Source: Bacteroidota bacterium (GTDB lineage: Bacteria > Bacteroidota > Bacteroidia > 2-12-FULL-35-15). Taken from it: a stretch of 63,798 nt of DNA. The translations under genes were made by a program, and so were the position numbers. How positions within the stretch are numbered: the first letter of the stretch is position 1; the number at the start of each line of letters is the position of its first letter. The stretch spans positions 1 to 63,798 of the forward strand of contig JAZKBX010000100.1 in the NCBI GenBank assembly GCA_040388455.1. Reading direction: 5' to 3'. The notes under the pieces were generated by a model. It saw only the letters and a program-made list of their open reading frames with translations, had not been told where the DNA came from and ran no database searches. Of this stretch, positions 1 to 63,798 are shown piece after piece.

Positions 1-725
1 CAACTGAAGAATAATATTGGAGCCTCCGGGTATAAGTATACCTGCTTTTAGTGGAAATTCACCAGGGAATATAATAGGAGAGGCACCGGGAGCATAACCA
101 CCAATACCTATCTCTCCTGGTGCATTGAAGCATTGTCCTGATAGGTCATCTGCAACTGTTCCGGTAGTATCAACGTTAACAATTACATGGTGCACAATTT
201 CGGGATTGCCCGGTATAATTTCGTAAGCCCTTAGTATCCTGTCTTCTGCAAGACCTGTAGGAATGGAAAAACAAACGTAACTGTCAGTTGAACCAGCATT
301 GCTTGCAAATGTAGGCATCTGTAAGGTGATGGTTGGAGTTCCAAGTAGTTTGTATTGTGATGTATAAACCGGACCAGCAGGTGCCAGCGTAGTATCACCA
401 GCGAGTGCACCACTGTTTACCCAACTAAGTATGTCATTTTTTTCGGCTTGCGTAATGGTTCGCTCATCCATAAAGCGGGAATAGGTGGTGTCGGGCGACC
501 AGGGCGGCATGTGACCGTCCTGCACGTGATATAGAATAGAAGCGGCAAACGTGGATGTTTGACTGAAGTTCATTAAAGGCATAGGTGCACCGCCTCCAAC
601 ATGATGACAAGAGGTACAATTGTTAAAGAATATCTGAGCAACATCCTTGTATACAAGCTGTGCTTTGGCTGAATAACTAAATACAATTACTGTCAGCATC
701 AAAAAAACAATGTAAAGTTTTTTCA
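1..725 (-). CDS. Secreted protein, N-terminal part only (gene runs off the left edge): signal peptide, CxxCH haem-c motif, copper type-II monooxygenase-like HH motif
   Basis: Absent from the ORF track because it is open at the window edge. Reverse translation from ATG (725-723) gives MKKLYIVFLMLTVIVFSYSAKAQ..FFNNCTSCHHVGG..HMPPWSPD..EIVHHVIVNV and stays open to position 1. Confidence 0.6.
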
Positions 726-1228
726 TATTTTTTTATTTAAAAATTTAAGAAAATGAAGCAGAAATAAGCATAACAAAAGTTGATTAAAACCTATATTGAA
801 AGCAAGGCATTCAATACAAAATAAAATAGTGTTAAGGTTATTTCTTTGCTAATGTAGAATAAAAAAAATAAAAAAGAAAACAAATCATTGTTTTTTTTGA
901 AAAAAAAGACTATCGATTAAGGGGCGCTCAAAAAGTGCTACTTAATTATAACCACATAGATTCATAGTTTAAAAGTATAAGAAGTTTTAAAAAAAGGTAC
1001 AGATAGTTTTTTTCTTCGCCTTTGACGAAAAAAACTATGAAAGCTATCCCACTTTCTCTCTAATTTTAATTCCTATGTCCCTATGTTGTTAATTTTGATG
1101 GATATTCTGTATTCGATGAAATAGCAATGTTTTTAACTTATTGAGGAAACTGTAGTTAATACCATTTAGTTAAGATGCCATCAAAGACTGTGGTCAGATT
1201 TTTTTCTTAAGTAAAGGACTTTGATTGA

Positions 1229-1834
1229 TCAGTTCTTAAGTTCAGAAAGCTGATTAGCCATAAGTTTGCCAATGTATTTCCCTAAAATATCAAATTCGAG
1301 GTTTACAACTGTTCCGGATCGGATCTCTTTGAAATTGGTATGTTCAAAAGTATAGGGTATGATACAAACTGAAAAAGAGTTGATCCTGGAATCTACAACC
1401 GTTAAACTCACGCCATTTACGCAAACTGAACCTTTTTCGACCGTTATATTATTTTGGGAGGCATCGTATTCAAAAGTATAGGTCCAGCTTCCCTGGGTTT
1501 CAATTACATTTTTGCAAACGGCTGTTTGATCCACATGTCCTTGAACAATGTGCCCATCCAGCCTGTCGCCAAGTTTCATGCAACGCTCTAAATTTACATG
1601 GTCGCCAATTTTCAGGAAACCCAAATTAGTTTTTTGGAGTGTTTCGGCAATAGCAGTAACTGTATATTCATCATTTTTAATGTCAACCACAGTAAGACAT
1701 ACCCCATTGTGAGCAATACTTTGATCAATTTTAAGTTCGGTTGTAAAACCTGATCGTATAGTGATGTGAAGATTGCTTTGTTCTTTGCGTAATGCAATTG
1801 CTTCACCTAAGCCTTCTATAATTCCTGAAAACAT
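1229..1834 (-). CDS. ribE: Riboflavin synthase alpha chain
   Basis: MFSGIIEGLG start, duplicated lumazine-binding half-domains, 201 aa. Confidence 0.9.
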   Translation of the reverse strand: MFSGIIEGLGEAIALRKEQSNLHITIRSGFTTELKIDQSIAHNGVCLTVVDIKNDEYTVTAIAETLQKTNLGFLKIGDHVNLERCMKLGDRLDGHIVQGHVDQTAVCKNVIETQGSWTYTFEYDASQNNITVEKGSVCVNGVSLTVVDSRINSFSVCIIPYTFEHTNFKEIRSGTVVNLEFDILGKYIGKLMANQLSELKN

Positions 1835-1919
1835 AAAAAATTTAATTTGATAATTTGATAATTTAACAATTTGAAAATTAATTTATCCATTTTCAAAATT
1901 AACATATTTTCAAATTAAA

Positions 1920-4613
1920 TTAATTGCTTGGTGAATTTTTTTCTTTGATGAGTTGGATAAAACCGTTCAACGTACGGGTTTTAATTCCATCAAATCGTAT
2001 TTCGTTAACGAGACATACATAAAAGTACGTTCCGTTGGAACAAGGCATTTTGGTGCTTTTGTTTTTGCCATCCCATAAAATATCAGGGTCTGTGGTTTCA
2101 AACATCAATAAGCCCCAGCGGTCGTATATTTTAATTTCAATATCCTTTACATACCGATAAGGCAATGGGGTGAAAATATCGTTTTGTCCATCCCCGTTAG
2201 GTGTAAACACATTTGGTAATTCGTAAACCGGGCAATTATCTACACATAAATTAGTAACAACGGGGCTTTCATTACCTGTGGAATCAACAGCTGTAACTGA
2301 ATAGCAGCCGGCAACGGATGGGACGCCTTCAAACAAATAGATGTGTGTAAAGGAGGTTGTATTTAAATCCGTTGAAGTGTATATCAATTCAGGTGTGCCA
2401 TCCTGTGTTGGTGAAAAATATACATTGTACTGTGCAGCATCAGTACTACAATAGGTGTTTGGGTTTGTCCATGAAACCACATTTTGAAAAAGATCACAAT
2501 TATTGGCTATTGTGAAATTCGGCTGACAAGGTGGCACAAGGTCGATCGGTTGATCACATTTTATTTGAGAGCTGTTGTATAAAGGGCGTGGCAATGCACT
2601 ATCGGAATATTGACCAACACTTACTATTTTGTAGCAATAGTTAATACCATTCACCAATCCGGTATCAATATAAGATGGAGTAATTGACGTATCAATTTTT
2701 ACAAAGGTTGATGATCCTACCGGTATTGCGCGGTAAATATCGTAGCGATAGTTGGTCCAAGGAACAAACTCCTGCCATGATAAATTAATTTTTTTATCAG
2801 CCGGGACTGTTGTTAAAAATACGGAAGAGGCGGTACTTGTAGAGCCTAAAAAGAGGTTGTTGGAATAAAAATCAACACGATACGTAAATGCTGAATCATG
2901 TGTATTTAAGCCCGTACTAATAAAACTCGAATCTGTTAACTGGTGGAAAGTAGGTTGAATATAACTTGCTACCTGCGCGAATGCTGTATTTGCGGGATTA
3001 AATCCCTGGGCCTGCATTAACCGGTATTCGTAAGGAGGAGGATTGCCAATGGTATCCAGATTTGTAGACGTGCCTAATGGCTTCACCCAACGTATCAATA
3101 TGCTATCATTTGTGCCGGTACTGATCACACTTACATTGGTGATGATCGGCACATCACGAACCAATTGTGCACAACTGTTTTGGGAGGCATAACTTTCGGA
3201 TCCATCAGAATAGTAGGCTATCACCACGTAGGAATAATCAACACCGTTTATTAAACCTTGTCCGCTATTATTATCAGTAAATGCTGTAATTGACGGAGGA
3301 GTAGAGCCAATTAAGGTATAGCCGGTATAAGCGGGAACACCTGTTTCGCAGGCATCCGGTATCCAAGGGGCGCAATTATCTTTTCGGTAAATTTTATAAC
3401 CAAGTAAAGGATTGCTTCCCAGTGTATCATTGCATGGTGCTGTGGTCCAATTAAGGAGCATACTGGATCCGCTTGGTACCGCAGTTAAGCCGGTAGGTGC
3501 GGGAGCAATAACTCTTATAAAAATAGATTCAAAATCAACCAGTGGAGTTGTAGGGTTGCTGTCGGTTGCTTTAAAAGTAACCAAATAAGGTAATAGTTGA
3601 ACCTGTGCACAGTTTGGATTCCAGTTGAACTGACCGGTTACAGGACTTAGAGATGGTGTAGATGAAAATGTTGCAGCAGGGTTCACCTGAAAAGGACCAC
3701 CTGTAGCATTTAATGTAACGATATTTAATTCAGCATCAGTAGCAGTAACTGTGAAATTCAAATTAGTACCCGCAGCAATACAGGTATCATTGATGTTTTC
3801 AATTTTTGGACCGGTGTTAGTACAAGCGGCTACATCAATTTGCATATCACGTAATATGGACCCAACGTAATAGTATTGATTATTATATGGGGATCTCCGG
3901 TATTCTTTAATTAAAATGGCGATATTATACTGGCAAACCATGGTGGGAGTACACCAAACCAGATCACCTTTAACGGGATCAATAGAACTCTCTGACATAT
4001 TAGGTGGAAAAGAATACCCGAAAATAGCCTGTCCATTGGCATAACAAGTGGTTAAGCTGTAATATAAACTATCGCCATCTGCATCAAAAGCTCCGGGATT
4101 GTGTTCAAAACATTCACCGGTGCATGCTTCATCAATTGGTGGGTTAAGGAGCGTAGGAGAGCTGTTTAAGCCTAACCATGGATTAATTACTAATTCTGTA
4201 CGAAGGAAAAACGATTGATCAACTGAATTGGGGATGTTACAAATTCCGGCATTACGGTTGGGATCCTCCATGGAGATGATGTAATTTCCATCTCCGGGGT
4301 AGGTATGAATTATTTCGTAAATATTTTTTTTGGTAAAGGTAACAATGGATTGTCCGTCAGCAGTATTACATAAAAGGGAAGGTCCATTAACGCGGGGGGC
4401 GATTGCGCTGTCGGCATCACCAAAACGTACTAACAGATCGCAACGGTCGGCCTGAGTTGTAAGAGGATTGGTATTGGTATAGGTAGTTACAATGATCTTA
4501 TAAGTTCTTCCTGATATATGCTGATAGGTGATCTCCCCTGCCCGATTGTGGGTTGCAAATGAATTGCTTATGCTAATAAGCAATATAATAATTAACAGGA
4601 GATTTTTTTTCAT
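1920..4613 (-). CDS. Large secreted surface protein with T9SS type-B (gliding-motility CHU_C-like) C-terminal sorting domain
   Basis: Signal peptide; repeated Ig/FN3-like segments; C-terminal PNVFTPNGDGQNDIF..IYDRWG motif. Confidence 0.8.
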   Translation of the reverse strand: MKKNLLLIIILLISISNSFATHNRAGEITYQHISGRTYKIIVTTYTNTNPLTTQADRCDLLVRFGDADSAIAPRVNGPSLLCNTADGQSIVTFTKKNIYEIIHTYPGDGNYIISMEDPNRNAGICNIPNSVDQSFFLRTELVINPWLGLNSSPTLLNPPIDEACTGECFEHNPGAFDADGDSLYYSLTTCYANGQAIFGYSFPPNMSESSIDPVKGDLVWCTPTMVCQYNIAILIKEYRRSPYNNQYYYVGSILRDMQIDVAACTNTGPKIENINDTCIAAGTNLNFTVTATDAELNIVTLNATGGPFQVNPAATFSSTPSLSPVTGQFNWNPNCAQVQLLPYLVTFKATDSNPTTPLVDFESIFIRVIAPAPTGLTAVPSGSSMLLNWTTAPCNDTLGSNPLLGYKIYRKDNCAPWIPDACETGVPAYTGYTLIGSTPPSITAFTDNNSGQGLINGVDYSYVVIAYYSDGSESYASQNSCAQLVRDVPIITNVSVISTGTNDSILIRWVKPLGTSTNLDTIGNPPPYEYRLMQAQGFNPANTAFAQVASYIQPTFHQLTDSSFISTGLNTHDSAFTYRVDFYSNNLFLGSTSTASSVFLTTVPADKKINLSWQEFVPWTNYRYDIYRAIPVGSSTFVKIDTSITPSYIDTGLVNGINYCYKIVSVGQYSDSALPRPLYNSSQIKCDQPIDLVPPCQPNFTIANNCDLFQNVVSWTNPNTYCSTDAAQYNVYFSPTQDGTPELIYTSTDLNTTSFTHIYLFEGVPSVAGCYSVTAVDSTGNESPVVTNLCVDNCPVYELPNVFTPNGDGQNDIFTPLPYRYVKDIEIKIYDRWGLLMFETTDPDILWDGKNKSTKMPCSNGTYFYVCLVNEIRFDGIKTRTLNGFIQLIKEKNSPSN

Positions 4614-4952
4614 TGACTAAATACTATTGACCTTAAACAAAACTCTAAATTACTAATTTTATTTTAAAAATCCTAAATAATATATATTTCCATGACCTTG
4701 GAAAATATAGGGCCAAAAAAGCCGAAAAGGTGAGGTTTTGTCCTTGATCGCTTACTCGATTAGGAGTGTTTTATCCTACCCGGTTTTATTCCCCTGACTT
4801 TTTATTCCTTCTTTAACCATACTTTGACGATAGAAAAATCTATGCCATCGAAAATCCAAAAATATCGGTTTTTGACCACAGTATATTTGCTACAGTAAAA
4901 CAGTTAAATAAAAAGTTTAATCAATTAAAAAATCAGTAAAAAAACAGAAAAA

Positions 4953-5513
4953 ATGAAAATGACAGCAAATAAAACAGCCGGAAAAGTTCAGGGGCATACC
5001 GAGGTTTACGGCACAGAAGAATCAAAATTATTGGAATTGTTCGAAGAGCAATTAAAAGATATGTATTGGGTTGAAAAAGCATTAGTAAAAGCGATTCCTA
5101 AAATACTAAAAAATGTAAGTTCGGAAGAATTAGTAGATGTAATTCAAGACCATTTGGATGAAACCGAATCAGAAGTGGGAAAAGTTGAAAGAGTATTTCA
5201 ATCTTTCGGTAAAAAGGCTGTTGCAACAAAATGTGAAGCAATGGAAGGGTTAATAAAAGAAGCGGAAGAGGTAATGAGATCATCTGATAAAGGTGCAATG
5301 CGCGATGCCGCAATTATTGCTGCCATACAAAAGATAGAGCATTATGAAATAGCTACTTACGGTACGTTAAGGTCATTTGCGCGAACCCTTGGTTTAACAG
5401 AAGCTGCCAGTTTATTGGAGGCGATTTTGAAAGAAGAAAAAGATGCTGATGAAAAATTAACTGAGATTGCCGTATCAACTGTTAATGTTAGTGCAATGAG
5501 TGAAGTAGAATAA
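4953..5513 (+). CDS. Ferritin-like DUF892 (YciE/YciF-type) stress protein
   Basis: MYWVEKALVKAIPK..IEHYEIATYGTL pattern. Confidence 0.7.
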   Translation: MKMTANKTAGKVQGHTEVYGTEESKLLELFEEQLKDMYWVEKALVKAIPKILKNVSSEELVDVIQDHLDETESEVGKVERVFQSFGKKAVATKCEAMEGLIKEAEEVMRSSDKGAMRDAAIIAAIQKIEHYEIATYGTLRSFARTLGLTEAASLLEAILKEEKDADEKLTEIAVSTVNVSAMSEVE

Positions 5514-5736
5514 TTAATTTGTGATTCAAGAATGTCACATTATTCTTTTTTTCTCTCTTGTTTTTGAAAATTCGATCGTGAATATGAAAAACATAAAGTA
5601 TCAGGAGAAAAAATGTTTTTGATCCAAATTCTGAAGTTAATGCAATGCCAAGTGATTCAATAGTTTTGGAGTTTGTTTTCAAATATTAAATTAAAACTGT
5701 AACACAATTTTAAATTAAAATTAAAAACCAAAAATC

Positions 5737-6315
5737 ATGAAAACTAAAAAAGTAAATGTTCTAATAACTGTCTGTATGTTTTCTGCAGCGGTGTTTACAA
5801 CAGCTTTTGCTCAAAAAGACAGCAAAAAAGTCGCAATTAAAGAAAACGAAGAAAAATTTGAGGATACAAAACTGGAGAAAGATGCAAAATTTGTGGTAGA
5901 GGCATGCGATGCAGGAATGTTCCAGGTAATGGCAAGTGAGCTTGCTAAAAGGAAATCTTCAACACAAATGGTAAAGGATCTGGCAGATAAGTTGATCAAA
6001 GATCATAGTCAATTTAATGCTGAACTTAAAAATGTTGCGAAGGATAGAAACATCACTATTCCTGAAAAGCTAAGTTTAAAATACCAACGAAAATTCGATA
6101 ATCTGAATGAAGAAACTGAAGATTTCGATCGTGTGTATACAAGGGTAATAGTAAATGATCATAAAGATATGATCGACATGTATGAAAAGGAAGCTGACAA
6201 AGGTGAAGTTGCAGAAATAAGATCATGGGCTTCTAAAAAGATCCCGACATTAAAACAGCACATGGAAATGGCTGAGAATGTCAGAGATAGTGTTAGAGAA
6301 GTTTCTGTTAAATAG
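5737..6315 (+). CDS. DUF4142 domain secreted protein
   Basis: Signal peptide; DAKFVVEA..G...E..L..LA; KDH..FN..L pattern. Confidence 0.65.
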   Translation: MKTKKVNVLITVCMFSAAVFTTAFAQKDSKKVAIKENEEKFEDTKLEKDAKFVVEACDAGMFQVMASELAKRKSSTQMVKDLADKLIKDHSQFNAELKNVAKDRNITIPEKLSLKYQRKFDNLNEETEDFDRVYTRVIVNDHKDMIDMYEKEADKGEVAEIRSWASKKIPTLKQHMEMAENVRDSVREVSVK

Positions 6316-6366
6316 CACCTGAAAAAGATCCAGTGACAATTATTAAGTGATGTTGATAATTGAAAT

Positions 6367-6398
6367 AAAAAAGGGTAGCCGAAAGGCTACCTTTTTTT
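6367..6398. terminator. Bidirectional rho-independent terminator between convergent genes
   Basis: A-run, GGGTAGCC-GAAA-GGCTACC hairpin, then a T7 run. Confidence 0.7.
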
Positions 6399-6450
6399 AT
6401 TTTAAAATGTGTTGTTCTTGAATTATATTTTGGGCTGTACACTATCCTAT

Positions 6451-7119
6451 TTAATAAATTAAAACCTCTGATTCAAGTTCAAGTTGATTGTCGACCTGTC
6501 TGATACCAGGTGCTGCGCAAGCTGCTTCTTCTGCGTCCATTTTTTCTGAGTAGGAACGTACGGTTCCGGTAAGGATCACTTTATCGCCTTTGGTTTCAAT
6601 GTTAATTTTATCTGCTTCAATTGTTGCGCTTCTTTGGAATGCTGCTTTGATCTTTTGTTTAATATCAATTATTTTAGTTTTCGGACTGATGGTGATCTTA
6701 TTGGTGATCCCTTTCACACCAATAAGGTATTTTACTGCATTTCGAGCCGCAATTCTCTGAAATTCCCATTCCAATGTCCCTTCCAGAGTTACCCAACCAT
6801 CTTCAACCATCACTTTAATTTTCTCAGATGAAAGTTGTGTGTTCCATTTAAGTGCATTTACAGCAGCCAGCGCAATTTCTGTATCGTTTCTTTTGCCCGA
6901 TTTTGCTATCGTAACATCTATATCCATTGCAACCGCTTTTACTCCTGAAATCCTTTTTGCAGCACTTTCTGCAGCTAATTTTTTTGAATACGTTCCTACT
7001 GTTCCGGAAAGCGTTACAATCCCATTCTTTACAGCCACACCTATTTCACTGATATTTAACATGGGTTCCCATTTAAGTTCTTCCATTACATCTTTTTGAA
7101 TTTCTGAATCTGTTTTCAT
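6451..7119 (-). CDS. BON-domain (OsmY-like) protein, three BON repeats
   Basis: Three repeats of the ..V.V.NG.VTL.G.V.. pattern. Confidence 0.8.
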   Translation of the reverse strand: MKTDSEIQKDVMEELKWEPMLNISEIGVAVKNGIVTLSGTVGTYSKKLAAESAAKRISGVKAVAMDIDVTIAKSGKRNDTEIALAAVNALKWNTQLSSEKIKVMVEDGWVTLEGTLEWEFQRIAARNAVKYLIGVKGITNKITISPKTKIIDIKQKIKAAFQRSATIEADKINIETKGDKVILTGTVRSYSEKMDAEEAACAAPGIRQVDNQLELESEVLIY

Positions 7120-7210
7120 TTTTTTAATTTTTTTTAATTGTTGTTAAATTATAATTCGGTTTATATAATAGACTTTATACAAGTTAATTCATTAAAGTAA
7201 CCAGTCGCAC

Positions 7211-7267
7211 TTTCTCGATAAGCTCGAAATAACCAACACGCGCAGCCATTTCGAGCTTATCGAGAAA
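7211..7267. repeat. Perfect 20-nt inverted repeat (TTTCTCGATAAGCTCGAAAT / ATTTCGAGCTTATCGAGAAA) with a 17-nt loop
   Basis: Read directly. Lies between the Hsp20 stop and the BON gene start. Resembles the CTCGACAAGCTCGAAATGAC-type intergenic words common in Bacteroidota. Confidence 0.8.
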
Positions 7268-7349
7268 ATTGTATGTAAGCATTTAAACTCTCAATTTCGT
7301 TGTAAACATTATAATGTATTTTAACTTATATAAAGTTTAATGATTTTTT

Positions 7350-7805
7350 TTAAGCGATCCGGATCTGTTTTTTTGATGCTGATTTACTTTCATTCATTTT
7401 TGGGATTGAAAGGCGAAGTAATCCATTTTCATATTTCGCATCGATCTTTTCGGGATTAGAATTTTCGGGAAGGGTGAACGAACGATATAGAGAATTGTAG
7501 GAAAATTCCCTCCTTTTGAAATTTGCTTTTTCTTCTTCTTTTTCTTCTTCTTTTTCAGCGCTTATAATAAGAACACCATTGTCTACTTCTATTTTAAAAT
7601 CTTTTTTCTCAAGGCCCGGAGCTGCCAATTCTACTGTATAATCCTTGTCGTTTTCTATAATATTTGCTTCGGGAATAACAAGTGGAACCTCAAGAAGGTT
7701 ATTATCCATATCAAAAATGCCTGTTCTGAAAAAAGAATTTGGTTCACATACATCACTCGATCTGCTTACAGAGAGTGGTTTTTTACTTTTTGTTAATGTT
7801 GTCAT
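7350..7805 (-). CDS. Hsp20/alpha-crystallin small heat-shock protein
   Basis: FKIEVDNGVLIISAE..F.R.F.LPE..D...I.A...NG.L.L.IPK. Confidence 0.9.
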   Translation of the reverse strand: MTTLTKSKKPLSVSRSSDVCEPNSFFRTGIFDMDNNLLEVPLVIPEANIIENDKDYTVELAAPGLEKKDFKIEVDNGVLIISAEKEEEKEEEKANFKRREFSYNSLYRSFTLPENSNPEKIDAKYENGLLRLSIPKMNESKSASKKQIRIA

Positions 7806-7899
7806 ATTAAATTTTTTAGATTAAAAATAAGTTTGAAAATTGGTATGCAAAATTAAATTTCAGATCATTAAATTAGAATGATTTTATCCAACAATAATG

Positions 7900-7913
7900 T
7901 TGATTGTAATCAT
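7900..7913 (-). promoter_or_regulatory. FNR/CRP-type box TTGAT-TGTA-ATCAT upstream of the Hsp20-BON genes
   Basis: 14-bp palindrome. Its centre is 58.5 nt from the G of a TTTG -7-like element (7848) on the minus strand. Confidence 0.5.
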
Positions 7914-8060
7914 CATTAACATTTGAAAAAATGTTGATTTTGCTGTTTGTTTTTTTGCCTGGTTTTGATAGGAGTGTACTGTTGAAGTTGTTGAGAATGT
8001 TGAGTTTAAAGTCGAATAAGTTAATTCTTCTTTTCTGATAATACCGCTTTGTGTTTTTTT

Positions 8061-8074
8061 TTGATGTAAATCAC
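8061..8074 (+). promoter_or_regulatory. FNR/CRP-type box TTGAT-GTAA-ATCAC upstream of the Met-rich protein gene
   Basis: Core TGAT-N4-ATCA. Its centre is 58.5 nt from the G of a perfect TAcaTTTG (8119-8126). Confidence 0.5.
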
Positions 8075-8162
8075 TGTTCCGCTTGATGGTTATTATTTCT
8101 TTTTAATTGTGGCTATTTTACATTTGTCGAAAAAAAAATTGTAAATCTAAAAATTCAACCAA

Positions 8163-8621
8163 ATGATACTAGTCGCCTCATCTCTTTCATTACTTACAAT
8201 AGTTGCCGGAATGTTTTTATACGCAAAAACTATTAAGGAGGGACTTAATCAGTTCTTTAAAATTGTTTCTCTTTTTATTATCATAGTCGGCTTTTTAAAT
8301 TTATTTGCGGGCAGTGCTTTTTTCATGATGAAGAAAATTTATATGGTTGGTGCTTATTATCACAATATGGGAGACCGTGGTTATGGACATCATGGAAATA
8401 AAATGAAAAAGCAAAAGTATATGCACATGAAGTATGATAACATGTGTGATGGGAATTATGAATGTAGAAGGAAAGCAATGTGCTGTAGTGAAATGAAGAT
8501 GATGGAAAACGATGATTGTTGCCCTTCAGGAATGGGGATGAATAGGATGATGAAGGATAAATCCTATTGTATGCCAGGTAAAATGATGATCAAAAAAGAT
8601 TCGGTCATTATGAAAAAATAA
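8163..8621 (+). CDS. Membrane-anchored Met/Cys/His-rich protein (putative Cu(I)-binding)
   Basis: Two N-terminal TM helices. By my count the last ~95 residues hold 18 Met, 7 Cys and 4 His (MCC, DDCC, GMGM, HH, MHM). Confidence 0.6.
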   Translation: MILVASSLSLLTIVAGMFLYAKTIKEGLNQFFKIVSLFIIIVGFLNLFAGSAFFMMKKIYMVGAYYHNMGDRGYGHHGNKMKKQKYMHMKYDNMCDGNYECRRKAMCCSEMKMMENDDCCPSGMGMNRMMKDKSYCMPGKMMIKKDSVIMKK

Positions 8622-8688
8622 TTGGAATTGAAATCTGTTTTCAGCTCCATTGTAAAAACAAATTAATTATATTTCTTATACTATAAAA

Positions 8689-9531
8689 ATGAAAAATTAT
8701 AAAATTTTATTACTGTCTCTTCCACTGTTGGTATTGTTTTCATGTGTAACAAAAAAGAAATATTATTCGCTTGATACTGAATATAAAAAAGTTCAGGCCA
8801 ATAATAGTAATTGTAATGATCAGCTAAAAAATGCTCAGGCATTAAACACTGATCTGACGAATCAAAAAATGTTGCTTACGGCACAGGTAGACTATTTGAA
8901 AAAGAATAGTACAGAGGTATTAAGTGCGTTACAGGATATGTCGGTATTGTCGTCAAAGCAAGCAGAAAGTGTAAAACAATCGTTGGAAAATATCTCTCAA
9001 AAGGATTCCTATATACGGGATCTTCAATCAGCTATTTCAAGAAAAGATTCTCTTAACATGCGATTGGTGATGAATTTGAAAAGCAATTTAAGTGATGTAA
9101 ATGATAAGGATATCAATATCAAAGTGGAGAAAGGTGTTGTCTATATTGATATTTCGGACAAAATGTTATTCAATACCGGTAAATTTGCTGTAACAGAAAA
9201 GGCAAAAGTAATATTGGGTAAAGTGGCCACGGTGTTGAATTCCTATCCCGAAATTGAGTTTTTAGTGGAAGGGCATACTGATTCAGTTCCTATTCAAAAT
9301 GCTTGTATGATGGACAATTGGGACCTGAGTGTAAAAAGGGCTACTTCTGTAGTTAGGATCCTTCAGAAAGAATATAACATGAATCCCTCCAGAATGACAG
9401 CTTCGGGACATAGTGAGTATGTGCCTGTTGCTTCTAACGATACCGAGGAAGGCAGAGCACTTAACCGCAGAACAAGAATTATTATTTTGCCGCAGTTGGA
9501 TCAGTTTTTTAAATTGTTATCTACTAAATAA
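8689..9531 (+). CDS. OmpA/MotB-family lipoprotein with a coiled-coil N-terminal region
   Basis: Lipobox LFSC; C-terminal OmpA_C pattern ..GHTD..P.....N..LS..RA..V......NRRT.I. Confidence 0.85.
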   Translation: MKNYKILLLSLPLLVLFSCVTKKKYYSLDTEYKKVQANNSNCNDQLKNAQALNTDLTNQKMLLTAQVDYLKKNSTEVLSALQDMSVLSSKQAESVKQSLENISQKDSYIRDLQSAISRKDSLNMRLVMNLKSNLSDVNDKDINIKVEKGVVYIDISDKMLFNTGKFAVTEKAKVILGKVATVLNSYPEIEFLVEGHTDSVPIQNACMMDNWDLSVKRATSVVRILQKEYNMNPSRMTASGHSEYVPVASNDTEEGRALNRRTRIIILPQLDQFFKLLSTK

Positions 9532-9600
9532 AAAGGATAAGAAGTAATTAGAATCAAATTTTATATTGTTCCAGATCATTTGATTTCCTTCATTTCCTTA

Positions 9601-9824
9601 GTAATTTTGTTATATCTTAATTGAGATTGTGTCCGATCAAATAGGTAATAGAAATAAGCATTTTAAAAGGTGCAAAACTAAAATCCGAACAACAGTATAA
9701 AAACTGTTTTTGATCAAGGAGTTGTTTTAATCAAGAAAAAGATTGGATAGAATAAACGTTTTAAAAGACCCTAAACTATCCTGAAACTTGACAGAGGTGA
9801 TGAATAATCGCCTCTGTTTTTTTT
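9601..9824 (+). ncRNA. Candidate ~210-225 nt small RNA, copy A (promoter- and terminator-bounded, no conserved ORF)
   Basis: TAatTTTG -7 element at 9602-9609. Ends in a 10-bp hairpin (9791-9817) followed by T8. Homologous throughout to 60027-60249. Confidence 0.55.
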
Positions 9825-9892
9825 GCAAAATTTTGCGGATCTTCAAAATGCAGGTTTTGTTGATGCGGGTTTTAGTTTTAATCTAAAGAATT

Positions 9893-10031
9893 CCCGAGGC
9901 TCTGCTTCGGGGGGCACGTTATCGTTTTCTTTTTTGCCACAGATTCCACAGATTAATTTGTGACAATTTGTGAAATCTGTGACAGCTTTATTATTCAAGT
10001 AACCCGATACCTCGAGGCTTTGTTTCGGGGG
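9893..10031. repeat. Composite REP/MITE-like intergenic element
   Basis: Two CGAGGCTYTGYTTCGGGG hairpin words (9893-9914, 10010-10031) flank CCACAGATTCCACAGATT and its inverted AATCTGTG partner (9937-9983). Confidence 0.6.
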
Positions 10032-10112
10032 TATTCATTTTAGAGAAATCCTCTGATTCCCTTTCCTTCACCACTCCGAAGCAATACCAATTTCAAAAAA
10101 AATATGAAAAAG

Positions 10113-10126
10113 ATGATTTTAATCAT
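10113..10126 (+). promoter_or_regulatory. FNR/CRP-type box ATGAT-TTTA-ATCAT upstream of the U32 operon
   Basis: Perfect palindrome half-sites 48 nt upstream of ATG 10174; weak -7 (cATTG, G at 10155, 35.5 nt). Confidence 0.55.
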
Positions 10127-10173
10127 TTTAATCCCGAATTATAAAGGCAACATTGCATAGTTAAAAACAAAAT

Positions 10174-11412
10174 ATGAATCAGGTAAAGTTGTTATCTCCG
10201 GCAGGATCATTTGAATCTTTAAGAGCGGCCATTCAGGGCGGAGCTGACGCAGTGTATTTCGGGATCGAGCAATTAAATATGCGATCCCGATCCAGTAATA
10301 ATTTCACAATAAACGACTTAAGTGAAATATATAAAATATGTTCGCAAAAAGAAGTCAAAACATACCTCACGATCAATACAATTATTTATGATCATGATGT
10401 TTCTTTAATGAAAAAGATTATTGAAGCAGCAAAAGAAAACAAAATTGATGCTATCATTGCTTGTGATCAGGCAGTTTTAAATTATGCAAAAAAAATTAGA
10501 ATGCCGGTTCATATTTCCACTCAGGCCAATGTAAGCAATATTGAAAGTGTTGAATTTTTCTCCTTATTTGCTGATACCATTGTGCTGGCCAGGGAGCTGA
10601 GTTTACGTCAGGTTGGCGATGTAGTAAAACAGATAAAACGCTCGGCCATAAAAGGCCCATCAGGAGAGTTGATAAAGATTGAAGTGTTTGTTCATGGCGC
10701 TTTATGCATGGCTGTTTCAGGGAAATGTTATTTGAGTTTACATACCCACAATGCATCTGCAAACAGAGGGGCCTGCATTCAAAATTGCAGGAGAAGTTAC
10801 ATTGTTAAGGATAAAGAAGAAGAAGAAATAGAATTTGAGATCGATAATGAATACATCATGTCATCTAAAGATCTGTGCACTATTGATTTTATGGATAAAA
10901 TAATTGAATCGGGTATTCATATTCTGAAAATAGAGGGGAGGGGCCGCTCCGCTGACTATGTATACACTGCCACTAAATGTTATCGTGAGGCGATAAATGC
11001 GTATTATGAAAAAACATATACTAAAGACAAGGTGGATGAGTGGAAAGTAAGACTCTCAACTGTTTTTAACAGAGGATTTTGGGATGGCTATTATTTAGGA
11101 AAAAAAATGGGGGAATGGTCCGATGAATATGGTTCAAAAGCAACAAAAAAGAAAATATATATTGGTAAAGGACTTAAATATTTTAGTGAAAAAAATGTGG
11201 CTGAGTTTAAACTTGAATCCAACCAATTGTCAGTGGGAAGCACTATTATGGTGATCGGACCCACTACTGGAATAATTCAGGGTAAAGTCACAGAGCTTCG
11301 TGTTCAGGACTCCTCAGTTGATTCAGTGAGCAAGGGAGATATTTTTTCTTTTCCATTGAATGAAAAAATTCGTCCATCCGACAAGTTGTATAAAGTAATA
11401 GATGCGGAATGA
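10174..11412 (+). CDS. Peptidase U32 family protein (PrtC/TrhP/UbiU-like, probable Fe-S O2-independent hydroxylase type)
   Basis: LLSPAGS..L.AAI.GGADAVY start; four-Cys cluster HGALCMAVSGKCYLS...GACIQNC. Confidence 0.85.
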   Translation: MNQVKLLSPAGSFESLRAAIQGGADAVYFGIEQLNMRSRSSNNFTINDLSEIYKICSQKEVKTYLTINTIIYDHDVSLMKKIIEAAKENKIDAIIACDQAVLNYAKKIRMPVHISTQANVSNIESVEFFSLFADTIVLARELSLRQVGDVVKQIKRSAIKGPSGELIKIEVFVHGALCMAVSGKCYLSLHTHNASANRGACIQNCRRSYIVKDKEEEEIEFEIDNEYIMSSKDLCTIDFMDKIIESGIHILKIEGRGRSADYVYTATKCYREAINAYYEKTYTKDKVDEWKVRLSTVFNRGFWDGYYLGKKMGEWSDEYGSKATKKKIYIGKGLKYFSEKNVAEFKLESNQLSVGSTIMVIGPTTGIIQGKVTELRVQDSSVDSVSKGDIFSFPLNEKIRPSDKLYKVIDAE

Positions 11413-11639
11413 TACGGATTATTCAACTGCGCGATAAATGTATTGGCTGCAATGCTTGTGTGGAGGCTGCACATGCAAGGTGGAGAATATCAAGGAAAGA
11501 CGGGAAGAGTGTTTTGATCGGAGCAGTTAAAAATAAAAATGTTCATTCCGTAATAGTTGGAGATGATGAGCTGCTTGAAAATATGCAGGCACTACGTAAT
11601 TGCCCGACAAGAGTGATACAAATAATAAAATTACAATAA
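11409..11639 (+). CDS. Small ferredoxin
   Basis: CIGCNACVEA ... NCP motif; ATGA overlap with the U32 gene. Confidence 0.7.
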   Translation: MIRIIQLRDKCIGCNACVEAAHARWRISRKDGKSVLIGAVKNKNVHSVIVGDDELLENMQALRNCPTRVIQIIKLQ

Positions 11640-11643
11640 GAAA

Positions 11644-12075
11644 ATGGATGAAAAGATTCAGTTTTTTTTGGATGGCCAAAAAAATTTAAGCTTCTGCACT
11701 GCTGTTGATAACATCCCCCATTGTGCCAGTTGTTTTTATTGTTACGTAAGCGAAGGCAATTTTATTGTTTTTAAATCGGACAAAAATACTATGCATATCG
11801 TCAACGCACTTATTAATGATAAGGTAGCAGGGACCATTTTGCCTGATGTTGATAAAATCGGAACGATAAGAGGGATCCAGTTTTCCGGGAAATTTAAAGT
11901 GCCAGAAGGCGACTTGCTTGTGCAAGCGAAAAAAAAGTATTACGGTAAATACCCGTTTGCGCTGGCAATGGGGGGCGATCTATGGGCAATAGAACTTCTG
12001 TTTGTAAAGATGACTGACAACACCCTTGGGTTTGGGAAAAAAACAATTTGGGAGTCTCCGATCTCCGTTAAGTAA
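11644..12075 (+). CDS. YhbP/UPF0306-like (PNPOx-fold) protein
   Basis: C-terminal MTDNTLGFGKKTIW block matches my memory of E. coli YhbP (FTDNTLGFGKK). Confidence 0.6.
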   Translation: MDEKIQFFLDGQKNLSFCTAVDNIPHCASCFYCYVSEGNFIVFKSDKNTMHIVNALINDKVAGTILPDVDKIGTIRGIQFSGKFKVPEGDLLVQAKKKYYGKYPFALAMGGDLWAIELLFVKMTDNTLGFGKKTIWESPISVK

Positions 12076-12184
12076 GTGAAATAAAAACAAAAGCAAAACG
12101 TTATTAAAAAGGTTTTATATCAATTTTATATATCGTTCACTGAGATACCTGCCATTTATTAAAATTATTGATTGTTTTTAAAAT

Positions 12185-12198
12185 ATGATCTACATCAT
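12185..12198 (+). promoter_or_regulatory. FNR/CRP-type box ATGAT-CTAC-ATCAT (autoregulatory position, FNR paralogue 1)
   Basis: Centre is 36.5 nt from the G of TTTG at 12228. This places the TSS after the track's ATG at 12207. Confidence 0.65.
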
Positions 12199-12248
12199 AT
12201 TTTATTATGATTAATAGATACATTTTTGTGTATCTAAACGTTCTATCC

Positions 12249-12971
12249 ATGTTAATTCCAACAAATAAACAAAAAGAAGTTCCGTCATGTGATAAATGTG
12301 ACTCTGCCAATAATTCTATATTTTGTGTTTTAAATAAAATAGAATTGGCTGATCTCTCAGATACTAAATCCCATATTTTTTATAAAAAGGGTCAAACGGT
12401 TTTTTATGAAGGTAACCACCCTCATGGATTGTATTGTATATATTCAGGAAAAGTAAAAATTCATAAATTAGGACACGATGGCAAGGATCAAATTTTACGT
12501 CTGGCCAAAAAGGCCAATGTTATAGGTTATCGCGCGCTGTTGAGTGATGATTATTATCATGCTTCCGCAACTGCACTGGAGGATTCGGTGATCTGTTTCT
12601 TTCCCAAAAAAGATTACCAAAATCTAATTGTTTCTAACCCACTACTTTCAATGCAGATCCTAAAACTGCTTTCTGCAGATTTAAAATCAGCCGAACAAAA
12701 AGCGATGAATATGGTGCAAAAGCAAGTCAAGGAACGCATTGCTGAAACATTACTTATGTTAAAAGAGTTTTTTGGATTAGAATCTGATAACGCAACCATT
12801 AACACTGTTCTTACGCGGGAAAGTATTGGAAATATTGCAGGTACAACAACTGAAACAGCAATAAGAACATTATCTGATCTGTGTAAGAATAAGACCATAG
12901 ATCTGATAGGAAAAAAAATAAAAATTTTAAATAATACAGAGCTTATAAAAATTGCGAATCTTAGCGACTAA
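12249..12971 (+). CDS. CRP/FNR-family regulator with an FNR-type N-terminal Cys cluster
   Basis: C-x2-C-x8-C (SCDKCDSANNSIFC) plus central Cys; cNMP-binding fold; HTH ..NIAGTTTETAIRTL. Start moved from 12207 to 12249 (promoter geometry, paralogue alignment). Confidence 0.85.
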   Translation: MLIPTNKQKEVPSCDKCDSANNSIFCVLNKIELADLSDTKSHIFYKKGQTVFYEGNHPHGLYCIYSGKVKIHKLGHDGKDQILRLAKKANVIGYRALLSDDYYHASATALEDSVICFFPKKDYQNLIVSNPLLSMQILKLLSADLKSAEQKAMNMVQKQVKERIAETLLMLKEFFGLESDNATINTVLTRESIGNIAGTTTETAIRTLSDLCKNKTIDLIGKKIKILNNTELIKIANLSD

Positions 12972-13112
12972 TAAGTGATCTCTAATTCTGAAAACAGTAT
13001 TGTTTATCAGCATTCTATTTTGCAAAGCTACAATCGTTTTTCGATTCCTGCTCAATACTAAATATCAACCTCATTGTTGATTTTTAAAAAATCTTTTTTA
13101 ATTTATATACGT

Positions 13113-13976
13113 ATGAAATATTTCAAAACGGAGATTTTGAATTATTGTTTTATTCTTGTCGGTAGTTTAGTTTTAGCATTAGGCGTTGTCGGGTTCCTAT
13201 CTCCTAATAATATTGCAACCGGAGGAACAGCTGGATTAGCAATAGTTTTGCATCATGTTTTTAAATTACCAATTGGTGTTTTAATGGCATTAATTAATAT
13301 TCCATTACTTCTGGTCAGTTTAAAATATTTGGGTAAAAAATTTGCTGTTAAGACGATAGTTTGTATTTTTTCTATTGTGATTTTTGTGGATACTTTGGCC
13401 GAAATTATACAAATGCCAAACCTTAGCAATAATCCTCTTTTAGCAACTTTATATGGTGGCGTTACTGTTGGTATTGGTCTTGGTTTGATATTTAAAGGAG
13501 GCGCTTCCGCAGGTGGGGGGACAATACTTGCAAAAATTGTTGCATCAAAAACCGATGTTAAAACGAGTTCAGTGGTATTAATATTAGATGCTCTTGTAGT
13601 CGCCTCTGCCGGCCTTGTTTTTAACAGTATGGAGTTGGCGCTCTGGAGCCTGGTGAGTATTTATGTTGCTTCGCGTCTAATAGATGCGGTTTTAATAGGT
13701 GCACAGAATCAAAAAATTGTTCACATTTCCGCTTCCAAAAATCTGAATGAACTCAGTCGGATAATTTCCAAAACCATAGGGGTTTCCGGAACTTTAGTTA
13801 AAGGTGACAACTTAAGTGCAACTGAACGTAAGGATATTATTTTTATGATGATCGACAAAAACAGGCTTAATGCCTTAAAGCAATTAGTTGCAAATTATGA
13901 TGAGAATGTGAAGATGATCGTAATGGAAGCGACTGAAGTTTTAGGTAAAGAAAGCCCATCAATACACTCCATTTAA
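13113..13976 (+). CDS. YitT-family membrane protein (DUF2179 C-terminal domain)
   Basis: Multiple TM helices, GGTAG and GG(A/T)..L motifs, soluble C-terminal domain. Start at MKYFKTE preferred over the track start 13074. Confidence 0.75.
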   Translation: MKYFKTEILNYCFILVGSLVLALGVVGFLSPNNIATGGTAGLAIVLHHVFKLPIGVLMALINIPLLLVSLKYLGKKFAVKTIVCIFSIVIFVDTLAEIIQMPNLSNNPLLATLYGGVTVGIGLGLIFKGGASAGGGTILAKIVASKTDVKTSSVVLILDALVVASAGLVFNSMELALWSLVSIYVASRLIDAVLIGAQNQKIVHISASKNLNELSRIISKTIGVSGTLVKGDNLSATERKDIIFMMIDKNRLNALKQLVANYDENVKMIVMEATEVLGKESPSIHSI

Positions 13977-14115
13977 TAGCGCACTTCGAATGTTGGGTCA
14001 AATATATCTTCGTTTGTCTGCTTTTTTAATTCTATTTAGTTTCTAATAAACCGAAATTGCAAAACCGCTATCCGCTAAAAAGGATCAGTTTCTTTTTGTT
14101 TTGAGCGCATGAATT

Positions 14116-14129
14116 ATGACATATATCAT
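14116..14129 (+). promoter_or_regulatory. FNR/CRP-type box ATGAC-ATAT-ATCAT upstream of the radical SAM gene
   Basis: Centre is 36.5 nt from the G of aaaTTTG (14159). Confidence 0.65.
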
Positions 14130-14272
14130 TTTTTGTTTTGGAAGGTTAGTCGAAATTTGTAATGCGAGGCTATATAGAATTAGCCTTCCTATTGAGCTTC
14201 TTTAGCAGCAAGTATTGTTTTTCTCTTCTTGTTATAATAAACAGTGTTCTCATCATTAAATTATATTTTAAT

Positions 14273-15313
14273 ATGTTTGGTATAGAGTTAAATTCATTTA
14301 AATTCAAAAACTTTGTTGTGCAGCGTATCGGCAAGGATACCTTTGTTAAGCCTGTGATTAAATTTATACAAGGCACCTCGTTTATCCTGGATTATTTGTT
14401 GTTTTATAAATTCAAGCTGATCAGAAATAGAAGTTCCATCACAGAAATCAATATTGAATTTGTTAGTTATTGCAATCTGCGTTGCAAATTGTGTTCACTC
14501 GATCATGAGAAGCCCAAAATAAGAATGAGTGCGGATGTTTTGAAGCGGTTCTTTGAAAATTTTTTAAGTGACAGTCGTTTTCGGAGTGTTAAAACCATTC
14601 ATCTGTATAATGCAGGTGAAGTTTTGCTTCATCCTAAATTAATTGAAATGCTTGATATTATTAAGCAATTTAAATTTGAGGCTCAGAAAAAAAATATTTT
14701 CTTTCCTCAAATTGCCTTATTAACAAATGCAACCATACTGGATGAAAAGAAATCGAAATTGCTAATCGCTTCAACTGTTATTGATAATATCCGTTTTAGT
14801 ATGGATGGGGGAAACAAAGAAAAATTTGAAGAGATGAGAGAGCGTGCTGAGTGGAATCTGTTTATTGAAAACATTAAAACATTCTGCGAATTGAATAAAA
14901 AAAGTGCTAAGCCTATACCAACAGGTATTATCACTTTAGTTGAGTATCACAATAAATTGAACACGAAATGGATGAGCAAGGAATTTCAGGAATTATTAAA
15001 CATGGTTGATGGATATGAGCTTCGTTATGCACATAATTGGGCAGGTGAAGTAGATATTAAAGAACTTAAAAATAAAAACAACACTAGTTACAAGGTAGGA
15101 TGTAGCTTGTTGATGCATCAATTGGTATTATTGCCTAATGGCGATATTACAGTTTGTTGTGCCGATTTAAATTCAAAGGGTGTAATTGGAAATATAACTA
15201 AAGAAGACCTGTTTTCAATTTATAATAAACCTCAACGATTAGAAATGCTGAAGAAATTTATTGATAATAAAAAACATGAAATTGATTTATGTAAAGATTG
15301 TGAAACGTTTTAG
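14273..15313 (+). CDS. Radical SAM enzyme with a Cys-rich SPASM/twitch-like C-terminus
   Basis: CNLRCKLC (CxxxCxxC); C-terminal ..ITVCCADLN.. and DLCKDCETF. The track start 14162 falls at or upstream of the predicted TSS, so M38 (14273) is preferred. Confidence 0.75.
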   Translation: MFGIELNSFKFKNFVVQRIGKDTFVKPVIKFIQGTSFILDYLLFYKFKLIRNRSSITEINIEFVSYCNLRCKLCSLDHEKPKIRMSADVLKRFFENFLSDSRFRSVKTIHLYNAGEVLLHPKLIEMLDIIKQFKFEAQKKNIFFPQIALLTNATILDEKKSKLLIASTVIDNIRFSMDGGNKEKFEEMRERAEWNLFIENIKTFCELNKKSAKPIPTGIITLVEYHNKLNTKWMSKEFQELLNMVDGYELRYAHNWAGEVDIKELKNKNNTSYKVGCSLLMHQLVLLPNGDITVCCADLNSKGVIGNITKEDLFSIYNKPQRLEMLKKFIDNKKHEIDLCKDCETF

Positions 15314-15353
15314 TATAGAATATAATTTAATGGGGATGGTACTTTTTAAGACT

Positions 15354-15367
15354 ATGATCCATGTCAT
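15354..15367 (+). promoter_or_regulatory. FNR/CRP-type box ATGAT-CCAT-GTCAT upstream of the thioredoxin-fold gene
   Basis: Centre is 36.5 nt from the G of aaTTTTG (15397). The track's TTG start at 15395 lies inside this -7 element. Confidence 0.65.
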
Positions 15368-15412
15368 ATAATTGTTGAACCTTATATTCGAATTTTGAAA
15401 AAAAAAATTGCT

Positions 15413-16027
15413 ATGGATTTATTGATAAATTTTCCGGAAATAAAAAATGCATATTCGTATGTTGATTACAGGAACCTGATTACGGGGTTTGCTCAGGGGC
15501 GAAGCACAAGTGGCGAGGATCAGCTTTTTGAGCGAATTGAAGCTACGAAGTTAAATGCACATCGTATGAGGCGGATTGATAAACAGATAGAGCTCAGTGA
15601 TTCATTAAAGAAAACAATTCAAAACATTAACAAAAAAATAACGTTCATTGTTATTGCGGAATCATGGTGTGGAGATGGAGCTCAGAATATTCCCATGATT
15701 GCTAAAATTGCTGATTTTACTTCTAATATTGAATTAAAAATTATATTCCGTGATGAGAACATCGAAATAATGGACGCTTACCTTACAAATGGCTCAAGAT
15801 CTATCCCGAAAGTTATTTTCATTGATTCAGAAACGAAAGAAGAATTGGGAACCTGGGGTCCACGACCTGCTAAAATTCAGGAAATGGTGAAAGAATATAA
15901 AGCGCAATTTCCTGAAAGTTCTCATGATGATTTTGTGCGAAGCCTGCACCTTTGGTATGCGAAAGATATGGGTGAAGCATTGCAAAATGATTTTGAGAAA
16001 CTTCTTACCCCATGGACTGTTTGTTAA
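15413..16027 (+). CDS. Thioredoxin-fold family protein (monothiol WCGDG)
   Basis: ESWCGDGAQNIP motif, ~200 aa; start at ATG 15413. Confidence 0.7.
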   Translation: MDLLINFPEIKNAYSYVDYRNLITGFAQGRSTSGEDQLFERIEATKLNAHRMRRIDKQIELSDSLKKTIQNINKKITFIVIAESWCGDGAQNIPMIAKIADFTSNIELKIIFRDENIEIMDAYLTNGSRSIPKVIFIDSETKEELGTWGPRPAKIQEMVKEYKAQFPESSHDDFVRSLHLWYAKDMGEALQNDFEKLLTPWTVC

Positions 16028-16060
16028 TCCCGTAATTGTTTGATGAACATATATAATGAA

Positions 16061-16092
16061 CACCTCTCAATTACAAGTTGAGAGGTGTTTTA
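16061..16092. terminator. Bidirectional hairpin terminator
   Basis: CACCTCTCAA-ttacaag-TTGAGAGGTG followed by TTTT; lies between convergent genes. Confidence 0.65.
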
Positions 16093-16140
16093 TATTAATT
16101 GTTTGGGTGCAGGGAGAGTAATAAAATTCAAAGGTCGATT

Positions 16141-16311
16141 TTAAATACTAACTACAACTGCCGCCAGCATACTAAGCCCGCCAATAAATGATAGGATAAT
16201 TAGGGTAAGCCCAATTTTATAGAATCTTTTACTTTTTAAAATATCACCTTGAATTAGCAAACCCATTGCAATTGAGGCGATCAACCAAAATACTCCGAAA
16301 AGAATAACCAT
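16141..16311 (-). CDS. Small (56 aa) two-TM membrane protein, below the ORF-track size cut-off
   Basis: MVILFGVFWLIASIAMGLLIQGDILKSKRFYKIGLTLIILSFIGGLSMLAAVVVSI*. Has its own palindromic box and -7 element at the canonical 36.5-nt spacing. Confidence 0.5.
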   Translation of the reverse strand: MVILFGVFWLIASIAMGLLIQGDILKSKRFYKIGLTLIILSFIGGLSMLAAVVVSI

Positions 16312-16361
16312 TTTTATTTAAATTTATTTGACAAAAATATTCTTGTTTTTACCAATATTTT

Positions 16362-16375
16362 ATGATGGGTATCAT
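16362..16375 (-). promoter_or_regulatory. FNR/CRP-type box ATGAT-GGGT-ATCAT upstream of the 56-aa ORF
   Basis: Perfect half-sites. Centre is 36.5 nt from the G (16332) of a minus-strand TAtTTTTG. Confidence 0.6.
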
Positions 16376-16473
16376 TGTTTATGCATTGAAAAAAAATGTC
16401 TTGTTGTTTGCCTGTGATTCATTTTTATTCAAAATTAATGTGTGATTTTCTTTTTTGTCTTTTTTTTGAAACT

Positions 16474-16487
16474 ATGACATACATCAT
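16474..16487 (+). promoter_or_regulatory. FNR/CRP-type box ATGAC-ATAC-ATCAT upstream of the RIC operon
   Basis: Centre is 36.5 nt from the G of cAccTTTG (16517). Confidence 0.65.
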
Positions 16488-16571
16488 ATAATTACTTGAT
16501 ATATTCCTTCACCTTTGTATTTGAATTTGTATGTCATTATTCATTCTTTTTAATTAATCTAAATAAACTAT

Positions 16572-17525
16572 ATGGAAACGCTAAACATTCTTGATGTTAC
16601 CGTGCTAGAGCCTCGGTTAAAACATCCTACTATTTTTCAAAAATTTGATGAGCTTGAAAAAGGTGATGCATTTATTATTCACAATGATCATGATCCTAAG
16701 CCGCTTTATTATCAGCTACTGGCCGAAAGAGGAAATGTATTCACATGGCAATATCAGGAAGAAGGCCCTGAATGGTGGAAAGTGCAAATTAGCAAATTAA
16801 AGGAAGGAGAAAAGGAATCAACAATTGGCGAATTAGTTACAAAAGACTTTCGGAGAGCTGAAGTGTTTAAAAAATTCGGTTTAGATTTTTGTTGTGGAGG
16901 AAAAAAAACATTGACTAAAGCATGCAAGGAAAAAGGGCTTGATGTGGTGCAGATAGAAAAAGAGTTGAAAGCAATTGAAGAAATACCTTCGGCTCCTTCA
17001 CAGGATTATAATACCTGGGATCTGGATTTTCTTGCTGATTATATTTTGAATACGCATCATAAATATGTAACACAGGCAATTCCCGTGATTCAGGAGTATA
17101 CACAAAAAGTGGCAAAGGTTCATGGAGAAAGACATCCTGAAGCTATAGAAATAGCAAATAACTTTGTAAAAGTAGCTGATGAACTTCTGCGCCACATGGT
17201 GAAAGAAGAAAATGTGCTTTTCCCTTACATTAAAAAATTAGCGGCTGCTCAAAAAAGCGGAACTATGGTTGAACCTCCTCATTTCGGATCAATTACGAAT
17301 CCTATAAATATGATGGAAGCGGAACACGAAGAGGTTGGAAACGTTATGGAGAAGATCAATACGTTATCGTACGGTTATACACCTCCTGCAGATGCTTGTA
17401 CAACTTTTCGTTTATCATATGCGAAACTGAAGGAGTTTGAAGATGACCTTCACCAACACATACATCTTGAAAACAACATTCTTTTTCCAAAGGCAATTGC
17501 GCTGGAAAATGATTTATTTGAATAA
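16572..17525 (+). CDS. Iron-sulfur cluster repair di-iron protein (RIC/YtfE/ScdA) with an N-terminal DUF2249 domain
   Basis: DFCCGG ScdA_N motif; hemerythrin-like H..EE and H...E..LFP blocks; N-terminal DUF2249-like ~75 aa. Confidence 0.85.
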   Translation: METLNILDVTVLEPRLKHPTIFQKFDELEKGDAFIIHNDHDPKPLYYQLLAERGNVFTWQYQEEGPEWWKVQISKLKEGEKESTIGELVTKDFRRAEVFKKFGLDFCCGGKKTLTKACKEKGLDVVQIEKELKAIEEIPSAPSQDYNTWDLDFLADYILNTHHKYVTQAIPVIQEYTQKVAKVHGERHPEAIEIANNFVKVADELLRHMVKEENVLFPYIKKLAAAQKSGTMVEPPHFGSITNPINMMEAEHEEVGNVMEKINTLSYGYTPPADACTTFRLSYAKLKEFEDDLHQHIHLENNILFPKAIALENDLFE

Positions 17526-17692
17526 AATTCTGGCAAATTTATTTTGCCGGTTACCATTATAGAACGCAGATGACGCAGGTTGTTTTTTGATCAAATATGA
17601 TTTATCTACATCATAATAATTGTCAGCGTTATCAGCGTTCTACTTTGTTTTTTCACCTATTGGATCTTATGGTATTATTAATCATTTAGGCA

Positions 17693-18514
17693 ATGAACAT
17701 CTCCGCTACAACCAAAATTTCTGAACTCATCAAGGCTAATCCAGCCAGTATTGATGCCATCATAACAATTAATAAACATTTTGAAAAATTACGCAATCCT
17801 ATATTAAGGAAAATACTTGCCTCTAGAGTAACTATTGCAGATGCTGCTAAAATAGGCGGGTGTACCGTGAATGATTTTTTTAGTAAATTAATTCCTCTTG
17901 GGTTTTCACTTGCACCGGACACTGTTCCGATAATAAATAGCCCTATAACTGATAGGCAACGCCCTGCTTTCATGCAGAAAATAAATAGTGGCAATATCAT
18001 TACACTTGATGTGCGTGCAGATCTGGCATCAGGAAAAGACCCTTTTCAAGGTATCATGGATACTTTGCCTTCCTTATCGCAAGATAATTTTCTGCTTATC
18101 ATAAATACTTTTGAGCCACTTCCTCTTATTAACGTTTTGAAAAGAAAGGGGTTTGAATATTATACAGAAGAATTTCAAATAGATATTTTTCATACGTATT
18201 TTAAAAATACAACAGATAAAAAAAATGATAAAATAGATAGTGTTCTACTCACTAATTCTGCAAATAATGAATTTGCAGAAATACTGAACAAGTATATTGG
18301 GAAAATGGAAACCATTGATGTTAGGTACCTTGAAATGCCACTACCAATGGTTACTATTTTGCAGAAACTTAATACACTACAAGAAGGACATTCGTTATTT
18401 GTTCAGCATAAAAAGATCCCACAATTTCTTTTGCCAGAGCTCGAAGAAAATAAGTTCTCATGGATTATTCGGGAAGATGGGCCGGGTGATGTAAAGCTTT
18501 TAATTTTCAGATGA
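17693..18514 (+). CDS. DUF1858 plus two DUF2249 domains protein
   Basis: N-terminal ISELI...P....I....G..C..C-less DUF1858-like segment, then two DUF2249-like repeats (LDVR.., IDVRYLEMP). Confidence 0.65.
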   Translation: MNISATTKISELIKANPASIDAIITINKHFEKLRNPILRKILASRVTIADAAKIGGCTVNDFFSKLIPLGFSLAPDTVPIINSPITDRQRPAFMQKINSGNIITLDVRADLASGKDPFQGIMDTLPSLSQDNFLLIINTFEPLPLINVLKRKGFEYYTEEFQIDIFHTYFKNTTDKKNDKIDSVLLTNSANNEFAEILNKYIGKMETIDVRYLEMPLPMVTILQKLNTLQEGHSLFVQHKKIPQFLLPELEENKFSWIIREDGPGDVKLLIFR

Positions 18515-18515
18515 A

Positions 18516-19790
18516 ATGCAAAACGCACTGACTCAAAAAGGGCCTTCCGCAAGTGTGGTTATCCCACATTATATTTGTGGAGCATTTTTTTTTGTAGTCC
18601 TTTGTTTTTTTATTCTCTTTTCATCAGATGCTTTTATCGGACATTATTTCCATCCTAAACTATTAGCGATCACACATATTGCAGCATTAGGATGGGGAAC
18701 CATGATTATTTTTGGTGCTTTGTATCAATTACTTCCTGTTATTCTCGAAACACCTCTTTATAACGAAACACTGGCGAAAATAACTTTTGTCACTTTTACT
18801 GCCGGTGTAGTTTGTCTTGCCTGGGCTTTTTGGAATTTTTATATAGGCATACACATTCAGGTAGCTGCCATCTTGCTTTTGTTATCATTTTCGCTTTTGG
18901 TTATTAATGTTGTTATGACCGCCAACAAAGCTCCGAAATGGACTACGGAAGCTGATTTTATTGTTACTTCGGCTGTATGGCTTCTCCTTACCGGATTATT
19001 AGGCACACTCATGGCATTTAACTTTACGTATCCTTTATTAAACAAATCGCATTTGTTGTTTCTAAAGATCCATGCTCACCTTGGCATTGCCGGGTGGTTC
19101 GTTTTGCTTATCATGGGTGTGGGATCAAAACTTATTCCAATGTTTTTATTATCGCACAACCTGAACGCTAAAAAACTTAACTATGCCTACTATCTTGTTA
19201 ATATTGGATTAATTGGGTTTTCAGCAGATCTTTTCTTTCGTGATGAAAAAGCTTTTTTACATGTCTACGCACTGCTTATGGCATCCGGAATTTTATTTTT
19301 TATTTCATTTCTTTATGAAGCATACAAAAAAAGGGTTCGAAAACAATTGGATATAGGACTTAAACATTCGTTTATGGCATTTCTATTTTTTTTGCTTCCC
19401 ATCCTTATCGGTATTATTTTGAGTTTTAAGCCTTCTTTTAATGATAGATTCATGTTGCAGATTTATCTTGTTTACGGAGCAACCATTTTCTTTGGATTTA
19501 TCACTTCTCTGATATTAGGGCAGACATTCAAAACATTGCCTTTTATAATATGGATGCACAGGTATAGTAAAGTTGCCGGCCGTCAAAAAACGATGCTTCC
19601 TAAAGACCTGTATTCACAAACGCTTGTGAAGGCACAATATGTGGTTTATTTGGTGGCCTTGCCTACATTAATCGTAGGGATACTTCTTTCGGTATCTGTG
19701 GTGATAAAAACAGGTGGGGTACTTCTTCTTGCTACAGCAGTTTTATACACTATAAATGTTTTAAAGATAGTAATGCACAATTTTAAATAA
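18516..19790 (+). CDS. 12-TM integral membrane protein, distant haem-copper-oxidase subunit-I-like, built from three 134-aa repeats
   Basis: [H/A]-x4-G-[W/F]-x6-G-x6-P at residues 54, 188 and 322. The TM2 segment resembles NorB/CcoN helix II (H..L..W......G..Y.L.P). Confidence 0.7.
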   Translation: MQNALTQKGPSASVVIPHYICGAFFFVVLCFFILFSSDAFIGHYFHPKLLAITHIAALGWGTMIIFGALYQLLPVILETPLYNETLAKITFVTFTAGVVCLAWAFWNFYIGIHIQVAAILLLLSFSLLVINVVMTANKAPKWTTEADFIVTSAVWLLLTGLLGTLMAFNFTYPLLNKSHLLFLKIHAHLGIAGWFVLLIMGVGSKLIPMFLLSHNLNAKKLNYAYYLVNIGLIGFSADLFFRDEKAFLHVYALLMASGILFFISFLYEAYKKRVRKQLDIGLKHSFMAFLFFLLPILIGIILSFKPSFNDRFMLQIYLVYGATIFFGFITSLILGQTFKTLPFIIWMHRYSKVAGRQKTMLPKDLYSQTLVKAQYVVYLVALPTLIVGILLSVSVVIKTGGVLLLATAVLYTINVLKIVMHNFK

Positions 19791-19803
19791 ACAAATAAAT
19801 ATC

Positions 19804-20127
19804 ATGGAAAATATACTTGAGTCAGAAAATATTGGGGTTGAAATATATGACGCTCTTAAAACAGTTATTGATCCCGAGCTAGGGGTTAATATTATCGATC
19901 TGGGCCTCGTTTATAAAATTGAATATAGTGTGGATAAAGGAATAGAAGTTGATGTAACGCTTTCAACAAAAGGCTGCCCGATGGCCGATATAATAATGGA
20001 TGATATTCAAACCACTTTAGCTGGGAAATTCCCTAAGGAAAAATTAAATATTGAGTTAGTCTGGGAACCAGTTTGGACTTCCGATTTTATGACTCCAGCC
20101 GGGAAATTCGCCTTGGGGCGGCTATAG
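19804..20127 (+). CDS. DUF59 (SufT/MIP18-like) Fe-S assembly-associated protein
   Basis: L..V.DPELG.NI.DLGLVY pattern, 107 aa. Confidence 0.8.
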   Translation: MENILESENIGVEIYDALKTVIDPELGVNIIDLGLVYKIEYSVDKGIEVDVTLSTKGCPMADIIMDDIQTTLAGKFPKEKLNIELVWEPVWTSDFMTPAGKFALGRL

Positions 20128-20328
20128 GAAACAAATAGTTTTGTTTATATAAGAGGAGAAGGGGGTAGATTATTATTATTATATGTTCATTTATGAAAAT
20201 TTATTAATGGTATTATGGGGGAATCGAATCAAATATGAATAAGGATGGAGTACCTATTTTGATTATGGTTTTGGGTTGTTTAAAAATGAAATTATAGAAA
20301 TAAAAAAAATATTTTTTATTTCTAATAA

Positions 20329-20342
20329 CTGACAAATATCAT
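20329..20342 (+). promoter_or_regulatory. FNR/CRP-type box CTGAC-AAAT-ATCAT upstream of the fasciclin gene
   Basis: Centre is 36.5 nt from the G of ttcTTTG (20372); ~180 nt before ATG 20523. Confidence 0.5.
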
Positions 20343-20522
20343 ATTATTTTACTTTGCAATTTCTGTTCTTTGTAGAAAATTAATCATCATAAAAACCACG
20401 ATCAATTTAGTAGGAATGCAAAGCGGAAAAAAGTTCACTTTATATAAATGATTGAAAACTCAAATTTTTAAAAATGGTACTAGTTACATTATAAATTAAT
20501 TAACCTAACAAACCCAAATATT

Positions 20523-21083
20523 ATGAAAAACTTAAACTATTTTATTATCGCATGTGGCTTAACAGGACTCTTATCATGTAACTCGGAAACCACAGAGGAA
20601 ACAGTTGCTCCAAACGAAACCGCGGAAGCCAATGTTACGGCAGGGCAGTCAGCTGTTCAGGATAATGAATCAGCTAAAAATATTGTACAGGTCGCATCTG
20701 GAAGTAAAGACCATACAACTTTAGTTGCTGCAGTAGTGGCGGCTGAGTTGGTAGATGTTTTAAGTAATGCAGGGCCTTTTACAGTTTTTGCTCCAACCAA
20801 TGATGCCTTCAATAAACTTCCAGCCGGTACTGTTGAGGGTTTGTTAAAACCTGAAAAGTTAGAAGCTTTACAGGATATTTTACAGTATCATGTTATTGTT
20901 GGTGTAATGAATACGGATCTGATGCAGGATGGACAGAACATCGGAATGGTGAATGGTGGAAATGTAACAATCTCGAAGAAAGATGGGAAAGTTATGGTGA
21001 ATGGTACTGCAACTGTTGTAGCTTCAATTCCAACCAGTAACGGAGTAATTCATGTGGTGGACGCAGTTTTGCTTCCAAAGTAA
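20523..21083 (+). CDS. Fasciclin (FAS1) domain lipoprotein
   Basis: Lipobox LLSC; TVFAPTNDAF..L; NGVIHVVD. Confidence 0.85.
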   Translation: MKNLNYFIIACGLTGLLSCNSETTEETVAPNETAEANVTAGQSAVQDNESAKNIVQVASGSKDHTTLVAAVVAAELVDVLSNAGPFTVFAPTNDAFNKLPAGTVEGLLKPEKLEALQDILQYHVIVGVMNTDLMQDGQNIGMVNGGNVTISKKDGKVMVNGTATVVASIPTSNGVIHVVDAVLLPK

Positions 21084-21117
21084 TAGATTTTTTTTGTTTG
21101 TGTAGTGTCCCTTAGAG

Positions 21118-21142
21118 CCCTGAATTTATTCAGGGTTTTTTG
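21118..21142 (+). terminator. Rho-independent terminator
   Basis: CCCTGAA-ttta-TTCAGGG followed by T6. Confidence 0.7.
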
Positions 21143-21428
21143 TTTTCAATATTTGAATCAAAATAGTTAGGTATATAAGCTAAAAAAGAGTTGCGATATT
21201 TTTATTTTAATTTTTATATTCGACATTGATAGTAATTTTTGGATGTCTTCATAATTAAATTTTGAAAAATAAAAAAAATGAGTGATAAAGAGTAATTTCT
21301 TAAATATGAATGAAGACAGCCTCATATATTAATAATTTCAAAACCTATGCCATAGCTATAATAGGTTCTCAGGATGATGCATTTGCCTGCTAACATAAGA
21401 TACATATTCAAATAAAGGAAAGTATAAA

Positions 21429-21752
21429 ATGGAAAACATTACTAACCCCAATTTATTAAAATGGGAATTCACGAAAATAAAAGGTTTCTTGTCAAAAGAA
21501 CTTATTGAACTTCAAAACGGAGGATTGAAACTTGTTAAGGTTGAACCAGGTTCCGCTTACCCATTTCATAATCACCCAGATAAAACAGAGTTTATTTATG
21601 TTTTGGAAGGGATACCTGAAATAACTATTGATGATAATCATTATATTGGTAAAAATGGAGACTTTTTTATTTTGCCTAAATCAATCAAGCATAGTATAAA
21701 CAATAGTAGTAATAATGATTGCATTCTCTTAATAGGTGCGATCAAAAGCTAA
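21429..21752 (+). CDS. Cupin-2 domain protein
   Basis: G....H.H.....E..YVLEG; 107 aa. Confidence 0.7.
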   Translation: MENITNPNLLKWEFTKIKGFLSKELIELQNGGLKLVKVEPGSAYPFHNHPDKTEFIYVLEGIPEITIDDNHYIGKNGDFFILPKSIKHSINNSSNNDCILLIGAIKS

Positions 21753-21892
21753 ACTATTAATGAATTTCGATCAAAAGAAACTTTAGTTATAAGTATTATA
21801 AATATAAGTTTGAACTAATTTGTAGATGGGAAAATATTTGAAGTTATTTTTTTTCTCTCCTATATTAATTCAAAATCGTAAAAAAATATTTT

Positions 21893-22660
21893 TTAAAGAT
21901 CTTTTTTGTGAAATATTCTTAAGGAAAAGTAGAGTGGTATAGCGATCCATAGCCCAAGCGCGAGGAGTGCAGCTATAAATCCGGTGGTGGTTCCAAAGAA
22001 ATCTTTAAATATAGCACCGGTATACCCCATGAGGGCAGAGACATCCAATCTTAATAATATGATTATTCTACTGAGATCGATCGGGTTAAATGCGCTAAGT
22101 GCCATCATTGGTTTTTCGAGAGGATAATCAGCAAATTGAAACAGAAGAAAAAGTACCAGTCCATCAAAAATTATTGCAAAATATAACCAGAGAAAAATAG
22201 CCATTCCCATACCTTTGGCTTTATCTCTGGTTAATACAGAAGCTAATAAAGCAATAGCGACAAATATAATTGAAAGCATACAGCCTATAAGAATCATAAT
22301 TATACCCGTTGGAGATGGTTCGAAGTAAAGGATCGGTAACCCGGAGCCAATTAAAAATGAAACAACCAGGGAAGTAGATAAGCCTGAAAACAAGCTTAAC
22401 CATATACTTTTTCTTTGTAATGGCTGACTTACCAGTAATTCAATAAATTCAGAGCTGTTATAAATATAGATGGTGGAAAAAATAATGGAAACTAAAGGAA
22501 CAATAAACAGTTCCAGGTTTAACAAACTTAATAATCCTTTTGCTGTATTATCCTCAAGACTGAATACGCTAAAGGAAATTAAAAATAACAATATCGTGTA
22601 TGCGATTATGATCTTGCTACGCAATATATCCAGGATCACATATTTTACAACTTTTCTCAT
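21893..22660 (-). CDS. nosY: Nitrous-oxide reductase maturation ABC permease NosY
   Basis: Six-TM ABC-2 type permease; ATGA overlap with nosF; nos context. Confidence 0.8.
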   Translation of the reverse strand: MRKVVKYVILDILRSKIIIAYTILLFLISFSVFSLEDNTAKGLLSLLNLELFIVPLVSIIFSTIYIYNSSEFIELLVSQPLQRKSIWLSLFSGLSTSLVVSFLIGSGLPILYFEPSPTGIIMILIGCMLSIIFVAIALLASVLTRDKAKGMGMAIFLWLYFAIIFDGLVLFLLFQFADYPLEKPMMALSAFNPIDLSRIIILLRLDVSALMGYTGAIFKDFFGTTTGFIAALLALGLWIAIPLYFSLRIFHKKDL

Positions 22661-23370
22661 AATTGATTTTGAAGCATTATTTTAGCAATAGCTTTTGAAA
22701 GCTTTTCTTCACCTGTTTCTTTTTTGAGCAAATTAATTTCCTTTTGAAATTTTAATTTTCCATCCTGCATATATACAATTTGAGTGATCAGATCGTCCAA
22801 TTCACTTAATACATGGGAGGTGATAATTATTAATTTACCCTTTGTTTTTTCTTTTACTATTTTTTCTTTTAATATTTCGGACGATACCGGATCCAGACCT
22901 GCTGTTGGTTCGTCAAGAATAAGTACATCAGCATTAAATAAAAAAGCTAAGGAAGCACTCACTTTTTGTCTTGTTCCCCCGGATAATGTTCTCATCCGTT
23001 TATTCATAATATCGTGCAGCGCAAATTTTTCAACCAACTCTTCATCAAGCACATTTTTTTCGGATTTCCGAATATCCTTCATCATATTAATAACTTGTCC
23101 AATGGTCATGTTATCGGGGTAACGTCCTATCTGCGGCATGTAACCAATTTGAGAACGATATTTCCAGTTTTTTGAGATACTGATTTTGTTAAATAAAATC
23201 GATCCTGCATCAGGCACAACCATGCCCAGGATACTTTTGATCAGCGTTGTTTTTCCGCTACCATTAGGACCAATTAGTGCAATACATTCTCCACTGTTAA
23301 ACTGAAGATTCAGCTGATCAAGGGCTTTAAGTTTACCAAAATGTTTTGAGATGTTATTTATTGTGATCAT
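22657..23370 (-). CDS. nosF: ABC transporter ATP-binding protein NosF
   Basis: Walker A GPNGSGKTT, signature LSGGTRQK, Walker B LILDEP. Confidence 0.85.
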   Translation of the reverse strand: MITINNISKHFGKLKALDQLNLQFNSGECIALIGPNGSGKTTLIKSILGMVVPDAGSILFNKISISKNWKYRSQIGYMPQIGRYPDNMTIGQVINMMKDIRKSEKNVLDEELVEKFALHDIMNKRMRTLSGGTRQKVSASLAFLFNADVLILDEPTAGLDPVSSEILKEKIVKEKTKGKLIIITSHVLSELDDLITQIVYMQDGKLKFQKEINLLKKETGEEKLSKAIAKIMLQNQL

Positions 23371-23542
23371 TGGTTCTATAATGTTTCTTGTGGTAAATTA
23401 TATTTAACCACATGATTCATAGTTATTGCTATATTAATTTATAATGTCCCGATAAATTCAGAAAACATAGAGAAGGCATTGTTTTAAAGATTGTTTTTTA
23501 TGTTATTTAAATGTTTCTAAGTGTTTTTTTTAATTGAAAGAA

Positions 23543-24796
23543 TCACAAATCAATTGCCCTCATTAAAGGGAAATCATCTTTAAGATTTTCAGGGGTTAAA
23601 GATGGTATTATTTTTTCAGTTTTATCTAATAAAGAAACCATAATACTTCGGAAAAGAATCATGGCTTGAGGATTTTGTTCAATGATCATTGAAAACATAC
23701 TGATAGGACGGTAAGCAATATCTCCGATTTTATTCCTGTTAATATCATACCCTTCATATTTGTCCCAATAGTTGTAATTAAAAGAATTTAATACAAGGAA
23801 ACCATTGGTTCCAATATCAAAAGTATTTCCTAAAAAATTATTAAAATTAAGACTTACATTCATGCAACTTGCCTGAATTTTGATTGCCCAACCGTTTCGT
23901 GAAAAGGTGTTTTTTTGCACAGGAGTGTTGTTCACTCCTTCCATGTAGATACCACTTGTGTTTTCAAGAAATTTATTTCCATTAATATAGCTGTCAGATA
24001 TTTCTTTTAACAATAGCCCGTAAGCTGCATCACCCCAGTTATTAGAAAAAACATTATTGAACATTTTTACACGATGAGTGAACATAACGGATACTCCTGC
24101 ACCATTTTCGCTGAATACATTGCTTATATAGGCGTCATCGTTCGAAAACATAAAATGGAGCCCATAACGGATGTTTTTTTTAGAAATATTTCTCCAGATC
24201 ACAGAATGGGTTACAAACTCAAAATAAATACCATCTCTATGACCTGTTATCTTGTTTCCAATAATCTGTAAATTTTCGCATTTCCAGCAATGAATACCAT
24301 TTCCGATTTGTTGTTCCTCTTTGCCATACGAGGTTATTTGATTGTTTTTAATAATGCAGTTTTTTCCGGACTGGAGGTATATTCCAAAAAATGTATCGTC
24401 TATAATGTTGTCAGATATGGTTACGTATTCCGATTCATAGACTTTTATTGCGGCAACATCATCAAGTGTTCCATAGCCGCTGTGTTGCAATTTGAATCCC
24501 ATGATTTGAACATGGTTAGCTTTGATGGATATGATCTCATATTTACCTTCCCCATCCAGTACAGGGCGGTTTTGACCAATAAGGGTTAATGGTTTATCAA
24601 TAATAATATTTTTTTCAAAATAAATTCCTGATGAAACAAGGATTGTGTCGGAAGCATTGGCGATATTAACTGCTTTTTGAATTGTATTTGATACAGCCCC
24701 CTTTGCAACATATATAGTAGTTGCATTAAGCAGCTGCGAAAATAATACAAAAGCACATACCCCAATGAACTTTAAGAGGTTGGATGTTAAAAACAT
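23543..24796 (-). CDS. nosD: Periplasmic copper-processing protein NosD (parallel beta-helix repeats)
   Basis: Repeated ..N.I..N... beta-helix units. Start moved to ATG 24796, which forms a TAATG overlap with the upstream stop and exposes a signal peptide (MFLTSNLLKFIGVCAFVLF). Confidence 0.85.
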   Translation of the reverse strand: MFLTSNLLKFIGVCAFVLFSQLLNATTIYVAKGAVSNTIQKAVNIANASDTILVSSGIYFEKNIIIDKPLTLIGQNRPVLDGEGKYEIISIKANHVQIMGFKLQHSGYGTLDDVAAIKVYESEYVTISDNIIDDTFFGIYLQSGKNCIIKNNQITSYGKEEQQIGNGIHCWKCENLQIIGNKITGHRDGIYFEFVTHSVIWRNISKKNIRYGLHFMFSNDDAYISNVFSENGAGVSVMFTHRVKMFNNVFSNNWGDAAYGLLLKEISDSYINGNKFLENTSGIYMEGVNNTPVQKNTFSRNGWAIKIQASCMNVSLNFNNFLGNTFDIGTNGFLVLNSFNYNYWDKYEGYDINRNKIGDIAYRPISMFSMIIEQNPQAMILFRSIMVSLLDKTEKIIPSLTPENLKDDFPLMRAIDL

Positions 24797-25824
24797 TATT
24801 TTACAGGCATAAGTTGAGTCCATGTAACTTCCTCTCCACCCAATTGTGTGGCGTAAAATTTCAAACTATCCCGGGATGAAAAGGCTGCTATGTCACCCCC
24901 CATAGGTGTTTTAAGTTGATCGCTTTTTAAATAAAAACTGTTTTGACTTTTAATTAGTGCGTGGCCATTACAAAAATCTGTAAAATAAATATCTTTGATA
25001 TTATCCATCTTAATACCACCCTCCGATATTTCGGAAAAGAGGCATTTCGAATCATCATATTTAAATGCTCTGCCTTTTTTTGTCAGGATTTCGGCACCGT
25101 ATTTATTGTCACTGATGGTCATTTTACAAAAATTGCAGTTGTCCTTACCAATCTTGATTGGCTCCGGTTCAATCGAACATCCTGAAATTGAAAAGATAAG
25201 GAGAGCGATTGGTAAAATCGATTTTAACTTGTTCAATATTCCTTCTTTACTTTTTATACGATGATCAATAATAATACATACGAGTAGGAGTACACCGGCA
25301 ACAATAAAAAGCCAGCCTCCAATATCAGGTATTGAATATGCTCCGAAATTAAGTAGTTGCTTATATCCTATCAATGGTGGTTGATAGGCCATTCCCGGAA
25401 CAATAATAGCAGCATTCGGATCGAGGTTATGTCCGTAATTATATTCCCATTTCCAGAAATCAATCATTGCAATTGTCCCAAAGAGCAGGAACGAGATAAA
25501 TAATACATACATTAATTTTCTCTTACCTATTATCGCAACAAGGATAAAGAATAATGAAAAAATTGCGATCAGGTACGGAAGAATTTTAAACTCAATGAAA
25601 TCTTCATTATGTAAGGTTTTCATACCAATGTAATGGTTCAACCCATTTATTATAGCTACATCACCACCTAAACCATTTGCATTTATTGTTATCATTAATC
25701 CTTCGGGATATTGTGGCGCGGCCAGTTCAATTCTCCAGATGGGATTAAATAAAACAAAGACTAACATGATACCACACAAAAATAGAGTTATTCTTAATTT
25801 GATGTTTAATTGTATGTTTTTCAT
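24796..25824 (-). CDS. nosL: NosB-like 4-TM domain continuous with a NosL copper-chaperone domain (single ORF)
   Basis: Residues 1-190 are a 4-TM module. Residues 197-216 are a complete lipoprotein signal (NKLKSILPIALLIFSISGC). Then a NosL-like C-x2-C-x-M (CNFCKM) and ..PMGG.I.AF. Confidence 0.75.
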   Translation of the reverse strand: MKNIQLNIKLRITLFLCGIMLVFVLFNPIWRIELAAPQYPEGLMITINANGLGGDVAIINGLNHYIGMKTLHNEDFIEFKILPYLIAIFSLFFILVAIIGKRKLMYVLFISFLLFGTIAMIDFWKWEYNYGHNLDPNAAIIVPGMAYQPPLIGYKQLLNFGAYSIPDIGGWLFIVAGVLLLVCIIIDHRIKSKEGILNKLKSILPIALLIFSISGCSIEPEPIKIGKDNCNFCKMTISDNKYGAEILTKKGRAFKYDDSKCLFSEISEGGIKMDNIKDIYFTDFCNGHALIKSQNSFYLKSDQLKTPMGGDIAAFSSRDSLKFYATQLGGEEVTWTQLMPVK

Positions 25825-25836
25825 AATTAATAGTGT

Positions 25837-25874
25837 AAAAAAAAGCGTGAGTTCAATTGGATAGGACTCACGCT
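25837..25874 (-). terminator. Intrinsic terminator/attenuator between nosZ and the accessory nos genes
   Basis: On the minus strand, hairpin GCGTGAGT..ACTCACGC followed by T8. A second hairpin lies at 25892-25921. Confidence 0.6.
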
Positions 25875-25936
25875 GATTAAATCTTTATATAATCCTGACA
25901 GGTTTTTTAACCTATCAGGATTGATTTTGCAATAAA

Positions 25937-27928
25937 CTATTTAGTTGCAGCAGAGGCTTCAGGTAAATTTGTTCCAGTGCTAAATAATAAAGGAACATTG
26001 CTTCCTGCAGGCGATACACGAAGGTAACCTGTCATCTCCTGATGCAAAGCACTACAGAAGTCGGTGCAATAAAATGGATATATTCCAATTTTTTCTGGAT
26101 TCCATTTCAATGTGCAAGTTTCTCCCGGCATTATTAATAATTCACCGTTATTGGCACCTTTGATTGCAAAGCCATGTGGAACATCCCAATCTTGTTCAAG
26201 GTTGGTAACATGGAAATATACTTCATCGCCCACTTTAATACCTTCAATATTATCAGGTGTAAGGTGAGAACGAATAGCAGTCATATATACATGAACTTTA
26301 TTTCCTTCTCTAACAATTTTGGTTTCTTTTTCTCCCATTGAAACGTATGGATGTTTATTCTCACTTATTTTAAATATTTTCACTGATTTATCTTTTATAA
26401 GATCAGCTTTTACCATTTGGGCATAATGAGGTTCACCAATAGTAGGATAATCAAGGATCATTTGCATTTTATCTCCACTTATATCAATAAGTTGTGCACT
26501 TTGAGATAATTCAGGGCCTGTAGGTAAATAACGATCTTTTGTAATTTTGTTATATGCGATCATGTATTTTCCATAAGGAGTTTTTGTATCTCCACCAGCA
26601 ACACAAAGGTGCCCAATTGAATAGAATGTAGGGATCTTATCAAGTACTTTTAAGTCTTTAATGCTCCATTTAGTGATTTCTGAAGACACAAACATAGAAG
26701 TATAAGCATTTCCTTTATCATCAAATTCGGTATGAAGAGGTCCTAAGCCAGGTTTTTTAACTTCACCATGTAATACGGATTCGTATTTTAAAACAGGAAT
26801 ACCTTCGTAATCACCGGCATAATCTTTTGCTTCAATAGCTTTTAACATTTTATCAAAGCTGAATACCGGAATCAACGCTGCTAATTTACCACTTGCAACA
26901 ATATACTCTCCTGTAGGACTTACATCACAACCATGTGGTGATTTAGGGCAAGGCATGAAATAGAATAGATCCTTAAATTCTTTGAAATCAAGAACCGTTA
27001 CTTCTGTTTTAATCTCGGATGTTGCAGAATGAGTTATATCACTGTATGTGTTATGGGCATATCTAACTTTTTGTTTTCTGCCTTTTCCAGCTTTGATATA
27101 CTCTTCCGCCTTTTTCCAGTTAACCGCCATGATAAAATCTTTATCTCTTTGAGAAGCATTTACTTCCAACAAAGTATTCGCTTGTTCTGTATTATACATA
27201 GAAAAGAAAAACCAACCATGAGAAACCCCTTTACCAGCACGGCTAAGATCGAAGTTCACACCCGGGCATTGTAATTGAAAGGCAATGTCCATTTTACCAT
27301 CTTCTTTACCTACACTAATGAAGGATAAAGTTCCTTTAAAGTTCTTTTTATAGGTATTAATTGGCACATCACCATTAGCATCATCAGGAGGTATGCTAAA
27401 ACGGGTCCCAGCTACAACATATTCTGTGTTTTCTGTAATGAACGGGGAAGAGTGATTACCGCCACTGTTTGGTAATTCAATAATTTCAGCTGTTCTAAAT
27501 GTTGTAAGATCAATTCTGGCAACACGAGGCGTATTGTTGGCATTACCAAAAACCCAACGGCCGTCATATTCTCCGTTTGTTTTAGAAACCTGTACGTGAT
27601 GTAAATCATCCCAAGGCACAAAACCATGCGAAGTATTTAACATTGGTTTTGTTTCTTCTGAATACCCATAACCTTTTTCGGGATCAACAGAAAAAACAGG
27701 CATTACACGAAGTAAACGACCTGAAGGGATACCATAAACAGACATTTGTCCGCTAAATCCTCCACTCACGAAGTTATAAAATTCATCATACTTTCCGGGA
27801 GCAACATATACTTTAGAAGCTGCATCACCACTTACCGCATTACTTACATTTTTGGGTTTACAGGAAACCATCCCTCCAACCGAAAGAATTAAAAGTAGTG
27901 AAGCGCTGTTAACTAATTGCGTTTTCAT
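25937..27928 (-). CDS. nosZ: Nitrous-oxide reductase, clade II (Sec/lipoprotein-type signal)
   Basis: CuA motif CTDFCSALHQEM at the C-terminus; beta-propeller body; no twin-Arg; lipobox GGMVSC. Confidence 0.95.
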   Translation of the reverse strand: MKTQLVNSASLLLILSVGGMVSCKPKNVSNAVSGDAASKVYVAPGKYDEFYNFVSGGFSGQMSVYGIPSGRLLRVMPVFSVDPEKGYGYSEETKPMLNTSHGFVPWDDLHHVQVSKTNGEYDGRWVFGNANNTPRVARIDLTTFRTAEIIELPNSGGNHSSPFITENTEYVVAGTRFSIPPDDANGDVPINTYKKNFKGTLSFISVGKEDGKMDIAFQLQCPGVNFDLSRAGKGVSHGWFFFSMYNTEQANTLLEVNASQRDKDFIMAVNWKKAEEYIKAGKGRKQKVRYAHNTYSDITHSATSEIKTEVTVLDFKEFKDLFYFMPCPKSPHGCDVSPTGEYIVASGKLAALIPVFSFDKMLKAIEAKDYAGDYEGIPVLKYESVLHGEVKKPGLGPLHTEFDDKGNAYTSMFVSSEITKWSIKDLKVLDKIPTFYSIGHLCVAGGDTKTPYGKYMIAYNKITKDRYLPTGPELSQSAQLIDISGDKMQMILDYPTIGEPHYAQMVKADLIKDKSVKIFKISENKHPYVSMGEKETKIVREGNKVHVYMTAIRSHLTPDNIEGIKVGDEVYFHVTNLEQDWDVPHGFAIKGANNGELLIMPGETCTLKWNPEKIGIYPFYCTDFCSALHQEMTGYLRVSPAGSNVPLLFSTGTNLPEASAATK

Positions 27929-27993
27929 AAAAAATTGTTTATTTATTTGTTTGTTTAATTATTGATTGCTATTATTTATATGCCAAGGACTAT

Positions 27994-28482
27994 TTATGGA
28001 TTAACTCCATCATTTTTGCGCATGAATTCCAATAGGTTTCTTGCTTCCTCATCGGTCAAACTTTGATTTGGCATACGCACAAGGCATATTTCCAACATTG
28101 CTTGTGCCTCAGGATCTTTATCAATCATTGGGTCGGGATTTGTAATAAAATTCATGATCCAATCCGGATGTCTGCGTGTTGTTACACCTGCCCAGCCCGG
28201 ACCAACCAATTTTTCACCGGTAAGTTTGTGACATGCAGAGCATTTCACATCAAATGTTTTTAAACCTGCTTCCGCCATCTGAACATTTAGTTTTTCATCA
28301 AGTTCAACATCTTCAAATTTCCCTTCACCACGTTTGGGGTCATAACTTGGGTTTTCACTTGCTTCTGTTGTTTCAGTTTTTGTAGCTTCTGTTCCTTCTG
28401 CTACCTTATTTGACTTGTCATCTCCGCACGAAGACACAATTCCTAATAATCCTAAGATTGATAGTACGACTATTTTTTTCAT
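27994..28482 (-). CDS. Monohaem c-type cytochrome lipoprotein (NosC-like electron donor)
   Basis: Lipobox IVSSC; CSACH; distal Met region; first gene of the nos operon. Confidence 0.85.
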   Translation of the reverse strand: MKKIVVLSILGLLGIVSSCGDDKSNKVAEGTEATKTETTEASENPSYDPKRGEGKFEDVELDEKLNVQMAEAGLKTFDVKCSACHKLTGEKLVGPGWAGVTTRRHPDWIMNFITNPDPMIDKDPEAQAMLEICLVRMPNQSLTDEEARNLLEFMRKNDGVNP

Positions 28483-28544
28483 GATGTTTTAGATTTAAGT
28501 TTAATTTCTAATGGCAAAATAACGAAATTCAAGAATAGCTATTC

Positions 28545-28558
28545 ATGATAAATGTCAT
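28545..28558 (-). promoter_or_regulatory. FNR/CRP-type box ATGAT-AAAT-GTCAT upstream of the nos operon
   Basis: Centre is 36.5 nt from the G (28515) of a minus-strand TTATTTTG; 63 nt upstream of the start at 28482. Confidence 0.7.
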
Positions 28559-28868
28559 AAAATTGATTTTAATTTTGAATTTAGTTGATTTAGAAAGCGG
28601 ACAAAGGTGGATATTAATGTATGTGAGATAGTTACACAACTTTTATTAAATATTATATAATTCACACTTTTTGTTACTTTCTTAACCGGCTTTTGGTATT
28701 TGGTACTAAAACAATGTGCCAGAGTGTTTTATATATTCAAAATGCTTCCGTTTTTTTATAAATTAAACCCAATTTTTACTCATCCTCCCCAATTAACATG
28801 ATTTTAATAAATACTTTATTGTTTATTTTTTACTCCTGAAAAATTCATAAAAATAAATTAAAAAAAAT

Positions 28869-28882
28869 ACGACATAGATCAG
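28869..28882 (+). promoter_or_regulatory. Degenerate FNR/CRP-type box ACGAC-ATAG-ATCAG
   Basis: 33.5 nt from the G of a perfect TAacTTTG (28902-28909); upstream of ATG 28923. Confidence 0.45.
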
Positions 28883-28922
28883 TTCTGCTTTTTTTAATAC
28901 TTAACTTTGCAAAAAAAAAATT

Positions 28923-30146
28923 ATGGAGTCAACGATTGGAAAGTGGTTAAAAATTGCGTTGGTTAATTTAGGTATTGTTGCGCTATTAGGCGTTACTTTG
29001 AGATATAAGATAGCTTTTTCGTTTCCTTTTATTGATCAGAAAAATTTGCTGCACGGACATTCACATTTTGCATTTGCCGGCTGGATAACACAGGCAATAA
29101 TGATTTTATTAGTTTACTATTTATATAAAAATAAGCAAGAGGATCTGTTTAAAAGGTATGCGTGGATAATATTTTCAAATCTAATAATTGCCTTCGGTAT
29201 GCTTATATCTTTTGCAATTCAGGGGTATTCCTTTTTTTCGATTTTATTTTCTACACTGTGTATTTTTGTTTCCTATATTTTCGCCTTTTATCTTTGGAAG
29301 GATTTAAATAAATTAAAAGTAAACCGAAACTCACATTTATGGTTTAAGGCGGCATTAGTTTTTAGTGTCATGTCTTCCATTGGCCCATTTTGTCTCGCTT
29401 ATATGATGTCCAGCCATGCGATAAATCAAAAGTTATATTTAGTATCCGTTTACTATTTTTTACATTTTCAATACAATGGTTGGTTTTTATTCGCGTGTAT
29501 GGGCCTGTTTATTTCTAAACTTACTGTATTAAATGGAGAAGAAAAAAGGTTTAAAACTATTTTCTGGATTTTTGCTTTAAGTTGTATTCCTTCGTATTTC
29601 CTTTCGGCCCTTTGGCTTCCTATACCTAAAGTTATATACATTATTGTGGTTATTTCTGCATTGCTGCAATTTGTTGGATGGATCTGGTTTGTCAAAATAA
29701 TACGTAACCATATTTCAATACTCAAAAAAGAAATTTCTAATCCGGGTATTTGGTTAATGACACTTGCTGCAATCTCCATGTCAATCAAATTAATTTTGCA
29801 GTTGGGTTCTACTATCCCTGCACTAAGTCAACTTGCTTTCGGGTTTCGTCCGATAGTTATTGGATACCTACATTTAGTGTTGTTGGGGTTGTTTAGCATT
29901 TTTATATTGGGATTTATCTTCTCTGAAAAAGTTCTCGTTATTAATAGAACGGTCACTATTGGAATATTGATTTTTGTTTCAGGCGTATTTATAAATGAAA
30001 TACTTTTAATGACCCAGGGCATCTTTGCACTGGCCACTGAAAGCATACCACATATAAGTGAATTGTTATTTGCTGCAGCAATAATAATTTTCACTGGAAT
30101 GCTTCTGGTTAATATTAAGCAATTCCCTTCTTTGCCAAAAAAGTGA
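28923..30146 (+). CDS. 12-TM membrane protein with three H-x4-G-[W/L] motifs (NnrS-like? uncertain)
   Basis: HGHSHFAFAGW (H48), HFQYNGW (H181), HLVLLGL (H317), spaced 133 and 136 aa apart. Divergent from the nos promoter. Confidence 0.65.
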   Translation: MESTIGKWLKIALVNLGIVALLGVTLRYKIAFSFPFIDQKNLLHGHSHFAFAGWITQAIMILLVYYLYKNKQEDLFKRYAWIIFSNLIIAFGMLISFAIQGYSFFSILFSTLCIFVSYIFAFYLWKDLNKLKVNRNSHLWFKAALVFSVMSSIGPFCLAYMMSSHAINQKLYLVSVYYFLHFQYNGWFLFACMGLFISKLTVLNGEEKRFKTIFWIFALSCIPSYFLSALWLPIPKVIYIIVVISALLQFVGWIWFVKIIRNHISILKKEISNPGIWLMTLAAISMSIKLILQLGSTIPALSQLAFGFRPIVIGYLHLVLLGLFSIFILGFIFSEKVLVINRTVTIGILIFVSGVFINEILLMTQGIFALATESIPHISELLFAAAIIIFTGMLLVNIKQFPSLPKK

Positions 30147-30382
30147 AGCTTTGCTATAACTATTTTCTTGTTAGAAGTTAAACATTAAATACGGGGAAAT
30201 TCAAAATTTGAAATTAATCGTGGCAATGTATTTGCAAAAATAACGAATGAATTTTTTTGAGTTCAAATACTACTAAAAAACCATTGGGAGTGGCCATGTG
30301 TTAATTCAAAAATGAGGACATATCTTCGTTTATGATATTTTATTTCAGAACAAAAAGTCCTACAGCAAATATTTATTTATTT

Positions 30383-31126
30383 TCAACAAATTGCTAAGGA
30401 ACCATTAATAATGTTGAGAACCTCATCTTTTATTTTATCAATGTCCTCCTTTTTTAAGCCCTTTGTTATTATTGGCTTGTGTATTATAACTTCTGCTATT
30501 CCGGGTCCGGCAGGTCCCTTCCAAAATCCGCTGCGAGATAGAAGTTTCCAATTAGTAACAAACGTAATAGGGAGAATAGGAATTTGTTTTTGAATTGCAA
30601 TGGCAAAAGCACCTGATTTAAATGTTGTTAGTTTTGGAGCTTCTTTAGAGATGGTTCCTTCCGGGAATATCACCAGCGGATTTCCATTATCAATTGCAGA
30701 GGACATTTTTTTGAATGCTTTAAAGTTTCCGGTTTTGGTGTCCCTGTCCACCAAAATATTCATCCCGGATGTATAGTAGATATGAAACAAAGGCCATTTT
30801 TCAATTTCTTTTTTTCCAGTAAACACAAAGTATTTACTGAATATAGTATAAAGACAAAAAATATCCAGATAAGAACTGTGATTCGGACAAATTATATATG
30901 CTCCATTTTGAGGGATATTATCAACTCCTATTACCTTCAAACGAGCTCCGGCAAAAAGAAGCAGAAGGAAGGCATGAACTCTCATCAGATTAAAAGCTTT
31001 TGGGAAACGCTTTTGTTTAGCAAGAAGAAAATATACAATAGGATACGAAATGATAAGTGATAGCACAAAAACGAACAGGTAATATATTTTGTAAATGACC
31101 CTAAATGGCAAATTAATGTATTTCAT
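30383..31126 (-). CDS. 1-acyl-sn-glycerol-3-phosphate (lysophospholipid) acyltransferase
   Basis: NHSSYLD (HX4D) and FPEGT motifs; N-terminal TM. Confidence 0.8.
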   Translation of the reverse strand: MKYINLPFRVIYKIYYLFVFVLSLIISYPIVYFLLAKQKRFPKAFNLMRVHAFLLLLFAGARLKVIGVDNIPQNGAYIICPNHSSYLDIFCLYTIFSKYFVFTGKKEIEKWPLFHIYYTSGMNILVDRDTKTGNFKAFKKMSSAIDNGNPLVIFPEGTISKEAPKLTTFKSGAFAIAIQKQIPILPITFVTNWKLLSRSGFWKGPAGPGIAEVIIHKPIITKGLKKEDIDKIKDEVLNIINGSLAIC

Positions 31127-31248
31127 TTTGATTTTAATTTTTTCTTTTTAAACTTATTGCTTTGTGCTAAAGCCTTTTTTTTAATGGGTGTTAAGTGCGT
31201 ATGTATTGTATTTTTTTACTCACCATTTCATAAATTAATATAGTGCCT

Positions 31249-32103
31249 CTAACCCATTGCAGTCGCATAATTTTTTTTACTGTTCCCTAAGTCATAAACA
31301 TGTTCTTTAACTTTTGCGGCCCAACAAAGGTCAGAATGCATTTTTGTAAAAGTTGTATATGGAATAGGTTTACCAATGGTTAATTTTATGAACTTTCCTT
31401 TTTGTCTAAACACTTCGTCAACCAGGTAAAACATTTCTATGTTTGCTTTTATCCCAATGGTTTTCCTTAAGGCAGCCAGATTGTAAAAGAAGTTACTGTT
31501 ACGTGCCTCAATATGTACCGGAATAATGTTGCGTTTATATTTAATGGCTTTGGTAATAAAGCTTTTCTTCCACTCCAGGTCTTTAATTTCTCCTTTTTGT
31601 CTTCTTGAAACAAGTCCTGCTGGAAAAACAATGATGCACTCATCTGATGCATAGGCATTATCAATGCGTTTGATGTTTTCAACCGCATTTTTCGCATGTT
31701 TGTTAACGGGAATTAATAAGGAGCTTAAATTTTTTAAGTTCATCAGTATATCATTCACCATCGCTTTAATATCATTTCTTTTATTTCCCACTTCTTTCAT
31801 CACCGCAATGCCATCAATACCGCCTAATGGATGATTGCAAACAACAATACAGCCGCCTTTTTCGGGAATATTTTCCGTTCCTTCACTAATAACATGGATT
31901 TGGAAATTATTTAAAGTAGCGCTAACAAAATCGTGATCATAAAGATCTTTTGTGCGTTGTAAAAAATCATTGAACTCATCCTGATGAATTATGCGTTTTA
32001 TGTAACTGAGCATAAAGCTGGGAAGTAATTTCAATAAACGCGGATTCTTTGTCCGGATGACTTCTTCGAGGTCAATTTTTTGTATCTGATTGTTTTGTGT
32101 CAA
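31249..32103 (-). CDS. PlsC-superfamily acyltransferase (lipid O-acyltransferase-like)
   Basis: CNHPLGGIDG and FPAGLVSR motifs. Confidence 0.65.
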   Translation of the reverse strand: MTQNNQIQKIDLEEVIRTKNPRLLKLLPSFMLSYIKRIIHQDEFNDFLQRTKDLYDHDFVSATLNNFQIHVISEGTENIPEKGGCIVVCNHPLGGIDGIAVMKEVGNKRNDIKAMVNDILMNLKNLSSLLIPVNKHAKNAVENIKRIDNAYASDECIIVFPAGLVSRRQKGEIKDLEWKKSFITKAIKYKRNIIPVHIEARNSNFFYNLAALRKTIGIKANIEMFYLVDEVFRQKGKFIKLTIGKPIPYTTFTKMHSDLCWAAKVKEHVYDLGNSKKNYATAMG

Positions 32104-32250
32104 TTACTGAGAGTAATACGATCCGCTTGCGCAAAGGCCTTATTCTTGGTAGAATTTAGCTGATCTGCCAGAATAATTCTTCAGGCAAACATGGCTTTAC
32201 TCAAGCCATAATTTGTATGGAACAAAATTGATCGCAATAGTTTTGGTAAA

Positions 32251-32281
32251 CTATGATACAGAACAGTGTTCTGTATCATAG
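32251..32281. repeat. 31-nt perfect palindrome CTATGATACAGAACA-G-TGTTCTGTATCATAG
   Basis: Read directly. Its ends carry ATGAT/ATCAT half-sites at N16 spacing. Lies downstream of the CRP-family gene and upstream of the acyltransferase gene. Confidence 0.8.
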
Positions 32282-32423
32282 TTTTTGCATTGATTATTTT
32301 TGCAGGTTTTTTTAAACTTTGAAAAATTTTAATCGGACGATATAATTTTTCAAGTTGAAATGTATAGGCTCTGTAAGGTTCATTTTTAGAGCTGTTTAGT
32401 TAAATTTATTTTGCAAATTATTT

Positions 32424-33146
32424 TTATTTTTCTTTATCACCTGCTAATTTCCTGAGGTTAGATTCATTGGGTATTATAAAATTTTTGCCATCTATTTTAA
32501 TTATTTTTTTTGTTTCCAGTTGAGTTAGGTTCCTTATAACACTTTCATAAGTGGTCCCTGCTATATTGGCAATATCCTTGCGTGGAAGAGTGTAATTAAG
32601 TTTGTGTTTTTCTTTTGGGTTATAGCCAAAAGCATCAATCAACGTGCAAATAATTTTTGCCACCTTTGTTATCACCTCTCCATGAATCATGTGTTTCATT
32701 TGTTCTTCGGTTTTTCGTAATTCATCCGAAAAGAAAGTGATCAGAAAAAGGCTAAATTCAGGATTTGTTTTTATTAATTTTAGGAAAATTTCAATGGGAA
32801 TAAAAGTAACTTCAGTATCCGAAAGTGCTATTGCGGAGATGGGGTAATTTTTAGATGACATACCTCTGTGACCAACCAGAGAGCCCTTGTTTGCTAATCG
32901 TAAAATTCGTTCATTGTTTTTGTCAAAAGCAGAAACAACCTTTACCATTCCTTTATTTATGAAGTACACTCCGGTTACTTTATCACCTTCGGTTATAATT
33001 CGTTGGTCTTTTTTGAAATGTTTTACTACTAAAAAACTTTTTACCAAAAACATCCATTCATCTGAGCAATAACCCGACAAAAAACGTTCGAATTCATTTA
33101 AAGATGTTCCTTTTGTATTTTTACTATTTCCTACTTTCTTTATCAT
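32424..33146 (-). CDS. CRP/FNR-family regulator without an N-terminal Cys cluster
   Basis: cNMP-binding fold; HTH DIANIAGTTYESVIRNL; no C-x2-C motif. Confidence 0.85.
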   Translation of the reverse strand: MIKKVGNSKNTKGTSLNEFERFLSGYCSDEWMFLVKSFLVVKHFKKDQRIITEGDKVTGVYFINKGMVKVVSAFDKNNERILRLANKGSLVGHRGMSSKNYPISAIALSDTEVTFIPIEIFLKLIKTNPEFSLFLITFFSDELRKTEEQMKHMIHGEVITKVAKIICTLIDAFGYNPKEKHKLNYTLPRKDIANIAGTTYESVIRNLTQLETKKIIKIDGKNFIIPNESNLRKLAGDKEK

Positions 33147-33209
33147 TTTGTTGTTAATTTTTTAGAGCCAATTTATCAGTTTAAATTCTAAGGATTCAAC
33201 TATGTTTCT

Positions 33210-34118
33210 TCAATGTTGTGCGCCTTCTATTATTCTGAAAATATGAAGTATAAATGGGAACAAAGCATCCATTGTTTCTTTTGCTCCTTTGGTTGAACCT
33301 GGCAACGCAAGAATTAGCGTTTTGCCCTTCATGCCGGCAACGCCCCTTGAAAGCATCGAAAATGGGGTTCGGTCTTGCCCATAATTTCTTGCAGCTTCCA
33401 TAATTCCGGGAATTTCTTTATCAAGCATTGGCCGTATTGCTTCAGGCGTAATGTCGCGAGGAGAAAGGCCTGTGCCGCCTGTAAGAATAATGATGTCATT
33501 TTTTAATTCATAAAGTTTTTTAATCTTATTCTGTATATCTATTGTTTCATCCGGGATAATTGAATAATCGGAGACAGAAACTTTACATATTTCTAATTTT
33601 TTAATTATTGCTTTACCGGCTTTGTCTTCTTTTTTACCTGCCGAAATACTGTCGGAACAGACGATGACCGCGGCTTTTAGATCTTTTCTGAATTTATCAG
33701 TGAAATCAGATTTTCCGCCTTTTTTCTCTTTCAGTTTGATAGCATTGATCTCAATCCCTTTATCAATGGGCTTTAGCATATCATAAATAGTCAGTGCCAC
33801 TACCGAAGCTCCATGCATTGCTTCCACTTCAACACCTGTTTTATAAATAGTATGCACTTCCATTTCTATATGAATTTCCATCTCTTCAATTTCATAACGG
33901 ACAGCAGTGAATTCAACTGGTAAAGGATGGCAATCAGGAATCATGTCGCTGGTACGTTTAACAGCAAACAAGCCAGCTGTTTTAGCCATCTCAAATACAT
34001 CGCCTTTAGGAACGGTTTTGTTTTTAATGGCATCAATAGTTTCTTGTCTGCTTACTTTAACAATTGCCTGTGCAATAGCCTCTCTTAAGGTACTTGATTT
34101 GAATGTAATATCTACCAT
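33210..34118 (-). CDS. moaC: Bifunctional MoaC (cyclic pyranopterin monophosphate synthase) - MoaB/Mog domain protein
   Basis: N-terminal MoaC (..TA..A.KRTS..IP.CHPL); C-terminal LTGGTG.S.RD.TPEA. Confidence 0.85.
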
Positions 34119-34191
34119 TATTTTAAGATTTGAAGGGTTGTTTTCATAATCTAATTTCTAAAATCTAATATTTAAGATTTAACTTCTGGTT

Positions 34192-34635
34192 TTAACTGTT
34201 TTCTTTCCAAACAAAGGTTTCATTTTCAAACATTTCTTTGCCCCATATCGGAACATGGACTTTTATTTCTTCAACAATATATCGGCATGCTTCAAATGCC
34301 TGAGTGCGGTGTTTAGAAGAGACAAAAACAAAAAGACAGATCTCCCCTGCTTTTACATTGCCTATGCTATGGTAAATGTGCATACAAGTCAGTTCAAATT
34401 TATCAAATGCGGCTTCTCGTATTTCATGGAATTTTTCTTCCGCCATTTCTTCATACGTTGTGTATTCGATAGATTTTACAATTTTATTTTCGATAACATC
34501 ACTTCTAACTTGTCCTAGAAAAATATCGTGAGCACCGATAGTTGTTTTAGTACTGTGTTTAGAAATCGAGTCAGCAATAAAATTGGGACTTATAGGGCCA
34601 TTAACAAAAACTTGATGTTTTTTATGCTCTTTCAT
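34192..34635 (-). CDS. moaE: Molybdopterin synthase catalytic subunit MoaE
   Basis: 147 aa; ..GA...F.G.VR.. and ..PIWKKE-like (PIWGKE) blocks. Confidence 0.85.
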   Translation of the reverse strand: MKEHKKHQVFVNGPISPNFIADSISKHSTKTTIGAHDIFLGQVRSDVIENKIVKSIEYTTYEEMAEEKFHEIREAAFDKFELTCMHIYHSIGNVKAGEICLFVFVSSKHRTQAFEACRYIVEEIKVHVPIWGKEMFENETFVWKENS

Positions 34636-34687
34636 TTTTTCAATTTAAATCGAATTAAGAAATGGTGATAGTGTGAAGCTTCTTGTG

Positions 34688-35815
34688 TTAAATCGATTTA
34701 GACCAGGAAATAATACCTCCTTCTAAATTTTGAAGATTTGTAAATCCAAAATCTTTTTCAAGTATTTCAATAGCTCGCTTGCTTCGTGCTCCGCTTTTAC
34801 AAAACACAATTACTTTTTTGTTTTTTGAAATTAAATGTGTTTGATTGTGAATATCACCTAAAGGGATTTTTAAATCCATAAGCTCGGATATCTGAGGCTC
34901 CTCAAAGGTTTCGCGAACATCCAAAAGTTGCACATCTAACTTGTTTTCAATGATCAATTTAAGTTCATTCACCGAAATTGACTTTGTTGATGATTCACTG
35001 TTTTTGTTTCCACAAAAATATTCGTAATCTGTTTTGAGAAACTCTTCAGTGTTTTTTGGTGCTGAATTGATCCATTCGTTGTTTCTTGCAATTTCTATGA
35101 CCTGAAAACTCATTGCAAGTGCATCAAATAATAGTAGCTTTCCTGATAAAGGTAAACCAATACCGGAAATGATTTTTATTGCTTCTGTTGCCTGAAGAGT
35201 TCCGATAATACCTGGCAAAACTCCAAGAACACCTATTTCAGAACAGTTAGGAATACTACCTGAAGGCGGTGGAGTAGGAAAAAGACAACGGTAGGTTGGG
35301 CCCGATTGTCCCGAGCTATCAATATAATTTAAAACAGAAACCTGTCCTTCGAATTTATAAATGGAACCATAGATCAGTGTTTTATTCAATATTACGCAGG
35401 CATCATTGACTAAATACCTGGTTGCGAAATTGTCAGTCCCATCAATAATAAGATCGTATTTCGAAAAAAGTTCAAGTGCGTTTTTATTATCAAGTCGAAC
35501 AGGATAAGAATTAAATTTTACGAATGGGTTCTGTTTGGAAAGTTTTGAAACAGCCGCCTCCGTTTTTAATTTCCCGATATCTTCAATAGAATAAAGGATC
35601 TGCCTTTGTAAATTAGATTCTTCCACTTTGTCAAAATCAATAATGCCAATTTCGCCAATGCCCATTGCCGTAAGATATTGTAATGCGGGACAACCTAAAC
35701 CACCGGCACCAATTACTAATATTTTAGCGCTTTTTATTTTCTCCTGACCGGTCATTCCTATTTCGGAAAGCAGCAGATGACGGGAATAACGAGCTATTTC
35801 TTCTTTGTTTAACAT
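34688..35815 (-). CDS. moeB: Molybdopterin-synthase adenylyltransferase MoeB with a C-terminal rhodanese domain
   Basis: RYSRHLLL, GAGGLGCP, CxxC-type pair; rhodanese CKSGARS. Confidence 0.85.
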   Translation of the reverse strand: MLNKEEIARYSRHLLLSEIGMTGQEKIKSAKILVIGAGGLGCPALQYLTAMGIGEIGIIDFDKVEESNLQRQILYSIEDIGKLKTEAAVSKLSKQNPFVKFNSYPVRLDNKNALELFSKYDLIIDGTDNFATRYLVNDACVILNKTLIYGSIYKFEGQVSVLNYIDSSGQSGPTYRCLFPTPPPSGSIPNCSEIGVLGVLPGIIGTLQATEAIKIISGIGLPLSGKLLLFDALAMSFQVIEIARNNEWINSAPKNTEEFLKTDYEYFCGNKNSESSTKSISVNELKLIIENKLDVQLLDVRETFEEPQISELMDLKIPLGDIHNQTHLISKNKKVIVFCKSGARSKRAIEILEKDFGFTNLQNLEGGIISWSKSI

Positions 35816-35857
35816 TTTACTTTAAGATCAATTTTAAAACTTTAACGCGTTAACAAT

Positions 35858-36091
35858 TTATCCTCCTGCAAATGGAGGCAAAAAAGCAACTTCATTTCCT
35901 TCTTCAAGAGCATAGTTGTTTTTTACCAATTTTCTATTTACTGAAATCAAAAATACGCAATCCTTTAATTGAGGGTACTCACAAATCACTTTCTCTTTTA
36001 CTGATAGAATGTCCGTGCAATCATATACAGTCAATTGTGATTTGCCAATCAAATCTGCTAAAGAACCAAAAAATATGACATGGATGCTCAT
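35858..36091 (-). CDS. moaD: Molybdopterin synthase sulfur-carrier subunit MoaD
   Basis: 77 aa ending PPFAGG. Confidence 0.85.
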   Translation of the reverse strand: MSIHVIFFGSLADLIGKSQLTVYDCTDILSVKEKVICEYPQLKDCVFLISVNRKLVKNNYALEEGNEVAFLPPFAGG

Positions 36092-36675
36092 AGGGCTAAT
36101 TCTTTTTGTTGTTTTAATTCTTCCGGTGTATTAATGTTGACAAATAATCTATCTGTAAAGAATTTTTGCTTTTTTGTAATATAAAGTTCTTTTGTAATAA
36201 AGTATTTTAAGATGTTTTGAATTTTCAAATCTTTATTCATGATTAAATTATAGATTTGATCAGATGTTCTTTTTGTGTAAACAGCGCACAAAGGCTCAAT
36301 ATTTCCTTTATATACTGGAACTGTGATGTCTGCATTATTTGTGTTTTCAATGATGTATTTTATCAGATCCCTATTAATAAAAGGAATGTCACAGCTCACA
36401 ACAATGTTGTTTTCCGTTTTACTATTCATAAGCCCTGTATATATTCCACCTAATGGTCCGCAGTCTTTTATCTTATCTTTAATTACCTTGTATCCTAAGT
36501 TGTTGTAATTATCATTGTTGGCAATGATCATAACTTCGTTTACATTGGGTAGGACAGCCTCAAGAATATGTTGTATAAATTTTTTTTCATTCAGTTTAAC
36601 CATTCCTTTATCACTGCCCATTCTTGAGCTCTTTCCACCGGCAAGTATAATACCTGTAATATTTTTTTTGATCAT
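36088..36675 (-). CDS. mobA: Molybdenum cofactor guanylyltransferase MobA
   Basis: GIILAGGKSSRMG..DKG; 195 aa; 4-nt overlaps on both sides. Confidence 0.85.
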   Translation of the reverse strand: MIKKNITGIILAGGKSSRMGSDKGMVKLNEKKFIQHILEAVLPNVNEVMIIANNDNYNNLGYKVIKDKIKDCGPLGGIYTGLMNSKTENNIVVSCDIPFINRDLIKYIIENTNNADITVPVYKGNIEPLCAVYTKRTSDQIYNLIMNKDLKIQNILKYFITKELYITKKQKFFTDRLFVNINTPEELKQQKELAL

Positions 36676-37421
36676 TTATTTTCTGCTGTTAAAAGTTTTA
36701 TACTGGCAATAGCCAATACTAAGGAAAGTATTGCTTTCAAAGCTTTGGTACTTAATATTTTCCTGCCAATATAAGCACCTGCCAATCCTCCAGCTATTGC
36801 TATCATAACCCAATTGTAGATATTGTCATCAATTACGGTGCCTTTTGAAATTAAACCAACTAATCCTGCGATGGAATTGAGAAAAATAAACAATGCTGAA
36901 ACAGCAGCTGTCTGCTTCATATTACCCCAATGAAGTAATAAAATTACGGGGCTTAAAATAATGCCTCCTCCAATTCCTATCATACCTGAAAGTAAGCCGA
37001 TGATTGCCCCGATAATAAGTGCCCACAACCAGTTGAGCTCCCTGATCGTATCGTTCTCTCTACCAATAATGCCGAGCAGGCGAAGTATGGGAAAAATAAG
37101 AAGTACACCAAGAATTTTTTTATAAGTTAATTCATCTACAGTAACGTAAGCCCCAATAAAAGATGCCGGAATGGAGGTAATAATAAAAGGTATCAAGAGT
37201 TTCCATTTAAAATGACCTCCTCTGTAAAATTGATAAAAAGCAATAAAAGAAACGAAAATATTCAATACAAGAGAGGATGATTTCATAATGGAAGGATTGA
37301 AACTAAATAGTGCCATCAAAGCCAGATAACCACTGGCACCTCCATGTCCCACTGAAGCATATAGGAAAGCTATAATAAAAAGCAAAGGTGGAAATAACCA
37401 AATCAAATCGTGGGTAGGCAT
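36672..37421 (-). CDS. TauE/SafE (DUF81) anion-transporter family membrane protein
   Basis: ~8 TM; duplicated G.GGG..-type motifs; first gene of the Moco operon. Confidence 0.75.
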   Translation of the reverse strand: MPTHDLIWLFPPLLFIIAFLYASVGHGGASGYLALMALFSFNPSIMKSSSLVLNIFVSFIAFYQFYRGGHFKWKLLIPFIITSIPASFIGAYVTVDELTYKKILGVLLIFPILRLLGIIGRENDTIRELNWLWALIIGAIIGLLSGMIGIGGGIILSPVILLLHWGNMKQTAAVSALFIFLNSIAGLVGLISKGTVIDDNIYNWVMIAIAGGLAGAYIGRKILSTKALKAILSLVLAIASIKLLTAENK

Positions 37422-37618
37422 ATTACTAATTTTTGATTTATTAATTCTCAGATTCTAGAACACTGAAATTACTTTTCATTTTCTTAAAATTAATTCCTTT
37501 AAATTTATGGATTGTTTTGTTCTAATTGCTAAATAAATCAATGAATTTTTCGCCTACTCATCCATATTTCATTGTAAAGGACTTTTCACAAATATGAAAA
37601 AAAAGCGGCTCAAAAATA

Positions 37619-37632
37619 ATGACAATTATCAT
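37619..37632 (-). promoter_or_regulatory. FNR/CRP-type box ATGAC-AATT-ATCAT upstream of the TauE-mobA-moaD-moeB-moaE-moaCB operon
   Basis: Centre is 36.5 nt from the G (37589) of a minus-strand cAtaTTTG. Confidence 0.6.
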
Positions 37633-37643
37633 GTTTTTTTGTT

Positions 37644-38846
37644 TTACTGTAACCCAGGTAATTTGTGAACTTCAACCAGTTGTCCGGCTTTTATGTTTTC
37701 GCTTTCTTCGGGTAAATATATCAGGCAATCAGCTGATGCGAAGGAGCTTAAAATATATGATTCCTGGCCATCAAGAGGAATAACGGTATTGTCGGAAATT
37801 TCACCTTTCAGAAAAAAAGAGAGCCCCTTTTTTTTAACATAATCGGATGCTATAGGCATTTGAGTTTGGGTCCCCCCCATTGAGTAAGGAAGAGTAGATC
37901 CCATCATCAATCTTATTGCCGGATAAACATATTCATAAAAACACGTTAAAACCGCTGCTGGATTACCGGGTAACGCAAAAATAAAAGTGTTTTTATACTT
38001 TCCAAAATATAAGGGTTTCCCTGGTTTTTGTTTTACTTTATAGAAAATAGTTTGTACTTCTAATTTATTTAATGCTCTTTCTACAAAATCATAATCACCA
38101 ACAGAAATACCCCCTGATAATAATAAAATATCACAGGAATCAATCGAATTTGCAATAATAGTATTTGTTTCGACCTCATTATCTGGTACTGATTGAGCAC
38201 CTTCTGTTGGAATTCCAATACTTTTTAAAGCGGCAATGATACTGTATGAATTGGATTCATAAATTTGTCCTCCTGACAATATATTTCCGGGCTTTTGCAA
38301 TTCGCTCCCCGTAACAATTATCTTAACCTTGGGTTTTCGAATTACATTTACATTGGTAATTCCCATGCCGGCAATAAAACCAATAGCAGCCGCTGTAAGG
38401 CTTGTGCCTTTCGGTAGCGCCAATTCATTTTTTTCTATTTGCGATCCTTTTGAACGAATGTTTGCGTATTGTTTTATTGCTACATCAAGAATTTGTAATT
38501 GATCGTTTTCAAGTGTTATTTTTTCCTGCATAACTATACAGTCAGCACCATCAGGAACCAGTGCTCCGGTAAAAATCCGGATTGCCTGTCCGGATATTAA
38601 AGTTCCTTTAAAAGAATCTCCGGCAGCTACTTCAGCAATTACATTTATTTGTAAATTATTTTTAAAATTCTCAAAAATAAATGCATAACCGTCCATTGCC
38701 GACTGGTTAAACGGAGGAAGAGCAAGAGGAGAATATATATCTTCGGCTAATACATAACCATAAGCATTATCAATCGAAATATTTTCAACTGATAATAAAT
38801 GTATGTTTTCGATAACCGCTTGTTTGGCTTTTTCTACAGATAACAT
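37644..38846 (-). CDS. moeA: Molybdopterin molybdotransferase MoeA
   Basis: 400 aa; ..S.MDGYA.., ..I.TG...P.GAD.VV..E; LLSGG.SVGD.D. Confidence 0.85.
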   Translation of the reverse strand: MLSVEKAKQAVIENIHLLSVENISIDNAYGYVLAEDIYSPLALPPFNQSAMDGYAFIFENFKNNLQINVIAEVAAGDSFKGTLISGQAIRIFTGALVPDGADCIVMQEKITLENDQLQILDVAIKQYANIRSKGSQIEKNELALPKGTSLTAAAIGFIAGMGITNVNVIRKPKVKIIVTGSELQKPGNILSGGQIYESNSYSIIAALKSIGIPTEGAQSVPDNEVETNTIIANSIDSCDILLLSGGISVGDYDFVERALNKLEVQTIFYKVKQKPGKPLYFGKYKNTFIFALPGNPAAVLTCFYEYVYPAIRLMMGSTLPYSMGGTQTQMPIASDYVKKKGLSFFLKGEISDNTVIPLDGQESYILSSFASADCLIYLPEESENIKAGQLVEVHKLPGLQ

Positions 38847-38869
38847 GATACTGTGAAATTAATAAAAAT

Positions 38870-39853
38870 TTATCCACCAATGCTTATCATACTTCTTTCA
38901 TGTGTTACAGTGGTCTGATTCCCCCAGTTTTTAGTTTCATTATTCCCGCCTAGCATAAACGATTTACCTTGAACACATTCCTTAATAAGGGGTTCAATAT
39001 CATTACCAAGGCGCAAAGAAGTGAGAAGATCGGTTCCTGCTTTTGCAAAAAGGCAATTATACATTTTACCATCGGAAGTTAGGCGCATACGGTTGCAACC
39101 ATTGCAAAAAGGCTCGGACATTGTACTTATTATTGCAAAAGAGCCTTTGTGATTTGGAACAAAATATTTTTTTGAGGTATCATTCTTTTCATTCAATAAT
39201 TTAATATAATGATACTTTGAAGAAATAATATTTAAGATCTGCTTATGAGAAAACACTTTCTCACTGCTCCATTTGTTTCCTGTAAAAGGCATAAATTCTA
39301 TGAAACGAATGTGTACCGGAACATCTTTTGTCCATTGAATGAACTCCGGAATTTCAGAGTCATTTACATCTTTCATCACAACTACATTCACTTTTACATG
39401 AAAATCATTTGCTACTAACAATTTAATATTATCGGTTACGCGATCAAATTTATCTCTTTGAGTGATTGAAAAATACTTTTCTTTGATAAGAGAATCCAAA
39501 CTTACGTTCACAGATTTTAATCCTGCTTCTTTAAAGGTTTCAATAAATTCATTTACAAAAACTCCATTGGTGGTAATGGCAAGCTCAATAGGATATTTTG
39601 AAAGCCTTAGAATGATTTCTTTTGCATCTTTTCTTACTAAAGGTTCTCCGCCAGTAAGACGAATTTTTTTTACTCCGTTTTTAACAAAAACGGAAACAAT
39701 TTGATCAATTTCATTCGCAGTCATTCGTGATGAATTCGCGAAAAACCCTTTTGCTAAATCGTTGGGATTGCAATAGGAGCATCGCAAATTGCATTTATCG
39801 GTGAGCGATATGCGCAGGTAATCATGAATACGGTTGAATTTATCTTTAAGCAT
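38870..39853 (-). CDS. moaA: GTP 3',8-cyclase MoaA (radical SAM)
   Basis: YLRISLTDKCNLRCSYC; C-terminal C..C...R.T..G; ends in GG. Start at MLKDKF (39853) preferred over 39877. Confidence 0.9.
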   Translation of the reverse strand: MLKDKFNRIHDYLRISLTDKCNLRCSYCNPNDLAKGFFANSSRMTANEIDQIVSVFVKNGVKKIRLTGGEPLVRKDAKEIILRLSKYPIELAITTNGVFVNEFIETFKEAGLKSVNVSLDSLIKEKYFSITQRDKFDRVTDNIKLLVANDFHVKVNVVVMKDVNDSEIPEFIQWTKDVPVHIRFIEFMPFTGNKWSSEKVFSHKQILNIISSKYHYIKLLNEKNDTSKKYFVPNHKGSFAIISTMSEPFCNGCNRMRLTSDGKMYNCLFAKAGTDLLTSLRLGNDIEPLIKECVQGKSFMLGGNNETKNWGNQTTVTHERSMISIGG

Positions 39854-39880
39854 GATTAATCTTTTTTTGTAGATCATTTT

Positions 39881-40057
39881 TTAATCAACATTTTCACCTT
39901 TTGAACTGTTTTTAAATTCATTAATTCCTTTTCCTAATCCTTTCATTAACTCTGGAATTTTTTTGCCTCCAAAAAGTAATAGAATTATAATTCCAATGAT
40001 TATTAATTCAGTACCACCTAAACCAAATATCCCTATTATCATTATTAATGTATTCAT
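39881..40057 (-). CDS. tatA: Twin-arginine translocase subunit TatA/E (58 aa, below the ORF-track cut-off)
   Basis: Reverse translation gives [58 protein letters not shown], with the classical LLFG.KK.P....G....FK pattern. Confidence 0.8.
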
Positions 40058-40059
40058 CT

Positions 40060-40629
40060 TTAGTTTTGTTTTTTTGTAATGGTAACTAATAAATTGGATA
40101 ATTCATTGTAAAACTCAATGGGTTCGGCAGTTTGTAATTTCGCCTGGAATTTTTCTCCAAGTTCGGTTAGATGTGAATACATGAATTTCTGGTAGGCATC
40201 TTCAACAATAAATGATTGTTCTTCATCTTTTGCTAAAGCCTTTTTTACCGAGAGCAATGAAGCGAATTCTAATTGATATATAATTGAATCAGGACTGTCA
40301 CCACTTTTTGCATTCATGCCGAACGCTTTGTAAAATGCCGCAGCATCTGCTACGCAGTTCATTTTTTCACAAACAGCGGTTTCTGTTGTTGGAATTGTAC
40401 CTTTCAAAAACACCCTGGAATATTCTCTTAAAATTTCTTTATAATCCATGTTTTTTTGTATGGATCTCAAATATCCATGAATTTCTAGATCCAGATCACC
40501 ATCTTTTAATAGGTCATCAATGATAGAATCTATGTCATCACATTTTTCCTGATCCGGATATGAAAAGCCCATACTCAGTATCCTGAACAAATCGGCTTTT
40601 ATTAAATTTTTGTCTATTGCAGTTTTCAT
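40060..40629 (-). CDS. TorD/NarJ/DmsD-family redox-enzyme maturation chaperone
   Basis: 189 aa all-helical; position between gamma and tatA; ..Y...F pattern. Confidence 0.7.
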
Positions 40630-40635
40630 GTTTTT

Positions 40636-41523
40636 TTATTTTTGTGTAGTGAGATCGATCCATTGTGAATAATGTTTTTTTCCACTTATATTTTCAAAAT
40701 GTCCGTTCCAGATTGCGAACGCAATTTTTGTTGGTATAGTCAGGGGAGCATCATCCTTATCAGGTGAAACCATAGGGCGGGTAAAAATCACTTTCCAGGT
40801 ATTGTTTTCCCATACACCCCATGCAGTGGCATTCTGATTGGTTTGAGTTGTGAGGGTTCCAAAACTCTCTGCCATACATTCTTCAGAAGGTTCTTTTCTA
40901 TCAAAGATGGACATTGGATTTCCTGCATAGGCTGCGGGCATGAAATTTTTGCCGGCCCCTTTAGAATAATCAAGTGCTGAAATATCTTTTGCAAACTTCC
41001 CTTTGGTTCCATCCCCTTCTTTTTCTGCCATTGGATAAATATCTGCCCAGTAATTCGGATATGCATCCTTCACGTCACGGAAGCCGTTTTCAACATCATG
41101 CTGCCAAATTGCTTTCCAATGAATGATATGCACTCGTCCATTTTTGTTACCCATCATAAAAATCGGAAGGGTGTCAGGGTGCATCGGTAATTGAATTGCC
41201 ACTTGGTCGCAGAACTTATCTGCCTCAACAATCATATCTTTTGTTGAATCAGTCCACTCCAATAAAAAAGCTATAGTGGTTCCATCATTAATGGATTTTA
41301 CTTTTATGTTTTTTACTGATGGAATAGTTAACATCGGAGTAGTGATGTTTTGTGGAAGCACAGGAATAGTAGTCGCTTGGATATCCTTCCATACTGCATT
41401 ATTTACTTCACGAAAAGGAATGTTCGCTGCTTTCCCCGATTTTATTATGATTGCAGTTGGTTGGGCAGTTGCAATACTCTCTGACAGTGCTGTTATTGCC
41501 GCTAGAAAAATTAGTTTTTTCAT
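40636..41523 (-). CDS. Periplasmic haem-b gamma subunit, ethylbenzene-dehydrogenase (EbdC/NxrC/SerC)-like
   Basis: Sec signal peptide, no further TM, ~270-aa beta-rich domain, downstream of beta. Confidence 0.65.
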   Translation of the reverse strand: MKKLIFLAAITALSESIATAQPTAIIIKSGKAANIPFREVNNAVWKDIQATTIPVLPQNITTPMLTIPSVKNIKVKSINDGTTIAFLLEWTDSTKDMIVEADKFCDQVAIQLPMHPDTLPIFMMGNKNGRVHIIHWKAIWQHDVENGFRDVKDAYPNYWADIYPMAEKEGDGTKGKFAKDISALDYSKGAGKNFMPAAYAGNPMSIFDRKEPSEECMAESFGTLTTQTNQNATAWGVWENNTWKVIFTRPMVSPDKDDAPLTIPTKIAFAIWNGHFENISGKKHYSQWIDLTTQK

Positions 41524-41570
41524 GTTTCGTTTTTTTATAATTATTAATCCTTTTGAAATTAATTTTTATT

Positions 41571-42701
41571 TTAAGGAGTATTGTGTCTGAAAGTTCCATG
41601 GTCTTTATCATCGTATGGTCTTACATAAACGGGTTCTGTCATTGGAACTTTTGTTACCACTTCTCCTTTTTCATTGTACCCTACCGTAAAATCTCCTTCT
41701 CTTTTGTAATGATGAATTGTTTTTGGCGAGTTACCGAATAAAAGAAAAGCAGCAAGTAGATCTTTATCATTTTTGAGGTTTTTATACATTTCAACCGCTT
41801 CGTCAACTCCCGGACCAAACATTTGATGTAAAAAATCTTTAGGTACATGGATTGGTGGGATGTAATATACATTGGGCTCTGTTCCGTACTGCGGATACAA
41901 TGGCAAAGCAATTTTTTTGATGTGTACAATTTGGTCAATCGGGTTGTCTGCTTTTGCTTCCCCAGGTTTGCTCAGGAATCCCTGCATCCTGATTTTCCCT
42001 ATACATGTTTGAACACAACGAGGTTGTTCGCCTTGCTCTATCAATGGATAGCAACCGATACATTTTTCAGATACACGTGTTACCATATTGAAAAATGTTT
42101 TTTTATACGGACAAGCTTTTATACATTCTTTGTATCCCCTGCAACGGGATTCATCAATTAAAACAATTCCATCTTCGGGTCTTTTATAAATTGCTTTTCT
42201 TGGACATGCCGCTAAACATGCAGGATAAGTGCAATGATTGCAGATACGTGCTAAATAAAACATCCAGGTATCATGTATTCCGTTAAAAAAAGCTCCTTTG
42301 TTTACAATGGAAGAACACTCATCTTCGCCCATGTTTGGAAATGCGTAATCTCTTTCAGCAGGTCTCCATCCATTTACATTTTCTCCTTTGGTGTCGTCAA
42401 AAATAGTTTTGCCTTTGTATTCTCCACTCGCTTTATCCCACGATTGCTCCCCCATCATTTTAAGTGTATTCACATCCCACTTTAATGGATATCCACCGTA
42501 TGGTTTTGTTTCCACATTGTTGAAGAACATTGTTTCTTCGCCCTTACCGGAGGTCCAGGTTGTTTTACATGCAACAGTACATGTTTGACATGCGATACAT
42601 TTATTGGTATCAAAAACAAATGCTATTTGTTTGTTGGGTCTGTTGTCATCATAAGGATATTTCATATCCCTTTTTAGCTGCCAGTTTTTTACTTGTGCCA
42701 T
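41571..42701 (-). CDS. Fe-S (3x[4Fe-4S]+[3Fe-4S]) electron-transfer beta subunit, NarH/NxrB-like
   Basis: FDTNKCIACQTCTVAC; ICNHCTYPACLAACP..AIYKRPEDGIVLIDESRCRGYKECIKACPYKK..SEKCIGCYP, near-collinear with NarH as I recall it. Confidence 0.9.
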   Translation of the reverse strand: MAQVKNWQLKRDMKYPYDDNRPNKQIAFVFDTNKCIACQTCTVACKTTWTSGKGEETMFFNNVETKPYGGYPLKWDVNTLKMMGEQSWDKASGEYKGKTIFDDTKGENVNGWRPAERDYAFPNMGEDECSSIVNKGAFFNGIHDTWMFYLARICNHCTYPACLAACPRKAIYKRPEDGIVLIDESRCRGYKECIKACPYKKTFFNMVTRVSEKCIGCYPLIEQGEQPRCVQTCIGKIRMQGFLSKPGEAKADNPIDQIVHIKKIALPLYPQYGTEPNVYYIPPIHVPKDFLHQMFGPGVDEAVEMYKNLKNDKDLLAAFLLFGNSPKTIHHYKREGDFTVGYNEKGEVVTKVPMTEPVYVRPYDDKDHGTFRHNTP

Positions 42702-42759
42702 GATAATTTCTGTTTTTAGTTAAACTATTACTAAATAATTCGGTGCTTAATATTTAAGA

Positions 42760-45700
42760 TTATGTATTATAATAACCGCCCTTCATATACTTTTTCAATT
42801 CCTCACTTTCATAAGTCGGGCGAATTCCTTTTTCTGCACCTTCCCATAATCCTTTTCCATCAAGCCCGCCTTTTTCTGCAAATGTTACTTTTACAAATGA
42901 TTCTCTTGGCGCTCCCGTTGCGCCATGAACGTCCAGTTCAAATCCTTTACCTACCATTTGTCCGAAGTGGTTTTTCCTTACTAATGAATCAGTAAGAAGT
43001 GTTGGATTTAACCAGGCCCTGGTACAACTTTGATGTGATCCTCTCCGGAACAATGATTGATAACCGGTTTTTTCATTTTTTGCTAAACCTGTTGCATCTT
43101 TTTTTGAAGCCGCAACCGAACCGTAAGTGGCACCGTAAGCATTGTGCCACATTCTGAGAACACCCATGGGAGTTCCGGGGTAGTATCTTGCACGGCACAA
43201 TAAGCGGGAAAGTTCATAAGCATCCGTGTTTTTTTTCTGTTGCCACCCTCGGAATGGACGATCCTCGGGATCAGCATCTACATATACATAATCACCATCT
43301 TCCACTCCAAGTGCTTTGGCATCATTAGGGTTGATATCCACATACATTTCGGTCACGAATGGGGTACGTTTATCAGCTCTGTGCATGTCGCCAAATGGAC
43401 CAAACCAAACCGCTACGATATCTGTATCTACGGGCGTTGTATGTGCACCGTGTCGATATTTTGGTGTGTGGAAAATAAATTTATATTCTTTATCTGCTGT
43501 GGTTAATGGATGTTTCGTTAACTTTTCCTCACTCCAGGGTTTTACAACGTTTCTTCCCTGACGCACATCACCGGACATATTGTCTCTTGAAACACCATAG
43601 CTTTCGGGTGAAGCCGGTTTGATGGCCGGATGCGGATTTGAAACAATCACATTTGGTTCATAGAAAGTTGAATCAATCGGTTCTCTGTGTACAGGCATAT
43701 TTTCACCTGCGGCTAAAAATTCTGCTTCATCCCGGTAGAATTCTAATCGTCCTGTTTTTGTATACCATTGTTTCTCTTCGGCAACTTGCTCATAACCGCT
43801 ATGTTTAGGATACGTCCTTGACATCAATAAAGAGGGAATACCTTGTTTCGCTTTTGCTTCTATTTCCAATACATTATAACCTTTGGTTGCAGGACTCAGA
43901 TCAAATACTCTCTGTAAATAGACTTCAGGTTTTCCTTCATTCATAAATTTGAAATAATCGCTGAAACGTTTATCTCCTGTCAGTTTTGCCATTGCATTAG
44001 CAATACCTGCAATGGCTTCGAGATCCCCTTTGGTATCATAGATTCTTGCTAAAGGAGTTCTTGGATAAACATATAAGAATGGATTTGTTACCGACATGGT
44101 AGCATCCGGTGATTTGAATTCGCCCCAGGAATCCACACCAAAAACAATATCAGCATACTCACAAGAACCTGTCCACCACCAATCAAATACGCCTATAAAT
44201 TCTACTTTTGGGTAAGAGTTTACAACTGCTTCATAGTGTCCTTTATTATTTGCCAACAATGAATTACCATTGGAAACCATAACGGATTTGGTAGGTGTAG
44301 GCATGTGTGTATCTCCTGTTAATACTTTGTTACCTACTTTTAACATACGATCACTGTTGTTGAAAAAATGTGCGGATTCGTATGAGAAATATTTTTTGAC
44401 ATCAGCCGGTTTTCCTTCTTCCATTTGAATATTAAATGGATTCTCTAAAATATACGAAGGAAGGCCGCTGAAGTATGCAGCACGGTAATTGCCCGAAAAA
44501 CTTCCAACGTTGCCCCCAACTCTTCCAATATTTTTTGTCAAGGAGGCAAGTAATAGAACTGTTCTGTCTTTCAATACATTGTTAAAAAACTGGTTCGGGC
44601 CCATTCCCATTGCGAATAATGTTTTACCAGAATTTTTTGCGATGTCTCTTGCAATGGTTTTAATACCTTCTACCGGTGCCCAGGTTATTTCAGAAACAAT
44701 TTCAGGTGTAAAGTTTTCATTCACGTACTGTTTAATTAAATCGAAAACAGTTCTCACTTCCACTTCCTTCCCATCTAATAATGTTACTTTATACTTACCT
44801 TCAAGTGATGGGAAAATGCCTTGTGCATTCATTTTTTTTCCATAATCATCTCTACAGATTGGTTTAGCAGCATTTAGTTTTTCATCCCAGATCATAAAAT
44901 CTCCCCAGTCCTTTCTATCTTTATCGGAAACAAAGGCACCCGCTTGTTTTAGCATAGGAGTTGCTTTTTCTCCATCTTTCATTACATGGATATAATCAAC
45001 GATATCTTTATTCTGGTAATCTTTTATTACCTCAGTGGGTTTTAAGAATTGATTATTATCCATTCTTACCAGGAAAGGCATATCTGTGAATTTCTTCACA
45101 TACTCAACATCAAATAAGTTTTCATTGATAATAACATTAGTAAAGCCCAATGCTAAAGCAGGTGTAACTCCTGGTCGAACGATCAATACATTATCTGCTT
45201 TGTTTGCTGTGGCACTGTATTCACAAGCAATTACAGTAACTTTTGCACCTTTCATTCTTGCTTCTGTGAGCCAATGTGCATCCGGCATTTTTGTGGTGAT
45301 CCAGTTCATCCCCCAAACCACAATATGGTCGCTATGTTCAACACAAACCAAATCATAATCCATCGCTTGCTGGCCCGTTACCATTGCATGGCCCGGAGGT
45401 AAATCTGTATGCCACGCAAAACTATCCCAGGCTCTGGCACCTTTAGCCTCCTCGGGACTGCATTTATTTATTTTTGAATCAAGCAATGCAAGTGAATTTG
45501 CAAAACGATTCATGCCAAAAATCCTGGTAACACCTAATGCCGCCATCCCACCTCTGAACTTCAATACCTGAACTCCTTTTCCATGTGTAGCTTCAATCAT
45601 TTCAGGAGCATAGCCTTGTTCTTCCAGGTATCTTTTCCCTTTTTTTCCGTTATAAGTGGTAGCGATATTTTGCAATACCTTAGCAGTTAATTCAGAAGCT

Positions 45701-46239
45701 TCCTCCCAAGTGATTTTCACGAAAGGTTCTTTTCCTCTTCCTTCAAAATATTTTGCAGGTGCTTTACCATTACTTTCTCTTGGGAATCCATCTTTTACCC
45801 ATAACAAAAATCCTTCGCGTGCAACAGGCGATTTAACCCTTCTGTCGCCATAAAATCTTCTGTGCAGTGCCAATCCTTTTTGGCAGCAACGTGGCTCCCA
45901 CCTTGCCGATGCTTTGTTGCCCTGCAAATCTTCTGCGTGTGAAAATCCAAAACTTGGTGCAATACGCACTATGGTGTCATTTTTTACATGTGCCTTCAAT
46001 AAACAATTATGCGTGTCGTTGGGAGCGCAGAGGAAAGTAAATTCACTTTCATGCTTCCATAAATCCCGGTATGTTTTTTCCCAATCACGATTAGGGTATG
46101 CTGCAAGTGGGTTTTTAACATCAACGGGATCAAAAAATGCAAAAGTTTTGCTGAACCCTTGAGCTTCTAATTGAGATACAACAATTGCACCCATCGCTGC
46201 AAGGGAAACATTTCGGAGGAATTTTCTTCTACTGTCCAT
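42760..46239 (-). CDS. Tat-exported bis-MGD molybdoenzyme catalytic subunit, NarG/NxrA-like (type II DMSO reductase family)
   Basis: SRRKFLR twin-Arg signal; [14 protein letters not shown] (NarG RDWEDGYRQRWQHD); FS0 segment C71-x3-D75-x3-C79..C119; TKMPDAHW (NarG TRTPDAHF, Mo-ligand Asp); 1159 aa. Confidence 0.9.
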
Positions 46240-46351
46240 ATTTTTAAGATTTATTTTGTATTTGCAAAAAACAGTTATTTCCTAAATTGTTTTTTAATTT
46301 TTTTTACTGAAAAATTGCATCTGTTATTAATTTATTTTACCGCTCACAATA

Positions 46352-46765
46352 TCATGGCTTTGCTGTTTTTGGCTTAGTCTGCGACTGCGGCTGTGGTTTT
46401 TTTGCTGTTACTACTTGTTGTGGGCCACTTTGTGATTTGATATAACCTACGATCGCTTTAATATCAGTATCTTTTAAATCCAGAAAATCCGGCATTACAA
46501 TAGAGTTGTATTCAAGAAATAATGCTTTAGCTTTTGCATCCCCTGAATTAATAACAGATTGAGAGGATTTGATCCACTTCACCAAATAGGTGGCATTGTA
46601 TTTTGAATGTACTCCTTTTAAATCAGGGCCGACCAAACGCCCGTTACCAATAGAATGACATGCCGCGCATTTGGAAGCAAAAATTGCTGGACCATCCTGC
46701 GCTTTTGCAGAAAAAAATAAGGCGAATAAAACAACAGTGATCGGAAGAATTAGTTTCTTTTTCAT
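46352..46765 (-). CDS. Monohaem c-type cytochrome with a Pro/Gln/Lys-rich C-terminal tail
   Basis: Signal/anchor, CAACH, distal MPDF; first gene of the molybdoenzyme operon. Confidence 0.85.
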   Translation of the reverse strand: MKKKLILPITVVLFALFFSAKAQDGPAIFASKCAACHSIGNGRLVGPDLKGVHSKYNATYLVKWIKSSQSVINSGDAKAKALFLEYNSIVMPDFLDLKDTDIKAIVGYIKSQSGPQQVVTAKKPQPQSQTKPKTAKP

Positions 46766-46877
46766 GATATAAGTTTTTTAGTTGTGAGTATTAAATTTCT
46801 TGACAAACATAGAAGGAAAAAAAAATGCAAAAAATGATAAACGATGGTTTGAAATCTGATATTGGATGGTTGCGAAT

Positions 46878-46891
46878 ATGATGTATATCAT
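46878..46891 (-). promoter_or_regulatory. FNR/CRP-type box ATGAT-GTAT-ATCAT upstream of the cyt c/molybdoenzyme operon
   Basis: Perfect half-sites, 113 nt upstream of the start at 46765; 56.5 nt from the G of a minus-strand TTTG (46828). Confidence 0.6.
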
Positions 46892-46978
46892 AAAATGGCG
46901 TTTTGTATGGTCTTTTTGGTTTGATTATCAGGTGATTAAAATAGAGGTTCGTTGTGGATATGTTGGAAATAAAAACAA

Positions 46979-48292
46979 TTATTGCTTGAGGAAGTTGGGC
47001 TTAAATGTGACCATAATAAATGCCCAATTACTTATCTGATCTGTACGTCCATCTTTTTTCCAATCCAAAACTCCTTTTAGTATCCCCAATGTTTCGGTAG
47101 GTAAAAATTGTGAATAGCCGGCCGTAATCAATACTCCACCAGATAGAATATAACTTGCAGTAACATCTATTTCAGTACCTAACGAATTGCTCATGGCGGT
47201 GTATTTTCCTGTTTTGATCAATTCTTTTGGATCAAGAACATCAGCGGCCGACATGAATTCATGGACATCGAAGGAAGCATTCCATTTTTCTGTTTTATAT
47301 TTCACCTTTAAATAGAGGTCTTGTAAACCAACATTATCAATATGGTTTCCTACATAAAAATAATCCATAGTGCCATTGAACGCATGGTTGGTACCAAAAA
47401 TGGGATTGAATGAATGGTTAATTTCTTTATAAGTTTTTGAGGTATCTGTACCGCTTTGTCCCGAAATGTATTCATAACCTAATCCAATTGAAATTTTTTC
47501 TTTAATAGAGTAAACGGCATCAACACTACCAAGAATTGCGGCTGTCTGTTTTTTGTTTTTGTCAACACCGGTTTGATAATAGAAATTGAGTCCAACAAAA
47601 AAAGGTTTGGCTTTGTATTCCGTATGTGATCCAATAGTTGTAATATAGCGTGTGCTGTTTATGGCTGCCGGAGACTGCTGGCCAACATTCAATGCTAATA
47701 AGCTCACTTTTATTTTATTTATATTTTTGTTCAGCCACAGGTATTGCATTTCTTTATAACTATTTGCGATAGCATAAGATGTTCCCACATAAGATTCTGA
47801 ATTCTGATTATAGGCAGCACCGGCATGACAAGTAAAAGTGCTGTCGGTATATTTTAGTAAAAAGGCATCGTGGCTTCTGCCTTGCTGCGCCCAGGCAACC
47901 CCACCTAAAATGCGTTCATCATCATACACAATTTCCTGACGACCCATTTTAATTGATACTTTTTTTGAAAAAAAATATTCGGCCCAACCTTGATTTAATC
48001 CCGATGTACTATTATCATAACTATTTAGTTGACTTTGACTTCCCCAGATCCTTATATCTTGTAATACAATTCCAACTTTGAAATTATCTGATTTATATCC
48101 AAAATTTAATCGCGTTCGCTGCGTAACGAACATAGCTGCTTTTTGAAGTGTATCAGCCGGAGATTTAAATCCATGGCGATATTCAAATCGTGGGCGTATT
48201 TCTCCCGTTAATGTCATTTGTGCATTTGCGATTGCGGCTGTTACAGCTATGATTGTTGTGGTCAGAGCTCCTATTAGTGTTTTTGTTTTCAT
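46979..48292 (-). CDS. Outer-membrane beta-barrel porin, alginate-export (AlgE)-like family
   Basis: Signal peptide; GEIRPRFEYR.. start; alternating beta-strand pattern; C-terminal aromatic-rich strand. Confidence 0.75.
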   Translation of the reverse strand: MKTKTLIGALTTTIIAVTAAIANAQMTLTGEIRPRFEYRHGFKSPADTLQKAAMFVTQRTRLNFGYKSDNFKVGIVLQDIRIWGSQSQLNSYDNSTSGLNQGWAEYFFSKKVSIKMGRQEIVYDDERILGGVAWAQQGRSHDAFLLKYTDSTFTCHAGAAYNQNSESYVGTSYAIANSYKEMQYLWLNKNINKIKVSLLALNVGQQSPAAINSTRYITTIGSHTEYKAKPFFVGLNFYYQTGVDKNKKQTAAILGSVDAVYSIKEKISIGLGYEYISGQSGTDTSKTYKEINHSFNPIFGTNHAFNGTMDYFYVGNHIDNVGLQDLYLKVKYKTEKWNASFDVHEFMSAADVLDPKELIKTGKYTAMSNSLGTEIDVTASYILSGGVLITAGYSQFLPTETLGILKGVLDWKKDGRTDQISNWAFIMVTFKPNFLKQ

Positions 48293-48396
48293 GATTTTTT
48301 GTTTTTACGAACAATTTGACTGCAAACCTAAAAGGAAGTTATTTTTTTTAATATGATTCTTAATTGCCAGAAACATGATTCGCGGTGGTAAATAAT

Positions 48397-48410
48397 ATGA
48401 TATGTGTCAT
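48397..48410 (-). promoter_or_regulatory. FNR/CRP-type box ATGAT-ATGT-GTCAT upstream of the porin gene
   Basis: 105 nt upstream of the start at 48292; no clear TTTG at the canonical spacing. Confidence 0.5.
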
Positions 48411-48477
48411 ACAATAGAACTAATGCAATTTGCAAGAAACTCTTGTGCTATTTTTTTAGTTTAAAATTTATTGGAAT

Positions 48478-48491
48478 ATGAGATATATCAT
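48478..48491 (+). promoter_or_regulatory. FNR/CRP-type box ATGAG-ATAT-ATCAT (FNR paralogue 2 promoter)
   Basis: Centre is 36.5 nt from the G of TtacTTTG (48521). Confidence 0.6.
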
Positions 48492-48544
48492 CTTTTGTAG
48501 AAGAGATTCTTTTTTACTTTGCAGTATATTTTAAAGATTTGGAA

Positions 48545-49264
48545 ATGACAAAAAAGACAAATAAAATTAATGTTCCACATTGTTCACGATGCGATTCATT
48601 TAATTCTTCTATGTTTTGCTCTCTAAATATTGTTGAAGAATCAAATCTTTCTGATAATAAAGTTCATAATCTTTATAAAAAAGGGCAAATTGTTTTTTAT
48701 GAAGGACAGCAATCGAGAAATCTATTCTGTGTTTTTTCCGGAAAAGTAAAAATATTCAAATTAGGTGATGATGGAAAAGAACAAATAGTTCGTTTTGCAA
48801 AAAAAGGTGATGTTATTGGGTACAGAGCTCTTCTGGGAGGAGAGAAATATTTCGCATCGGCATCTGTAATGGAAGATGCTATGATCTGTAGTTTCCCCAA
48901 ATTTACAATTGACGAGTTGCTTAATTGTAACTCGAAATTTGCAATTCAAACGATCAAATTACTCTCCAAGGATTTAAGAATTGCAGAACAAATAATATTG
49001 AATATGGCTCAAAAGCCTGTAAGGGAGCGTATTGCTGAAGCATTGATAATGCTGAAACAATATTACGGCATTGATGAACTAACAGAAACCATTAATACAA
49101 CTCTAACACGCGAAGAAATTGCAAACATTGCAGGGACATCTACAGAAACGTGTATTCGTATTTTATCAGAATTCAATAGTGATCATATTATTAAGATCAT
49201 TGGTAAGAGTATAAAAATAACTAATATTCATAAGCTATTGCAAATAGCGAATGTGAGTGATTAG
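48545..49264 (+). CDS. CRP/FNR-family regulator with an FNR-type N-terminal Cys cluster (paralogue of 12249-12971)
   Basis: HCSRCDSFNSSMFC (C-x2-C-x8-C); HTH EIANIAGTSTETCIRIL; ends IANVSD like its paralogue (IANLSD). Confidence 0.85.
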   Translation: MTKKTNKINVPHCSRCDSFNSSMFCSLNIVEESNLSDNKVHNLYKKGQIVFYEGQQSRNLFCVFSGKVKIFKLGDDGKEQIVRFAKKGDVIGYRALLGGEKYFASASVMEDAMICSFPKFTIDELLNCNSKFAIQTIKLLSKDLRIAEQIILNMAQKPVRERIAEALIMLKQYYGIDELTETINTTLTREEIANIAGTSTETCIRILSEFNSDHIIKIIGKSIKITNIHKLLQIANVSD

Positions 49265-49418
49265 CATTTCGGATCAGCTGAGATTTTTGTTTGCTTTTCA
49301 AATTTTTTGTTGGCTTAGTCATTTCTTGAAAATATTCTTTCAATTTTTGAAAAAAAAATAGCTGACCAAAAAAGTAATAGAAAAAGTAATTGTTTCGAAA
49401 GTCTTATTTTATGCTTCT

Positions 49419-49432
49419 ATGACTCGTATCAT
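49419..49432 (+). promoter_or_regulatory. FNR/CRP-type box ATGAC-TCGT-ATCAT upstream of the regulator-norCB-like operon
   Basis: 35.5 nt from the G of a perfect TAtcTTTG (49454-49461). Confidence 0.65.
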
Positions 49433-49487
49433 ATTTTAAAAATTTTCCTGCTAATATCTTTGTTGTGTTAATATTAATAATTTGAAA

Positions 49488-50225
49488 ATGAATATTGCCA
49501 AGAATATTATTGCTTTTTCAGAGAATTCTGTAAGTTGTGAAAATTGCTGGCTCAACAATTTTTCAGCTAATGTAAATTGCTCAACCGAATTCCTGGATAA
49601 AATCCTTTTGAACAAAGAGGAGAAAAATTATAACAAAGGGGCATACTTAATTAAGAGTGGCGTTCTTGTGTCAGGCGTTTATTGTATTCAAAAAGGTACT
49701 GTTAAAGTTTTTAAAAAGGGGATTAAAAATAAGGATTTTATACTATGGGTTGCGCGTAAAGGCGATGTTATTGGCTTGAATTCTTTTATTAATGATGAAG
49801 TATATTCTTTTTCTGCATCTGCATTAGACGAAACTTCTGCCTGTTTTATTCCATCTTCTGACTTGAAAATTCTTCTTAGCAAAAAGCCTGTTGCTTTTGT
49901 TAAATTAATGGGAAATGTTTGTGATAAATTGAATTTTGTGGAACAACGTATTACCAGTATCTCAAAAAAAACTATAAAAGAACAATTTGCAGAAATACTA
50001 ATTACTCTATCCCGGAGCAATTCCGAAAGTGATAAAAATTTAGTTATTAATTATTCAGTTAAGGACCTGGCAAGCTTTGTTGGGACTACTAAAAATTATC
50101 TTTATAAAATCCTGGTGGAGTTTACTGATCGGAAAATCCTCTCCGTTAATAACCGAAAGTTTGCGATAAGTAATATGAATGCTCTTTCATTGATTGCCGC
50201 AGGGGAAAATAAATTACCTAAATAA
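49488..50225 (+). CDS. CRP/FNR-family regulator, Cys cluster C-x2-C-x10-C, divergent recognition helix
   Basis: SCENCWLNNFSANVNC; cNMP fold; HTH FVGTTKNYLYKILVEF lacks the E--IR of the other three. Confidence 0.8.
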   Translation: MNIAKNIIAFSENSVSCENCWLNNFSANVNCSTEFLDKILLNKEEKNYNKGAYLIKSGVLVSGVYCIQKGTVKVFKKGIKNKDFILWVARKGDVIGLNSFINDEVYSFSASALDETSACFIPSSDLKILLSKKPVAFVKLMGNVCDKLNFVEQRITSISKKTIKEQFAEILITLSRSNSESDKNLVINYSVKDLASFVGTTKNYLYKILVEFTDRKILSVNNRKFAISNMNALSLIAAGENKLPK

Positions 50226-50236
50226 GATTTTATATT

Positions 50237-50662
50237 ATGTCCACAAAATTAAAGCGTTTTGTTTTCTGGGGTTTATTTTTCTTGTTTATATTATATGGTT
50301 TTTTCATCTATACTTCGGGTACTGAAAATGATGGGGGAAAAAGATTCTTAACAGAAGAAGCAAAACGTGGCAAATTATTATTTCAGGAATACAATTGTAC
50401 TTCTTGTCATCAGTTGTATGGACTGGGAGGTTATATGGGGCCTGATCTTACTAATGTTATTTCAGATCCGGGAAAAGGAGAATCATACGTAAAAAGTTTT
50501 ATTAAAAATGGGACGCAGCAGATGCCCAATTTTCATCTCAGCGAAATGGATGTGAATGCGCTTACAGAATATCTTAATTATGTTGATAAAACAGGCATTT
50601 CTCCGGTAAGGGATTTTGAAGTACGGTATGACGGAACAATTATGCAAAAAGCTATTCAATGA
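50237..50662 (+). CDS. NorC-like membrane-anchored monohaem cytochrome c
   Basis: N-terminal TM; RGKLLFQEYNCTSCHQLYG.GGY.GPDL; MPNFHLSE, collinear with cNOR NorC as recalled. Confidence 0.8.
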   Translation: MSTKLKRFVFWGLFFLFILYGFFIYTSGTENDGGKRFLTEEAKRGKLLFQEYNCTSCHQLYGLGGYMGPDLTNVISDPGKGESYVKSFIKNGTQQMPNFHLSEMDVNALTEYLNYVDKTGISPVRDFEVRYDGTIMQKAIQ

Positions 50663-51987
50663 AAAAGGAGGTTGGGGTATTTTTTATTTTTCTATCTATC
50701 GTGGCTTTATTGGCCGGGATGTTTTTTGGTAGTTTAAGTGCTTTCCAATTTGTTTTCCCTGGTTTTTTCGATCTGTTACCTTTTTTTAAAAATAGGCCTC
50801 TTCATGTTTCATTGGTGGTTTCATGGATATTTCTGAGTGCAATTGGTGGGATCTATTATTATATTCCTAAGTATTGTAATCTACCGTTATTCTCTAGAAA
50901 GATGGCGGTAATACATATATGGCTATTCATTGTTACAGGATTACTTATTTTAATATGTTATTTATTTGGGAAATTTGGGGGGCGCGAATATTGGGAATTT
51001 CCTGCTATTTTAGCCATTCCTGTTTTTATGTCATGGGTTTTATTTGCATTTAATTATTTTAAAACTGTATTTAAAAAAATCGGTCAATGGCCTGTATACT
51101 TGTGGATGTGGGCAACGGGGATATGTTTTTTTTTATTCACTTTCACTGAATCGTATTTATGGGTATTCCCTTATTTTAGAGATAATCTTATCCGAGACCT
51201 AACTGTTCAATGGAAAGCTTATGGTGCATTAACAGGGTCCTGGAATATGCTGGTATACGGTACCGCTATTTTTGTAATGGAGCGAATAAAGGGAGATGAA
51301 ACAGTTGCTAAATCTAAATTGGCATTTTGGATGTATTTTTTAGGACTTACCAACTTGCTGTTCGGATGGGCTCATCACATTTATATTGTACCTACCGTGC
51401 CTTGGATAAGATACCTTGCTTATGCCATCAGCATGACCGAATTGTTGATACTTTCTAAAATTATTTGGAACTGGAAAAGCTCGCTTGAACAAGCCAAAAA
51501 GGATTATTATTTTTTGCCTTTTCGTTTTCTTGTCGCATCCGATGTATGGATATTTTTAAATTTGATACTTGCTATTTTAATTTCTATTCCTGCTGTTAAT
51601 GTTTATACTCATGGTACCCATATTACTGTTGCACATGCTATGGGTAGCGCCATTGGTATCAATACTATGATCTTGTTATCATCCGTATTATTTATTATTA
51701 ATGATGTTACAAAATTTAATTTCCCTAAAATTCAAAAAAATATTATTCGTGCAGGATTTTGGATCACAAATATTTCCCTTCTTGCTTTTTTGATCTTCCT
51801 GACCATTGCCGGAGCTGAAAAAGGGATTTTAGTGATTGAAAATAAACTTTCATTCCAGGCAATTATGCAAGAGATATCCCCTTATCTGATATCTTTTGCC
51901 TGGTCAGGTTTGGGAATTTTTATTGGTTTGATAATGACAACTCTTCCTCCATTGATTGCTATGTTTAAATACTTAAAGAAGAAATAA
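50659..51987 (+). CDS. NorB/CcoN-like haem-copper-oxidase superfamily subunit I with non-canonical active-site residues
   Basis: 12 TM. H49 (helix II), HH239-240 (helix VII) and H326 (helix X) are present. Helix VI has no His or Glu, and H-x-H is replaced by H-A-M. Confidence 0.8.
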   Translation: MKKEVGVFFIFLSIVALLAGMFFGSLSAFQFVFPGFFDLLPFFKNRPLHVSLVVSWIFLSAIGGIYYYIPKYCNLPLFSRKMAVIHIWLFIVTGLLILICYLFGKFGGREYWEFPAILAIPVFMSWVLFAFNYFKTVFKKIGQWPVYLWMWATGICFFLFTFTESYLWVFPYFRDNLIRDLTVQWKAYGALTGSWNMLVYGTAIFVMERIKGDETVAKSKLAFWMYFLGLTNLLFGWAHHIYIVPTVPWIRYLAYAISMTELLILSKIIWNWKSSLEQAKKDYYFLPFRFLVASDVWIFLNLILAILISIPAVNVYTHGTHITVAHAMGSAIGINTMILLSSVLFIINDVTKFNFPKIQKNIIRAGFWITNISLLAFLIFLTIAGAEKGILVIENKLSFQAIMQEISPYLISFAWSGLGIFIGLIMTTLPPLIAMFKYLKKK

Positions 51988-52035
51988 AAAGTATATTGGT
52001 TTTTTTTGACTCTTAACTAATTAATAAAATCACAA

Positions 52036-53232
52036 ATGTCAAATTCCGGAGTTTCATTTGAAAATACAGAAAAGGCCTTTATAGCTAAAGGCAGTCAGGA
52101 GCTGAAACATTCACTCTGGCTCTTTAAGCTAATGGGCAGCCCTACACTTGTAAAAGTGTTTTCAAAGCTTATTCTTTTCGCAATAAAAATTCGCCTGCCT
52201 GTGAGTTTACCAATTAAGCTAACCATATTTAAGCAGTTTTGTGGTGGTGAATCTATTGAAGAAAGTAAAAACGTTGTATATAAACTCAATATATCAAATA
52301 TTGGTTCTATCCTTGACTATTCAGTTGAAGGTAAAGAAAACGAAAATGATTTTTGTAATACAAAAGATGAAATTTTAAGAATTATAAAAGTAGCAGAAGA
52401 CAATCCTGCAATACCATATACTAGTCTTAAGCTTACCGGTATTGCTCGTTTATCTTTACTTGAAAAATTGAATTCCAAACAACAATTAAATAAGGAAGAT
52501 GAAATTGAATTTCAAAAAGTTAAAGGACGACTCGTTGAGATTTGTAATAGTGCTTCCAATTCTGTCGTACCTATTTATTTTGATGCTGAAGAAAGCTGGA
52601 TACAGGACGCTATTGATACTTTAGCGGAAGAAATGATGGAGATTAATAATAAAAAAACTGCTATTGTGCTTACCACTCTTCAGATGTATCGTTGGGACCG
52701 GATTGAATATCTTAAGGGACTCATACAAAAGGCAAGAGGTAAGAATTACAGCATTGGTATTAAACTGGTTCGAGGTGCTTATATGGAAAAGGAAAATCTC
52801 CGAGCTTCACAATTGGGATATAAATCACCCATACAAGCAAGTAAAGAAAATACAGATAATGACTTTGATAAAGCTGTTGATATCTGTCTTGAAAATATTG
52901 ATATTGTTACATTATGCGCAGGTACCCACAATGAGGCGAGTACAATGCATCTGGTTAATAAAATGGGCGAACTAAAGATCCCCAATGATCACCCGCATGT
53001 TTATTTTTCACAGCTCTATGGTATGAGCGATCATATTACTTATAATTTGGCCGATGCAGGTTATAATGTTACTAAATACCTTCCTTATGGTCCTGTTAAA
53101 TCAGTTATGCCTTATTTGATCCGAAGGGCTGAAGAAAATACGGGTATTTCAGGTCAGATGGGAAGAGAGTTAAGATTGATAATTGAGGAAAAGAACCGAA
53201 GACAAAGTTCAAAATTACTTTCCGCTGGTTAA
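52036..53232 (+). CDS. Proline dehydrogenase family protein
   Basis: VRGAYMEKE; FSQLYGMSD; YLPYGP....PYL.RR..EN. Confidence 0.85.
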   Translation: MSNSGVSFENTEKAFIAKGSQELKHSLWLFKLMGSPTLVKVFSKLILFAIKIRLPVSLPIKLTIFKQFCGGESIEESKNVVYKLNISNIGSILDYSVEGKENENDFCNTKDEILRIIKVAEDNPAIPYTSLKLTGIARLSLLEKLNSKQQLNKEDEIEFQKVKGRLVEICNSASNSVVPIYFDAEESWIQDAIDTLAEEMMEINNKKTAIVLTTLQMYRWDRIEYLKGLIQKARGKNYSIGIKLVRGAYMEKENLRASQLGYKSPIQASKENTDNDFDKAVDICLENIDIVTLCAGTHNEASTMHLVNKMGELKIPNDHPHVYFSQLYGMSDHITYNLADAGYNVTKYLPYGPVKSVMPYLIRRAEENTGISGQMGRELRLIIEEKNRRQSSKLLSAG

Positions 53233-53659
53233 TGATATTTTCATTTGTTTGATTTTAAATTTTCGATTTCAACATTTATTTAATTCACTTTTTTTTCAAA
53301 TCGATTTCAATAATTTCCCACACTTTATATTGTTTCCATTTCTGGAGCTTTCAATTCATTTCAGATTTTTTTTACTTTTTTTAGAGATCGCTTCCAATCC
53401 TTTGCTTGCTTTGGTGCAGTTAGCAGCATATAGCAGAATTTATTTATTTTTTTAATTCTATCCAATTGTTTTACATTTGGGTTCACTTATATGTTAATGT
53501 AAATTTCATTACCTAGATCCTTTAAAAGGGCCCAAAAACGCTGATGGTTTCAGATGGTTATTGTTTTGTGTTAAAATTTTAATAAATCGAAAATATATAT
53601 TTTTATCCTAAATAAAAATTTAAGCATCACAGTTTAAACTGGGTTTTTATATATAAATC

Positions 53660-53673
53660 ATGAGCCTGGTCAT
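53660..53673 (+). promoter_or_regulatory. FNR/CRP-type box ATGAG-CCTG-GTCAT (distal site, nrdJ promoter region)
   Basis: Centre-to-centre distance to the next box is 22 bp. Confidence 0.45.
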
Positions 53674-53681
53674 TATAAAAT

Positions 53682-53695
53682 ATGATGTACATCAT
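53682..53695 (+). promoter_or_regulatory. FNR/CRP-type box ATGAT-GTAC-ATCAT (proximal site, nrdJ promoter region)
   Basis: Perfect palindrome about 150 nt upstream of ATG 53843. Confidence 0.55.
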
Positions 53696-53842
53696 AAAAT
53701 TTTATGATGAAAGACAACATGTTTAAAAGTCGAATCAAATGTTAAGAAATAGAAAATATAAAGCTGAATTAACAATCCTAAATTGCAGTCGAATTATTTT
53801 TCAGGAATATAAAAAAATAAAAATCTTTAAAATATATAACAG

Positions 53843-56413
53843 ATGTTAACTTTAGAATTTCCTAAAAGGTCCGTAGAAAGAGACGAGCAGACGTTTTCTT
53901 ATAACGAAGTGTTTGAAAAATGCATTTCATATTTTCATGGTGATGAGCTTGCAGCCTCCACCTGGATGAATAAATATGCTATGAAAAATTTGGACAAAAA
54001 ATTTCTTGAACTTACTCCAAATGATATGCATTTGCGTATGGCAAAAGAATTTGCACGAATTGAATTAGATTACAAAACAAAATCCCACCTTAATGGTAGT
54101 TTCAAATTACTTTCAAAGTACGGACAAGAAAGAGAATTGCTTGATGAGAAAAAAATCTTTAATTATTTCAAAGATTTTAAATACATCATACCTCAGGGCA
54201 GCGTAATGTCATCATTAGGGAATCCTCACATTATTGCATCACTTTCCAATTGTATTGTACTGCCCGAGATATATGATTCTTATGGAGGAATATCCTATAC
54301 AGATCAACAGTTGGCGCAACTATTCAAAAGGAGATGTGGGGTTGGAATCGATATTTCCACATTAAGACCTTCCGGTATGTCTGTTTCCAATGCTGCAGGA
54401 ACTACAACGGGAGCAGTTTCTTTCATGGAGCGATTCTCCAATACAACACGCGAAGTTGCTCAAAATGGTAGGAGAGGAGCCCTTATGATAACGATAGATA
54501 TTGCACATCCCGATGTTGAGCAATTCATTACTGTTAAACAGGATCTTTCAAAAATTACCGGTGCAAATATTTCTATTCGTCTTTCTGATGAGTTTATGAA
54601 TGCAGTTGCGAAGGATACTGATTATACATTACGTTGGCCAATTGATTCTACTGAACCTAAATTTTCAAAAGTTGTTAAAGCTCAGGAATTATGGAATACT
54701 ATTGTTAAATGTGCACATACCAGTGCAGAACCGGGGTTAATATTTTGGGACAGGCAGCATTATTATTCCACATCTTCGGTATACCCCGGATTTAAAAATG
54801 TTTCCACTAACCCTTGTTCTGAAATTGCTATGCAGGGAGGTGATAGTTGCAGGCTCATTGCTCTTAATTTATTTAATTTTATCGACAAACCTTTTACTGC
54901 TGAAGCTAAATTTAAGTACAAAGAATTTCATGAAGTTACCTATGAAGCGCAACGTTTGATGGATGACCTCGTTGATCTTGAACTGCAGGCTATTGAAAAG
55001 ATATTAGCGAAAATCGAAAGCGACCCTGAACCTGATTATATCAAAGAAGTGGAAGTAAGTACATGGAAACTTCTTTACAATGCCGGTAAAAAGGGACGAA
55101 GAACAGGTTTAGGCTTTACTGCTCTTGGTGATATGCTTGCCGGTTTGGGTTTACAATTCGACTCTAAAGAGGCTATTGAAGAAGTAGAAAAAATAATGAG
55201 AACAAAATGTGAAGCTGAATTTGATAGTTCAATTGATATGTCACTTGAACGTGGGAAATTCGCTGATTTTGATCCTGAAATAGAAAACACATCAGAGTTC
55301 GTTCAGATGTTGGAAAAAGAATTGCCGCAAGTATATTCCCGCATGATGAACCTTGGCAGAAGAAATATTTCCATTAGCACTGTTGCCCCAACAGGTACCC
55401 TTAGCATGTTGGCACAAACATCTTCAGGATTGGAGCCCGTATTTATGCTGTCATACAAACGCAGAAGGAAAGTGAATTTAAATGATAAAAACCAACGCGT
55501 TGATTTTGTTGACCCAATGGGAGATTCATGGCAGGAATTTATTGTATATCACCATAAATTAAAGCAATGGATGGAAATAACAGGTGAAACTGATATTTCA
55601 AAAAGTCCTTACCATGGTTCAACCGCACCTGAGATCGATTGGGAAAAACGTATTGAATTACAAGCGGTGGTTCAAAAATACACTACTCATTCGCTTAGTT
55701 CCACTATTAATCTTCCAAATGATGTATCCGTAGATAAAGTTGGCCAGATCTATATGGAGGCATGGAAAAGCGGGTTAAAAGGGATCACCGTTTATCGTGA
55801 TGGTTCAAGAACCGGAGTATTGGTTTCTACCGAAACAAAATCAGAATCAAACGATATCAAAGAAACTCAGCCTCCTAAACGACCTAAAACATTAGAAGCT
55901 GAAGTCGTACGTTTTATGAATCATGATGAAAAATGGATCGCTGTAGTAGGTATTCTAAAAGGAAAACCTTACGAAGTTTTTACAGGTCGTGCTGAAGATT
56001 CCTTAAGTATTCCTAAATGGGTTGAAAAAGGTTGGGTAATTAAAAATGTTACTGAAGATTCCCGCAAACGTTACGATTTCCGGTTCATGGACAAAGAAGG
56101 TTACAAAGTTACTATTGAGGGCCTTTCCAGATCATTTAACAAAGAATACTGGAATTATGCGAAATTGATTTCAGGTGTGTTGCGTCATGGAATGCCTTTG
56201 CCGCATGTAGTTGCGCTTATTGGTGACCTTAATCTTTATAACGATAGTATCAATACATGGAAAACAGGGGTGGAACGTGCGCTCAAAAAATACATTCCTG
56301 ATGGAACACAAGCAGTGGATCGTAAATGCACTGAATGTGGAAGTCCTGAAGGATTGATATATGAAGAAGGATGCGTTAAGTGCAAAAATTGTGGAAACTC
56401 CAAATGCGGTTGA
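53843..56413 (+). CDS. nrdJ: Class II (adenosylcobalamin-dependent) ribonucleotide reductase
   Basis: 856 aa; STNPCSEI..C catalytic region; no ATP-cone and no adjacent beta subunit; Cys-rich C-terminal tail CTECG..CVKCKNCGNSKCG. Confidence 0.8.
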   Translation: MLTLEFPKRSVERDEQTFSYNEVFEKCISYFHGDELAASTWMNKYAMKNLDKKFLELTPNDMHLRMAKEFARIELDYKTKSHLNGSFKLLSKYGQERELLDEKKIFNYFKDFKYIIPQGSVMSSLGNPHIIASLSNCIVLPEIYDSYGGISYTDQQLAQLFKRRCGVGIDISTLRPSGMSVSNAAGTTTGAVSFMERFSNTTREVAQNGRRGALMITIDIAHPDVEQFITVKQDLSKITGANISIRLSDEFMNAVAKDTDYTLRWPIDSTEPKFSKVVKAQELWNTIVKCAHTSAEPGLIFWDRQHYYSTSSVYPGFKNVSTNPCSEIAMQGGDSCRLIALNLFNFIDKPFTAEAKFKYKEFHEVTYEAQRLMDDLVDLELQAIEKILAKIESDPEPDYIKEVEVSTWKLLYNAGKKGRRTGLGFTALGDMLAGLGLQFDSKEAIEEVEKIMRTKCEAEFDSSIDMSLERGKFADFDPEIENTSEFVQMLEKELPQVYSRMMNLGRRNISISTVAPTGTLSMLAQTSSGLEPVFMLSYKRRRKVNLNDKNQRVDFVDPMGDSWQEFIVYHHKLKQWMEITGETDISKSPYHGSTAPEIDWEKRIELQAVVQKYTTHSLSSTINLPNDVSVDKVGQIYMEAWKSGLKGITVYRDGSRTGVLVSTETKSESNDIKETQPPKRPKTLEAEVVRFMNHDEKWIAVVGILKGKPYEVFTGRAEDSLSIPKWVEKGWVIKNVTEDSRKRYDFRFMDKEGYKVTIEGLSRSFNKEYWNYAKLISGVLRHGMPLPHVVALIGDLNLYNDSINTWKTGVERALKKYIPDGTQAVDRKCTECGSPEGLIYEEGCVKCKNCGNSKCG

Positions 56414-56461
56414 TAGCAGGTTAATAGAGCCATTTCTTTTTTTGCGAATTGCAATTTAAAA

Positions 56462-56518
56462 GCGCCATAAGAACAACAGATTAAATTTTTTTTCTGTTAT
56501 TCTTGTGGCGTTTTTTTT
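56462..56518 (+). terminator. Rho-independent terminator after nrdJ
   Basis: Long imperfect hairpin GCGCCATAAGAACAACAGA..TCTGTTATTCTTGTGGCG followed by T8. Confidence 0.65.
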
Positions 56519-56597
56519 ATTATAAGGTTTTTTAGAATATTTTTCTATGTTTTGAATCATATTTTCTCTGTTAGATTTATAATACTTTTAAGATTGT

Positions 56598-58046
56598 ATG
56601 AAAAAAAACAGTATATTTTTAATTGTGGCAATGCTTCTCTCCTTTTCTTGCGCAAAGGATAGGGGTAATCCCGATTATGAAGGGTACCCGAAGAATGTCG
56701 GTGAGATCATTGTTAACAAATGCAGTATGAGTGGTTGCCACAATTCGGTTAGTTCGGATGCTTGTGCCGGTCTCGATTTGTCTTCATGGGAAGCTATGTT
56801 TAAAGGAAGCAGAAATAATTCTTCTGTTATACCTTATCGCTCCGATCATAGTTTTTTATTGTTTTCAGTTAATACATTTAGTGACTTAGGACCGCAGATG
56901 AATCCAGGTATGCCTTTAAACAAAACACTATTGAGCAGAAATGAAGTAACTGTCATAAAAGATTGGATAAACCGGGGAGCTCCAAACAACCAGGGGGGAA
57001 TTAAATTTTCAGATAATAATAAACGAAAAATTTATGTCGCTAACCAGGGCTGTGATTTTGTTTCTGTGTTTGATGGCGAAACAAAATTGATCTCCCGTGC
57101 ATTCGATGTTGGGAATAGTGCAAATACTGAAGCTCCTCATGATATGATGGTTTCGCCCGATGGCCAATATATTTACGTATCCTTTTATGCAAGTAATTTA
57201 TTTCAGAAATTCAGAACCAGTGATCATGTAAAAGTGGGAGAATTAATTTTGCCTGATATCAGCTGGCATACGATCGATATATCGGGCGATTCAAAAATTG
57301 CTGTCACCACACATCTTGATGCAAATGGAAAAATGGCAATTATTGATCTGGTGAATATGAGTATTATAGTAACTTATCAGGGAGGAGGTTTGTTTATCTA
57401 CCCTCATGGTTGCGCATTAAATTATGATGGAAGTATGGTTTATACTACTTCGCAACAGGGGAATTTTATTTATAAAGTAAATTTAGCAGATCCTCAAAGT
57501 CCCGATATAAGCCAGGTAGCTTTACAAACAGGCGATGCTCCCACTCCAAATGGAATATATAAACCGTATGATGTAGATTATTTTCCGGACTATTCGAAGT
57601 ATGCCGTTACTTGCCAAGGAACAAACGAATTGCGGATATTTAACGTATCAAATGATAGTTTGTTAAGTATCATCTCCACCACTGGCGTTCCACAGCTAAT
57701 GGCTTTCTCAAAGCAAGTGCCTTATTTATTTGTAAGCTGCATGGGTGATTCCGCTAATTCACAGGCAACAAGCAGTGTGGATGTAATAAATTACAATACT
57801 TTCCAAAAGATCAAAAGTATATTCACAGGACATGAACCCAGAGGAATTAGCGTTGATGAAGAAGGCCGTTGTGTATGGGTTGCCAACCGAAATATTTCCC
57901 CTACCGGCTGGGCTCCTCATCATACAACCGTTTGCCAGGGGAGAAGTGGAAATGTTACTATAATTGATATGAATACATTACAATTAATCCCAGATTGGAA
58001 AACAGAAGTTTCTGTGGATCCTTATTGCATTTCTATTAAAAAATAA
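56598..58046 (+). CDS. Lipoprotein: PSCyt-like N-terminal domain with a C-x4-CH motif plus a YVTN-type beta-propeller
   Basis: Lipobox LSFSC; KCSMSGCH; about 7 repeats of the ..P...V.SPDG..(I/V)YV.. type. Confidence 0.65.
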   Translation: MKKNSIFLIVAMLLSFSCAKDRGNPDYEGYPKNVGEIIVNKCSMSGCHNSVSSDACAGLDLSSWEAMFKGSRNNSSVIPYRSDHSFLLFSVNTFSDLGPQMNPGMPLNKTLLSRNEVTVIKDWINRGAPNNQGGIKFSDNNKRKIYVANQGCDFVSVFDGETKLISRAFDVGNSANTEAPHDMMVSPDGQYIYVSFYASNLFQKFRTSDHVKVGELILPDISWHTIDISGDSKIAVTTHLDANGKMAIIDLVNMSIIVTYQGGGLFIYPHGCALNYDGSMVYTTSQQGNFIYKVNLADPQSPDISQVALQTGDAPTPNGIYKPYDVDYFPDYSKYAVTCQGTNELRIFNVSNDSLLSIISTTGVPQLMAFSKQVPYLFVSCMGDSANSQATSSVDVINYNTFQKIKSIFTGHEPRGISVDEEGRCVWVANRNISPTGWAPHHTTVCQGRSGNVTIIDMNTLQLIPDWKTEVSVDPYCISIKK

Positions 58047-58070
58047 ACGACAGACACCGAAACGGGAACT

Positions 58071-58084
58071 ATGATTTCCATCAT
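58071..58084 (+). promoter_or_regulatory. FNR/CRP-type box ATGAT-TTCC-ATCAT upstream of the 604-aa unknown gene
   Basis: Perfect half-sites; 35.5 nt from the G of a perfect TAccTTTG (58106-58113). Confidence 0.65.
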
Positions 58085-58172
58085 ATTTTCCTGTGACCTT
58101 CCTTGTACCTTTGTATTAACATAGGGACAAAATAATTTTCTTTTAGATCTATCCCTTTTAAAAATTCAAAAA

Positions 58173-59987
58173 ATGAATAATACTTCAGAACATACTTTTC
58201 ATATTCCGGTAATGGGATTGGGGTATACAATTGACACACCAGTAAAGGTTGCCCGATTTGGTATATCCTCCGTGGTTTCAATAATACAAGACGTATTGGT
58301 GGAACAAATGCGTGAGTTTTATTGCAAAAAAGCCGGGGAAGAATATATCCATATTCCAATGGATGATATTGATCACAGGGCTAAACGGGTTACAGCTTAC
58401 CTTGATTTAATTCAGAATATTGTAGATAAACAAGTTGAAGAACTGAAAAAACAAGCTTTTGAAGAAGGGAATGATATCGTAAAATATTTCAGACTGCTTC
58501 CTGATAGTTCTCCTGTTAAACAATTTTATTTTGAAATGACAAAGTTAAGCGGTGAAGAGAAGGAACGTTGTCAAATAGAATTGCGAAGTAAAATTATTGC
58601 CGGAGCCATTGATGTGAATATCATGACGAAGATAGATAATCAGAATTATTCAAAAAAGAATGAACTTCTTCCAATGGAATATTCAGATGCACTTTCTGCA
58701 TTTCGCGGATTTGCCAACAGCTCACTTTCATCCTCTATTGTTTTTTCGGCAGGCTTAAACCCTCGTTTATTCGCCTATCTCGAAAGCTTTAAAGATTTCT
58801 TTCCTGATTCGGAAGGGAATATTAAAAAGAAAATTATTCTGAAAGTGAGTGATTACAGGTCAGCACTTATACAAGGAAAGTTTCTGGCAAAAAAAGGTGT
58901 GTGGATCTCGGAGTTTCGTATCGAGTCGGGCTTAAATTGTGGCGGACATGCGTTTCCTACTGAAGGTTACTTGCTGGGGCCTATTTTAGAAGAATTTAAA
59001 AATAAAAAAAATGAACTCACATCAGAACTTCTTACAATTTGTAATCGCGGACTTGAAGAAAAAAAATATAAAACGTTGCCACTTGAAACTGAAATTCGTA
59101 TCAGTGTTCAGGGAGGGATAGGAACTGCGCAAGAGGATGTTTTTTTAAGAGAATATTATAATGTGGAGGCCACCGGCTGGGGTAGTCCGTTTTTACTGGT
59201 TCCTGAGGCTACAAATGTGGATGATAAAACATTACAATTGCTTGCTAACGCAAAAAAAGAGGATTATTTTTTGAGTCATGCTTCTCCACTTGGGATTCCA
59301 TTTAATAATTTCAGAAAAAGCTCTTCTGAAGATCAACGAAAAACACGTATAGAAAAATTGAGGGCAGGAAGTCCGTGTTACAAAAAATATCTTTCTTTCA
59401 ATACTGAATTCACTGAAAAGCCAATATGTACTTCATCACGGGAATATCAAAATCTGAAATTAAAGGAGTTGACCAACCTTAATTTACCAAAGGCGCAATT
59501 TGAACGCAGATTTGATGAGATCACTGAAAAAGATTGCCTTTGTGAAGGCTTGTCTTCCACAGTGCTTTTAAAGAACAATATTCCGGATCACCATCGTTTG
59601 GAAGCTGTTACTATATGCCCCGGGCCAAATCTTGCTTATTTCTCAAAAACATTTTCTCTTGAGGAAATGGTTGACCATGTATATGGCCGTTTAAATGCGC
59701 TCAATGCATTGAACAGATCACACATGTTTATCAATGAACTTAAAATGTATATTGATTACCTGAAAGCTGAAGTGGATAAGAATTTTAATTCATTGACAGA
59801 TAAGCAAACAAAATATTTTTCCTCTTTCAAATCTAATCTTTTACAAGGGATAGAGTATTATAAACAGCTTATTCCAAATATGGCAAATGAAGCAGAAGAA
59901 TTTAAAAATAAAATGGCAGATGAGATCGAAACCATGAAAAATAACCTGACCAACTTTTATTTTGCCGAAGGTATAAAAACAGTATAA
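58173..59987 (+). CDS. Uncharacterised 604-aa protein with NMO/FabK-like FMN TIM-barrel motifs and a Cys-containing C-terminal region
   Basis: ESGLNCGGHAF, VQGGIGTAQED and GWGSPFLLVPEA resemble nitronate-monooxygenase-family blocks; five Cys between residues ~400 and 480. Confidence 0.5.
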   Translation: MNNTSEHTFHIPVMGLGYTIDTPVKVARFGISSVVSIIQDVLVEQMREFYCKKAGEEYIHIPMDDIDHRAKRVTAYLDLIQNIVDKQVEELKKQAFEEGNDIVKYFRLLPDSSPVKQFYFEMTKLSGEEKERCQIELRSKIIAGAIDVNIMTKIDNQNYSKKNELLPMEYSDALSAFRGFANSSLSSSIVFSAGLNPRLFAYLESFKDFFPDSEGNIKKKIILKVSDYRSALIQGKFLAKKGVWISEFRIESGLNCGGHAFPTEGYLLGPILEEFKNKKNELTSELLTICNRGLEEKKYKTLPLETEIRISVQGGIGTAQEDVFLREYYNVEATGWGSPFLLVPEATNVDDKTLQLLANAKKEDYFLSHASPLGIPFNNFRKSSSEDQRKTRIEKLRAGSPCYKKYLSFNTEFTEKPICTSSREYQNLKLKELTNLNLPKAQFERRFDEITEKDCLCEGLSSTVLLKNNIPDHHRLEAVTICPGPNLAYFSKTFSLEEMVDHVYGRLNALNALNRSHMFINELKMYIDYLKAEVDKNFNSLTDKQTKYFSSFKSNLLQGIEYYKQLIPNMANEAEEFKNKMADEIETMKNNLTNFYFAEGIKTV

Positions 59988-60026
59988 GGAAATGTTCAAT
60001 GTCATTGCTTTCCCTTCTTTCCCGCT

Positions 60027-60249
60027 GTAATTTTGTTATATCTTAATTGAGATTGTGTCCGATTAAAATAGGTAATAGATATAAGCAATTTAAAAGGTGC
60101 AAAACTATAATCCGAACAACAGTATAAAAACTGGTTTTTAATCAAGGAGTTTTTCGATCAGGAAAAAGATTGGATAGAATAAAAGTTTTAAAAGACCCTA
60201 AACTACCCTAAAACTTGACAGAAGTGATGAAAATCGCTTCTGTTTTTTT
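60027..60249 (+). ncRNA. Candidate small RNA, copy B (homologue of 9601-9824)
   Basis: Same TAatTTTG start and a terminator hairpin (60218-60243) followed by T7. Carries a compensatory G-C to A-T change in the stem relative to copy A. Confidence 0.55.
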
Positions 60250-60494
60250 ATTTCCAGCATTTCCACTTTGTTCCCAAAATCGACCCATTTAATTTGATTT
60301 ATTATTTATTGAATTAGGTAATAATGAATAATATAAATACTTCTGCTTTATATTACAATGTGGGCTGTCACCCAGAGCTTGTCGAAGGGTGTGAGTGGGA
60401 CAGCCCATATACTTCGACAGGCTCAGTATGACGTTCGCACGATTTAGCCTGAGTTCACATTAAAACGATTATAAGCTTAAGTGCCTAATTCAAA

Positions 60495-60977
60495 TTATTT
60501 TTTTAGTTGCATATTAATTACAGTCCATGCTGTTAATTTCTCTTTAAACGACATGGTATGTGCAGGGCTTGTTGAAGGCAATTTTGTGGATGGTATAGCG
60601 GATTGTTGATTCTTTAAAAAGTAATTGGACGATTGTTGACCGTTAAAAAACACATGATTGATATGAGTGTGTTTTGCAAAAAAAGCATTGAAATTATTTG
60701 CTTCCTCTTCTATAATGTTTACGTCTAAGCTACCTTTTCTTTCACAAACTTTAAGAACATCCCATAACGCAATTTGATTGCTTAATAATAATGTTTTTTT
60801 GATAGTATAATCACTTGAAAAAGGTTGGTCGAAAATAGCAAACATTATTTTCCAAAAAGCATTTCTTGGATGAGCATAATATTGGTTCATTTTTAAAGAA
60901 TCATTTCCGGGCATTGTTCCTAAAATGAGAATTTTGCTATCCGCATTTGAAATTGGTGGGAAAGAATAGATCTGCAT
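60495..60977 (-). CDS. DNA-deoxyinosine (hypoxanthine) glycosylase, UDG superfamily
   Basis: ILILGTMPG..S......YYAHPRN.FW. Confidence 0.7.
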   Translation of the reverse strand: MQIYSFPPISNADSKILILGTMPGNDSLKMNQYYAHPRNAFWKIMFAIFDQPFSSDYTIKKTLLLSNQIALWDVLKVCERKGSLDVNIIEEEANNFNAFFAKHTHINHVFFNGQQSSNYFLKNQQSAIPSTKLPSTSPAHTMSFKEKLTAWTVINMQLKK

Positions 60978-61126
60978 TATTTAATAACTAAATGATCTTA
61001 AAAATATTGTATCAGGTTTTTGTTTTAAAATCACTATAAAGTTTGAAGCTGGTCATAGTTTTTTGTTGAGGAGGAATATACATTTGAAGCGTAAAGAAAT
61101 TTTTATATTAATTTAAATTATTAAAA

Positions 61127-61432
61127 ATGAAAAAAATATTCTTTTGTTTTATGGCAACAGCGTTGTCGTTAACATTTGTACCCAAAGAAGTAACAGCAGT
61201 AACCAATTCTTCCACTATTCATGCGATGGATTCCTATGAAGCACAAAGATTAGTGAATAGATTGCAAGAGATCAAAACCCTCTCCAAATCAAAACTGACA
61301 TCACCTCAAAAAAGGAAATTACGACAAGAAGTGCGTTCAATTTCTGAAAGATTTAAGCAATCCGGCCCTGTTATTTATATTTCGGGAGGGGCGCTTATAC
61401 TGATTATTATACTATTGATCATTTTGTTATAG
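61127..61432 (+). CDS. Small hypothetical protein with a signal peptide and a C-terminal TM
   Basis: ORF only; N-terminal signal, Lys/Arg-rich helix, C-terminal ILIIILLIILL. Confidence 0.45.
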   Translation: MKKIFFCFMATALSLTFVPKEVTAVTNSSTIHAMDSYEAQRLVNRLQEIKTLSKSKLTSPQKRKLRQEVRSISERFKQSGPVIYISGGALILIIILLIILL

Positions 61433-61445
61433 ACTTTACTGGCAG

Positions 61446-61913
61446 GTTCATACTTATCCCGGTTCAAGACGCTATCCACAATTTAATAAAAAAGAATTAG
61501 AGTTTTTTTGCCGGAAAGTAATATTCAATATTCTCATTTTAAAAATTTAGGAGGAAGAAAGGAAAGCAAATCCTGATTCAAAAAATACGGCATGGAAAAG
61601 TCCAGCTTCCCATGGTTATGCCTATTATATGGAGACTGATTCATTTAAACAAGGAATAAAAAATCTGAAAAAAATTGCTTTAAGAGATCCAACGGCTTAT
61701 ATGTGTTCAGAAGCCGTATGGTGGCGTTGCCATCGTTCGCTTGTTTCCGATTATTTAAAGGCTTATGGTTGGAAAGTGATGCATATTATGGGAATTGGAA
61801 AAGCAGAAGAATATCCTTTTACTGCGCCTGCAAGTAGTGTAGAAGGGGAGTTGAGCTATCAAAAAACAGAAAAAATGGAACCCTTCTTTATTTTCCGAGC
61901 GAAAAAAAAATAA
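61446..61913 (+). pseudogene. DUF488-family gene remnant: 5'-truncated, with two compensating frameshifts
   Basis: The DUF488-like reading (..YPGSRRYPQFNKKELEFF / LPESNIQYSHFKNLGGRK / PDSKNTAWKS..YMETDSF..MCSEAVWWRCHRSL) needs a frame change in the T7 run at 61503-61509 and a change back near 61556-61566. Confidence 0.6.
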
Positions 61914-62083
61914 TATTTTTTTAAGTACATCTGAACACTTTAAATAATTTTTTCAGAAATGTAAATGGAATACCTCTTTAAAAAAAATATGAAAATGCGA
62001 AGTTTGTATCAAGGCTTTCATATTACTAAAATAGGTGATTCAGCGTAATAAGCATATATTTGAAAAAATATTTTTTAAACAAT

Positions 62084-63334
62084 ATGTCAGAAATTAAGGA
62101 ACCTGTACTCTCAAAATTTACTTCATATCAAATTCTCGTGATCGTTATACTTGCCCTGACGCAGTTTACTGTTGTTCTCGACTTTATGGTGATGTCGCCA
62201 CTGGGTGATATGTTAATGAAATCAATGGATCTGACAACAACGCAATTTGCATTTGCAGTATCGGCTTATGCTTTTAGCGCAGGTGTTTCAGGGATAGCAA
62301 CTGCCGGATTTGCAGATCGTTTCGATCGTAAAAAACTGCTACTGTTTTTTTATATTGGATTTATTTTAGGAACCCTGTTTTGTGGTTTAATAAGTTCTTA
62401 TCCTTTCCTGATAGCAGCACGTATTGTTACCGGGGTGTTTGGCGGAGTGATCGGATCCATATCAATGGCCATTGTCGCTGATCTTTTTGCTTTGGAAAAA
62501 CGCGGACGGGTGATGGGATTTATGCAAATGGGATTTGGTGCAAGCCAGATATTGGGAATTCCTATTAGTTTGTATATCGCAAATGCCTACGGTTGGCAAT
62601 CTCCATTTTTTATGATCGTTGTGCTTGCAACAATTGTATGGTTTGCTATTGTATTAAAAATGAAACCGATAGTAAAGCACCTTGAAGTGAAAAGTGATCG
62701 GAATGCCCTAACTCATCTTTGGCATACAATTAAAAACAGGGACTACCGTATAGGTTTTTTTGCAACAGCTTTACTTTCTGTTGGTGGTTTTATGATGATG
62801 CCCTGGGGCAGCGCTTTTGCAATAAATAATTTACATGTTACAGCAGAACAATTACCGCTTTTATTTATGGTTAGTGGCGTTAGTGCAATAGTAATAATGC
62901 CGGTGATAGGCAGGTTTAGCGACAAGATAGATAAATTTAAATTATTTGCGATTGCTTCCGTTTGGATGATCATTGCGGTAATAATCTACACCAACCTAAC
63001 TCCTGTTCCATTATGGATCGTATTGTCGGTAAATGTATTAATGATGATCGGGATGATGAGCCGCATGATACCTTCCATGGCATTGGCAACAGCTTTACCA
63101 AAGCTGCAGGACCGTGGAGCATTCATGAGTATTAATTCCTCATTACAACAATTTGCAGGAGGTATTGCAGCAAGTGTTGGTGGTTTTATTGTAGTGCAAA
63201 AAACTAAATACAGTCCGCTGGAGCATTACGATACCTTAGGATATGTGATAGTTGGAATAAGCATAATAGGTATATATGCGATCTACAGGGTAAGTAAGGT
63301 CGTGAAAAAACAATTGCATTTGAAAAAGGTGTGA
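62084..63334 (+). CDS. MFS transporter
   Basis: 12 TM; GF.ADRFDRKK loop 2-3 motif. Start at MSEIKEP preferred over the TTG at 62060. Confidence 0.8.
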   Translation: MSEIKEPVLSKFTSYQILVIVILALTQFTVVLDFMVMSPLGDMLMKSMDLTTTQFAFAVSAYAFSAGVSGIATAGFADRFDRKKLLLFFYIGFILGTLFCGLISSYPFLIAARIVTGVFGGVIGSISMAIVADLFALEKRGRVMGFMQMGFGASQILGIPISLYIANAYGWQSPFFMIVVLATIVWFAIVLKMKPIVKHLEVKSDRNALTHLWHTIKNRDYRIGFFATALLSVGGFMMMPWGSAFAINNLHVTAEQLPLLFMVSGVSAIVIMPVIGRFSDKIDKFKLFAIASVWMIIAVIIYTNLTPVPLWIVLSVNVLMMIGMMSRMIPSMALATALPKLQDRGAFMSINSSLQQFAGGIAASVGGFIVVQKTKYSPLEHYDTLGYVIVGISIIGIYAIYRVSKVVKKQLHLKKV

Positions 63335-63395
63335 TCGTAATAGTCTGAATTCGATAAATAATTTAGATTTTTTTGTTTAAATTCTTTTGGGCGTT

Positions 63396-63459
63396 TCCCT
63401 TTCTAAAAAGAAAGGGGCGGGCTTTCCGTTACAATCTTACCAGATAAAAATCTGGTAAG
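63396..63459. repeat. Intergenic hairpin-repeat element between convergent genes (likely terminator function)
   Basis: TCCCTTTCT-aaaa-AGAAAGGG and CTTACCAGA-taaaaa-TCTGGTAAG hairpins, embedded in a GGGCGGGCTTTCCGTTACAATC-type word common in Bacteroidota. Confidence 0.55.
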
Positions 63460-63622
63460 GATTTTCACTGCAATCCCTAACGCAGCATTTTCATTGAAAG
63501 AAAAGTTTTTCACGCTTGTATTGGATTTTAACAGAAAATAACAATCGAATCCGGATTAAATAAAAAAAGCCTTTCAGTTTCTGAAAAGCTCTTTTTTGTA
63601 TGAGTAGAACAATATTTAATCT

Positions 63623-63798
63623 TTAACCTTTCTTCACAAATTTAGTGAGTATTACAATCACCTGATCGTTGATCTTGCCTTCAATGTGCTCGTGGTTATC
63701 GCTTACAAGTTTAATTTTCTTTACTACAGTTCCTTTAGAAGCAGTAAAATTTGTTCCCTTTACATTAAGGGCTTGAGTAAGCACCACATTATCACCTG
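63623..63798 (-). CDS. phnA: PhnA-family zinc-ribbon protein, C-terminal part only (gene runs off the right edge)
   Basis: Reverse translation gives ..GDNVVLTQALNVKGTNFTASKGTVVKKIKLVSDNHEHIEGKINDQVIVILTKFVKKG*, matching the PhnA C-terminal domain. Confidence 0.7.
   Translation of the reverse strand, partial: GDNVVLTQALNVKGTNFTASKGTVVKKIKLVSDNHEHIEGKINDQVIVILTKFVKKG

Follow-up and report, generated by a model that had tools for sequence, protein, structure and literature searches.

A conserved NorB/CcoN-like family, mainly of Bacteroidota, with an altered non-haem metal site and methionine at a haem b ligand position

A gene pair within a Bacteroidia genome encodes a NorC-like cytochrome c and a haem-copper oxidoreductase (HCO) subunit I homologue in which the non-haem site retains at most two canonical histidine ligands and methionine stands where the second haem b histidine is expected. 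The sequence-only reading of this DNA had proposed a new catalytic variant of the superfamily or a non-NOR function; our comparisons support a variant of the NOR/cbb3 branch that is not a standard cNOR, but the claim of novelty did not survive, as the family had very probably been noticed already (PMC11214002). Our tentatively preferred reading is that the pair forms a cytochrome c-fed NO reductase with a remodelled, possibly metal-poor distal site. The window referred to below is the whole 63,798-nt stretch of DNA that was analysed.

The two open reading frames lie on the forward strand in the norC-then-norB order of cNOR and overlap by 4 nt, occupying 50237..50662 (141 aa) and 50659..51987 (442 aa), the boundaries originally given. 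The 141-aa product is a mono-haem cytochrome c anchored by an N-terminal TM segment, with matches to 3o0r_C (E = 1.6e-13), 4xyd_B (7.9e-12) and Pfam Cytochrome_CBB3. Alignment to P. aeruginosa NorC places its haem c attachment motif C54-T-S-C57-H58 (50396..50410, +) on the CxxCH, and Met96 of QQMPNF (50522..50524, +), the predicted sixth haem c ligand, on the methionine of RRAMPQF; the NorC Ca2+ ligands G71 and Y73 are kept as G64 and Y66, and the NorC likeness proposed for this protein is borne out. Wherever the two are not fused, the contexts read show a small cytochrome c gene 5′ of the HCO gene.

The 442-aa product is NorB/CcoN-like, as had been claimed: it matched Pfam COX1 (1.6e-31), its best solved relative is P. 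aeruginosa NorB (PaNorB, 3.8e-16) followed by cbb3 CcoN, and its AlphaFold2 model (pLDDT 86, pTM 0.88) superposed on cbb3 CcoN (3mk7, 8smr) and on PaNorB with a TM-score of ~0.83 each, and of 0.84 to 3o0r_B. The model was weakest at residues 181-190, 241-250 and 311-330 (pLDDT 58-67). Structures of qNOR were more remote (E of 1e-7 to 1e-8) and the B-family ba3 scored far lower in the structure comparison. The protein thus has the HCO subunit I fold, roughly equidistant from cNOR NorB and cbb3 CcoN. Scored with a family profile, PaNorB reached 82 bits and cbb3 70 bits, and the listed family representatives 137-529 bits. With cNOR the pair shares the two-subunit design, the TM-anchored mono-haem NorC and the 12-helix subunit I; with cbb3 it shares a helix VI ‘VQW’ motif that allows an ungapped alignment, and in some distant family members the protein is joined to FixO/CcoO-like and CcoP-like cytochrome c domains arranged as in ccoNOP. 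It differs from the ccoN-ccoO(-ccoP) organisation of cbb3 in that its partner is NorC-like and encoded upstream.

The haem ligands are mostly those of cNOR. Seven histidines are present in the 442-aa protein (49, 86, 239, 240, 318, 321 and 326), exactly the number first counted. His49 (50803..50805, +), the axial ligand of low-spin haem b, aligns with PaNorB H60 and is present in 99% of a set of 78 full-length sequences, each representing a 50%-identity cluster; His326 (51634..51636, +), the proximal ligand of high-spin haem b3, aligns with H347; His239-His240 (51373..51378, +), both remaining ligands of the non-haem site, align with H258/H259. Glu110 of G-R-E-Y (50986..50988, +; 96% of the 78 representatives) corresponds to E135, the Ca2+ ligand bridging the haems. 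The bis-His pattern of the cNOR low-spin haem (H60/H349) is absent, however, as the codon at 51640..51642 (+) encodes Met328 at the H349 position, a methionine shared by all 116 close homologues and by 92% of the 78 representatives. As only five histidines are conserved across the whole family, haem b can, from the alignments, only be His/Met-ligated or five-coordinate, which supports the His/Met ligation suggested at the outset.

The second departure from cNOR is in helix VI, where the segment R179-M197 (51193-51249) contains neither histidine nor glutamate. By the cNOR anchors (G193=G212, W195=W214, N196=E215), the counterparts of H207, E211 and E215 are Y188, T192 and N196, whereas the family profile treats H207 as an insertion between Y188 and G189, a one-residue deletion before the ligand position, and the ungapped cbb3 alignment anchored on VQW drops the CuB histidine onto G189. 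The register is therefore uncertain by one residue, but no register yields a His or Glu. The original claim that helix VI lacks these ligands holds; the exact residue opposite H207 is Y188 or G189 (51220..51225, +) according to register. The FeB set of cNOR (H207, H258 and H259 with Glu211) is thus incomplete: H239/H240 alone remain, position 192 is Thr/Val, and, from the alignments, the site retains at most two canonical histidines. One of the near-site glutamates, E280, is kept as Glu261 (51439..51441, +), and the other, E215, is replaced by an invariant Asn196 (51244..51246, +). The sequence-only reading had missed the conserved residues of this helix, namely the signature Q184-W185-K186 at its start (51208..51216, +), G189 and N196. 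Relative to cNOR, Q184, K186, G189, E164 and Y200 are new invariant residues.

These alterations are a family trait. Among 116 full-length homologues sharing at least 62% identity, Q184-W185-K186, N196 and M328 are invariant and position 188 is variable (Y/N/G/S/A). At greater distance, 169 clusters scored E<1e-30 and the signature is kept in 150 representatives of 50%-identity clusters, so the orthologues are not standard cNORs; in the 78 full-length representatives Q184, W185, N196 and M328 are each conserved at 92% or more. The retained cNOR scaffold is also family-wide (R46=R57, H49=H60, G-R-E110=E135, H239/H240, H318=H339, H326), and Glu164, which has no cNOR equivalent, is 100% conserved and family-specific. 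The family is mostly from Bacteroidota, with nearly all named matches to Bacteroidota MAGs, and a further protein search, started from a Sphingobacteriaceae member, returned MAGs only. A contig scan with a single protein query found nine close MAG loci, of which eight carry full-length orthologues with intact ORFs (78-98% identical) and the ninth, L009, covers residues 102-442 at 94%.

In one minority sub-clade four positions switch together, from K186/G189/E261/S309 to H186/D189/A261/A309. Lys186 is paired with Glu261 in 79 representatives and His186 with A/G261 in 13, while at position 189 the K-clade has Gly in 99% of cases and the H-clade Asp in 100%. Positions 261 and 309 are those of cNOR E280 and T330 beside FeB, so residues 186 and 189 must share the distal pocket, and Lys186 is predicted to reach into it; this placement is drawn from the covariation and not from model coordinates. 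From shifted positions the H-clade recreates a FeB-like 3-His-1-carboxylate set, which argues for NOR-like chemistry still in the family. A shifted metal ligand in helix VI is hence absent from the window protein but does occur, as His186 plus Asp189, in this minority sub-clade.

It is barely credible, given these data, that the gene is a degenerate NorB relic without catalytic function, or that it codes for an ordinary cNOR or cbb3 enzyme which appears odd through misalignment. Such proteins do carry the labels ‘cbb3-type cytochrome c oxidase subunit I’ at NCBI and ‘nitric oxide reductase subunit B’ at IMG, and the one-residue ambiguity of the helix VI register lends misalignment some support, but with five family-wide histidines there is no hidden ligand in any register, and the NCBIfam ccoN model gave 45.5 bits against a cut-off of 583. 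Against a relic, the altered residues are near-invariant and co-varying over ~170 clusters at 50% identity and the close full-length orthologues have intact ORFs. The relic and the misaligned ordinary cNOR were both rejected as contradicted by conservation, and the alignments indicate that the altered site is under strong purifying selection and is not a degenerate copy.

The regulatory setting points to N-oxide metabolism under low oxygen. A Crp/FNR regulator, ‘FNR2’ (49482..50225, +; Pfam cNMP_binding and HTH_Crp_2, NCBIfam Fnr subfamily 3.3e-19), with an N-terminal C-x2-C-x10-C motif, ends 11 nt 5′ of the NorC-like gene, and upstream of it lies the palindromic Crp/FNR-type box TATGACTCGTATCATA (49418..49433, +), whose core is invariant in 7 orthologous upstream regions; the pair does have its own FNR-family regulator and box, as had been noted. 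The sequence TATCTTTG (49455..49462, +; TAnnTTTG), kept as CTTTGT in orthologues, is a candidate Bacteroidetes-type -7 element, which we take it to be from the known Bacteroidetes consensus, and the box would then sit ~42 nt 5′ of the transcription start. The box belongs to the motif TATGA-N6-TCATA, for which 4.7 sites would be expected in the window and 19 are present, a number reached in 0 of 100 shuffles. For the E. coli FNR box TTGAT-N4-ATCAA there is no such excess (8 sites vs. 9.4 expected); the outer position of the window's box is A, compared with T in the E. coli box. A scan for sigma-70 promoters and terminators found nothing above chance. The regulator lies immediately 5′ of the pair in the window and at L001-L008, L019 and L021, in lineages down to ~60% identity, and we infer that the pair forms an operon with the regulator as its first gene. 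In the window the same FNR-type box also precedes a clade II nosZ operon, an NXR-type molybdoenzyme operon, a ScdA/hemerythrin (NO-damage repair) operon and a class II RNR. No further NOR was found within the 64-kb window. A 604-aa protein adjoins the pair at L010 and lies near it at L015 but stands alone in Flavisolibacter tropicus and at L023; it was rejected as an obligatory subunit and is retained as a regulon co-member. Separately, an O2-repressed ‘cnorB’ has been reported in Cloacibacterium, a non-denitrifying nosZ-II member of the Bacteroidota (PMC11879220); the Cloacibacterium ‘norBC’ is suggestive and its relation to the present family putative.

On the NO reductase reading, the pair would act as a membrane-bound reductase within the cNOR/cbb3 branch, be expressed at low oxygen within the N-oxide regulon and have nitric oxide as its most likely substrate. 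Electrons would enter from a periplasmic or membrane cytochrome c at haem c (His58/Met96) of the NorC-like subunit and pass to low-spin haem b (His49/Met328), then to high-spin haem b3 (His326). The potential of haem b is probably higher than that of the bis-His haem of cNOR because of its His49/Met328 ligation. The Ca2+ bridge (Glu110 with Gly64/Tyr66 of the NorC-like subunit), the periplasm-side acidic residues Glu110 and Asp180 (the latter PaNorB D198) and the hydrogen-bond network beside the non-haem site (Ser258, Glu261 and Ser309 for PaNorB S277, E280 and T330) are all kept, and proton uptake would thus be expected from the periplasm, as in cNOR. In the rebuilt distal site, His239/240 would stay, the third His and Glu211 would be gone and Gly189/Gly193 would widen the space, with the pocket probably lined by Asn196 and by Lys186 paired with Glu261. 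Either a metal could be held in a 2-His-1-carboxylate set, or the Lys ammonium could take over the Lewis-acid and proton-donor role of FeB.

Several points count against NO as substrate. The canonical FeB set (3 His and Glu211) together with Glu215 defines cNOR catalysis, replacing the equivalent glutamates in Paracoccus cNOR reportedly abolishes activity, and to our knowledge a two-His site is without precedent among characterised NORs. The only published opinion on what is probably the same family is that it reduces N2O, not NO (PMC11214002). No nirS or nirK was found nearby in the contexts read either, many of which are plain housekeeping genes. Unlike cNOR, the family also has no norQ, norD or norE nearby: in none of the 12 distinct contexts did one lie within 10 kb, which fits a site without FeB. 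Some true cNORs (Thermus) are described as likewise without norQ/norD (PMC12067857). A further and rather doubtful step, taken from the residue pattern, is that the main clade holds no FeB/CuB-type metal at all, the pocket being formed instead by a Lys186-Glu261 ion pair, His239/His240 and Asn196 and widened by glycine. If true, this would be the first N-oxide (NO or N2O) reduction at a single haem in the haem-copper superfamily, with an organic Lewis acid/proton donor serving that haem and a raised-potential His/Met haem b feeding it. Tyr200 of helix VI, 96% conserved and ~11-12 residues below the ligand position, has a placement like that of Tyr244 of the ba3 K-channel, and on this doubtful reading Tyr200 and Ser258 could even provide a proton route from the cytoplasm, making the reaction electrogenic.

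The published proposal concerns the ‘N2O red’ family of Murali et al. 2024 (PNAS 121:e2316422121, PMC11214002), a putative haem-based nitrous oxide reductase introduced there in one sentence, without biochemistry, and counted in 293 GTDB genomes and 597 IMG hits; the preprint tables contain no column for it. Compared by description, since residues are not given there, the present family is probably the same: both lie near cNOR in the C-family branch, lack the active-site Tyr, have an unusual active site and a Bacteroidetes link, and are of comparable, modest size. That this chemistry operates here is improbable in our estimate. It would have N2O activated at ferrous haem b3 in the polar, enlarged pocket, N2 released and the remaining oxo/hydroxo species reduced through the raised-potential His/Met haem b, and a high-potential haem would suit the reduction of so strongly oxidising an intermediate. 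The same paper calls the family “closely related to cNOR” and sees a link with an N2O reductase of Flexibacter (Solitalea) canadensis (Bacteroidetes) that is membrane-bound and insensitive to acetylene and sulfide (PMC11214002), and the present family is likewise cNOR-related, overwhelmingly from Bacteroidota and without the NOR ligand set. However, a complete clade II nosZ-nosL-nosD-nosF-nosY cluster lies in the window itself, preceded by the same box, and at L015, a 42%-identical member, nosDFY lies 8 kb away with the same repair cluster nearby; a co-resident nosZ cluster would make a second N2O reductase redundant. We know of no enzyme of the proposed kind that has been shown to reduce N2O.

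Some other reaction at a metal-poor haem pocket is also rather unlikely, with NO dismutation-like chemistry, slow reduction of O2 or peroxide, or reduction of another small oxidant formed during nitrate or nitrite respiration as candidates; the enzyme could also serve mainly as an electron sink for proline oxidation. A proline dehydrogenase gene (52036..53232, +; Pfam Pro_dh 3.4e-75) begins after a gap of 48 nt in which no forward-strand terminator was found by the scan, and is a candidate operon member, possibly co-transcribed with the HCO pair. It lies downstream of the pair in the window and at L001-L009, L015/L016, L019 and L021, a synteny recurring in members 42-100% identical (the HCO protein at L015/L016 is 42% identical to that of the window). 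No characterised HCO has a comparable ligand set, the conserved Glu164 is peculiar to the family, some members are cbb3-order fusions and the profile rates cbb3 nearly as high as cNOR. On the other side, the cbb3 arrangement of three CuB histidines with a His-Tyr cross-link to a helix VII Tyr is absent: besides the loss of the CuB His207 and of the second haem b histidine, there is no conserved Tyr at either cross-link position, residue 188 being variable and none lying ahead of the HH pair. This makes an O2 reductase working by the HCO mechanism unlikely, and that reading was rejected. A dismutase would have no use for a cytochrome c donor, but the donor subunit is never missing, and the regulon context is that of N-oxides and anaerobic growth.

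Departures from the standard ligand set are known elsewhere among related families. The nNOR enzymes share the His/Met low-spin haem, with a suggested rise in potential of ~150 mV, in gNOR one active-site His is replaced by Asp, and NOD, a putative NO dismutase, is a NOR-derived lineage with altered non-haem ligands (PMC11214002); by analogy, Asp189 of the H-clade may parallel the gNOR replacement. Both nNOR and gNOR, however, derive from B-family oxidases with a cupredoxin-type subunit II, in contrast to the NorC-type partner and cNOR/cbb3 branching seen here, and NOD is qNOR-derived, ~750-800 aa long, carries a NorC-like domain fused at its N-terminus and lacks a functional quinol site, compared with 442 aa and a separate cytochrome c. 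Unlike all three, the main clade loses a ligand without another His or carboxylate replacing it.

The family is large, was very probably known before this analysis and is putative in function. As its metal site and one haem ligand consistently differ, the routine “NorB” and “cbb3 subunit I” annotations, which are applied wholesale, are unproven. Surveys of denitrification potential find Bacteroidota to be the leading group among nosZ-carrying ‘terminator’ genomes (PMC12569097), and whether the enzyme makes N2O from NO, offers a second N2O-consuming route or does neither would alter the reading of such surveys and of N2O-mitigation inoculants. A conserved HCO with two histidines, a Lys/Glu pair and a His/Met haem also represents a natural experiment on the purpose of the second metal, for which the H-clade, with its restored 3-His-1-carboxylate set, provides a built-in comparison for the K-clade.

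The window has a GC content of ~34% and is Bacteroidia DNA, and its closest public relative is a Bacteroidia MAG with a haem-copper oxidoreductase (HCO) protein of 98% identity. The pair is encoded on the forward strand by a 141-aa NorC-like cytochrome c ORF (50237-50662) and a 442-aa HCO subunit I ORF (50659-51987), which overlap by 4 nt. The 141-aa protein is a NorC homologue (E 1.6e-13 against P. aeruginosa 3o0r_C) with an N-terminal membrane anchor, a haem c motif (C54-x-x-C57-H58) plus Met96, and both NorC Ca2+ ligands (G64 and Y66). The 442-aa protein, an HCO subunit I, matches Pfam COX1 (E 1.6e-31); the closest solved sequences are the P. aeruginosa cNOR subunit (PaNorB) and then cbb3 CcoN, and its AlphaFold2 model (pLDDT 86, pTM 0.88) resembles both with a TM of ~0.83-0.84, qNOR and the A/B-family oxidases being more distant. 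None of the curated NCBIfam models claims it (ccoN reaches 45 bits vs. a cut-off of 583).

A sequence-only reading had described this protein as lacking the helix-VI metal ligands and carrying a Met in place of a haem b His, and all of its sequence statements proved correct. The protein has seven His (49, 86, 239, 240, 318, 321 and 326); alignment to PaNorB pairs H49 with H60, H239/H240 with H258/H259 and H326 with H347, and places Met328 (51640-51642) opposite H349, whilst the helix-VI segment R179-M197 contains no His or Glu. A ligand from a shifted helix VI, the case that would overturn this description, was looked for and no register supplies a His or carboxylate. The family has a one-residue deletion between W185 and G189, on which the equivalent of H207 depends: cNOR anchors (G193=G212, W195=W214, N196=E215) place Y188, T192 and N196 at H207, E211 and E215, the family-profile register makes H207 an insertion between Y188 and G189, and a gapless cbb3 alignment anchored on the common VQW motif places G189 at the CuB His. 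The cNOR scaffold is kept, including R46 (R57), E110 of the G-R-E motif (E135, Ca2+), D180 (D198) and the network S258, E261 and S309 (S277/E280/T330); H318 corresponds to H339, a non-ligand in cNOR.

Protein searches yielded 3224 matches with the 442-aa sequence (E<=1e-5) and 2913 when a family member served as the seed (E<=1e-30); in both, source-named matches were Bacteroidota MAGs, labelled 'cbb3-type cytochrome c oxidase subunit I' or 'nitric oxide reductase subunit B'. Full-length homologues with 62% identity or more number 116, and every one has M328, N196, Q184, W185, K186, G189, H239, H240, E261, H318 and H326, with position 188 being Y/N/G/S/A and position 192 V/T. When 1.84 billion cluster representatives were searched with a profile, 169 clusters scored E<1e-30, and the signature is present in all 150 of those listed. 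Among 78 full-length representatives only five His (49, 239, 240, 318 and 326) reach at least 90% conservation; as H318 is a non-ligand, haem b cannot be bis-His, and five such His leave no three-His non-haem site in the main clade. On these alignments, the altered ligand pattern is a family trait and not an accident of one sequence, and conservation of this kind excludes both a relic and a misalignment. The same 78 representatives define new, family-specific invariants: Q184, W185, N196, Y200, Y242 and E164 (100%; 51148-51150), the last at the periplasmic end of helix V, opposite a gap in the PaNorB alignment and with no counterpart there.

Four positions covary within the family. K186 occurs with E261 in 79 representatives (K-clade), and H186 with A or G at 261 in 13 (H-clade), the same 13 having D189 for G189 and A309 for S309. 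Positions 261 and 309 are those of E280 and T330, beside FeB in cNOR, and their covariation with 186 and 189 indicates that the latter face the same pocket. The H-clade looks, from these residues, like an independent re-creation in which a 3-His-plus-carboxylate set is regained from shifted positions. This minority (P0229, P0233, P0237, P0238, P0240, P0244, P0246, P0253, P0254, P0259, P0262, P0266 and P0268; the gene at 10001-11296 of contig locus L017 encodes P0274, a member of the P0233 cluster) includes a protein from a marine Gammaproteobacteria MAG, its members being partly from such MAGs (Tara), and most carry Tyr321 and Ser113. The window protein belongs to the main K-clade, with two His, the Lys/Glu pair, Asn196 and two Gly (189 and 193).

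In some distant members (P0139, P0146, P0153 and P0195, about 790-825 aa; P0180, 543 aa), a FixO/CcoO-like domain and one to three cytochrome c domains are fused to the C-terminus of the HCO domain, those of ~800 aa having two or three cytochrome c domains. This is a ccoN-O-P-like order within one polypeptide and the opposite arrangement to qNOR, which underlines the position of the family between cbb3 and cNOR.

The gene for a Crp/FNR regulator, a protein with a Cys motif near its N-terminus, stops 11 nt upstream of the NorC-like gene, and the block regulator, cytochrome c, HCO and proline dehydrogenase is kept in eight MAG relatives. The monofunctional proline dehydrogenase (52036-53232, forward strand; L015 11370-12551, L019 12127-13323 and L021 11910-13112 in database contigs) lies downstream of the cytochrome c-HCO pair in members of 42% to 98% identity, at times with one gene between. 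No terminator was found in the gap between the HCO gene and proline dehydrogenase in the window, and the latter may be a co-regulated electron donor. The L015 member, only 42% identical, lies among nosDFY, the genes for a 604-aa protein, for proline dehydrogenase and for an Rrf2 regulator, and a counterpart of the window's repair/COX1-like cluster; in other contexts the pair is a stand-alone two-gene unit amid housekeeping genes. Neither norQ/norD/norE nor nirS/nirK occurs within 10 kb of a family member in the contexts read. The adjoining block of molybdoenzyme, cytochrome c, porin and second regulator is an insertion that the window shares with its closest relative and no other.

The palindrome TATGACTCGTATCATA lies upstream of the Crp/FNR regulator gene, ~42 nt before a transcription start inferred from a Bacteroidetes-type TAnnTTTG element, and seven orthologous regions keep its core unchanged. 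The pattern TATGA-N6-TCATA (palindrome TATGAy-N4-rTCATA, with an FNR-type core TGAT-N4-ATCA) has 19 sites in the window vs. 4.7 expected, a number reached in 0 of 100 shuffles. Fourteen of these 16-nt boxes are at 12184, 14115, 15353, 16361, 16473, 28544, 46877, 48396, 48477, 49418, 53681, 56546, 58070 and 62007. Boxes stand 50-160 nt upstream of many operons, including two Crp/FNR genes, and precede the cytochrome c-nosZ-nosL-nosD-nosF-nosY operon, the NXR-type periplasmic molybdoenzyme operon, a DUF2249/ScdA/hemerythrin operon ending in a divergent COX1-like gene, and the genes for a class II ribonucleotide reductase, a beta-propeller lipoprotein, the 604-aa hypothetical protein and an MFS transporter. 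Distant Bacteroidota loci have perfect copies too, upstream of the regulator-cytochrome c-HCO operon in L019 and, in L010, L015 and Flavisolibacter tropicus, upstream of the gene for the 604-aa protein. The window holds four Crp/FNR paralogues (12207-12971, 32424-33146, 48539-49264 and 49482-50225), and the box set is probably a conserved anaerobic/N-oxide regulon of one of them.

The complete Sec-type (clade II) nos cluster (21893-28482, reverse strand) comprises a cytochrome c, nosZ (942 bits to TIGR04246), a 342-aa NosL-domain protein, nosD, nosF and nosY. The molybdoenzyme operon (40060-46765, reverse strand) encodes, in this order, a small cytochrome c, an 1159-aa alpha subunit with a Tat signal that aligns full-length to Kuenenia NxrA (7b04_B, 829 bits), an Fe-S beta subunit, an EB_dh haem gamma subunit and a NarJ-like chaperone; by homology it is a periplasmic NXR/pNar-type nitrate/nitrite enzyme in a heterotrophic Bacteroidia genome. 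Together with a porin (46979-48292) and a Crp/FNR gene, it forms an insertion absent from all relatives but the closest. The DUF2249/ScdA_N/hemerythrin operon (16572-19790, forward strand; also L015 17532-21118), with two boxes upstream, also encodes a DUF1858/DUF2249 protein and ends in a membrane protein of 424 aa whose COX1 match is weak (1.4e-9); the 450-aa counterpart of this last protein in L015 shares only 28% identity over 142 residues with the NorB-like protein (E 2e-4). It is a second HCO-like protein, much more diverged than the first and associated with genes for NO-damage repair. The 482-aa beta-propeller lipoprotein (56598-58046, forward strand), with a box upstream and synteny in L001, L003, L006, L007 and L009, has a possible CX4CH haem motif (KCSMSGCH) and weakly resembles models of hydrazine synthase beta, of YncE and of lactonase-type (clade III) NosZ; it could be the enzyme for nitrite or NO that the regulon otherwise lacks. 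The 604-aa protein (58173-59987, forward strand; L010 11501-13315, L015 3787-5622, L022 10001-11821) has no match in Pfam, NCBIfam or PDB, and is very widespread in Bacteroidota (8000 matches, all 'hypothetical'). Its gene always has a box upstream, and is directly 3' of the NorB-like gene in a Sphingobacteriaceae MAG and alone in Flavisolibacter tropicus. Two of its motifs (ESGLNCGGHAF, QGGIGT) look, on reading the sequence, like those of an FMN/TIM-barrel enzyme, and a Cys cluster lies at its C-terminal end.

By phylum, superfamily position and aberrant site, compared with the published description, the present family is very probably the cNOR-related 'N2O red' family, listed by Murali et al. 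as a putative N2O reductase; they point to a membrane-bound enzyme in Flexibacter canadensis and give totals of 25 NCBI genomes, 597 IMG hits and 293 GTDB genomes, in a text without residues or biochemistry (PMC11214002). The same study describes a His/Met low-spin haem in nNOR (about +150 mV) and a His-to-Asp replacement in gNOR (PMC11214002). The suggestion of a new catalytic variant stands in part: the unusual ligand set is conserved family-wide, but the window protein is a new member of an uncharacterised family already flagged in print. The enzyme would be a low-oxygen-induced N-oxide reductase fed by cytochrome c, in which electrons would pass from haem c via a His/Met haem b to haem b3, protons would come from the periplasm as in cNOR, and the distal site would consist of His239/His240, Lys186-Glu261, Asn196 and a Gly-widened cavity. 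We tentatively predict NO as the most economical substrate, because genes for nitrate/nitrite, NO-damage repair and N2O belong to the regulon, which has no other NOR, cNOR's scaffolds for electrons and protons are preserved, an FeB-like ligand set is rebuilt in the H-clade and a canonical NosZ is already present. To our knowledge no characterised NOR operates with such a ligand set, which leaves some room for other chemistry at the active site, an unlikely reading, and for reduction of N2O by the pair, which is distinctly improbable as the window already encodes the canonical NosZ. The picture now drawn at residue level (a His/Met haem b, two His, a K/G/E/S vs. H/D/A/A switch and a Crp/FNR regulon shared with nosZ) makes the function of the family directly testable.
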